Assembly (NCBI GenBank): GCA_951406725.2 | Contig: OX597841.1 | Span: 22,754,001 to 22,818,000, forward strand | Reading direction: 5' to 3' | Source: Octopus vulgaris | Taxonomy: Eukaryota | DNA: 64,000 nt | In this document: positions 1-64,000 of the stretch, piece by piece | Numbering within the stretch: the first letter of the stretch is position 1 | How the letters are laid out: each line of letters starts with the position of its first letter | Translations under genes and position numbers: made by a program | Notes under the pieces: generated by a model | Told to the model about the DNA's origin: nothing | Seen by the model: only the letters and a program-made list of their open reading frames with translations | Database searches by the model: none

Positions 1-1743
1 GAAATACTGAATGAGCAATTCAAGAGTGTTTTCACTCCACCCCTTGGGCATCTCCAAATCACCAATCCAACTGACTTTTTTACCACTGCAGATATAAAAT
101 CAGAGGCGGCGACGATAGATTACATCGATATAAAGGAAGACGATGTAATCAAGGCTATAGATGAAATGAAAACAGACTCAGCTACTGGCCCCGATGGATT
201 CCCGGCAATCCTCCTAAAAGCATGTAAGAGAGTCCTAGCAAGACCACTGCAGTTCCTCTTTCAGAGCTTCCTTGCAGCTGGCAAACTTCCAAGAAAACTG
301 AAGGAAGGTAAAATATGCCCCATTCATAAAGGAGGTAGCAGAGCGGAAGCCAAGAACTACAGACCTATCTCTCTGACCTCACACATCAGCAAGGTCATGG
401 AACGAATAGTCAGAAGGAAGCTGATCACCTTCCTTGAAGAGAATGACTTGCTGCCCGACACCCAACATGGTTTCCGACCAGGGAGAAGCTGTTTAACTCA
501 GCTCCTACAACACTATGACTGGGTGCTGAAACGGCTGCTCAACCACTCAAATGTGGAAGTGATATATCTCGACTTTGCAAAGGCCTTTGATAAAGTCGAT
601 CATGGAATGATATGTCACAAACTGCGTGATCTCAACATAGTTGGAAAACTGGGAGAATGGCTCCATGACTTTCTGAAAGATAGAAGTCAGGTGGTAGTAG
701 CCAATGGGGCCACTTCCATTAACACGCAAATAGTGAGCGGTGTCCCGCAGGGCACTGTTCTGGGACCACTACTGTTCATAATGGCCCTCTCAGACATGCC
801 CTCAGCCACGCAGAGAGCCACGATCACAAGTTATGCAGATGATACAAAAGTTTCACAGGCAATACAGAACCCTGAGGACACTAAGCACCTGCAATGTGAG
901 CTGGACAAAATATACAAGTGGGCTGAAAAGAATAGCATGCAGTTCAATGCTGAAAAGTTTCAAGCTCTATACTATCAGCATGCAAAACTAAATGCAATAC
1001 CCAATGAATACACCGGACCCGGAGGAATAGCAATCCCAGAGGCACAATCAGTGCGTGACCTAGGTATTTACATGAGTGATGACGCGACCTTTCGTGTACA
1101 TGTTGCTAAATTGGCAATGAAATGTAGAAGACTGGCCGGATGGATCCTCAGAACCTTTAGAACAAGAGAACAAGAAACCATGATGGTCCTCTGGAGGACA
1201 CTTGTCCTAAGCCACTTTGACTACTGCTCTCAGTTATGGTCACCATCCAGTGTCAAGTTGATCACAGAGCTCGAGGCGATCCAACGTAGCTACACGAAGA
1301 AGATAGCCTCTATGCAGAATGTAAGCTACTGGGAAAGACTGAAGAGATTAAAACTGTATTCCCTGGAGCGTAGGCGGGAAAGATATGCCATAATATACAT
1401 CTGGAAGATCCTGGAGGGACGTGTCCTAAACTTTGGCATCGAGAGTTACGCAAATGCCAGAACTGGGCGCCACTGCGTGGTGCCTAGGACTCCAAACTCG
1501 CCATCAAGATGTAGGACAAGATTCTGTGATAGCCTGGGCTTCCGAGGCCCACAGCTCTTCAATATCCTCCCGAAGAACCTGAGAGACCTGCATGGGGTGG
1601 ATGCAGATGTCTTTAAAATGAAACTGGATCTCTTCCTGTCAGGTGTCCCAGATGAACCAACTTCACGGCAGGAGGTGCAGATGAGGGCAGCTGCATCGAA
1701 CTCTCTCATGCACCAAATGGCAGTTGCTAAAAAGCTTTCGTGA
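1..1743 (+). CDS. LINE ORF2, reverse transcriptase and C-terminal domain (frame open from window start)
   Basis: Motifs GPDG, NYRPISLTS, QHGFRPGRSC, YLDFAKAFDKVDH, GVPQGTVLGPLLF, YADDT, and the CR1-type C-terminus YCSQLWSP..LYSLERRR. Confidence 0.92.
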   Translation, partial: EILNEQFKSVFTPPLGHLQITNPTDFFTTADIKSEAATIDYIDIKEDDVIKAIDEMKTDSATGPDGFPAILLKACKRVLARPLQFLFQSFLAAGKLPRKLKEGKICPIHKGGSRAEAKNYRPISLTSHISKVMERIVRRKLITFLEENDLLPDTQHGFRPGRSCLTQLLQHYDWVLKRLLNHSNVEVIYLDFAKAFDKVDHGMICHKLRDLNIVGKLGEWLHDFLKDRSQVVVANGATSINTQIVSGVPQGTVLGPLLFIMALSDMPSATQRATITSYADDTKVSQAIQNPEDTKHLQCELDKIYKWAEKNSMQFNAEKFQALYYQHAKLNAIPNEYTGPGGIAIPEAQSVRDLGIYMSDDATFRVHVAKLAMKCRRLAGWILRTFRTREQETMMVLWRTLVLSHFDYCSQLWSPSSVKLITELEAIQRSYTKKIASMQNVSYWERLKRLKLYSLERRRERYAIIYIWKILEGRVLNFGIESYANARTGRHCVVPRTPNSPSRCRTRFCDSLGFRGPQLFNILPKNLRDLHGVDADVFKMKLDLFLSGVPDEPTSRQEVQMRAAASNSLMHQMAVAKKLS

Positions 1744-1835
1744 AGTAAAACCAAGTAGCAACACCAAATGGCGGTGCCCCAGCATGGCCACAGCTCATAA
1801 GCTGAAACTAGAATCAATCGATCAATCAATCAATC
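1..1835 (+). mobile_element. LINE copy 1 (CR1/L2-group non-LTR retrotransposon), 3' part
   Basis: RT ORF followed by a short 3' UTR ending in an (AATC)n tail. Confidence 0.92.
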
Positions 1836-1857
1836 ATGTCTCCAAAAAAGATTTTTC

Positions 1858-2056
1858 GTTTCATGTTCGTCTCTGTTGCGTTGCATTCTTTCCTTCTGTG
1901 GCTGGCTGATTCGGAGCGGATCTCAGAATTGAACGGCCAAAATCTGCGATGAGGGATCAGTTTCTGACTGAAGAATGAAGGCTTTGAATGACCCGTTTGT
2001 CTTTTGTTCGTCCCTTCGTGTATTTCACGTTATTTATTTATGTAAATGTTTATTAT
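1858..2056. repeat. ~200-bp direct repeat X, downstream type
   Basis: gtttcatgttcgtctctg...cacgttatttattta; copies at 6260, 7477, 11923, 13113, 15890, 17101 and a partial copy at 18802. Confidence 0.9.
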
Positions 2057-2712
2057 ATATATATATATATTATACATATATATATATATGTGTATGTATG
2101 TATATATGTATGTATGTATGTATGTATATATATATATGTGTGTATGTATATATATATGTGTGTGTGTATGTATATATATATATGTGTGTGTGTGTATGTA
2201 TATATGTGTGTGTATGTATATATGTATGTGTGTGTGTATGTATATATATATATGTGTGTATGTATATATATGTGTGTTTGTGTGTGTATGTATATATATG
2301 TGTGTGTGTGTGTAAGTATATACATGTGTGTTTGTGTGTGTGTGTATGTATATATGTGTGTGTGTGTGTATGTATATATATGTGTGTGTGTGCATGTATA
2401 TATATGTGTGTGTGTATGTGTATATATGCGTGTGTGTATGTATATATATATATATATGTTATTATTTATTTATCTAAAGGCTTATTATATACATATTGTT
2501 TTGGTGTTCTCTTTTGTGTTAAATATATATGTGTGTGTGTGTATATATATATATATATGTTATTATTTATTTATCTAAAGGTTTATTATATACATATATA
2601 TATATATGTGTGTATGTATATATATGTGTGTGTGTATGTGTATATATATATATATATATGTGTTATTATTTAATTATGCAAGTTCTCAAATGTTATTATA
2701 TACATATATATA
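2057..2712. repeat. Compound (TA)/(TG) microsatellite spacer (truncated)
   Basis: Dinucleotide runs punctuated by gttattatttatttatctaaagg. Confidence 0.95.
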
Positions 2713-5700
2713 TAGGAGGAGTGAAACAAAGGGACTGAAACAACTCAGGACCATAGGGGAAGGGAACCGCAAAAGATGGAAACAAACAGCGCACACGGGT
2801 GTGTAGGTTCTACCTGAGAGGTTCCTGCTGGCATGGAAAGCAAGGTGCAGGCTGCCGCTTTGCACATCGGGGACCCTGCCACAGAGACACGAGGCAGATG
2901 GACAAACCATCAACACAAGGAAAAAGGATGGACCACGCACCACCTGCCCCAAAGCGGAGGTACGCAGATGTTGTGCATGCCACAAACCGCCAACATGATG
3001 TTGTCGAAAGGGCAGCTGCTGAGCAACAATCTTTTTTGTGCATGGCACAAAAGATTGTACAGCAGCTGACCTGGCTTCATCAAACCCAAGCCCGCAGGTG
3101 GGACTACCCACTATATACAAGACCACCACAGCAAACAGACCCAGGATGGACACCGCCGGCAACAACGTACACCTCACCTCGATGCTCCTACTGAACATCA
3201 GAGGGCTGCAAACACTCAGTAACAGGACAAAAATCCCGTTCCTGACAGACTTTGTTGCATGCAATCAAGCCTTATGCATAGCACTTACGGAAACACACCT
3301 GAAACCGGACATAGCAGATGCGGAGTTACACATACCACAGTATGCTGTACTACGGACCGACAGAAAAGAAAGGAGTCATGGAGGTGTTGCTATGTACATC
3401 CGTGAGGACCTCACACCCCAGGTCCTCTTGTCATACTCAAACTCGGTGTGTGACACACTAATTGTACATATTAGGCAACTTGATGTAGTTGTGTGTGCTA
3501 CATATCGCCCTCCAGATGCCCCAAGCCATGTGGGCAAGTTTGAAGACTGCCTTATAAAAATAGAAGAAGTTCTAACCACATTAGAACAACACATAAGTGT
3601 ACTTCTTATGGGAGACTTCAATCTGCCCAGTGTCAGATGGCCCGAGGGCCTTTCTCTCCCAGGAATGACAAGATGTGAACGAGGACAGGCGAGGTCCCTC
3701 CTGAACCTCATCAACACCCTGTACATGGAGCAGGTAATACTCCAACCAACCAGGGCAGGTAACACACTGGATCTCTGCTTCACAAATGACATGGATCTCA
3801 TCCATAATGTAAAAGTGACACCGACACTACTCTCGGATCACAACATGATAGAGCTGACCAAAAGAGTACGGGCCAAAAGAGAGCACGGACATGCAGCCTA
3901 CAAGAAACCCTCAGAATCTTTCCAGCTTGAACTACCATAAGGCAAACTGGAAACATATTGAGAAAGAGATCCTCAAACAAAACTGGCCTAAATGTCTCTC
4001 CTCGCCAGACATCGACGTGAAACTTCAACAATTCATGTCTGTAATGCAAGCCATATGCTACAAATGTGTCCCAGAGAGAAAGGCCACTGTACACAAGAAC
4101 AAAATCCCCAGAGAGAGGAAAATTTTAATGAGACGGCGTACAAAATTTTCAAATCGCCTAAGCAAACAGATTGAAAGCAGTGAAAAGTCCCGCCTAAAAA
4201 TAAAACTGTTGGAAATCGAAAAATGTCTGCAACTCTCTCATGAAAAAGAAAGAGCAGACAAAGAAGCCTGGGCTATAGACAACATAAAATCTAACCCCAG
4301 AGCTTTCTACAGGTATGCCAAAGAAACAGCTATGGTGCACTGTAGAATAGGGCCACTCCTCGAAAAGGATGGCACACTTACAAGTAAACCAATGAGGGTA
4401 AGTGAAATACTGAATGAGCAATTCAAGAGTGTTTTCACTCCACCCCTTGGGCATCTCAAATCACCAATCCAACTGACTTTTTTTACCACTGCAGATATAA
4501 AATCAGAGGCGGCGACGATAGATTACATCGATATAAAGGAAGACGATGTAATCAAGGCTATAGATGAAATGAAAACAGACTCAGCTACTGGCCCCGATGG
4601 ATTCCCGGCAATCCTCCTAAAAGCATGTAAGAGAGTCCTAGCAAGACCACTGCAGTTCCTCTTTCAGAGCTTCCTTGCAGCTGGCAAACTTCCAAGAAAA
4701 CTGAAGGAAGGTAAAATATGCCCCATTCATAAAGGAGGTAGCAGAGCGGAAGCCAAGAACTACAGACCTATCTCTCTGACCTCACACATCAGCAAGGTCA
4801 TGGAACGAATAGTCAGAAGGAAGCTGATCACCTTCCTTGAAGAGAATGACTTGATGCCCGACACCCAACATGGTTTCCGACCAGGAGAAGCTGTTTAACT
4901 CAGCTCCTACAACACTATGACTGGGTGCTGAAACGGCTGCTCAACCACTCAAATGTGGAAGTGATATATCTCGACTTTGCAAAGGCCTTTGATAAAGTCG
5001 ATCATGGAATGATATGTCACAAACTGCGTGATCTCAACATAGTTGGAAAACTGGGAGAATGGCTCCATGACTTTCTGAAAGATAGAAGTCAGGTGGTAGT
5101 AGCCAATGGGGCCACTTCCATTAACACGCAAATAGTGAGCGGTGTCCCGCAGGGCACTGTTCTGGGACCACTACTGTTCATAATGGCCCTCTCAGACATG
5201 CCCTCAGCCACGCAAAGAGCCACGATCACAAGTTATGCAGATGATACAAAAGTTTCACAGGCAATACAGAACCCTGAGGACACTAAGCACCTGCAATGTG
5301 AGCTGGACAAAATATACAAGTGGGCTGAAAAGAATAGCATGCAGTTCAATGCTGAAAAGTTTCAAGCTCTATACTATCAGCATGCAAAACTAAATGCAAT
5401 ACCCAATGAATACACCGGACCCGGAGGAATAGCAATCCCAGAGGCACAATCAGTGCGTGACCTAGGTATTTACATGAGTGATGACGCGACCTTTCGTGTA
5501 CATGTTGCTAAATTGGCAATGAAATGTAGAAGACTGGCCGGATGGATCCTCAGAACCTTTAGAACAAGAGAACAAGAAACCATGATGGTCCTCTGGAGGA
5601 CACTTGTCCTAAGCCACTTTGATTACTGCTCTCAGTTATGGTCACCATCCAGTGTCAAGTTGATCACAGAGCTCGAGGCGATCCAACGTAGCTACACGAA

Positions 5701-6237
5701 GAAGATAGCCTCTATGCAGAATGTAAGCTACTGGGAAAGACTGAAGAGATTAAAACTGTATTCCCTGGAGCGTAGGCGGGAAAGATATGCCATAATATAC
5801 ATCTGGAAGATCCTGGAGGGACGTGTCCTAAACTTTGGCATCGAGAGTTACGCAAATGCCAGAACTGGGCACCACTGCGTGGTGCCTAGGACTCCAAACT
5901 CGCCATCAAGATGTAGGACAAGATTCTGTGATAGCCTGGGCTTCCGAGGCCCACAGCTCTTCAATATCCTCCCGAAGAACCTGAGAGACCTGCATGGGGT
6001 GGATGCAGATGTCTTTAAAATGAAACTGGATCTCTTCCTGTCAGGTGTCCCAGATGAACCAACTTCACGGCAGGAGGTGCAGATGAGGGCAGCTGCATCG
6101 AACTCTCTCATGCACCAAATGGCAGTTGCTAAAAAGCTTTCGTGAAGTAAAACCAAGTAGCAACACCAAATGGCGGTGCCCCAGCATGGCCACAGCTCAT
6201 AAGCTGAAACTAGAATCAATCGATCAATCAATCAATC
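2713..6237 (+). mobile_element. LINE copy 2, 5'-truncated within ORF1
   Basis: Matches copy 3 from ~2763 onward; 2713-2762 is a garbled version of ORF1 sequence; (AATC)n tail. Confidence 0.9.
3182..6145 (+). pseudogene. LINE ORF2 (APE endonuclease + RT), frameshifted
   Basis: APE motifs NIRGL, LTETHL, GGVAMY, YRPP, GDFN, LDLCF, SDHN. Frameshifts near 3860-3900 and 4884, plus a compensating indel pair at ~4457/4484. Confidence 0.88.
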
Positions 6238-6259
6238 ATGTCTCCAAAAAAGATTTTTC

Positions 6260-6453
6260 GTTTCATGTTCGTCTCTGTTGCGTTGCATTCTTTCCTTCTG
6301 TGGCTGGCTGATTCGGAGCGGATCTCAGAATTGAACGGCCGAAATCTGCGATGAGGGATCAGTTTCTGACTGAAGAATGAAGGCTTTGAATGACCCGTTT
6401 GTCTTTTTGTTCGTCCCTTCGTGTATTTCACGTTATTTATTTATGTAAATGTT

Positions 6454-6497
<44 letters not shown>

Positions 6498-6504
6498 ATG
6501 TATG

Positions 6505-6535
<31 letters not shown>

Positions 6536-7235
6536 ATATATATGTGTGTATGTATATATATATATGTGTGTGTGTATGTATATATATATATGTGTGTGTG
6601 TGTATGTATATATGTGTGTGTATGTATATATGTATGTGTGTGTGTATGTATATATATATATGTGTGTATGTATATATATGTGTGTTTGTGTGTGTATGTA
6701 TATATATGTGTGTGTGTGTGTGTAAGTATATACATGTGTGTTTGTGTGTGTGTGTATGTATATATGTGTGTGTGTGTGTATGTATATATATGTGTGTGTG
6801 TGCATGTATATATATATGTGTGTGTGTATGTGTATATATGCGTGTGTGTATGTATATATATATATATATGTTATTATTTATTTATCTAAAGGCTTATTAT
6901 ATACATATATATATATATGTGTGTGTGTGTATATATATATATGTTATTATTTATTTATCTAAAGGTTTATTATATACATATATATATATATGTGTATGTA
7001 TATATATGTGTGTGTGTATGTGTATATATATATATATATGTGTTATTATTTAATTATCTAAAAGTTATTATATACATATATATATATATGTATGTGTGTA
7101 TGTATATATGTGTGTGTGTGTGTATGTATATATGTTTGTGTGTGCATGTATATATATGTGTGTGTGTATGTATATATATATATATATGTTATTATTTATT
7201 TATCCAAAGGTTTATTATATACATATATATATATA

Positions 7236-7268
<33 letters not shown>

Positions 7269-7678
7269 GTTATTATTTATTTATCTAAAGGTTTATTATA
7301 TACATATATATATATATGTATGTGTGTATGTATATATATGTGTGTGTGTATGTATATATATATATATATATGTTATTATTTATTTATGTAAAGTTTTATT
7401 ATATACATATATATATATATGTATGTGTGTATGTATATATATGTGTGTGTGTGTATGTATATATATGTGTGTGTGTGTTTCATGTTCGTCTCTGTTGCGT
7501 TGCATTCTTTCCTTCTGTGGCTGGCTGATTCGGAGCGGATCTCAGAATTAAACAGCCGAAATCTGCGATGAGGGATCAGTTTCTGACTGAGGATGAAGGC
7601 TTTGAATGACCCGTTTGTCTTTTTGTTCGTCCCTTCGTGTATTTCACGTTAGTTATTTATGTAAAGGTTTATTATATA
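6260..7678. repeat. X (downstream type) + ~1-kb TA/TG spacer + X (upstream type)
   Basis: X at 6260-6460 and 7477-7678 with microsatellite between. Confidence 0.92.
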
Positions 7679-8220
7679 TTTCGCAGCGTACGTGCATAAT
7701 AACTTCTTTATGTTTATCATATCAAAACCCCTGCACGATGTCTTTAAACTATTTTCTTTCCTTCGCCATTGCTTCGTTGCCAAATTGTTTTGGCGCCTTT
7801 TTCTCCCAGCCTCTCTGATTCCTTCTCTCCCTCTCTCTCTTGATCACTGCTTCTTCTCTGATTCCTTCTCTCCCTCTCTCTCTCTCGGTCACTGCTTCTG
7901 TCCTCGCCTTCTACCCTCCTTGGTCCCCTCTCTCTTAGCCCCTCCTCTCTCTTACCCTCTTGCGACTTGCTGCCTCAGCCATTCTCTTTCCATCGGCCAC
8001 TTGTTCAACATGTGTCTTATCACCGAAATGGTAATTATTTTTCCACGCTTGCTGATATTGTTTTTGTGTCTCTCTTTTTGTGTTAAAGCCATAGGGCGCC
8101 TGTGTCATCCATGTTTTTAACCGTTACCGGTCGCACATTGGCGCACTTGATGCCATCTTTGAGAACGAGCGGGGCAAAGATGGCAAGAATGGAGACGATG
8201 AAAGAAGTCACCCCCACCTG

Positions 8221-8856
8221 GTGGATTCCCGGGAGGAGGTTTTGAGTGAGAAACCTGCCCGGGTAGTGATCCCAGGTGCAAGTTCTCCAACCGGCAGCAA
8301 GGGCCATGGAGACGGAGAACCCGGTGAAGAGGTAGAGGGAGGAGGAAGAACTAAAAGAAGGACTGGAAGAGCTAAAGGAAAAGCTCAAGCAGGACCAAAG
8401 GGTGAAACAACCAGGAATAGAAGTGGAACCGCAAAAGATGGAAACAAACAGCGCACACGGGTGTGTAGGTTCTACCTGAGAGGTTCCTGCTGGCATGGAA
8501 AGCAAGGTGCAGGCTGCCGCTTTGCACATCGGGGACCCTGCCACAGAGACACGAGGCAGATGGACAAACCATCAACACAAGGAAAAAGGATGGACCACGC
8601 ACCACCTGCCCCAAAGCGGAGGTACGCAGATGTTGTGCGTGCCACAAACCGCCAACATGATGTTGTCGAAAGGGCAGCTGCTGAGCAACAATCTTTTTTG
8701 TGCATGGCACAAAAGATTGTACAGCAGCTGACCTGGCTTCATCAAACCCAAGCCCGCAGGTGGGACTACCCACTATATACAAGACCACCACAGCAAACAG
8801 ACCCAGGATGGACACCGCCGGCAACAACGTACACCTCACCTCGATGCTCCTACTGA
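8221..8856 (+). CDS. LINE ORF1: basic G/K/R-rich protein with a CCCH-type zinc finger
   Basis: CRFYLRGSCWHGKQGAGCRFAH = C-x7-C-x8-C-x3-H. The frame is open from 8095, the start codon is uncertain, and the stop overlaps the ORF2 ATG at 8844. Confidence 0.7.
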   Translation: MDSREEVLSEKPARVVIPGASSPTGSKGHGDGEPGEEVEGGGRTKRRTGRAKGKAQAGPKGETTRNRSGTAKDGNKQRTRVCRFYLRGSCWHGKQGAGCRFAHRGPCHRDTRQMDKPSTQGKRMDHAPPAPKRRYADVVRATNRQHDVVERAAAEQQSFLCMAQKIVQQLTWLHQTQARRWDYPLYTRPPQQTDPGWTPPATTYTSPRCSY

Positions 8857-11809
8857 ACATCAGAGGGCTGCAAACACTCAGTAACAGGACAAAAATCCCG
8901 TTCCTGAGAGACTTTGTTGCATGCAATCAAGCCTTATGCATAGCACTTACGGAAACGCACCTGAAACCGGACATAGCAGATGCGGAGTTACACATACCAC
9001 AGTATGCTGTACTACGGACCGACAGAAAAGAAAGGAGTCATGGAGGTGTTGCTATGTACATCCGTGAGGACCTCACACCCCAGGTCCTCTTGTCATACTC
9101 AAACTCGGTGTGTGACACACTAATTGTACATATTAGGCAACTTGATGTAGTTGTGTGTGCTACATATCGCCCTCCAGATGCCCCAAGCCATGTGGGCAAG
9201 TTTGAAGACTGCCTTATAAAAATAGAAGAAGTTCTAACCACATTAGAACAACACATAAGTGTACTTCTTATGGGAGACTTCAATCTGCCCAGTGTCAGAT
9301 GGCCCGAGGGCCTTTCTCTCCCAGGAATGACAAGATGTGAACGAGGACAGGCGAGGTCCCTCCTGAACCTCATCAACACCCTGTACATGGAGCAGGTAAT
9401 ACTCCAACCAACCAGGGCAGGTAACACACTGGATCTCTGCTTCACAAATGACATGGATCTCATCCATAATGTGAAAGTGACACCGACACTACTCTCGGAT
9501 CACAACATGATAGAGCTGACCAAAAGAGTACGGGCCAAAAGAGAGCACGGACATGCAGCCTACAAGAAACCCTCAGAATCTTTCCAGCTTGAACTACCAT
9601 AAGGCAAACTGGAAACAAATTGAGAAAGAGATCCTCAAACAAAACTGGCCTAAATGTCTCTCCTCGCCAGACATCGACGTGAAACTTCAACAATTCATGT
9701 CTGTAATGCAAGCCATATGCTACAAATGTGTCCCAGAGAGAAAGGCCACTGTACACAAGAACAAAATCCCCAGAGAGAGGAAAATTTTAATGAGACGGCG
9801 TACAAAATTTTCAAATCGCCTAAGCAAACAGATTGAAAGCAGTGAAAAGTCCCGCCTAAAAATAAAACTGTTGGAAATCGAAAAATGTCTGCAACTCTCT
9901 CATGAAAAAGAAAGAGCAGACAAAGAAGCCTGGGCTATAGACAACATAAAATCTAACCCCAGAGCTTTCTACAGGTATGCCAAAGAAACAGCTATGGTGC
10001 ACTGTAGAATAGGGCCACTCCTCGAAAAGGATGGCACACTTACAGGAAAACCAATGAGGGTAAGTGAAATACTGAATGAGCAATTCAAGAGTGTTTTCAC
10101 TCCACCCCTTGGGCATCTCCAAATCACCAATCCAACTGACTTTTTTTACCACTGCAGATATAAAATCAGAGGCGGCGACGATAGATTACATCGATATAAA
10201 GGAAGACGATGTAATCAAGGCTATAGATGAAATGAAAACAGACTCAGCTACTGGCCCCGATGGATTCCCGGCAATCCTCCTAAAAGCATGTAAGAGAGTC
10301 CTAGCAAGACCACTGCAGTTCCTCTTTCAGAGCTTCCTTGCAGCTGGCAAACTTCCAAGAAAACTGAAGGAAGGTAAAATATGCCCCATTCATAAAGGAG
10401 GTAGCAGAGCGGAAGCCAAGAACTACAGACCTATCTCTCTGACCTCACACATCAGCAAGGTCATGGAACGAATAGTCAGAAGGAAGCTGATCACCTTCCT
10501 TGAAGAGAATGACTTGCTGCCCGACACCCAACATGGTTTCCGACCAGGGAGAAGCTGTTTAACTCAGCTCCTACAACACTATGACTGGGTGCTGAAACGG
10601 CTGCTCAACCACTCAAATGTGGAAGTGATATATCTCGACTTTGCAAAGGCCTTTGATAAAGTCGATCATGGAATGATATGTCACAAACTGCGTGATCTCA
10701 ACATAGTTGGAAAACTGGGAGAATGGCTCCATGACTTTCTGAAAGATAGAAGTCAGGTGGTAGTAGCCAATGGGGCCACTTCCATTAACACGCAAATAGT
10801 GAGCGGTGTCCCGCAGGGCACTGTTCTGGGACCACTACTGTTCATAATGGCCCTCTCAGACATGCCCTCAGCCACGCAGAGAGCCACGATCACAAGTTAT
10901 GCAGATGATACAAAAGTTTCACAGGCAATACAGAACCCTGAGGACACTAAGCACCTGCAATGTGAGCTGGACAAAATATACAAGTGGGCTGAAAAGAATA
11001 GCATGCAGTTCAATGCTGAAAAGTTTCAAGCTCTATACTATCAGCATGCAAAACTAAATGCAATACCCAATGAATACACCGGACCCGGAGGAATAGCAAT
11101 CCCAGAGGCACAATCAGTGCGTGACCTAGGTATTTACATGAGTGATGACGCGACCTTTCGTGTACATGTTGCTAAATTGGCAATGAAATGTAGAAGACTG
11201 GCCGGATGGATCCTCAGAACCTTTAGAACAAGAGAACAAGAAACCATGATGGTCCTCTGGAGGACACTTGTCCTAAGCCACTTTGACTACTGCTCTCAGT
11301 TATGGTCACCATCCAGTGTCAAGTTGATCACAGAGCTCGAGGCGATCCAACGTAGCTACACGAAGAAGATAGCCTCTATGCAGAATGTAAGCTACTGGGA
11401 AAGACTGAAGAGATTAAAACTGTATTCCCTGGAGCGTAGGCGGGAAAGATATGCCATAATATACATCTGGAAGATCCTGGAGGGACGTGTCCTAAACTTT
11501 GGCATCGAGAGTTACGCAAATGCCAGAACTGGGCGCCACTGCGTGGTGCCTAGGACTCCAAACTCGCCATCAAGATGTAGGACAAGATTCTGTGATAGCC
11601 TGGGCTTCCGAGGCCCACAGCTCTTCAATATCCTCCCGAAGAACCTGAGAGACCTGCATGGGGTGGATGCAGATGTCTTTAAAATGAAACTGGATCTCTT
11701 CCTGTCAGGTGTCCCAGATGAACCAACTTCACGGCAGGAGGTGCAGATGAGGGCAGCTGCATCGAACTCTCTCATGCACCAAATGGCAGTTGCTAAAAAG
11801 CTTTCGTGA
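8844..11809 (+). pseudogene. LINE ORF2 APE-RT (~985 aa if two +1 shifts are corrected)
   Basis: ORF-track pieces 8700-9602, 9553-10230 and 10076-11809. The second shift is a T7 run at 10141 where copy 1 has T6. Confidence 0.9.
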
Positions 11810-11922
11810 AGTAAAACCAAGTAGCAACACCAAATGGCGGTGCCCCAGCATGGCCACAGCTCATAAGCTGAAACTAGAATCAATCGATCAATCAATCAAT
11901 CATGTCTCCAAAAAGATTTTTC

Positions 11923-12166
11923 GTTTCATGTTCGTCTCTGTTGCGTTGCATTCTTTCCTTCTGTGGCTGGCTGATTCGGAGCGGATCTCAGAATTGAACG
12001 GCCGAAATCTGCGATGAGGGATCAGTTTCTGACTGAAGAATGAAGGCTTTGAATGACCCGTTTGTCTTTTTGTTCGTCCCTTCGTGTATTTCACGTTATT
12101 TATTTATGTAAATGTTTATTATATATATATATATATAATATATATATATATATATGTGTATGTATG

Positions 12167-12197
<31 letters not shown>

Positions 12198-12873
12198 ATA
12201 TATATATGTGTGTATGAATATATATATGTGTGTGTGTATGTATATATGTGTGTGTATGTATATATGTATGTGTGTGTGTATGTATATATATATATGTGTG
12301 TATGTATATATATGTGTGTTTGTGTGTGTACGTATATATATGTGTGTGTGTGTGTGTAAGTATATATATGTGTGTTTGTGTGTGTGTGTATGTATATATG
12401 TGTGTGTGTGTGTATGTATATATATGTGTGTGTGTGCATGTATATATATGTGTGTGTGTATGTGTATATATGCGTGTGTGTATGTATATATATATATATA
12501 TGTTATTATTTATTTATCTAAAGGCTTATTATATACATATATATATATATGTGTGTGTGTGTATATATATATATATATGTTATTATTTATTTATCTAAAG
12601 GTTTATTATATACATATATATATATATGTGTGTATGTATATATATGTGTGTGTGTATGTGTATATATATATATATATGTGTTATTATTTAATTATCTAAA
12701 AGTTATTATATACATATATATATATATGTATGTGTGTATGTATATATGTGTGTGTGTGTGTATGTATATATGTTTGTGTGTGCATGTATATATATGTGTG
12801 TGTGTATGTATATATATATATATATGTTATTATTTATTTATCCAAAGGTTTATTATATACATATATATATATA

Positions 12874-12904
<31 letters not shown>

Positions 12905-13315
12905 GTTATTATTTATTTATCTAAAGGTTTATTATATACATATATATATATATGTATGTGTGTATGTATATATATGTGTGTGTGTATGTATATATATATA
13001 TATATATGTTATTATTTATTTATGTAAAGGTTTATTATATACATATATATATATATGTATGTGTGTATGTATATATATGTGTGTGTGTGTATGTATATAT
13101 ATGTGTGTGTGTGTTTCATGTTCGTCTCTGTTGCGTTGCATTCTTTCCTTCTGTGGCTGGCTGATTCGGAGCGGATCTCAGAATTAAACAGCCGAAATCT
13201 GCGATGAGGGATCAGTTTCTGACTGAGGATGAAGGCTTTGAATGACCCGTTTGTCTTTTTGTTCGTCCCTTCGTGTATTTCACGTTATTTATTTATGTAA
13301 AGGTTTATTATATAT
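11923..13315. repeat. X + TA/TG spacer + X
   Basis: Same structure as 6260-7678. Confidence 0.92.
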
Positions 13316-13316
13316 T

Positions 13317-15868
13317 TCGCAGCGTACGTGCATAATAACTTCTTTATGTTTATCATATCAAAACCCCTGCACGATGTCTTTAAACTATTTTCTTTCCTTC
13401 GCCATTGCTTCGTTGCCAAATTGTTTTGGCGCCTTTATCTCCCAGCCTCTCTGATTCCTTCTCTCCCTCTCTCTCTTGATCACTGCTTCTTCTCTGATTC
13501 CTTCTCTCCCTCTCTCTCTCTCGGTCACTGCTTCTGTCCTCGCCTTCTACCCTCCTTGGTCCCCTCTCTCTCTTAGCCCCTCCTCTCTCTTACCCTCTTG
13601 CGACTTGCTGCCTCAGCCATTCTCTTTCCATCGGCCACTTGTTCAACATGTGTCTTATCACCGAAAAGGTAATTATTTTTCCACGCTTGCTGATATTGTT
13701 TTTGTGTCTCTCTTTTTGTGTTAAAGCCATAGGGCGCCTGTGTCATCCATGTTTTTAACCGTTACCGGTCGCACATTGGCGCACTTGATGCCATCTTTGA
13801 GAACGAGCGGGGCAAAGATGGCAAGAATGGAGACGATGAAAGAAGTCACCCCCACCTGGTGGATTCCCGGGAGGAGGTTTTGAGTGAGAAACCTGCCCGG
13901 AAAGTGATCCCAGGTGCAAGTTCTCCAACCGGCAGCAAGGGCCATGGAGACGGAGAACCCGGTGAAGAGGTAGAGGGAGGAGGAAGAACTAAAAGAAGGA
14001 CTGGAAGAGCTAAAGGAAAAGCTCAAGCAGGACCAAAGGGTGAAACAACCAGGAATAGAAGTGGAACCGCAAAAGATGGAAACAAACAGCGCACACGGGT
14101 GTGTAGGTTCTACCTGAGAGGTTCCTGCTGGCATGGAAAGCAAGGTGCAGGCTGCCGCTTTGCACATCGGGGACCCTGCCACAGAGACACGAGGCAGATG
14201 GACAAACCATCAACACAAGGAAAAAGGATGGACCACGCACCACCTGCCCCAAAGCGGAGGTACGCAGATGTTGTGCGTGCCACAAACCGCCAACATGATG
14301 TTGTCGAAAGGGCAGCTGCTGAGCAACAATCTTTTTTGTGCATGGCACAAAAGATTGTACAGCAGCTGACCTGGCTTCATCAAACCCAAGCCCGCAGGTG
14401 GGACTACCCACTATATACAAGACCACCACAGCAAACAGACCCAGGATGGACACCGCCGGCAACAACGTACACCTCACCTCGATGCTTCTACTGAACATCA
14501 GAGGGCTGCAAACAATCAGTAACAGGACAAAAATCCCGTTCCTGACAGACTTTGTTGCATGCAATCAAGCCTTATGCATAGCACTTACGGAAATGCACCT
14601 GAAACCGGACATAGCAGATGCGGAGTTACACATACCACAGTATGCTGTACTACGGACCGACAGAAAAGAAAGGAGTCATGGAGGTGTTGTTATGTACATC
14701 CGTGAGGACGTCACACCCCAGGTCCTCTTGTCATACTCAAACTCGGTGTGTGACACACCAATTGTACATATTAGGCAACTTGATGTAGTTGTGTGTGCTA
14801 CATATCGCCCTCCAGATGCCCCAAGCCATGTGGGCAAGTTTGAAGACTGCCTTATAAAAATAGAAGAAGTTCTAACCACATTAGAACAACACATAAGTGT
14901 ACTTCTTATGGGAGACTTCAATCTGCCCAGTGTCAGATGGCCCGAGGGCCTTCCTCTCCCAGGAATGACAAGATGTGAACGAGGACAGGCGTTGTCCCTC
15001 CTGAACCTCATCAACACCCTGTACATGGAGCAGGTAATACTCCAATCAACCAGGGCAGGTAACACACTGGATCTCTGCTTCACAAATGACATGGATCTCA
15101 TCTATAATGTGAAAGTGACACCGACACTACTCTCGGATCACACATGATAGAGCTGACCAAAAGAGTACGGGCCAAAAGAGAGCACGGACATGCAGCCTAC
15201 AAGAAACCCTCAGAATCTTTCCAGCTTGAACTACCATAAGGCAAACTGGAAACAAATTGAGAAAGAGATCCTCAAACAAAACTGGCCTAAATGTCTCTCC
15301 TCGCCAGACATCGACGTGAAACTTCAACAATTCATGTCTGTAATGCAAGCCATATGCTACAAATGTGTCCCAGAGAGAAAGGCCACTGTACACAAGAACA
15401 AAATCCCCAGAGAGAGGAAAATTTTAATGAGACGGCGTACAAAATTTTCATCGAGAGTGAAAACTTTGGCATCGAGAGTTACGCAAATGCCAGAACTGGG
15501 CGCCACTGCGTGGTGCCTTGGACTCCAAACTCGCCATCAAGATGTAGGACAAGATTCTGTGATAGCCTGGGCTTCCGAGGCCCACAGCTCTTCAATATCC
15601 TCCCGAAGAACCTGAGAGACCTGCATGGGGTGGATGCAGATGTCTTTAAAATGAAACTGGATCTCTTCCTGTCAGGTGTCCCAGATGAACCAACTTCACG
15701 GCAGGAGGTGCAGATGAGGGCAGCTGCATCGAACTCTCTCATGCACCAAATGGCAGTTGCTAAAAAGCTTTCGTGAAGTAAAACCAAGTAGCAACACCAA
15801 ATGGCGGTGCCCCAGCATGGCCACAGCTCATAAGCTGAAACTAGAATCAATCGATCAATCAATCAATC
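13317..15868 (+). mobile_element. LINE copy 4 with ~1.68-kb internal deletion removing the RT domain
   Basis: ORF1 at 13859-14494 and APE present; sequence jumps at 15450/15461 from the linker to the C-terminal region. Confidence 0.9.
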
Positions 15869-15889
15869 ATGTCTCCAAAAACATTTTTC

Positions 15890-16861
15890 GTTTCATGTTC
15901 GTCTCTGTTGCGTTGCATTCTTTCCTTCTGTGGCTGGCTGATTCGGAGCGGATCTCAGAATTGAACGGCCGAAATCTGCGATGAGGGATCAGTTTCTGAC
16001 TGAAGAATGAAGGCTTTGAATGACCCGTTTGTCTTTTTGTTCGTCCCTTCGTGTATTTCACGTTATTTATTTATGTAAATGTTTATTATATATATATATA
16101 TATTATATATATATATATATATGTGTATGTATGTATATATGTATGTATGTATGTATGTATATATATATGTGTGTATGTATATATATATGTGTGTGTGTAT
16201 GTATATATATATATGTGTGTGTGTGTATGTATATATGTGTGTGTATGTATATATGTATGTGTGTGTGTATATATATATATATGTGTGTATGTATATATAT
16301 GTGTGTTTGTGTGTGTATGTATATATATGTGTGTATGTGTGTGTAAGTATATACATGTGTGTTTGTGTGTGTGTGTATGTATATATGTGTGTGTGTGTGT
16401 ATGTATATATATGTGTGTGTGTGTGATGTATATATATATGTGTGTGTGTATGTGTATATATGCGTGTGTGTATGTATATATATATATATATGTTATTATT
16501 TATTTATCTAAAGGCTTATTATATACATATATATATATATGTGTGTGTGTGTATATATATATATGTTATTATTTATTTATCTAAAGGTTTATTATATACA
16601 TATATATATATATGTGTGTATGTATATATATGTGTGTGTGTATGTGTATATATATATATATATGTGTTATTATTTAATTATCTAAAAGTTATTATATACA
16701 TATATATATATATGTATGTGTGTGTATGTATATATGTGTGTGTGTGTGTATGTATATATGTTTGTGTGTGCATGTATATATATGTGTGTGTGTATGTATA
16801 TATATATATATATGTTATTATTTATTTATCCAAAGGTTTATTATATACATATATATATATA

Positions 16862-16892
<31 letters not shown>

Positions 16893-17303
16893 GTTATTAT
16901 TTATTTATCTAAAGGTTTATTATATACATATATATATATATGTATGTGTGTATGTATATATATGTGTGTGTGTATGTATATATATATATATATATGTTAT
17001 TATTTATTTATGTAAAGGTTTATTATATACATATATATATATATGTATGTGTGTATGTATATATATGTGTGTGTGTGTATGTATATATATGTGTGTGTGT
17101 GTTTCATGTTCGTCTCTGTTGCGTTGCATTCTTTCCTTCTGTGGCTGGCTGATTCGGAGCGGATCTCAGAATTAAACAGCCGAAATCTGCGATGAGGGAT
17201 CAGTTTCTGACTGAGGATGAAGGCTTTGAATGACCCGTTTGTCTTTTTGTTCGTCCCTTCGTGTATTTCACGTTATTTATTTATGTAAAGGTTTATTATA
17301 TAT
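15890..17303. repeat. X + TA/TG spacer + X
   Basis: Same structure as 6260-7678. Confidence 0.92.
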
Positions 17304-17304
17304 T

Positions 17305-18794
17305 TCGCAGCGTACGTGCATAATAACTTCTTTATGTTTATCATATCAAAACCCCTGCACGATGTCTTTAAACTATTTTCTTTCCTTCGCCATTGCTTCG
17401 TTGCCAAATTGTTTTGGCGCCTTTATCTCCCAGCCTCTCTGATTCCTTCTCTCCCTCTCTCTCTTGATCACTGCTTCTTCTCTGATTCCTTCTCTCCCTC
17501 TCTCTCTCTCGGTCACTGCTTCTGTCCTCGCCTTCTACCCTCCTTGGTCCCCTCTCTCTCTTAGCCCCTCCTCTCTCTTACCTCTTGGACTTGCTGCCTC
17601 AGCCATTCTCTTGCCATCGGCCACTTGTTCAGCTTCTCTTTCCATCGGCCATGTGTCTTATCACCGAAAAGGTAATTATTTTTCCACGCTTGCTGATATT
17701 GTTTCTGTGTCTCTCTTTTTGTGTTAAAGCCATAGGGCGCCTGTGTCATCCATGTTTTTAACCGTTACCGGTCGCACATTGGCGCACTTGATGCCATCTT
17801 TGAGAACGAGCGGGCAAAGATGGCAAGAATGGAGACGATGAAAGAAGTCACCCCCACCTGGTGGATTCCCGGGAGGAGGTTTTGAGTGAGAAACCTGCCC
17901 GGAACTGTGATCCCAGGTGCAAGTTCTCAAACCGGCAGCAAGGGCCATGGAGACAGAGAACCCGGTGAAGAGGTAGAGGGAGGAGGAAGAACTAAAAGAA
18001 GGACTGGAAGAGCTAAAGGAAAAGCTCAAGCAGAAGGCCAAAGGGTGAAACAACCAGGAATAGAAGTGGAACCGCAAAAGATGGAAACAAACAGCGCACA
18101 CAGGTGTGTAGGTTCTACCTGAGAGGTTTCTGCTGGCATGGAAAGCAAGGTGCAGGCTGCCGCTTTGCACATCGGGGACCCTGCCACAGAGACACGAGGC
18201 AGATGGACAAACCATCAACACAAGGAAAAAGGATGGACCACGCACCACCTGCCCCAAAGCGGAGGTACGCAGATGTTGTGCGTGCCACAAACCGCCAACA
18301 TGATGTTGTCGAAAGGGCAGCTGCTGAGCAACAATCTTTTTTGTGCATGGCACAAAAGATTGTACAGCAGCTGACCTGGCTTCATCAAACCCAAGCCCGC
18401 AGGTGGGACTACCCACTATATACAAGACCACCACAGCAAACAGACCCAGGATGGACACCGCCGGCAACAACGTACACCTCACCTCGATGCTCCGACTGAA
18501 CATCAGAGGGCTGCAAACACTCAGTAACAGGACAAAAATCCCGTTCCTGAGAGACTTTGTTGCATGCAATCAAGCCTTATGCATAGCACTTACGGAAACG
18601 CACCTGAAACCGGACATAGCAGATGCGGAGTTACACATACCACAGTATGCTGTACTACGGACCGACAGAAAAGAAAGGAGTCATGGAGGTGTTGCTATGT
18701 ACATCCGTGAGGACCTCACACCCCAGGTCCTCTTGTCATACTCAAACTCGGTGTGTGACACACTAATTGTACATATTAGGCAACTTGATGTAGT
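17305..18794 (+). mobile_element. LINE copy 5, 3'-truncated in the APE domain
   Basis: Ends at ..caacttgatgtagt, then a partial downstream-type X at 18802-18891. Confidence 0.88.
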
Positions 18795-18885
18795 CTCAGT
18801 GTGAGGGATCAGTTTCTGACTGAAGAATGAAGGCTTTGAATGACCCATTTGTCTTTTTGTTCCCCTTCGTGTATTTCACGTTATT

Positions 18886-20770
18886 TATTTTTAAATAAAA
18901 GAATTTATAAAGCGATTCTCCCAAGGACCAAGGTTTGTTGGAAGCCTTGGGATGGAGAAGATGGTATGTTGAAGGGTTGTTTATGGTGAATCAAGTTCGT
19001 TTACAAACAGACGAATGTCCTGTTCAAGTAAAAGATTTTGATGTCTCTGCGGAAGGAAAGACAGTTGTGTGTGAAAAAGCCAATAATGGAAATGTTAAAA
19101 TATTCGATGAAGACGGCCAGTTGCTATGTCACAGAAATGCTGCAAGTTTAGTTGGTGGTGTGTGTTTTACACAAGAATCACACATAATGGCCACGGTTCC
19201 TAAAAGGAAAGAAATATTTCAACTGAATGGAGAAGATTTGCAGACATCTCAAGTTTGGTCGAGTCTCATCCCTTATGGTGTAATAGGGAGAAAAGTGGCG
19301 GGTATTTACTGATGTGAACATATTGAATTGATTGAATGTCATTGCATAAAGATTGATGGGGACCAAGTGAACATTCTGGAATCTGTGTCATTATTAAATC
19401 TTGATTCTGGTCTTCGTTTCCCTTCCATTACATCTGAAACGAACAAGGAAATATTCAGTAATGAATTAATTAATAAATTGGAATACAGAGGAGGAGATGG
19501 AGATGGAGGAGGAAGAAGAAGAGGTAAATCAGGTGAAATAATTGGTAAAGGTAGATTAAAGGTGAGATGTAGTAATTACCTAGCGGAGATTAATTATTCA
19601 GGAATTGATGAAATATCAGTGTGGAGACTTCCATATAGGACAGCAATGGTCCCTTTTTCCATTCCTGCATTCGAGGAACCTGTTGATTATGATTATTGGG
19701 ACATTAGGGACCGGAATAGTAAACTAATTAAGTTAGATGAGAATGTGAGTGTGTTGATGTTTCGAGAAAGTGTCACATTAATCAGAACAACAACAACAAC
19801 AGTGGACATACTTCAACATGAACAACAACAACGACCACCACTGGACATATGTCGGTGGACAGAGGAATGTTTCATTGTCGCCTTTGGGAGAGAAATGAGG
19901 GTCTTTAACAGGGATCTCCAGTTCAAGATTTTGAAAAACCATGCGGAAGGAAAGACAGTTGTGTGTGTGTGAAATACTAGCCAATAATGGAAATGTTATA
20001 AATATTCGATGAAGACGACAATCAACTCGTGTGTGGTGTGTGTTCATTATATTAGAGATATACACTCAAGAAGAGAGACATGAGGAATACCTAAAAGAAA
20101 ATGGAAGAAACAACTGAATGGAGAAGATTTGCAGACATCTCGACAGTTTGGTCGAGTCTCATCCCTTATTATGTGGATAGGGAGAAAAGATGGCGGGTAT
20201 TTACTGATGTGAACATATTGAATTGATTGAATGTCATTGCATAAAGATTGATGGGGACCAAGTGAACATTCTGGAAGGTCTGTCAGTCATTATTAAATCT
20301 TGATTCTGGTCTTCGTTTCACATCCATTACATCTGAAACGAACAAGGAAATGTTCAGTTGTTTTGAGGAGGGAGATGGAGGTGGAGGAGGAGTCTGGAGA
20401 TTGGGAAGTTTTGTGTTTTGTGGAATGGTTCAGGGAAAAGTCTTTGGTGAGGAGGATAAGAATAGAAGGAGGAAGGTTTTATGGTCGGGAATATTATATT
20501 GCAAGACCTCGTCTGACCATAATTGGTGAATGTGTTTATATAACAGAGATCATGAACAATATTTACGAAATACCTCGACATATTGAAGAGGAAACATCTG
20601 AAGATTATGAGATCCTGGGATTAAAAGATAATCCAAAATATTTACTCCTCAGACGGGATGATAATGAAGTCTTTGCAGTTCTTGGTTTGGATGTTTCAGA
20701 CAATTCTTTGATGGTTTTTGGAATTATTCCTGGACGTCAATCTTTTGCTTTCTTTTATTTTGACAAATAA
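18886..20770 (+). pseudogene. Disrupted intronless gene, probably a beta-propeller (NHL/TRIM-like) protein
   Basis: ORFs 18935-19312 and 19328-19972 are in one frame, split by a TGA. Blade-like segments (DFDVSAEGKTVVCEKANNGNVKIFDEDGQLL; GGVCFTQESHIMATVP). C-terminal ORF stops at 20770 overlapping AATAAA. Paralog at 36.0-36.5 kb. Confidence 0.55.
19943..20360 (+). repeat. Indel-rich internal duplicate of 19047-19460
   Basis: gcggaaggaaagacagttgtgtgtg...acgaacaaggaaat repeated with many small indels. Confidence 0.8.
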
Positions 20771-21024
20771 ATATTTCCAGAAATATTAAACTTCAATCTT
20801 CTTATTATTATTGTTGTTGTTGTAAATGGCTTCGCCCGGGAATCGAACCTGCATCGCATACATTACATTCTACACACTAACACTTATTGTTGTAACATTC
20901 CTCAAGACTCTCTCTTTTGTGTGTGTGTGTATATTTATATACAGTATGTGTACATGTGTTTATATATATATACACACATATTTAGGAATGTATGTATACA
21001 AATAAGGCTATAAGTATATATGTT

Positions 21025-21070
<46 letters not shown>

Positions 21071-21156
21071 TATATGCATGCATGTATGTATAGGAATGTC
21101 TGGTCCGAAACCAGAGACTTTCATAATCATTGATTCTCCATTAAAAGGCAGACGAC

Positions 21157-21510
21157 CAACAACAACAACAACAACAGCAGACGACAACCACCACCTCCGC
21201 CTCCATCATCATCGTCATCATCACCATCGTCATCACCATCATCATCATCAACATCACCACCACCATCATCGTCGTCATCAGCGTTGTGTGTGCGTGTGTG
21301 CAGTCTGCATCTGATAGTTTTTAACGTTTAATAAGAATAGATTGTTGTTGTTGTTGTTGTTGCAGTGACATTCCAACTGCACACACACACAAACATTGCC
21401 TTTCGTCCTCGTAGGGTTGTTGTTGTTGTTGTTGCAGTGACATTCCAACTGCACACACGCAAAAACATTGCCTTTCGTCCTCGTAGGGTTGTTGTTGTTG
21501 TTGTTGCTGT
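21157..21510. repeat. CAA/CAT/GTT trinucleotide repeats and a ~72-bp tandem duplication
   Basis: gcagtgacattccaactgcacacac..gtcctcgtagggttg occurs twice. Confidence 0.85.
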
Positions 21511-21789
21511 TGGGGATTCATAAAAAAAGAGAAGGACATTTTAAGAAGCATTCAGTAAAAGCTTTCCCATAGCTGGTCATTTTTCACGCTTAGAAATAGA
21601 AACCACTTTATTTTTCATATAAAATTTGAAGGACAATTTGCAAAGCATCCATGTCAAATATTGTCCTATAGATGGCCTAACATCATGCTAGAAATAACAG
21701 CCAAATACTCTGAAATTTGTATCGTTTTTCATAAAAAACGTGAAGGACACTTTTTGCAAGAAGCAACTCTAAAAATATTGTCCTGTGGC

Positions 21790-22860
21790 GGTTTTAAGTG
21801 TAAAATATTATAAAAGTATGCATCTATGAGTTTTATGTGTTTAAAAACATAGCAAAGACATGTGTGTATATGTAGATATATATAAATATACATGTGTATA
21901 AAGGTTCCTTTATGATGTATATGCTTCTTCTCTAATAACTTGCAGAGAAATGGATATTTTTCATGGAATTTCCTACAAATATGCTTCAGATGGTGTAGAT
22001 TCCGATTCTATGGGGATTTATTGGGAAAACTTTTTTTGTCTTTCATAACAAAGGCGAATCTTGTGAATTTTCTGAAACTGCTTTTCCCACCCAGGGACAA
22101 ACGGTTTTCACAATGAATTCCGATTTAATCGGAATCTAAACCATCTGAAGAATATTTGTAGTGTAAAATATTCATTAAAAAATGCATCTATGGTTTTGTG
22201 AAAAAACATTGTGAGGAAGACATGTGTGTATATGTAGCATATATACAGATATATACCCCCATGTGTATAAAGGTTCCTTTATGATGTATATGCTTCTCGT
22301 AACTTGCAGAAAAATAGATATTTTTTGAAGGAAACTTTCAACAAATAATCGCTTCAGATCCTATAGATTGAGTTTTTGTAAGGATTTGTTGGGAAAACAT
22401 TTTCTTTCAAACAAAGGGTTGTGAATTTTCTGAAAGGAGTTTCGCAAAATTCACACAACCAGACATTTAATCGGAATCTAAACCATCTGAAGAAATATTT
22501 GTAGGAAATTTCATTAAAAAATATTTAATTTTGTGAAATTTGTGAGGAAGCAAATTCGGCATAACTACAGATGTATAAACCGACTTTGTTTCCTCATAAC
22601 TTGCAGAAAAATGGATATGTTTTGAAGGAAACTTTCAACAAATAATCGCTTAGATCCTATAATTGAGTTTTTGTAAGGATTTGTTGGAAAAACATTTTTT
22701 GCGGAAAGGAGATTTCGCAAAATTCACACAACCAGACATTTTCCTCCTCATAAATTTCAGGAAATGGGTATTTTTGAATGAAATTTTATAGATTAATAAC
22801 TTTCAAACGATGTAGATTACGATTAAAAAGAAATTTGTTGGCAAAATGTTTTGTAAGAGG
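21790..22860. repeat. AT-rich degenerate tandem repeat region
   Basis: Recurrent aacttgcaga(g/a)aaatggatatttt, atcggaatctaaaccatctgaaga and tcgcaaaattcacacaaccagacatt blocks. Confidence 0.6.
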
Positions 22861-22911
22861 TCGAGGGAAAATGTGTGTGATTTAAGGGAGATTTGGCTGT
22901 TGTTTCTAGCA

Positions 22912-23670
22912 CCCTGGGTATCGACATGAGTGAGGATACCTCTTTCCAAGTGCACATTACCAGGATGGCGACAAAGTGCAGACGACTGGCTGGATGGATC
23001 TTAAGAACATTCAGAACCAGAGATAAGGAAACCATGATGGTCCTCTGGCGGACATTCGTCCTCAGCCGCCTGGATTACTGCTCACAGCTATGGTTACCCA
23101 CCAGTGTGAAATTAACAGCGGGTCTTGAAGCAATCCAGAGAAGATTCACAAAGAGGATCATCTCTTTGCAACAGCTCAGCAACTGGGAAAGGTTGGGACA
23201 GCTAAGACTCTACTCCCTGGAGAGAAGACGGGAGAAGTATGCAGTAATATATATCTGGAAGATCCTGGAAGGAATTGTGCCAAATTTTGGCATTGTAAGC
23301 TACACCATGCCAGAAGAAGCCGACACTACGTAGTGCCAAAGATCCCAGCAATGCCATCATGCTTCAGGACCAGCTACTGCAATAGCCTGGGCTTCAGGGA
23401 CCCACAGCTTTTTAATATTCTCCCAAAGAGCCTGAGGAGCCTGCACAAAGTGGATGTAGGGGTTTTAAAATCAAAGCTGGACCTCTTCCTGTCGAGAGTC
23501 CCAGATGAACCTACCTCATGGCAAGAGGTGCAAATGAGGATAAGCAACATCAAACTCCATTCTTCACCAAGTGCCACATATTAGAGGAGACTCTCAGTAA
23601 TAACAGAGTAGCAAACGGTAGTGCTCCAGCATGGTCACAACTCTGAGCTGAAACTACAAAAAGAAAAAAT
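22912..23670 (+). mobile_element. Older 5'-truncated relative of the array LINE
   Basis: KCRRLAGWILRTFRTRDKETMMVLWRT..LYSLERRREKYAVIYIWKILEG; frameshifted; same tail ggtagtgctccagcatggtcac..gctgaaacta. Confidence 0.9.
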
Positions 23671-23687
23671 ATGCATGTATGTATGTA

Positions 23688-23973
<286 letters not shown>

Positions 23974-38760: not shown

Positions 38761-39391
38761 CCTTGCCCTGCATTCCTGTAAAATAGCGTCGGAATTTTAG
38801 GGAAAAACCGTGGCCTCATTCAGTCTGTTGAGAAAATGAAAAGCATTCGATGGAACTGAAATTCATGCCCCTGTAGGTGATGAGGAATTTAGCAGGATGA
38901 CAAAGATCTGTGAGAGAGAAGAGAGGGTGAGAATGTGAGAAGCAAAAGCAGGAAGGAAACAAACAAAGCAAGAAAGCAGAGAGTTGCCAGTTGTTAAATG
39001 CGGATGAATCTCCCACTTGAGGTAAGAAAAAAAGGTGGCAGGCGGGGGTCTTCAAAGGGAACAGTAATTTACTCATTAATTACTTCATACTGAAACCAAT
39101 TACTTCATATTAGCAGTAATTATTTTCATTTCGATTCTATCTATCTATCTATGTATGGGTGTGTATATATGTGTGTGTATGTATGTATCTAAGAATGTTT
39201 TATTGCTTAAGAAAAGCTCAAAATGCTTAAATAAGTGATGACCATTAGGGGCGATATCAGGGCAATAGGCACTGTGAAGAGGCTTTTAAAGGATCTTTCC
39301 ATAGACACACACATCGCATTCTCAGATAAATCCTTTCATTTTTTCCCCCATTTATTCTAATCCATATTTTTTCATCCATAATTTTTACCAA

Positions 39392-39960
39392 ATCAGTCAA
39401 TAAAATATTCTCCTTCATTGATCACAACTCCTTACCAATATTTTGTTGGCTTCTCAATGCCCGGACGGTAGAAATTTCCTGGTCTTGCAATCGAAGAATT
39501 CATCGAGCCATGTTTTCAACTTCATGTCGTAGTTGAACGAAATGCCTTGCAGACTGTTGGAGAGCGACTGAAAGAAAAGGTGATAATCTGAAGGTGCTAT
39601 ATCAGGAGAATGTGGTGGGTGTGCTAGAACTTCCCAACCGAGCTCTGGAATAAAATTTTTTCTTTAAATTAGCGAAGTGAGGGCATGCGATCACCTTGTT
39701 TCGGGGGGATTGCCTCATTCATCTGCTGCATTTGCCGAACGTAAAGCTCTGCATTGATCGTAGGATTATTCCCCAGTATTTCGTCGTGGATTATCCCCTC
39801 CCAATCACACCTAACGCAGATCGTTGTTTTTGCATGGATGCAGCTCTTTACTTGCTTGCCGGAACCCAGCCATTCTTTCCCCTGCATCATATTCACGTAA
39901 AGACACCGTTTTTAGCCACCGGTGGCATCGGGGGTAAAGAAACCTCGGCCTGTGTCCACG
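39392..39960 (-). mobile_element. Mariner transposase remnant
   Basis: Minus-strand GWEVLAHPPHSPDIAPSDYHLF (mariner HPPYSPDLAPSDY motif); CDWEGIIHDEIL..TINAELY. Confidence 0.88.
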
Positions 39961-39995
39961 GGTAGCCTGGAGTGTGTCTCTTTTGTTCAGACCGT

Positions 39996-40377
<382 letters not shown>

Positions 40378-40496
40378 CAATTAATTTTGAAAGATATTAT
40401 CTATAATTAATTATAAATCATATATAACTAATAAATTATAAATATAATTCAAAATCTAAATAATAAACATTAAATATATATATGCATACACACACA

Positions 40497-40538
<42 letters not shown>

Positions 40539-40540
<2 letters not shown>

Positions 40541-40863
40541 TGGCACTCCGTCGGTTACAACGACGAAGGTTCCAGTTGATCGGATCAACAGAACAGCCTG
40601 CTCGTGAAATTAACGTGCAAGTGACTGAGCATTCCACAGACACGTGTACCCTTAACGTAGTTTTCGGGGAGATGCAGCGTGACACGGAGTGTGACATGGA
40701 TGGCCCCTTGAAATACAGGTACTACTCATTTTTTGCCAGCTGGGTGGATGTGGGAGCACTGTGAAATAAAGTGTCTTGCTCAAGGACACAACGCGTCTCT
40801 GAGAATCTAAATCGCGACCCTACGATAGCGAAACGGATACCCTAACCACTGAGCCACGCGCCT
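40539..40863 (-). mobile_element. tRNA-derived SINE
   Basis: Minus-strand head ggcgcgtggctcagtggttaggg, then gtgtccttgagcaagacactt central domain. Confidence 0.75.
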
Positions 40864-40974
40864 TCACACACACACACGCCATTGAGTTATTCTTTTCATT
40901 TTACACATTTCGTAATTTTGCGGTTTGTAAATATTTATGGTTACTTCTCTCTGGCATTTTTATCATTTTACCAG

Positions 40975-41817
40975 CAGGGCAGTGCGGTTAGGGGAAGTTT
41001 TATAGGGATTAGGTGCAGGAAAGAAGGGTCAATTGACTGGTCTTTTCCGGGTGACTTTCGGGCTGGGGGCTATGGCTAATTTTCAGAAATCCCTGGTTTG
41101 GCAGGGCTACCGGAAGGCTCTGCCAGTTTGAAGCAAGCTCTACAGGTATGGAAGGGCTGTCAAACGGACCTGTCTGAGACGAGCAAAGAACGATGAAACC
41201 ATTCTGCATACACTCCTTCTCTGTTGGGATATTGATGACTTGCGGAGCTTTTGTCGAACCGCTGTTGTCGTGAGTGGGACAGATCTAGTTATCGGCCGAG
41301 TCCATCGTGGGGATCGTCCGCTGCCTTCTTTCGACCGAGAAGGAGGGGCTGCTTTCCTCTGTTCGGTGGCTATGGTGAAAGAGATAGTGTTGCGGGCGAG
41401 GTTCGAAGTAAAGAAAACAGATTCTTTCCTCTTCAGCCGAGTCCTCCTCGACTTTCCCAAGTTCTACTTGAAAAGGAGAGTGAGGGTGGAGAGGGAAATA
41501 CTGTCCCTCAGAATTTTTGTTGAAAGGCGGGTGAATGTGGTGAGGATGTCCCGTGCGAATGGGCTTACTCTGAACATTCACCCGCAGGTCGGTCGGAAGG
41601 GATGAGGAAGAGAAAGCTTCCTGTCTGGGTTGCCCTTGGTGATTGAGGTGCGTACGATGTATGGAGTTCCTTGAGTGTCTCTGCATGGAAATCCCTCTTT
41701 GGGGGAATTCTATTGTTTAAATTTTGTACACACGTGATTTTGCTAAACCTCCACTTGCCCCTTGTTTTGTATTCCATTTTTGTCTTGTGTTCGACCCCTG
41801 CGACCAATAAAAAAAAA
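40975..41817 (+). mobile_element. L1/Tx1-like LINE 3' fragment with A tail
   Basis: FDREGGAAFLCSVAMVKE..LKRRVRVEREILS is homologous to 43.6-43.9 kb (-); aataaaaaaaaa at ~41806. Confidence 0.7.
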
Positions 41818-41826
41818 GGTTGTTGT

Positions 41827-41870
<44 letters not shown>

Positions 41871-41872
41871 AG

Positions 41873-42282
41873 TTGGTAAACTTGCGGAATCGTTAGCACG
41901 CCGGGCGCAATTCTTAGCGGTATTTCGTCTGCATTACGTTGTGAGTTCAAATTCCGCCGAGGTCGACTTTGCCTTTCATCCTTTCGGGGTCGATAAATTA
42001 AGTACCAATTACGCACTGGGGTCGATGTAATCGACTTAATACCTATGTCTGTCCTTGTTTGTCCTCTCTGTGTTTAGCCCCTTGTGGGTAATAAAGAAAT
42101 AGGTATTTCGTCTGCCGTTACGTTCTGAGTTCAAATTCCGCCGAGGTCGACTTTACCTTTCGTCCTTTCGGGGTCGATAAATTAAGTACCAGTTACGCAC
42201 TGGGTTCCATGTAATCGACTTAATCCCTTTGTCTCTCCTTGTTTTTCCCACTGTGTTTAGCCCTTTGTGGGTAGTAAAGAAA
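41873..42282 (+). mobile_element. SINE with tandemly duplicated body
   Basis: gagttcaaattccgccgaggtcgacttt..cctttcggggtcgataaattaagtacca occurs twice. Confidence 0.75.
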
Positions 42283-42929
42283 AATATACATACATAACAG
42301 TTTACAACTTGAGGTGAGGGACGTCTAGCTACCAAATTCCATCCGGGTTGTTGTTTACTTCCAAGAATTGCGTTTTAAATCTAGGACGATAGGAGCTGTT
42401 TTTCTCAGAATTCTATTGACTCATGTTACAGTAAATTATTCAGATTAACAAGTAAGCCTTTATATGGCAGCTTGTTTATAACTGTGGTGGTGGTGGTGGT
42501 TGGTAAGGAAAACAGCCATGTCAGCACCATGTGTGTGTGTGTGTGTGTGTGTATGTGTGTGAAAAAGAAAAGGCGTGGCAGTGTCTGAACTTTCAGAATA
42601 TTCCATCCCCATGGAGAGTGATTTTAAGTTAAATTTTTTCCTGTTTCCCACTGTGTTTAGCCCTTTGTGGGTAGTAAAGAAAAATATACATACATAACAG
42701 TTTACAACTTGAGGTGAGGGACGTCTAGCTACCAAATTCCATCCGGGTTGTTGTTTACTTCCAAGAATTGCGTTTTAAATCTAGGACGATAGGAGCTGTT
42801 TTTCTCAGAATTCTATTGACTCATGTTACAGTAAATTATTCAGATTAACAAGTAAGCCTTTATATGGCAGCTTGTTTATAACTGTGGTGGTGGTGGTGGT
42901 TGGTAAGGAAAACAGCCATGTCAGCACCA

Positions 42930-42963
<34 letters not shown>

Positions 42964-43050
42964 TGAAAAAGAAAAGGCGTGGCAGTGTCTGAACTTTCAG
43001 AATATTCCATCCCCATGGAGAGTGATTTTAAGTTAAATTTTTTCCTGTTT
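42245..43050 (+). repeat. 400-bp tandem duplication
   Basis: ctgtgtttagccctttgtggg at 42251 and 42651; near-identical. Confidence 0.92.
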
Positions 43051-43334
43051 TTCTTTTACATTTTCAATATTGTTTCTTTGAATTTATTTTAAAGCAATAA
43101 ATATGTTTCTTTTGAAAGTTGTTCTTCATTTCATCATTTTGAATAAGCAGCCAGAAATTTGATAACAGTTAAATTATAATCATTGTATGCACACCATACA
43201 AAACTGGTGCACGGGAATGCTGCATTTCTTGACGTCATATTCTGAGACATACATACATACAGGCATACATATGACTGGGATGCCAACTTCTAAGCCAAAA
43301 AGCAGGTAATAAACAAACAGACAGACAGATAGAT

Positions 43335-46300
43335 GTGTTTCTTAATTAGCCACACAGGGCTGAACACAGAGGAGACAAAATACAATGCAGAGCTTTTCTT
43401 CTTGGGGAAGAAGTGGGGTGAGATAAGGTTCCGATCAATAGTGATCGTGTATCACAGAAATGTCATAAATGTAAAAAGGAAAACAGATTAATTTTATCTG
43501 TGGAAAGAAAAGCTTACAGAAAAGACCACAGTAACCTCGGGCAATAATGTCAGGCAAAAACAAAAACGCATTACAGTAAGTGGCTCTCTTTTACTCCTTT
43601 GTTTTTCTGGTTCGTAGGATTATGCTCAACGTGGCTCCGTCATTCACACGTGCCATCCTTGCTACATTCACCCATTTTTGTTTGAAATATTCACTAGACA
43701 AAACTTCCCTCTCTACGCTCACCTTCCTCTTCAAGTGATACTTGAAGAGGTTGATGAGAGATTGACCAGAGAGGAAAGTGTTTGTCTCCAGACCTTTCAG
43801 ACGCCCCAACCATATACATTCTTTTGCCATAGCCACAAGTAAAATGAAAATGGCTCTTCCTTCCCGTTTGAAGGAAGGAGGTGCGACAATAGACTCTGAG
43901 GCGGCTAGCTGCCAGAAACGTTAGCACACCGGGCAAAATGCTTAGCAGTATTTTATCTGTCTTTATGTTCTGAGTTCAAATTCCACCAAGGTCGACTTTG
44001 CGATTCATCCTTTCGGGGTCAATAAATTAAGTACCTATTGCGTACTGGGTCAATGTAATCAACTGGCTCCCTCCTCTAAAATTTCGAGACTTGTGCCTAG
44101 AATAGAAAAGTTTATTGACGATACACTTGGCTGATAATCCGACTTGTCCCACATGCGACAGCAGTCGTTTGATATAGGCCCACAAGTCGGAAATTGGTGG
44201 ACACTGTACGAGTGCATGGAGAAAGGTTTCGTCACTCTGTCCGCATCTCGACTCCGTGTTTCTTGAGCCATGCCTGTAGAGCCTATCTCGAATGGGTAGT
44301 GCTTCTTGATAGCACTGCCAAGCCAGGTATCTCTGGAAGTTGCACATAGGTCCCAGCCCGAAAGTCATCTTGAACAGGCAGGTCAGGTATTCCTCGTCTA
44401 CGCCCAGGTTTGCCCCAGGATCATCGTCATACTGTACGAGTGCGTGTTTCTTGAGCCATGCCTGTAGAGCCTATCTCGAATGGGTGTGCTTCTTGATAGC
44501 ACTGCCAAGCCAGGTATCTCTGGAAGTTGCACATAGGTCCCAGCCCGAAAGTCATCTTGAACAGGCAGGTCAGGTATTCCTCGTCTACGCCCAGGTTTGC
44601 CCCAGGATCATCGTCATACCTCCTCTCCATTAATCCTCAACAGAATGCTTTGGTTGTAATGCAGTTGCTCAAGGTCAACCCAGGACAGCATCCTTGCTCA
44701 AGAGCAATGCGACACTCGCTGTGCCATTTGCCCTTCCTTGGACTCTTTTTGATCCATGACTGCAGTTCGGTCATGGAGACAAGCTGCAAGGAAGCGCACC
44801 TCACAAACGGCGACCACACCTGTTCACTGTCGTCTACATAGAGCCAGAGATGATGCAGTCTCAGCGCATGTCTGCACATCATCAACCACATTGTGCCCAT
44901 CCCTCCTTTTAGCAGGTGTTGGCAGCAAACAGATCACCTTTCATCGAAAGGAACACTTCCTTTCCACAAGAAGCGGAAGAGGATGCATTCCACTTTGGTG
45001 ATGGTAGGGTTGGGTCAAGCACGACGGTCAGGTCGTATTAGATGAGGGACGTGGTGTACGACTTCGCCATCTCTGCTTGACCTATTGGGGACAGCTTCCT
45101 CTCAGCCCATTGCTGTGAAAGAGTGGCCACCCTACTTATTATCTCATCCTAGTTCTTCTTCTTTTGGAGGTCCGAACCAAACCAGATCCTGAGTAACTCG
45201 ACTGGCCTGTCGGTCCAGCCTCCCACGACGGAGGCACTGTTTTGGACAGCATGGGCTTGCTTCCCCAGGTGACAAGCTGCAAGCCCATTGACTTTTCCTG
45301 GCTGATTTTCACTCCTATCACCATTTCCTAGTCTTTCAGTGTATCACCGACAAGCTCAATGTAGTTGTGGATAGGTATTATAATGGTGACTTTGTCCATG
45401 TATGCGGTCACACTCGTCCCACATCCCAATTCTCATGGGATGCCCCTCAACAGTGCTAGCTTCCACAGTAGTAGTTCAAGGGTCAACATGTACAGAAGTG
45501 ACAAGAGGGGACATCCCTGATGGACTGAATGTGCAATGTTGATTGGTCTCGATAGATGCCCATTCACGCGAATTACCGATCAGATGCCTTTGTATAGGGC
45601 AGCGATCCAGCCACGGAAAATGGGACAAAACCCAGCAGTTATGAGGATAGCTTTCAAGTATTGATGGTCTACCCTATCGAAAGCTTTTAGATTGATCCAA
45701 ATTGATCAGTGCCCCACACATGCCAGGTTCCTTAACCACCCCCTCTATGATGTAGCACATGAGGTGGAGGGTGGCATGGATGCTCTGACCCAGCACAGCG
45801 CACGTTTGCGCCTTGTGAACCAGTTTCTCGATGACAAGCACCAACCTCTTGGCTAGAACCTTGGCCAAGATTTTAAAGTCTGCATTGAGCAGAGTGATGG
45901 GCCTAAAGTTATCTAATATACCCCCGTTGTTGGGATTTTTCTTTAGCAACATTACAACTCTTTGGCTCACAAAACTGGGTTATGCTCCCGTTTTGCTGTC
46001 AGTTGCAAAACACTGTTGCCAAGACACCTCCAAACAAGTCTGGCATACAATTGTAAAGCTAATAGTGCAGATGATCCAAATGTGACGATTTGTCCCTCGC
46101 CCAATCTGCCTTCATGTCCCGCACATCCACTACAGTCATGACACCTTCGCAACACTCTGCCTCTCTCGCCAAGAGTCGTGGCAGGCTATGCAGGGAGGCA
46201 CTAAAGTCCACCCTGCATTCTCGCTCACCACTTCTCCTGAAAAGTCAGGTAAAGTGCTGCTGAAAGGCCTCACACATTTTACTAGGTTCCAGTAATTCGC

Positions 46301-46430
46301 GGCCCTCTTCAACCATCTGAGACCAAATGGGGGATTTGTTGCGCTGTTGCGCCTCCACCAGCTGGGCCTCTAGCACAGCTCCAGTAGCTTTGTTTCTTAG
46401 AGCATGCACCCTAGCCTGATAACACACCCT
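43335..46430 (-). mobile_element. Decayed L1/Tx1-clade LINE (RT + C-terminus) with SINE inserted at ~43900-44115
   Basis: NFRPITLLNADFKILAKVLAKRL, ALINLDQSK, QGCPL, RCGQSDETFLHALVQC; many stops and frameshifts; local duplication at 44210-44620. Confidence 0.85.
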
Positions 46431-48689
46431 TCATGCTTGACAGATAGATAGATAGATAGAATGGAGGGACAGATGGACGGATGGACAGAGTGATAGATAG
46501 ATTTGTGACCCTGGGAGATCTGGTTGCTATTTCTGACTTTAGGTCTAGAAATATATCAATCATTTATACATCAGATCTCCTTCTTTTTGCTTCACTCTAT
46601 AATCTCTCTCTGTTTCTCTCTCTCTCTACCATCCCACGGAATCACACCAAGATCTTGCTGCTCTTTCTAGCATATCAGATGTCACAGTTTAATTGATCTG
46701 TGGCAGTTCATTAGTTTTTCGTGACAGACTGACACAAGGCTTACAAACAGAAGTTAATTTCAGAAGTATAGCAAATCGAAGGAACCTTTGGCTGCTATTT
46801 CAGGCACCTCTCCCTACCATTTATTGCCTCATACACAAACAAGACACTAGCCTATAATGCAGGTCTTTGCTTCGGACAGAACAGAGTTTGATGTATGGTT
46901 TTAGGGGATTTGACTGCTATTTCTAGAATATGTATTCCTACAACTATACACAATATATATTGTTGTTGTTGTATAGTATGTGTGTATGTGTGTGTATGTG
47001 TGTGTATAAGTCGCTGATGAAGCAGAATCGTTCATGTGTCGGAGAAAATATTTTAATACTATTTCATCCTTCATCATGTTGTGTGTTCAATTCCTGCAGA
47101 GGGTGAGTTTGCCTTTCATCGTTCTGGGGTTCATAAATTAAGTACTAGTCAAGTACTATGGTCAATGTAATCAGTTAGCTGTTCCACTAGAATTTAGGGG
47201 TATTTGGCTGCTATTTCTAATTGCTCTAGCTATGAAGTACAATTCGACTTTCATGTTACACACCCAATTTTAATACCACTTCAAATGTTGAAATATCTTC
47301 TTTCTACTGGACTTCATTTCTATTATTAGATTTGTAAGTAGTGAAATGGCACCAGCACTCCTTCTCTTGGCTCACTCACCCTCACAGAAACCCTGCAACA
47401 CGACAGGAATGTCACGTACACAATATATTAGATAAAATACCATTAACTCTCTCTCTCTCTCTTTCAGCAGATTAAACTTAAGATGTTCACCAAAGACTAT
47501 TCTTATAAGCAGAACAGGACACACACACACACATGCAAAGCAAGGGTGTCTGTACAAGTTTGCATGGTCTACAAGAAATAGCAACCAATTTTCCCCTAAT
47601 CACACTTATCATATAGCTTATTAGATAGTGTAGTTCAAAATATATATGTGCCAACGAGATGGTCATGGTTGAGATGCATGTTATCATGTCTGCTCGATCA
47701 ATGCTGACCTGGTTCCAGCTGTGGCTGTATAGTAAGAAATTTGCTTCCCATTTAATATATGAAAATATGCCACAAACCTATTTTACCCCAGTTGAATCGT
47801 CCAACCCATGCTAGCATGGAAAACAGACGTTAAACTTCGATGATGATGATGATAATGTTTGCTTATGCATAAACACTGTAATATATATATATATACAGGG
47901 TGGAAAGGAGGTGTCTTTACTGCATTTTTGACTTTGGAGCAAAATATATTTCTTACACATGTTCACTACCTTACAAGAACTACATCAGCTGAGCAAATGG
48001 CCTTCCCAAATGGCATTGAAAATATTATCACATAATCTGATCATAATTTCAGAAAATTATCGCCATTCTCTTTCAGGATATAAAAGGCAAACTTGACTGG
48101 GGCAAAATGAGTAAGCTGAGATAAAGTGAATTTGCTGCTTTATTTCTCCAGAAAACAAACTCAGACACATTAATATCCATCGTTAGACATGAGAAAGAAT
48201 TGAAATGCAAAACAAAAGAGAAATTTAAATAATATCTCGGTCAAATGAAAGAGGATCAAAAGGAAAATTGCACACGATATGAAATTAATGAACCTCAACG
48301 AAATAAGGAAAACCTCACCGAAAACATTCTCTATAGCTTCTTCAGAATTTTCTGGGATGTCCTCTTCCTGATATATTTAAACACGATACAATTAAAGAGA
48401 AGAAATTATTGAATTACTTATTTCACACTATTTTAGACATCAGTTTTTGAAACTTCGAAATCATCAAATTAGACTTTAATGTGGGAAGAGAATTGAGTTG
48501 GATTCCAACAGAGAAAAGAATATTAATTATTAAACCACAAAAATTATCCAGTTATTTCATTAATAGTCTTAATTACCAAAAGCTGAGTAGAAATGTATTG
48601 GGAAAAATGGTACCTGTCTCCTGACAATGTTTCAAACTCTCAACTTCACCAACAACAACAACAACAACCATGCTGACCAATCTTCATTC

Positions 48690-49020
48690 CCGAAGAGGAT
48701 GCAACAGCACAAAATAACGACGCCATACATGCAATGTAATGATTTCAGACAGGTAGGGAGAAAATAACGAGAAGCCAGATCCCCACCTCTTCAAAAGCAT
48801 GGTTCTACATGCAATACTCAATGCAGGTGAAATGTGGGCGATGCTGGGAACCTCCTTCAGAGATCTCATCTGAAACAAGCAGGTCAGGCAAAGAACTGGA
48901 GTGAAGGACACTATCGCAGAACACCGTCTGAACAAACAAAGATTAGCTGCACATGATGCACGGCACACCAAGAAATGGTGGCTCTGTGCAGTTGTCGAAT
49001 AGTTCCTCCCGGACAGATGG
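48690..49020 (+). mobile_element. RTE LINE C-terminal remnant
   Basis: VRQRTGVKDTIAEHRLNKQRLAAHDARHTKKWW resembles the RTE IRQRTGVKD..WAGHVAR motif. Confidence 0.6.
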
Positions 49021-49059
49021 ATTATTCGTTTATTTGTTTCGGTCATTTCAACAGGTAGG

Positions 49060-50010
49060 GAATTGTCCATATGAAAAGCACAATGTTCGAAGGTTCAATC
49101 CAACAACTTTCAGCAACTGACCTTGTGCTTTGTTAATTTTTCATAGCGAATCTGGGTTTCAGAGGGAACTGATATTTCTGCTTAGGGTAGAGGGGTGGCA
49201 GTCTGTTGGGGTTAACGGAATGAAAACTGTATCATTTGGCTGTGATTCATGATAATTTGGGCTTCCTGGAGACCTGGAGGATGTTGGGTGTTGGGAAATT
49301 CTGTTGGAAAGTGTGTAACCTGATTGAGGTCGGTCACGGTGTCAACCAATCTGTAACAACATTCTTGAGAAGGTAGCTGACTGAGTAAGTCGTAGTTAAG
49401 AGTGTTGACAGCTGCATTTGTAGGTGCAAGAACAGGCCTGACACGAAGCCAGTCTGGTTTTATGTATTCCGTTGTAAGATTTGGGTAAATGGCAGAACAT
49501 AAGTCATCAGGGCTGGATTCAGTGTGGCCAATGATGGTAGTGTCAATGTATCCATTGCCGTCGAACGTAATTTGTCCATTGACGATTTTAAAGAGCATTT
49601 GCAAAACCTGGGCTGTAGGCTGACCAGTCTGTAGGAGTGATCTCATGTTGTTGGTGAGTTGTTTCGATTGGACATGCGACCAAAGGAGGGACTTTTTAAG
49701 GCAGGCATTAAGGTCATCAGTGGGTGTTCCTTTGGGTATAATAGGCAGAGTTTATGGAAAATCTCCTGCAAGAAGCAGAGTCGCACCTCTAAGGATGTTG
49801 TTTTTGATCTAAGATCCCTCATTGTGATATGAAGTGCATGTAGGGAACATTTAGGGGACTTTGTTGCTTCATCCCAAACAACGAGTTTGCACTTCTTCAA
49901 AACTGCCGCTTCGTCCGAGTAATGCATTGTGTGGCACGTTGGGCTTTGATGTGCTACATTGAAGGCAATTTGAAGTCAGAGTCTGCTGTGCGTCCATCGT
50001 CGGGAAGATT
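49060..50010 (-). mobile_element. Helitron-type PIF1 helicase remnant
   Basis: LKKCKLVVWDEA, RPVLAPTNAAVNTLN, FPTEF, INKAQGQLLKVVGL. Confidence 0.82.
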
Positions 50011-50031
50011 GAATAACGTATATATATAAGC

Positions 50032-50063
<32 letters not shown>

Positions 50064-50308
50064 ATATGTATATATGTTTATTCCACCGTGTGTGTGTCGG
50101 ATATATACACCATATTGAATATTGAGTCAAAATGGTCTTGAAACCACCTGATGAATATCCATTGAAGTGACAAGAAATGTCTGTAGTGTCGATATTTATA
50201 TTTAATTTGAGATTTAATTGGGACAGGTATAAAATTTTTTATGTATTGGATTAAGTCTTTCTTTGTTTGATTTGCATAATAGTGGTTTTGTGCAGCTTCT
50301 GCTTAATA

Positions 50309-50355
<47 letters not shown>

Positions 50356-50557
50356 TATACATGCTAAACAAGCAGTTTTCGGTAACTGACATAATGTTAT
50401 AGGTATGTTGTAAGAGTGGTCTGTTTGGCTTACTACCCTGGCTTCAACTGCATCTGAAAAATGTGGTATTGAGTCTGTCCATCTAAGATTGTTAGATGTA
50501 GTTCCTCTCTGGACTGGGGTCAATTCATTCAGCTACAATTGTTACCTAAACACATAT

Positions 50558-50935
50558 CAGGCACGTGCCATCAGTAATTACTCAGGGTAGGCAGTTGGTG
50601 ACCAAGCAAACCAGAGACGTGTGACTGAGTTGAAGGCAGATTTCCTTCTGCCTTTATAACACATAAAAAAACGATGTTGTAGGAGTGTACGCAACAAGTG
50701 TACTACGGCATTACTATGCATAGCTTAAATACTGAGATTGAAAAGCAGGGGTCAATGATGTCTACCGAATCTACAAAAAATAAGATATTTTGTATTTTAT
50801 GCATAGTAATCAGAGTAACCTTCATAAATTTATTAAATTAGTTGCATATTTTGCCATAAAAATAAAATGTTGCTATTGACCTATTTTTTCAATATAGGCA
50901 CTGCCTAACTTGCCTACAGAGGTGGCATGTCCCTG
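50558..50935. mobile_element. hAT-like MITE
   Basis: TIRs caggcacgtgcca / tggcatgtccctg; flanks acacatat / atacatat (8 bp). Confidence 0.6.
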
Positions 50936-51055
50936 ATACATATATATATTTACGATTTGGTTGTTTTGCTAAATTTTTTTTGAGAACATTTCTTAGTGGT
51001 AAGACCATAGCGGACCTATTTCTGCATAAGGGTGTCCACATAGTGGTTTCCCTCT

Positions 51056-51099
<44 letters not shown>

Positions 51100-51102
<3 letters not shown>

Positions 51103-51353
51103 TAGAGATAAATCCATTTTTAGGTAAATCAAACAATGAAAAACATAAGCCAATACATAAAATTAATTAATTTAAATTATTTTTAAAATATATCAAAAGT
51201 ATTAAAAGTTTAATAAATGATAAAGAGTAAAACACATTTATTAAACTTATAATACTTTTGATATATTTTTAAAATAAAACAAATTAATTAATTTTATGTA
51301 TTGGCTTATGTTTTTCATTGTTTGATTTGCCTAATAGTGGTTTTATCTCTAAT
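51100..51353. repeat. ~250-bp AT-rich palindrome
   Basis: aaatcaaacaatgaaaaacataagccaatacataaaattaattaattt / aaattaattaattttatgtattggcttatgtttttcattgtttgattt. Confidence 0.9.
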
Positions 51354-51443
51354 TTAATATAATATAATATAATATATTTATACTATACAATTGGATTTAA
51401 TCCTAAATCTGATTTTTCCCTGTAAGTTTGGATTTATTCCCTA

Positions 51444-51480
<37 letters not shown>

Positions 51481-51484
51481 TTAT

Positions 51485-52463
51485 CATCATCATCATCATC
51501 GTCATTTAGCGTCCGCTCTCCATGCTAGCATGGGTTGGACAGTTCAACTGGGGTCTGGGAAGCCATAAGGCTGCATCAGGCCCAGTCTGATCTGGCAGAA
51601 TTCTACGGCTGGATGCCCTTCCTAACGCCAACCACTCCGTGAGTGTAGTGGCTGCTTTTACGTGCCACCCAAACAGGTGCCAGATGGGGCCGGCAAAATG
51701 GCCACAGACAGATGGTGCTTTTTACGTGCCACCTGTACGGGGACCAGGCGAGGCTGGCAACGGCCACGATCGGACGGTGATTTTTACATGCCACTGGCAC
51801 GGGGCTGGCCATGCGATGGCTGGCAATGGCCACGATCGGATGGTGCTTTTTACGTGCCACCGGCACGGAGGCCATTCGGGGCAGCGCTGGCAACGGCTAT
51901 GATCGGATATTTCGCTTACTTGTCACCGGCACTGGTATCACAGCTGCAATTTCCATTGATGTTGATCGACTTCAATTTTGGTTCTGATTTCTGATATCTG
52001 ATATGATTTGATTTGATTTTGATTTTGATTTTGATTTTTGATTTTCACTTGCCTCAACGGGTCTTCACAAGTGGAGTTTTGTGTCCCTAGAAGGAAAAAA
52101 GTATGTATAAGTCGACTGGCTACATACTGGTAGAGGCCACGGTTTATAGTCTCACTAGACTTGCCGGGTCTTTTCACACACAGCATACTTCCATAGGTCT
52201 CGGTCTCTAGTCATTTCCTTGGTGAGACCTAAAGTTCGAAGGTCGTGCTTCACCAACTCATCCCAGGTTTCCCTGAGTCTACTTCTTCCACAGGTTACCT
52301 CAACCACTAGGGTGTGGCACTTTTGCACACAACTATCTTCAGCCATTCTCATCACATGACCATACCAGCGCAAACGTCTATCTTGCACACCACAACTGAT
52401 GCTTCTTAGGTCCAACATTTTCTCTCAGGGTACTTACACTCTGTCGAGTAAGAACACTGACAT
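51485..52463 (-). mobile_element. RTE LINE 3' end (ORF C-terminus + minisatellite UTR + (GAT)n tail)
   Basis: [37 protein letters not shown]; ~62-bp tandem units at 51655-51900. Confidence 0.85.
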
Positions 52464-52538
<75 letters not shown>

Positions 52539-52643
52539 GTATATGTATATGTATATCTATATGTATATCTATATGTACATGTATGTATATATATATATAT
52601 ATATATATGATATAAATAGATAAAAATATATACACATACAAAT

Positions 52644-53495
52644 ATCATCATCATCATTTCAATTCTGTTTTCCATGTTGACATAGTTGAACAATTTGACA
52701 GGAACTAACCAGTAGAAGATCTGCCCAAGCACCATATCTGTTTTGGCAGGGTTTCTAGGGTTGGATGCCCTTCCTAACCCCAACCACTTTACAGAGTGTA
52801 CTGGCTGCTTTTATACAGCATTGGCAGGGGTACATTCATGTCACACCAGTACGGGTATTTGTTACATGACACCAGAACCCACAAGATTAGGAATGAAGGG
52901 GACAAGACTGTATGCAGGGACAACAATGCTTTTACTTGGCACATCTTCTCAAGCACAGCAAACCGCCCGGAGTCTTGGTCCCTTGCCATCCCCTCTGTGA
53001 GTCCCAACATCTGTAGATCCTTTCTCACCCCTTTGTCCAACGTCTTCCTGGGTCTATCCCTTCCACATGCTCCTTCTATAATTAGACATCAGCACATCTT
53101 GGTGCAACGGTCTTCATCCATACACATTACATGCTCACACCAGCGCAGTCTTCTCTCTCTTGTACGCTAACCCTGGTGCCTCATACACCCATTCTTTCTC
53201 TCAAACCACCACTTAAACCCTGTCATATATGCACACTGACATTACCCATCCATCGAAGCATACTTGCTTCATTTCGTTGAAGCCTTTGCAGATCCTCAGT
53301 AGTCACAGTCCAGCTCTCACTGCCACGTAGCAGAGCTGTTTGTACGCAGGCATCATACAGTTTGCCTTTCACTCTGACGGAACGGCCCTTTGTTACAAAC
53401 AGTGGTGGTAACTCTCTCAACTCCACCCAGCCTATTCTTATTCTAGAAGCCATGCATTCAGAATCACTTCCCACTACTAGTAAATTGGTCACCTA
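52644..53495 (-). mobile_element. RTE LINE 3' fragment
   Basis: VKGKLYDACVQTALLRGSESWTVTTEDLQRLQRNEASMLRWM; (GAT)n tail. Confidence 0.85.
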
Positions 53496-53979
53496 ATCAA
53501 CAGAAGAACCAAGAATTTTGTCCCACAGCCTGTATACAAGACCTGTGTGGGGCAGCAAGGACTTAAATAACCATCACCTACATAAGGGTTCCAATTGTGG
53601 TTTCTCATTATACACATCTTCATCTAGTTTGTGCTCTCCTATCCATCCTCTTGTGGGCTTTCTTCAGTTGTTGGGGTCCCACCCTTATCTTCTGCAGGAT
53701 ATAACACACTGATGTAGCTGGAAAGCCATGGCAGCCAATTTCAATGGGGAACGAGGCCTTGTACCATCCCTTTACAAGGGCCCTCTGGACTAATCCTCAT
53801 ATTTTGTTGTCTTTAGCAGGTAATGCTATGAAATTAGTCAAGGCCTGGACCGATTCTGTCTGAAACTTGTCTCAGTAATCTAAGTAAATACACAGGATTA
53901 TGAAATGGGGAAAGAGGTTATTCTGCAATGTCTAACTCTGTAGAGGACTCCCCCATTGACTCATACGTATATACATAAG

Positions 53980-55010
53980 ACTGTAAGGTTTTATTTGAAG
54001 GTGGTTTAGCTGCTATTTCTAGTAGGTCTAGCTACTGAGTAGACTCCTCACTTGGTTGCATATCCATGCATGGCTTCCTAAATGAGAGTGTAGGGCATGA
54101 TTTGAGTAACATTTAGCTGATATTTCTAGAAGTTCCAGCAAGCATTTAGAGGTCTCAGCTGTTAGCTTATACTTTCATATATGCATACAAAAGAGAGTGT
54201 TGTGTGGGGTTTGAGGGAGATTTAGCAGCTATTTTCCAAAGTGCCAGCTACTATGTCTGACCTCTCCCTTAGTGGTACATACAAATACACATATAGACAC
54301 ACACACACACACACATGTATGGCCAGGTTCTTACCTCAATCATTGGCATGTACATACATATGCACAGACATAAAGCAATAGAATTTAATCTGAGAGAAGA
54401 GTATCTGCTATTTCTAGCAGATCTCGCTACCTTATAGATACATCTCTCATGGGTTTAGACATATAAGGTAGCTGGGGTGATCCGAGGGAGATGTCTCTGC
54501 TATTTCTGCCAGGACTAGTTACAATGCAGAGGTCCCACTTGTTGGCTCATACCCATATACAATGATCAGAGTGTATGGTGTGATTTGAGTGAGGGGTAGC
54601 TGTTATTTCTAACAAGTGTAGAAAGCATGTGGTGGGCCATCTTACTTAAGTATACAAATATATATACATTAGACGGTAGCGTTTGAGTTGAGAGATTTGG
54701 CTGTTGTTTCCAAAAGGTCTAGCAACCGTATACGGGACTCCATTATTGGCTCATATATACATACATAAGAGTTTACAACTTGAGGAACGTCTCGCTACTA
54801 TGTAGAGCATTCACTTGTTGGTTTATACATATGTATATATTAATTATACATAAGGAGTAGTGTTTGATTTGAGTGTGATTTACTTGCTGTTTTGTGCAGG
54901 TCAAGCTACAATCATGAATTCCATCCGGGTTGTTGTTTACTTCCAAGAATTGCATTTTATATCTAGGACAACGATAGAAGCTGGTTGTCTTAGAATTCTA
55001 TTGGCTCATA
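53980..55010. repeat. Degenerate ~100-110-bp tandem repeat
   Basis: gctgctatttctag-like core at ~54009, 54117, 54225, 54405, 54497, 54599, 54700. Confidence 0.7.
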
Positions 55011-55499
55011 TTACATTGCATTCCTTATTCAGATTAACAAGTATGCCTTTATATGGCACCTTGTTGACAATTGTGGTGGTGGTTGGGAGGGAAAACAGCC
55101 ATGTCAGCACCATGTGTGTGTGTGTGTGTGAAAGAGAAAAGGAGTGGCAGTGTCTAAACTTTCAGAATATATTCCATCTCCATGGAGAGTGATTTGAAGT
55201 TAAATTTTTTCCTGTTTTTCTTTTACATTTTCAATATTGTTTCTTTGAATTTATTTTAAAGCAATAAATATGTTTCTTTTGAAAGTTGTTCTTCATTTCA
55301 TCATTTTGAATAAGCAGCCAGAAATTTGATAACAGTTAAATTATAATCATTGTATGCACACCATACAAAACTGGTGCACGGGAATGCTGCATTTCTTGAC
55401 GTCATATTCTGAGACATGCATACATACAGGCATACATATGACTGGGATGCCAACTTCTAAGCCAAAAAGCAGGTAATAAACAAACAGACAGACAGACAG

Positions 55500-58385
55500 A
55501 TATGTTTCTTAATTAGCCACACAGGGCTGAACACAGAGGAGACAAAATACAATGCAGAGCTTTTCTTCTTGGGGAAGAAGTGGGGGGGAGATAAGGTTCC
55601 GATCAATAGTGATCGTGTATCACAGAAATGTCATAAATGTAAAAAGGAAAACAGATTAATTTTATCTGTGGAAAGAAAAGCTTACAGAAAAGACCACAGT
55701 AACCTCGGGCAATAATGTCATGCAAAAACAAAAACGCATTACAGTAAGTGGCTCTCTCTTTACTCCTTTGTTTTTCTGGTTCGTAGGATTATGCTCAACG
55801 TGGCTCCGTCATTCACACGTGCCATCCTTGCTACATTCACCCATCTTTGTTTGAAGTATTCACTAGACAAAATGTCCCTCTCTACGCTCAGCTTCCTCTT
55901 CAAGTGATACTTGAAGAGGTTGATGAGAGATTGACCAGAGAGGAAAGTGTTTGTCTCAGACCTTTCAGACGCCACCATATACATTCTTTTGCCATAGCCA
56001 CAAAAAATGAAAATGGCTCTTCCTTCCCGTTTGAAGGAAGGAGGCACGACAATAGACTCTGAGGCGGCTAGCTGGCAGAAACGTTAGCACACCGGGCAAA
56101 ATGCTTAGCAGTATTTCATCTGTCTTTATGTTCTGAGTTCAAATTCCACCAAGGTCGACTTTGCGATTCATCCTTTCGGGGTCAATAAATTAAGTACCTA
56201 TTGCGTACTGGGTCAATGTAATCAACTGGCTCCCTCCTCTAAAATTTCGAGACTTGTGCCTAGAATAGAAAAGTTTATTGACGATACACTTGGCTGATAA
56301 TCCGACTTGTCCCACACGCGACAGCAGTCGTTTGATATAGGCCCACAAGTCGGAAATTGGTGGACACTGTACGAGTGCATGGAGAAAGGTTTCGTCACTC
56401 TGTCCGCATCTCGACTCCGTGTTTCTTGAGCCATGCCTGTAGAGCCTATCTCGAATGGGTAGTGCTTCTCGATAGCACTGCCTGCGAGGCATCTCTGGAA
56501 GTTGAACATAGGTCCCAGCCTGAAAGTCATCTTGAACAGGCAGGTCAGGTATTCCTCGTCTACGCCCAGGTTTGCCCCAGGATCATCGTCATACCTCCTC
56601 TCCATTAATCCCCAACAGAATGCTTTGGTTGTAATGCAGTTGCTCAAGGTCAACCCGGGACAGCATCCTTGCTCAAGAGCAACGCGACACTCGCTGTGCC
56701 ATTTGCCCTTCCTTGGACTCTTTTTGATCCATGACTGCAGTTCGGTCATGGAGACAAGCTGCAAGAAAATGCGCCTCACAAACGGCGACCACACCTGTTC
56801 ACTGTCGTCTACATAGAGCCAGAGATGATGCAGTCTCAGCGCGTGTCTGCACATCATCAACCACATTGTGCCCATCCCACCTTTTAGCAGGTGTTGGCAG
56901 CAAACAGATCACCTGTCATCAAAAGGAACACTTCCTTTCCACAGGAAGCGGAAGAGGATGCATTCCAGTTTGGTGATGGTAGGGTTGGGACAAGCATGAC
57001 GGTCAGGTCGTATTAGATGAGGGACGTGGTGTTTGACTTCACCATCTCTGCTTGACCTATTGGGGACAGCTTCCTCTCAGCCCATTGCCGGGCAAGAGTG
57101 GCCACCCTACTCATTATCTCATCCTAGTTCTTCTTCTTTTGGAGGTCCTGAGTAACTCGACTGGCCTGTCGGTCCAGCCTCCCACGACGGAGGCACTGTT
57201 TTGGACAGCATGGGCTTGCTTCCCCAGGTGACAAGCTGCAAGCCAATTGACTTTTCCTGGCTGATTTTCACTCCTATCACCGCTTCCTAGTCTTTCAGTG
57301 TATCACCGACAAGCTCAATGTAGTTGTGGATAGGCATTATAATGGTGACTTTGTCCATGTATGCGGTCACGCTCGTCCCACATCCCAATTCTCATGGGAT
57401 GCCCCTCAACAGCGCTAGCTTCCACAGTAGTGGTTCAAGGGTCAACATGTACAGAAGTGACAAGAGGGTGCATCCCTGGTGGACTGAATGTGCAATGTTG
57501 ATTGGTCTTGATAGATGCCCATTCACGCGAATTACCGATCAGATGCCTTTGTATAGGGCAGCGATCCAGCCACGGAAAATGGGACCAAACCCAGCAGTTA
57601 TGAGGATAGCTTTCAAGTATTAATGGTCTACCCTATCGAAAGCTTTAGATTGATCCAAATTGATCAGTGCCCCACACATGCCAGATTCCTTAACCACCCT
57701 CTCTATGATGTAGCGCATGAGGTGGAGGGTGGCATGGATGCTCTGACCCAGCACAGCGCATGTTTGCGCCTTGAGAACCAGTTTTGCAATGACAAGCACC
57801 AACCTCTTGGCTAGCACCTTGGCCAAGATTTTAAAGTCTGCATTGAGCAGAGTGATGGGCCTAAAGTTATCTACTATACCCCCGTTGTTGGGATCTTTCT
57901 TTAGCAACATTACAACTCCTTGGCTCACAAAACTGGGTTATGCTCCCATTTTGATGCCAGTTGCAGAACACTGTTGCCAAAACACCTCCAAACAAGTCTG
58001 GCATACAATTGTACAGCTCATAGTGCAGATGATCCAAACCTGGCGATTTGTCCCTCACCCAATCTGCCTTCGTGTCCTGCACATCCACTACTGTCATGAC
58101 ACCTTCGCAACACTCTGCCTTTCTTGCCAAGAGTCGTGGTAGGCTATGCAGAGAGGCACTAAAGTCCACCCTGCATTCTCACTCACCACTCTCCTGAAAA
58201 GTCAGGTAAAGTGCTGCTGAAAGGCCTCACACATTTTACTAGGTTCCAGTAATTCGCGGCCCTCTTCAACCATCTGAGACCAAATGGGGGATTTGTTGCG
58301 CTGTTGCGCCTCCACCAGCTGGGCCTCTAACACAGCTCCAGTACATTTGTTTCTTAGAGCATGCACCCTAGCCTGATAACGCACC
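55500..58385 (-). mobile_element. Decayed L1/Tx1 LINE (duplicate copy)
   Basis: NFRPITLLNADFKILAKVLAKRL..LDQSKAFDRVDH. Confidence 0.85.
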
Positions 58386-60639
58386 CTTCATGCTTGACAG
58401 ATAGATAGATAGGATGGAGGGACAGATGGACGGATGGACAGAGTGATAGATAGATTTGTGACCCTGGGAGATCTGGTTGCTATTTCTGACTGTAGGTCTA
58501 GAAATATATCAATCATTTATACATCAGATCTCCTTCTTTTTGCTTCACTCTATAATTTCTCTCTGTTTCTCTCTCTCTCTACCATCCCACGGAATCACAC
58601 CAAGATCTTGCTGCTCTTTCTAGCATATCAGATGTCACAGTTTAATTGATCTGTGGCAGTTCATTAGTTTTTCGTGACAGACTGACACAAGGCTTGCAAA
58701 CAGAAGTTAATTTCAGAAGTTTAGCAAATCGGAGGAACCTTTGGCTGCTATTTCAGGCAGCTCTACCTACCATTTATTGCCTCATACACACACAAGACAC
58801 TAGCCTATAATGCAGGTCTTTGCTTCGGTCAGAACAGAGTTTGATGTATGGTTTTAGGGGATTTGACTGCTATTTCTAGAATATGTATTCATACAACTAT
58901 ATACAATATATTTTGTTGTTGTTGTTATAGTATGTGTGTATGTGTGTGTATAAGTCACTGATGAAGCAGAATCGTTCATGTGTCGGAGGAAATGTTTTAA
59001 CACTATTTCATCCTTCATCATGTTGTGTGTTCAATTCCTGCAGAGGGTGAGTTTGCCTTTCATCGTTCTGGGGTTCATGAAATTAAGTACTAGTCAAGTA
59101 CTATGGTCAATGTAATCAGTTAGCTGTTCCACTAGAATTTAGGGCATTTGGCTGCTATTTCTAATGCTCTAGCTATGAAGTACAATTCGACTTTCATGTT
59201 ACACACCCAATTTTAATACCACTTCAAATGTTGAAATATCTTCTTTCTACTGGACTTCATTTCTATTATTAGATTTGTAAGTAGTGAAATGGCACCAGCC
59301 TTTCTCTTGGCTCACTCACCCTCACAGAAACCCTGCAAAACGACAGGAATGTCACGTACACAATATATTAGATAAAATACCATTAACTCTCTCTCTCTCT
59401 CTCTCTCTTTCAGCAGATTAAACTTAAGATGTTCACCAAAGACTATTCTTATAAGCAGAACAGGACACACACACACACATGCAAAGCAAGGGTGTGTGTG
59501 TACAAGTTTGCATGGTCTACAAGAAATAGCAACCAATTTTCCCCTAATCACACTTATCATATAGCTTATTAGATAGTGTAGTTCAAAATATATATGTGCC
59601 AACGTGATGGTCATGGTTGAGATGCATGTTATCATGTCTGCTCGATCAATGCTGACCTGCTTCCAGCTGTGGCTGTATAGTAAGAAATTTGCTTCCCATT
59701 TAATATATGAAAATATGCCACAAACCTATTTTACCCCAGTTGAATCGTCCAACCCATGCTAGCATGGAAAACAGACGTTAAACTTCGATGATGATGATGA
59801 TAATGTTTGCTTATGCATAAACACTGTAATATATATATATATACAGGGTGGAAAGGAGGTGTTTTTACTGCATTTTTGACTTTGGAGCAAAATATATTTC
59901 TTACACATGTTCACTACCTTACAAGAACTACATCAGCTGAGCAAATGGCCTTCCCAAATGGCATTGAAAATATTATCACATAATCTGATCATAATTTCAG
60001 AAAATTATCGCCATTCTCTTTCAGGATATAAAAGGCAAATTTGACTGGGGCAAAATGAGTAAGCTGAGATAAAGTGAATTTGCTGCTTTATTTCTCCAGA
60101 AAACAAACTCAGACACATTAATATCCATCGTTAGACATGAGAAAGAATTGAAATGCAAAACAAAAGAGAAATTTAAATAATATCTCGGTCAAATGAAAGA
60201 GGATCAAAAGGAAAATTGCACATGATATGAAATTAATGAACCTCAACGAAATAAGGAAAACCTCACCGAAAACATTCTCTATAGCTTCTTCAGAATTTTC
60301 TGGGATGTCCTCTTCCTGATATATTTAAACACGATACAATTAAAGAGAAGAAATTATTGAATTACTCATTTTACACCATTTTAGACATCAGTTTTTGAAA
60401 CTTCAAAATTATCAAATTAGACATTAATGTGGGAAGAGAATTGAGTTGGATTCCAACAGAGAAAAGAATATTAATTATTAAACCACAAAAATTATCCAGT
60501 TATTTCATTAACAGTCTTAATTACCAAAAGCTGAGTAGAAATGTATTGGGAAAAATGGTACCTGTCTCCTGACAATGTTTCAAACTCTCAACTTCACCAA
60601 CAACAACAACAACAACCATGCTGACCAATCTTCATTCCC

Positions 60640-60965
60640 GAAGAGGATGCAACAGCACAAAATAACGACGCCATACATGCAATGTAATGATTTCAGACAG
60701 GTAGGGAGAAAATAACGAGAAGCCAGATCCCCACCTCTTCAAAAGCATGGTTCTACATGCAATACTCCTTGCAGGTGCAATGTGGGTGATGCTGAGAACC
60801 TCCTTCAGAGATCTCATCTGAAACAAGCAGGTCAAGCAAAGAACTGGAGTGAAGGACACTATCGCAGAACACCGTCTGAACAAACAGAGATGAGCTGCAC
60901 ATGATGCACGGCGCACCAAGAAATGGTGGCTCTGTGCAGTTGTCGAATATTTCCTCCCTGGACAG
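60640..60965 (+). mobile_element. RTE remnant (duplicate copy)
   Basis: Paralog of 48690-49020. Confidence 0.55.
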
Positions 60966-61009
60966 ATGGATTATTCGGGTATTTGTTTCGGTCATTTGAA
61001 CAGGTAGGG

Positions 61010-62075
61010 AACTGTCCATGTGAAAAGCAGAATGTTCGAAGGTTCAATCCAACAACTTTCAGCAACTGACCTTGTGCTTTGTTAATTTTTCATAGCAAAT
61101 CTGGGTTTTAGAGGGAACTGATATTTCTGCTTAGGGTAGAGGGGTGGCAGTCTGTTGGGGTTAACGGAATGAAAACTGTATCATTTGGCTGTGATTCATG
61201 ATAATTTGGGCTTCTTGGAGACCTGGAGGATGTTGGGTGTTGGGAAATTCTGTTGGAAAGTGTGTAACCTGATTGAGGTCAGTCACGGTGTCAACCGATC
61301 TGTAACAACATTCTTGAGAAGGTAGCTGACTGAGTGAGTCGTAGTTAAGAGTGTTGACAGCTGCATTTGTAGGTGCAAGAACAGGCCTGACACGAAGCCA
61401 GTCTGGTTTTATGTATTCCGTTGTAAGATTTGGGTAAATGGCAGAACATAAGTCATCAGGGCTGGATTCAGTGTGGCCAATGATGGTAGTGTCAATGTAT
61501 CCAGTGCCGTCGAACGTAATTTGTCCATTGACGATTTTAAAGAGCATTTGCAAAACCTGGGCTGTAGGCTGACCAGTCTGTAGGAGTGATCTCATGTTGT
61601 TGGTGAGTTGTTTCGATTGGACATGCGACCAAAGGAGGGACTTTTTAAGGCAGGCATTAAGGTCATCAGTGGGTGTTCGTTTGGGTATAATAGGCAGAGT
61701 TTATGGAAAATCTCCTGCAAGAAGCAGAGTCACACCTCTAAGGATGTTGATTTTGATCTAAGATCCCTCATTGTGATATAAAGTGCATGTAGGGAACATT
61801 TATGGGTCATACTTGCTTTATCCCAAACAACGAGTTTGCACTTCTTCAAAACAGCCGCTTCGTTTGAGTAATGAATTGTGTGGCACATTGGGTTCTTTGA
61901 TGTGCCTCATTGAAAGGCAATTTCAAGGCAGAGTCTGCAGTGCGTCCACCGCCGAGAAGAGTCGAGGCTATTTCTGAGGAAGCACCAGCAATTGCAAGGT
62001 CACCATTATGCCACAACTTTGTAAGAAGAAAATTCAAGAGGAATGTTTTTCCCAATTCCACCGGGTGCGTGCTCG
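61010..62075 (-). mobile_element. Helitron PIF1 helicase remnant, extending to the Walker A motif
   Basis: APGG(x)GKTFLLNFLL..AIAGASSEIASTLLGGGRTADSALKLP. Confidence 0.85.
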
Positions 62076-63494
62076 GATGGTTCCACCAATGTGTGTGGAG
62101 ATGTTTCTGAGGACAAAATTGTATATGTGAGCTTGATCGGAATTCTGAAGGGACCTGTTTTCAGCAATATAATGTCTGAGTTTGTCGATGTTGTAGGATG
62201 TTTCTCTGAGAATGAAGTGATTGGGACAGGTGCCTTCAATTCTGTTTGGAATGTTGAGAGAATAAGCGTCCAGTCATTGACCTCCAATTGTTATAACTAA
62301 TTTTTATATATATATATAAAAAGTTTCTCAGTGTATTTGCTTTGTATGTCGTAATTAGTAATACTGTTAATTATAGCAGTTGCTTAATCACTAGACTGGA
62401 GGAAGATACTATACACACACACACACACTAAATATATTATATATATATGTGTATGTATTATATTTATATATATATATAAATACGCATCTATCTATGCACA
62501 CAGAAATAATTGTATATACATTTATATATGTGTGTGTGTGTGTGTGTGTGTTTGCAAGTATTTATCTCTTTTTCCCTGTAGTGGGAACCTAGCACACACA
62601 CACATCCATATATACGAGTATATATATAGACATAATATAGAGACACACATGTAGGACATGTCTAGGCTTTATCATTTGTCTACGTGATCAAATACATAAC
62701 AGCTTGTGTGCAAATTTCACACTACACACACACACACGAGGCGTTAACGCCCACTTCTTCCTGCTATTTATAAATAAGCCTCACCAGTAGAGATTATCAC
62801 ATTTTTGCCAGTTCTTTCAACTGAACTCACAGACAGAAAGACTTGAGGCTGAAATTCAAACGCAATTATTGACTCAAGTAAGTACTTTTATGATAATTAT
62901 CTTCATTAACAACTTCATTAACACATTTACAGTGTGAAATATTCCTTACAGCTATTTCAAACATAATTATGCTGTTATGTTGAAAATTGTTTTATTTTCA
63001 GGCAGTATTTTTCATACTAGAAACTGTTCAAACATTTCACAGAGTTACATTATAAGCAAAACATTTCATTTCCAGAATATAATATAAAGGATAGTTTGGT
63101 TATGACAAGGTCAAAACTATTTGATGGAAATTAAGGAAATGGAAATGTTCATCTAAGGATACAGCATTTTAAGTTGTTTCCAGTAGATTTCTAATTCTCA
63201 AGTGAAATTTAAAATTTGTAAATCAATTTTATGGATGTTAAATTGTTTTTAGTAAATTTAATGTTTTTCAAAGTTTAGTCAAGGGAGAAGGGCCTTGCCG
63301 ATGGCCCTTTATATTTCCAGGGTCTTCAAGAGTGGGAAATGGAAGAAAGACATTCTCAAAACAAGAGACCTAATATACATCAGAGAAATCCTCTGCTAAA
63401 AGGGCCAGGTGATGGTGTTGAAAAAGGTTATAGATTAAGTCTGAAACCCAGGGCAGCAACAAAAGGATTTGAACTCAGATCACAAAGAACCACA

Positions 63495-63717
63495 TAAACC
63501 CTTTCATTAGAAACCCAGCTGAAACTGGCTCTGAGTACAAATGTCTTATTTTCATAGGTTTTAAATTAAAATCTTCCACCAAAATTTAGTCACAATTTAT
63601 GTTCCTAACTCTAACTTCATAATAACGAATTTATTTTACTAACTTCTTTGTTTTATCCAAAGTAATTAAAAGAAACACAGATCATCTCAAAATAAATAAA
63701 GTAGCGAAAGTGTTAAA
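63495..63717. mobile_element. Possible degenerate piggyBac-like MITE
   Basis: taaaccctttcatta / tagcgaaagtgttaa imperfect TIRs with a TTAA-like flank. Confidence 0.4.
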
Positions 63718-64000
63718 TAATACAAGGAATCTTGTCAAATATATAATTCCATCAGACCACCACCTCAGATTAGCATTTTAATTATTGACCCTTGCATAAT
63801 AAAAATCAAAATTAATCTCAGCAGACAAAGAATTCGTATAAATACCACAAGGTATTAAGTCCATATGTTCTAACGACTCTACTAATTGATCTTTTTCTTT
63901 TTTCAATCAATGAAATTTTTTAAAACTGATTTTTTGATTTTAATATTAAACTTTGTATATAAATGGAATTTTTCTGGTGATTTCATTTCTATTTTATATC

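Follow-up and report, generated by a model that had tools for sequence, protein, structure and literature searches.

How does a retrotransposon come to be repeated head to tail over many kilobases? The window analysed here, a stretch of 64,000 nucleotides from Octopus vulgaris, raises this question because, as the initial annotation of its sequence had pointed out, positions 1-18794 hold five LINE segments, all in the same orientation (Table 1). In four of the five, a shared (AATC)n tail is joined to one flank (junctions at 1836, 6238, 11902 and 15869), and each junction is followed by a repeat, X, then a spacer and then a second X. The fine structure noted earlier in the spacer proves to be six copies of the 3' tip of X within TA/TG runs. 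Each array unit measures 5.66 kb and is composed of a 1.9-kb satellite unit and a 3.77-kb LINE inserted at one base. The cassette had been described as fixed at 5.64 kb, which does not hold inside the window, where the periods are 4402, 5664 and 3967 bp and one of the three is full length; of the 39 periods in the arrays fetched, 31 lie between 5.60 and 5.72 kb (median 5661 bp). Leftward of the window, the array runs on for three further periods (5665, 5663 and 5664 bp) up to a 100-N gap (C28:22738410-22738509), at 22.7 Mb of the 29.2-Mb contig C28. The window deletions (2714/2727, 15450/15461 and 18794/18802) have scrambled joints, and the flank adjoining the array differs from its paralogs by 39 gaps against 3-5 mismatches per 1.2 kb. 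Since these flank differences are mostly indels, some of the window deletions may be assembly noise. A remnant of a PIF1-like helicase is present elsewhere in the window.

Table 1. Features of the array and its right flank, in window positions.
Feature	Positions	Strand	Remarks
LINE copy 1, 3' part	1..1835	+	RT, 3' UTR, (AATC)n tail; 5' part left of window
Satellite right arm and shortened spacer	1837..2714	+	Right arm is 22-bp junction piece plus X1
LINE copy 2	2727..6237	+	X2, satellite left arm and ~270 bp of LINE absent before it (real deletion or assembly noise)
Satellite right arm	6239..6462	+	Junction piece plus X1, to fixed 3' tip of dispersed element
Hammerhead-like motif	6302..6391	+	Scrambled order, cleavage predicted
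Spacer	6463..7476	+	TA/TG microsatellite; X 3'-tip copies with period ~73-79 bp in parts
X2	7477..7679	+	5'-truncated preceding monomer; pseudo-LTR-like partial tandem; second motif copy
Satellite left arm	7680..8127	+	CT-rich body of dispersed element
LINE copy 3	8128..11901	+	3774 bp, 5'-truncated; ORF2 (APE + RT) frameshifted; no target-site duplication
Satellite unit	11903..13765	+	X1, spacer, X2, left arm
LINE copy 4	13766..15868	+	~1.7 kb absent at 15450/15461
Satellite unit	15870..17768	+	X1, spacer, X2, left arm
LINE copy 5	17769..18794	+	5' part only
Partial X at array end	18802..18890	+	Same ending in five paralogous arrays
Segmental-duplication flank	18891..33260	.	Shared with five further C28 arrays; minimum extent, from longest comparison

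Matches to PF14529, PF03372 and PF00078, obtained on an intact dispersed copy and on the window frames, identify an APE endonuclease and a reverse transcriptase in ORF2 of the LINE, which from its motifs we take to belong to the CR1 group. LINEs of this group have a 3' microsatellite tail and make no target-site duplication. In line with this, the element ends in the (AATC)n tail, and filled and empty sites differ by the insert alone, without target-site duplication. The initial annotation had called the LINE complete. The array form, however, lacks the 5' UTR and the first 59 of the 303 ORF1 codons, so that at least 320 bp of its 5' end are gone, and it is frameshifted: ORF2 is broken in each of 39 array copies (longest frame, 762 codons), whereas 9 of 20 dispersed copies keep a frame of at least 981 codons. 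The array LINE is thus a dead passenger and not a complete autonomous element.

X and the spacer had been regarded as parts of a LINE cassette, but they belong to the satellite. Arrays of the same satellite without the LINE are found on C16, C27 and C31, and in these the left arm (the equivalent of 7680-8127) is joined directly to the right arm, at the piece starting at 6239. One array on C31 consists of 23 empty units, a LINE-bearing block and two more empty units, although the sequence around that block is rich in indels. Divergence of the satellite arms is 0.6% among filled C28 units and 1.2-4.4% within the three larger empty arrays, in a comparison made without the dispersed copies, whose pieces included unrelated flank. 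As empty units exist and are more diverse, the satellite without the LINE predates the filled units. Conversely, dispersed LINEs do not carry the satellite: its left arm is found upstream of 0 of 20 copies and its right arm after 0 of 14 readable tails.

A genome search for the tail junction gave 38 occurrences (reversed control, 0), and 49 identical satellite-LINE joints are confined to C28 (42), C31 (6) and C15 (1). Genome-wide, 287 LINE matches cover the 5' region and 2002 the 3' end. Thirty-five array copies differ by 0.44% and have 23 columns in common that are missing from 14 dispersed copies. The shared breakpoint, together with these diagnostic columns, argues for one insertion; LINEs adjoining gaps on C15 and C20 have dispersed-type or mixed alleles, which counts against this account.

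The satellite itself likely derives from a non-coding dispersed element of ~0.67 kb, probably a small mobile one. One 3' tip is shared by 51 of 57 dispersed copies, and in a sister subfamily 33 of 40 copies end at that tip and 15 of 40 are longer than one monomer. The copies show the features of a non-autonomous Penelope-like element (PLE): a fixed 3' end, a microsatellite target, (TA)n, 5' ends that are either truncated or inverted, partial tandems and a tail. Among them are tails of 30-40 bp and 5' inversions, both of which are described for PLEs (PMC8557442). Multimers of the dispersed element have no spacer. The enzyme that copies the element in trans is likely Penelope-like, probably a Naiad. 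No autonomous partner came to light: among 20 3' ends of one Neptune-like family, a young family reached via a PLE RT fragment beside one element copy (150 matches scored, 29 loci read), no 3' sequence was shared with the element.

X is the 3' end of this element and contains a hammerhead-like core whose blocks are in scrambled order and whose helices covary. In the copy listed in Table 1, the 5' strand of stem II lies at 6302-6306, the predicted cut falls after 6324, and GAAA and CUGAAGA occupy 6341-6344 and 6370-6376; the cut-site block has seven copies in the window. The blocks stand in S-G-C order with the core letters, and stems I and III covary. Of 65 motif sequences, 8 truncated or deleted ones were excluded from a first alignment and 2 more from a second. 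Pairing holds in 94.1% of 1384 cells, with four pairs changed on both sides, against 22-51% in slid controls; the covariation amounts to about three subfamily events, and the number of pairs changed on both sides is no better than in shuffles (481/500). Nested folding of the motif gave no unusual stability (z 0.04-1.29). An Rfam search returned no ribozyme or hammerhead, the spacer giving low-complexity miRNA/snoRNA matches below cut-offs, and a type I/III hammerhead pattern had no match on either strand. A genome-wide pattern with a contiguous type-SGC core had 18 matches, none from the X motif family. Of the 57 dispersed copies, 17 have their 5' end directly after the predicted cut, a pile-up that cleavage, microhomology or RT stalling could each produce.

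A plain type-SGC model, with stem II downstream, was also considered and pairs at 93.7%. We prefer the model with the stem II strand upstream of the cut site because plain SGC needs a five-letter insert and misfits the Naiad ends; the genome data presented here fit both models alike. On this modelling, X may be an active hammerhead wired differently from all six published permutations (5' strand of stem II upstream, CUGANGA unlinked) and shared with octopus Naiads; its cut would set the 5' end of the element RNA and leave a footprint in the genome. We make this proposal tentatively and rate it somewhat below an even chance.

Arrays on C28 lie at 6.8-10.6 and 22.7 Mb. A right flank is common to six of them and a left flank to four (22.6 kb in the longest comparison), at ~92-99.8% identity, which places the arrays in a segmental duplication. 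Where both flanks are present, in two arrays, tail junctions number 10 and 6 (assembly counts), and unit variants are mosaic across array copies. Four of the six right-flanked arrays start at a 100-N gap, and split or doubled assembly may therefore have raised the apparent number of loci.

Taken together, we consider it probable (about 0.82) that a single LINE insertion in the satellite gave a composite that was multiplied by DNA-level recombination within arrays, followed by duplication of the block with its flanks. In the oldest step, the non-coding element, copied in trans by a Penelope-like enzyme, would have entered (TA)n as a partial tandem; one such insert and its microsatellite would then have become a 1.3-1.9-kb satellite. 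An ordinary LINE would have landed once in one satellite unit, and the LINE-bearing unit would have spread, likely via unequal exchange and gene conversion, before segmental duplication scattered the array over C28. X, as a predicted scrambled hammerhead, would cut RNA and so fix the 5' end of many short copies. The DNA-level amplification proposed in the initial annotation is thus retained for the time after the single insertion, but what was amplified is a satellite that already existed, with the LINE as its passenger.

The best surviving rival, although unlikely, is that the composite was retroposed as a multimer, a ribozyme-processed or circular satellite-LINE RNA being copied round by a Penelope-type enzyme to yield whole arrays in one step. 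The parent element does make dispersed multimers with a fixed 3' end, every unit has two motif copies, and the array at C28:8.65 Mb terminates in empty units and a PLE-like tail, then (TA)n. Yet the dispersed multimers lack the spacer, filled joints are restricted to three contigs, and the arrays have long flanks in common, with a common left end fused to a piece of an LTR element and a common right end that follows a deletion and stops ~15 bp before the tip. Somewhat less probable still is that the satellite is a rolling-circle DNA element of the Helitron/Helentron type that captured a LINE. Elements of that kind typically form tandem arrays containing microsatellites, and the helicase remnant in the window can be counted for them as well. 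The dispersed copies, however, fit reverse transcription: their 5' ends are scattered and sometimes inverted, their 3' end is fixed within (TA)n, and they conserve an RNA structure.

Multiplication of one or two real units by assembly stutter has slightly lower odds again and is unlikely as the sole cause. Gaps adjoin many arrays and the window copy is indel-rich, but 55 columns have substitutions common to at least two units, some of which depend on position, as with the alleles common to the first full units of three arrays; two arrays, moreover, are bordered on each side by flank without gaps. Contigs crossing the joint, with a short side of 17-29 letters that is under the 31-letter rule, were found in three runs labelled with three organisms, one other run listing none, which carries no weight; raw-read runs gave 0 and 13 reads on the stretch, too few for depth. 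Repeated targeting of the satellite site by the LINE family, in the manner of R1/R2 or Tx1, is very improbable: a second, independent LINE copy does exist in the C27 satellite, but it sits in the TA-rich spacer away from the site, no dispersed copy (0/20) is at the site, and the single 5' breakpoint and the 23 diagnostic columns make the array copies one lineage.

Growth of a satellite that carries a transposon is a known process, and the X motif is the novel part. Neither the satellite nor the motif was found in the literature searched, which comprised titles and abstract starts, with subscription papers mostly outside its coverage. As the array illustrates, a retrotransposon needs no special property to become a multi-kilobase "macrosatellite", and this genome retains every stage that came before: the dispersed element, its short multimers, the empty satellite, the mixed and the filled array and the duplicated block. 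Should the motif cut, it would give the hammerhead fold a new connectivity, in the genome of an animal, and would be a candidate for the ribozyme that Naiads are reported to lack; the pile-up of 5' ends offers a possible readout of ribozyme activity from genomic DNA. An active ribozyme would also mean that the macrosatellite holds about a hundred ribozyme copies and that read-through transcripts are cut into 1.2-kb spacer RNAs and 4.4-kb LINE-bearing RNAs.

HeT-A and TART are non-LTR elements that form head-to-tail, co-oriented arrays at telomeres. The octopus array shares this co-orientation, but a telomeric or subtelomeric reading, as raised in the initial annotation, misfits because the arrays are interstitial on C28 and all units have a single 5' breakpoint; moreover, the element is dead and copying appears to be at the DNA level. 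Closer is the Drosophila R1 satellite, where one transposon insertion within a tandem array has become multicopy along with the array by inferred unequal exchange (McGurk and Barbash 2018, PMC5932611). In both cases one insertion is multiplied with its array; in Drosophila, however, the LINE itself is the array (R1 dimers with target-site duplications), whereas in octopus it is carried as a passenger by a non-coding satellite.

Animal non-LTR retrozymes (PMC7229834; bioRxiv 10.64898/2026.07.22.740005) are likewise built of non-coding units in tandem, each with a single ribozyme motif, occur both as short dispersed multimers and as long arrays, and have a proposed PLE origin. They are defined by a type I hammerhead, which the octopus units do not contain; the X motif, known here from DNA alone, has another order. 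With type-SGC hammerheads (Eckert et al. 2023, PMC10085705) X shares the S-G-C order of cut site, GAAA and CUGANGA, all core letters, covarying stems and an extra closing helix. Type SGC joins CUGANGA directly to stem II, with at most 1-2 inserted letters, while X has five letters between them or, better supported, an upstream stem II strand; that study did not find type SGC in the genome of any known organism.

Naiads, other PLEs and non-autonomous Chlamys elements such as MRC1 (Craig et al. 2021, PMC8557442) are likewise 5'-truncated, form partial tandems and inverted 5' copies, have a 30-40-bp tail and prefer (TA)n. The octopus element differs in having no ORF, and its likeness to Naiad is one of architecture, seen by eye, and not a sequence match. 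That work reports no canonical hammerhead for Naiads, although it gives one octopus family the flag "HHR_half_core". It also includes two octopus Naiad consensus sequences whose 3' ends, when read by eye, have the same five-helix wiring as X, with other stem letters.

Co-oriented LINE copies with a common tail and flank, as described in the initial annotation, were confirmed in the window: four of the five segments close in (AATC)n and an identical flank, followed by repeat X, a TA/TG microsatellite spacer and X again. Leftward of the window, three further array periods precede a 100-N gap. The cassette was not fixed at ~5.64 kb as proposed, the window periods being 4402, 5664 and 3967 bp (full length in one of three); of the 39 periods measured in the full set of fetched arrays, 31 fall at 5.60-5.72 kb. 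Because the joints at the window's array deletions are scrambled and its right flank differs from its paralogs mainly by indels, this array copy is probably a noisy assembly stretch.

X and the spacer, previously assigned to the LINE cassette, do accompany the LINE but are members of an older satellite with LINE-free arrays on contigs C16, C27 and C31. Each satellite unit comprises 1.3 copies of a 672-bp monomer plus the monomer's microsatellite; a 44-bp segment of X has 225 matches across the genome. Among 57 fetched dispersed copies of the element, 51 end at a common 3' tip, almost always in (TA)n, and 5' ends are scattered. A sister subfamily (573 matches) ends at the monomer end in 33 of 40 insertions and exceeds one monomer in 15 of 40; a third family has 1873 matches. 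Element copies also show 5' inversions and 30-40-bp tails. Features published for Penelope-like elements (PLEs) include those of this element, the (TA)n bias being that of the Naiad group (available text of PMC8557442). An autonomous partner was looked for by comparing the 3' ends of one Neptune-like PLE family and was not found.

X contains a hammerhead-like motif which, when the three subfamilies are read jointly, runs from a hammerhead cut-site block through GAAA to CUGAAGA. Stems I and III and the closing helix show two-sided changes between subfamilies, stem III of the third family lacking one base on each strand; this covariation amounts to about three events, and the tally of covarying pairs is no better than in shuffles. 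Stem II shows zero two-sided changes within the Octopus vulgaris genome. Under a five-helix model with an upstream stem II strand, 94.1% of 1384 cells are paired; slid controls reach 22-51%.

Seventeen of the 57 dispersed copies start 0-14 nt past the predicted cut, compared with two in the 15 nt before and four in the following 14 nt (17 of the 24 ends within a 59-nt span; p = 4e-6), this interval having been picked after viewing the first 17 loci and the search pattern restricting 5' ends to positions upstream of monomer 563. The 40 loci fetched later gave 11 ends in the interval, one before and four after, and 9 of 38 sister copies start at -3 to +15. The pile-up is consistent with cleavage by the predicted ribozyme. 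Since many ends sit 9-13 nt downstream of the cut and not on it, AT microhomology with the target and RT stalling at structure stay as alternatives. Self-cleavage by the motif we rate somewhat short of an even chance.

The empty arrays have periods of ~1.65 kb (C16) and ~1.3 kb (C27, C31), and in their units the left satellite arm abuts the right with zero bases gained or lost. A mixed array on C31 comprises 23 empty units, an indel-rich LINE-bearing block and two empty units. Arm divergence is 0.6% among filled units on C28, the window's contig, versus 1.2-4.4% within three larger empty arrays. Empty-site arrays and their higher divergence thus indicate that the satellite came first and expansion of the filled unit last. 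The C16 and C31 empty arrays share their start; therefore empty arrays, too, moved along with flank.

Contrary to the initial claim, the LINE was not complete: the first 59 of its 303 ORF1 codons are absent from the array copy, and upstream of the array copy's start point the sequence continues in 20 of 20 dispersed copies (in 16 through all 320 bp displayed). It is an ordinary family, which from its motifs we take to be of the CR1 group, and it is dead in the array. Genome-wide, its 3' end has 2002 matches and its 5' region 287; a frame of at least 981 codons is retained in 9 of 20 dispersed copies, and the longest frame is at most 762 codons in all 39 array copies. Pfam searches found APE and RT domains in ORF2 and weak Myb-like and CCCH matches in ORF1; the best named protein homologue is in Argonauta hians (57%). 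The 35 array copies on C28 and C31 differ mutually by 0.44% and from 14 dispersed copies by 2.5%. Their 23 common diagnostic columns, all present in the C31 mixed array, and a satellite-LINE joint occurring 49 times genome-wide on three contigs point to one insertion. Gap-adjoining copies on C15 and C20 carry dispersed-type or mixed alleles.

The proposed amplification at DNA level was supported by 55 columns of substitutions that units share and combine as mosaics, some linked to array position, and by flanks common to six C28 arrays, the window's included, on the right and to four on the left (longest left comparison, 22.6 kb). These mosaic, position-linked columns fit a multiplication of filled units through unequal exchange with conversion and argue against pure assembly stutter; the number of C28 loci is uncertain, as four of the six arrays start at gaps. 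The two arrays with both flanks have 10 and 6 tail junctions, and a 16-bp joint duplication in three C28 arrays is a marker of shared descent. In short-read runs carrying the labels of three organisms, contigs spanning the joint reach 17-29 letters beyond it on their shorter side (rule: 31); one has 29 on each side with zero differences, just below the rule. The duplicated flank holds an intronless frame with zero Pfam matches above cut-off; its Atlas neighbours, which are unnamed, gave a weak NHL lead (0.89).

Features of the window (G000:C28:22754001-22818000; assembly of 2.8 Gb) and of other fetched loci
Feature	Location	Description
LINE segments	window 1-18794	five, co-oriented
Intronless frame	window 19024-20770; paralog L043:3871-5217	448 codons in paralog, broken in window
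(AAT)n-type run	window 27743-29046	1.3 kb
Duplication	window 42735-50008, 54917-61960	~7 kb, 95-96%; PIF1-like helicase remnant; frames presumably of L1/Tx1-type RT
Left flank of four arrays	L037:800-7700	array's left end fused to retroelement pieces (presumably LTR: gag, protease, RT and integrase-like frames) and CA-rich minisatellite
Joint duplication	C28:6823423, 9472157, 10365946	final unit of each array
Second, independent insertion of the LINE family	L091:1130-2190 (C27:25599092-25600186)	in satellite's TA spacer; 5'-complete, internally deleted, unamplified
Mixed array	C31:4.40-4.45 Mb	
Starts of empty arrays	L087 (C16:18.246 Mb); L094 (C31:4.40 Mb)	identical inverted LINE piece and 29-bp satellite stub
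Type I hammerhead core halves	L195-L208 (C25:33.647 Mb)	form 33-bp tandem repeat
Neptune-like PLE family	L210-L238, L279-L298	very young; long open frames with RT and GIY-YIG-like end; many identical matches; of two copies inspected, one has its 3' end running into (TA)n

The satellite that hosts the LINE behaves like a non-autonomous PLE or a retrozyme, but failed the type I hammerhead test by which retrozymes are recognized. Its motif, of which no report was found in the literature searched, shares the S-G-C block order of type SGC (Eckert et al., available text of PMC10085705) but departs from it in one defining feature, in that five letters separate CUGAAGA from a downstream stem II strand. 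Read by eye, both octopus Naiad consensus ends shown in the PMC8557442 supplement, as available, have the layout of X but differ in the letters of their stems, and in both the partner of stem II is located 5' of the cut site. A telomeric (HeT-A/TART-like) or self-amplifying LINE array was rejected in favor of an insertion multiplied with its host array. Since the available text of PMC5932611 already describes a transposon insertion gaining copies together with its host array, the LINE macrosatellite adds a new example to a process already known.

Follow-up and report, generated by a model that had tools for sequence, protein, structure and literature searches.

A 64,000-nt stretch of Octopus vulgaris DNA (contig OX597841.1, positions 22,754,001 to 22,818,000; in the following called the window) begins with the 3′ part of a LINE whose tail resembles that of a SINE located further downstream on the opposite strand. 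An earlier note on this DNA suggested that the two are partners and that this LINE family supplies the reverse transcriptase (RT) mobilising an abundant SINE. The locus raises the question of whether LINE and SINE share a structured 3′ tail, which LINE gave the SINE this tail, and which RT moves it. Publications are cited by PMC number, each for the portion of its text that was accessible.

A predicted double-hairpin tail in LINE families A to E

The LINE tail at 1769-1808, 26 nt 3′ of the ORF2 stop codon, reads as described in the earlier note; two hairpins side by side are predicted for it (−17.9 kcal/mol, z −2.9; equalled by 4 of 200 shuffles). The same holds for the SINE tail at 34811-34853 on the minus strand, whose segment 34853-34814 gives a like double hairpin (−17.7, z −4.3; 0 of 200 shuffles). 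The letters of the second stem, CAGCT/AGCTG in the LINE and CAGTC/GACTG in the SINE, were likewise confirmed. Two further tails had been named as related, at 30741 (SINE) and 23617 (an older LINE). Both are present but decayed, with stem-breaking mutations, and the double hairpin is not predicted for either on its own; the tail at 23617 belongs to a separate sister family (73% ORF2 DNA identity), called B below, with the LINE at the start of the window as family A. The abundant SINE is called SINE1. The features of the window are as follows:

1-1743, plus strand: family A ORF2, 3′ part with RT domain and C-terminus, truncated by the edge of the window; stop codon at 1741-1743
1769-1790, plus strand: hairpin 1 of the family A tail, with two 4-bp segments on either side of a G-G mismatch and a 4-nt loop, from fold and pair counts; its base is the 5′-truncation and fusion hot spot
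1791-1804, plus strand: hairpin 2, a 5-bp stem (CAGCT/AGCTG) with a 4-nt loop that varies and covariation between families at pairs 4 and 5, from fold and alignment
1805-1835, plus strand: a conserved AAAC next to hairpin 2, followed by terminal repeats of the form (AATC)n, from sequence and alignment
6171-6210, plus strand: identical tail in the second array unit
8095-11880, plus strand: most complete family A copy in the window, with ORF1 (CCCH-like motif) and ORF2 (APE endonuclease and RT), frameshifted; tail at 11835
22881-23660, plus strand: 5′-truncated, decayed family B copy with its tail at about 23616-23654
30157-30793, plus strand: older, interrupted SINE1 copy with tRNA-like head, CORE-like segment and decayed tail at 30741
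34808-35276, minus strand: 3′ half of a SINE1 copy with intact tail (34853-34814), split by a ~240-bp element

Searching the genome (2.8 Gb in 227 contigs) yielded 10,497 matches to the LINE-type tail pattern and 12,176 to the exact SINE tail. These are not chance matches, since the reversed-pattern control gave none in either case. By pattern and protein searches we found at least five APE-RT LINE families that end in the 40-nt tail, with ORF2 DNA 67–74% identical, and folding a single representative from each of five LINE families and from both SINEs introduced below predicts the double hairpin every time. Stem 2 reads CAGCT/AGCTG in family A (loops CATA, CATG, CGTG, CAAG and CATT), CAGCC/GGCTG in families D and E, and CAGTC/GACTG with the loop ATTG in family C; family B has ATCA in loop 1 and a 3-nt loop 2. 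Short tandem repeats take the place of poly(A) at the 3′ end, as is typical of stringent LINEs: AATC, AAAAT and AAAC in A, AAAAGAAT in C and E, and AAAAGAGT in SINE1; the 3′ end of B is A-rich. Between LINE families the tails are alike at 31–37 of 40 nt, as against only 12–20 of the 30 nt upstream. A tree built on ORF2 alone (31 rows, ignoring three rows that are SINE tails beside a LINE and one mislabelled row, E, which is family A) has the topology ((C,E),(B,(D,A))); averages for family E from these data are affected by the mislabelled row. Among 80 metagenome loci none carried the tail, and two weak partial motif hits were judged to be chance.

As a measure of age, the median divergence from the majority sequence is 4.4% for C (n = 43) and 1.8% for B (n = 29), and subfamilies of A range from 0 to 5.6%, all on 140–300 nt and in samples chosen by pattern or best hit. 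Unbroken ORF2 frames of 1038–1039 codons occur in families A and B. Family C is low-copy and decayed, its hits dropping to at most 92% with frequent stops. One family B copy (L273; contig C3, 82.82 Mb) has a 1364-codon stop-free frame that extends upstream of the endonuclease domain.

The domains PF14529, PF03372 and PF00078 lie within one 1039-codon ORF2 frame, a combination common to other clades too. Among homologs of the ORF2 protein only one is named, from Argonauta hians (62–63% identity). From its RT motifs, and from CR1 activity in octopus, we take family A to be a putative CR1-group LINE; a neighbouring clade such as Proto2 is possible. CR1 is among the LINE types described as active in octopus (PMC13282606).

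Four identical family A tails lie in the window (1769, 6171, 11835 and 15802), because the LINE sits in a tandem array. Such head-to-tail arrays, with a period of ~5.66 kb, occur at several places on contig C28, where the window array spans 1-18900, and also on C31. Each unit consists of the LINE, two copies of a 200-nt unit and a TA/TG tract with identical junctions, and some units have internal deletions. The DNA downstream, including the family B copy, was duplicated along with the array. This looks like tandem and segmental amplification, at the DNA level, of a LINE-bearing unit. Site-specific insertion was rejected as the origin of the array on account of the identical junctions and the co-duplicated downstream DNA; it is also opposed by the 200-nt unit, which is dispersed as a repeat in its own right and was missing from both of the dispersed LINE copies that were examined. 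Dispersed family A copies align from about position 8131 of the window copy. Copies of the 200-nt unit lie at 1858-2060, 6260-6463, 7477-7679, 11923-12126, 13113-13315, 15890-16093 and 17101-17303; compared with Rfam they gave chance hits only, and dispersed relatives (L358, L392 and L398) are ~80% identical. For the whole window, the Rfam scan returned no match at gathering score and ARAGORN no tRNA. Elsewhere in the window, a ~7-kb duplication (42735-50008 and 54917-61960, 95–96% identical) carries in each copy a PIF1-like helicase fragment on the minus strand (49212-49751 and 61161-61700) and appears Helitron-like, and ~1.4 kb of (AAT)/(GAT) trinucleotide repeat occupies 27580-29050.

The earlier note had proposed to align many LINE and SINE tails and to look for covariation. 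In our alignment of 17 representative tails, evaluated by counts against shuffles, 96.8% of the 221 cells pair, compared with 92.0% when shuffled (reached in 0 of 500), a comparison in which related sequences may exceed shuffles without any structure; controls with the pairing slid gave 21–43%. Three of the 13 pairs (6:27, 31:38 and 32:37) change on both sides. Read by eye on the ORF2 tree, double changes occurred at least twice at pair 5 of stem 2, once at pair 4 and at least once at the closing pair of hairpin 1, the other 7 of whose 8 pairs lack double changes. This bears out the proposal of a structured LINE 3′ tail common to SINEs with compensatory changes at the family level. The statistical support for covariation is moderate, because the pair-count and pair-type measures stay within the range of the shuffles (306 and 338 of 500) and only one row has double changes other than U-A/C-G transitions.

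Within single copies, inspection by eye of the first 100 of 843 matches in which stem position 4 is a purine showed no compensation, as expected because the copies are dead. That the tail was kept as primary sequence or by descent alone, with the covariation as transition noise, is very unlikely: the few covarying pairs, nearly all of transition type, the count measures and the uncompensated decayed copies would agree with it, but inner stem pairs are unbroken in every family-level majority tail, with more than ten forms among the loops, the double changes sit on separate branches, and the flanks have diverged to near-random identity.

The probable partner LINEs of SINE1 and SINE2

SINE1 begins with a tRNA-like head, continues with a CORE-like segment (CCTTGGG), an internal (TA)n(TG)n tract and a body, and ends in the tail followed by AAAAGAGT repeats. 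Its assignment as CORE-like follows from the CCTTGGG motif, which is present after the head and has been named as the conserved CORE motif (PMC5786205). Motifs resembling A and B boxes can be recognised by eye in the SINE1 head, and ARAGORN calls no tRNA in the heads of SINE1 or SINE2. In 39 stretches of 10 kb taken at round coordinates we found 61 tails, 49 of SINE1 and 12 SINE1-like by eye, and none of a LINE, corresponding to ~156 SINE1-type tails per Mb in this 390-kb sample. The element that splits the SINE1 copy on the minus strand of the window (34966-35205) is MITE-like with 11-nt terminal inverted repeats. At two other loci, L156 and L158, a SINE1 head is fused directly to a SINE1 tail, with the middle missing.

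SINE2 is short, with a tRNA-like head and the tail of the CAAG subfamily of family A. Its exact junction occurs 688 times genome-wide. The ten tails sampled are all identical to each other and to that subfamily, and copies are 0–1.8% from the majority sequence. For both SINEs, the point where homology to the LINE ends is no more than 8 nt from the hairpin base.

Which family gave SINE1 its tail can be judged from the tail itself. Ungapped, the SINE1 tail matches family C at 36 of 40 positions, followed by E (33), A (31) and D (30). The sequence of loop 1 has no value for identifying the donor, because older SINE1 copies carry CCCA, as in A, D and E, and not the TCCA of C. Since C has the identical stem 2 and, in common with E, a AAAAGAAT-type repeat, as opposed to the repeats of A, the SINE1 tail was probably taken from the C lineage. 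The earlier note had named a better match from another LINE family as an argument against its proposal, and C is such a family. The stem swap that it read as a change between the window LINE and the SINE also has to be placed elsewhere, as two swaps that appear to have arisen stepwise among the LINE families via the CAGCC/GGCTG state of D and E; an origin by paired indels is possible and less economical.

That family A was both tail donor and RT source for SINE1 is improbable in our view. Family A is young and abundant with open ORF2 frames, it overlaps in age with the youngest SINE1 cluster (1.6% diverged; 35 of 149 copies), and with three gaps it matches the SINE1 tail at 35 of 40 positions, compared with 36 for C. 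Against this, C holds the second stem without gaps together with the same type of terminal repeat, D and E provide the intermediate stem, the AATC, AAAAT and AAAC repeats of A are unlike those of SINE1, and SINE2 is a far better fit to A (38–40 of 40). We consider family A the likely partner of SINE2, a very young element that would be its current passenger.

With the C lineage as donor, the movement of the youngest SINE1 copies would most simply be explained by another RT. The 1.6% cluster looks younger than C, which suggests that SINE1 kept moving after C had faded, probably by means of its younger relatives A and/or B. To this extent the proposal that family A moves the abundant SINE may stand, for the youngest copies, with A not being the donor of the tail. 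Ages appear to overlap between SINE2 and young SINE1 on one side and A and B on the other, and between bulk SINE1 and C, as estimated on short regions in selected samples. Zebrafish L2 proteins recognise their own tails strictly (PMC4176376), so that cross-mobilisation of SINE1 by A or B is no safe assumption. A young LINE with the exact SINE1 tail was not found among 138 matches to an ORF2 end with a CAGT stem; judged by eye, the 100 listed of these either belong to family C or differ by a single mutation from A, B, D or minor relatives.

Each of these elements is found preferentially next to (TA)n, which lies downstream of 37 of 138 SINE1, 44 of 83 A, 14 of 17 B, 17 of 40 C and 6 of 10 SINE2 copies (27–82%), compared with 347 of 4000 random windows (9%). 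Target-site duplications of at least 8 nt did not exceed background (5 of 52 sites, compared with 0–4 in 20 shuffles); duplications are hidden by the (TA)n in which many of the sites are located. At the level of the clade, a stringent LINE/SINE partnership is, judging from these sequences, very probable.

Breaks and fusions at the base of hairpin 1

We took the 70 LINE-type tails at the head of the list, which cover the first 19 Mb of contig C1, and classified them by how far homology to the LINE continues upstream. In 31 it is lost within 5 nt of the base of hairpin 1, and 8 are SINE2. Two others end at 6 and 13 nt, none at 16–50 nt, and 29 reach at least 95 nt. Tail-only inserts make up ~44% of these LINE-type tails. 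No upstream body is shared among the 31 save for one U6 fusion pair and one likely duplicated pair, and a hidden non-autonomous family was rejected on this ground. Genome-wide, 3,449 copies keep 12 nt of upstream family A sequence, or ~3,600 after calibration (20/26, 26/32), which is ~35% of the 10,497 and agrees with 26 of 70 in the sample. SINE1 differs: 1 of 30 tails was tail-only, compared with 31 of 70 for the LINE type (Fisher P 2e-5). Loose ends at 1763-1774 in four contig-only runs are at most a weak hint of short copies outside the assembly.

The same position recurs in fusions to U6. With a pattern that places U6 before the tail, we recovered 27 fusions at the hairpin base (21 of A type and 6 of SINE1 type), and Rfam confirmed the U6 identity in the four tested. 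Because this pattern selects the junction, we also took an unselected set, the first 30 of 166 U6 3′ ends. Ten of them join at the hairpin base (A 4, B 1, D 3, SINE1 2), seven at the 5′ end of a full-length SINE1 (L438, L440, L443, L455, L460, L462 and L465), one inside SINE1 and one at another SINE-like head. Two are joined to another U6, seven belong to tandem U6 genes, two are without assignment, and none lies in a LINE body. All eight U6-LINE fusions are thus at the hairpin base (P 0.005), and SINE1 breaks there in 1 of 30 tails and in 2 of 10 SINE1-U6 fusions. Most fusions keep U6 through its oligo-U end, and the junctions carry a few extra letters, mostly A/T. The seven tandem U6 copies (L444-L450; contig C1, 139.42 Mb), ~1.0–1.4 kb apart with shared flanks, are probably real U6 genes. 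At three further loci (L408, L436 and L066), tRNA-like or SINE-like heads are fused to the LINE tail at the hairpin base, one of them ending in oligo-T; these are candidate proto-SINEs.

In the eel, the stringent LINE UnaL2 has its 3′ stem-loop bound and primes on terminal repeats. Binding of the 3′ stem-loop by ORF2 is described for stringent LINEs (PMC4176376). By this model, the 40-nt tail with its two predicted hairpins is a shared 3′ tail and likely the site held by the ORF2 protein before priming. The protein would bind the double hairpin and prime reverse transcription on the terminal repeats, while the LINE mRNA would be degraded back to the protected tail. The RT would then meet a true RNA 5′ end at the hairpin base, where it could either complete a tail-only insert or jump to the 3′ end of a Pol III RNA (U6 or tRNA), and the resulting head-plus-tail chimeras would be a ready source of SINEs carrying exactly this tail. 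We read the hairpin base as an RNA 5′ end because the other U6 fusions are mostly at small-RNA 5′ ends and because in non-LTR RTs the addition of non-templated bases is followed by a jump from one template end to another (PMC8857657). In its behaviour the base resembles such an end, and this offers a possible route by which small RNAs gain exactly this tail. For the trimmed-RNA route to tail-only inserts and fusions, we see an even chance.

Next to it, and rather less probable, is an RT that stalls or releases on leaving its binding site, at a switch from initiation to elongation, with no trimming of the RNA. The break sits where a bound protein would end, SINE1 also breaks there sometimes, and the short L2 pieces in platypus U6 chimeras have been read as template switching (PMC4476161). 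Such a stall should, however, affect SINE and LINE templates alike, yet the tail-only share is 1 of 30 for SINE1 and 31 of 70 for LINE-type tails; moreover, of the 11 other U6 fusions with an assignment, 10 join a small-RNA copy at its 5′ end.

It is unlikely that the fusion takes place at the RNA level, by an endonuclease cut at the hairpin base that leaves a 5′-OH, to which RtcB ligates U6 with its 2′,3′-cyclic phosphate before retrotransposition. In 7 of 30 cases U6 is attached to a full-length SINE1 at its 5′ end, which is expected to carry a triphosphate. The oligo-U ends held in most fusions would suit a ligation, as would the precedent of human U6/L1 (PMC6789731), but the extra A/T-rich letters resemble non-templated addition before template jumping (PMC8857657), and tRNA-like heads are fused as well (L408 and L436).

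Taken as a whole, our explanation, comprising a shared recognition tail, its transfer from C to SINE1 with later movement by A and/or B, SINE2 as the passenger of A, and the trimmed-RNA route, appears quite probable to us. More tentatively, a ~60-nt trimmed, ORF2-protected tail RNA might even be the commonest template of this clade, with the RT jumping from its 5′ end onto Pol III RNAs, so that a SINE factory would be running in this genome.

Relation to known LINE/SINE systems

A partnership of this type is already known, from bivalve CR1/CORE SINEs and from eel L2. Eel UnaL2 and UnaSINE1 have a 3′ stem-loop and short terminal repeats without poly(A). The octopus elements are like these stringent L2 in the 3′ stem-loop, the short terminal repeats and the lack of poly(A), and unlike them in having two adjacent hairpins, with a hairpin 2 loop that varies freely even within family A. 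In zebrafish ZfL2-1 and ZfL2-2, the region between EN and RT reads the stem generally and the loop specifically (PMC4176376). As the hairpin 2 loop is free to vary in octopus, any specificity must lie elsewhere (loop 1, the G-G mismatch or AAAC).

In bivalves, CR1-14_CGi shares a stem-loop tail with compensatory mutations with BivaV-SINE2 and BivaCORE-SINE1 (PMC4824008), and CR1-Zenon elements serve V, Core, Meta and Deu SINEs as partners (PMC11481361). Like the octopus system, these combine a mollusc LINE of the CR1 group, putatively so in octopus, with a stem-loop 3′ tail that is common to CORE SINEs and has compensatory mutations, and they resemble it further in the 35–61 bp of homology and in one LINE type serving several SINEs. 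The bivalve tail given with PMC4824008 shows no likeness by eye to the octopus tail. A difference from bivalves is that octopus has several LINE families and two SINEs whose positions on a tree can be given. The parts of both bivalve accounts at hand (PMC4824008 and PMC11481361) report no truncation or fusion hot spot.

Joining of U6 to the 5′ side of LINE or SINE sequence, including stringent L2 and RTE, has been described in platypus and lizard (PMC4476161), and U6/LINE and U6/SINE chimeras have been proposed as a way in which SINEs gain tails (PMC4476161, PMC6789731 and PMC11838501). Vertebrate L1 partners of U6 are variably truncated, and the platypus case joins a truncated U6 to a short L2 piece, whereas all 8 unselected cases in octopus have one and the same LINE junction, the hairpin base, and ~44% of the sampled LINE-type tails are tail-only inserts. 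In the literature searched, to which the 1994 octopus SINE paper, Repbase, SINEBase and one MetaSINE supplement did not belong, no fixed truncation point at a LINE tail hairpin is reported. This sharp truncation and fusion point is the part that would be new to a specialist.

Octopus SINEs themselves have a longer history. Ohshima and Okada reportedly described the tRNA-derived octopus SINEs OR1 and OR2 in 1994. SINE1 is like these CORE SINEs in being tRNA-headed, CORE-like and very abundant, a likeness by description only. PMC4824008 and PMC4758252 disagree, in the text available, on which of OR1 and OR2 is CORE, and neither text, to that extent, names a partner LINE for them. tRNA-Core is a main SINE type in octopus (PMC8967140). 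The octopus repeat annotation lists CR1, tRNA-CORE and U-type entries (PMC13282606), and the words partner, tail, stem and chimer are absent from its text. An octopus LINE partner for SINE1 was not found in the accessible parts of the literature searched, including PMC4758252, PMC3747384, PMC10294476, PMC3531059, PMC5786205, PMC11203168 and PMC8967140.

SINEs make up over a tenth of octopus DNA (PMC13282606), and the present analysis points to the likely driving force behind one of this genome's most abundant repeats. Five RTs with their matching tails form a natural series in which RNA recognition can be mapped. How a SINE acquires precisely the LINE segment that is recognised, with nothing beyond it, is an old question to which the fixed breakpoint is relevant, and one that can be tested by mapping RNA 5′ ends. 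If the 40-nt tail is sufficient for insertion, it would provide a compact handle for RNA cargo in cephalopod transgenesis. Should the tentative view of a running SINE factory hold, its stages would be visible side by side in this genome, as thousands of tail-only inserts, dozens of U6- and tRNA-tail fusions, the newborn SINE2, and the old, expanded SINE1 that outlives its donor LINE through the RTs of sister families.
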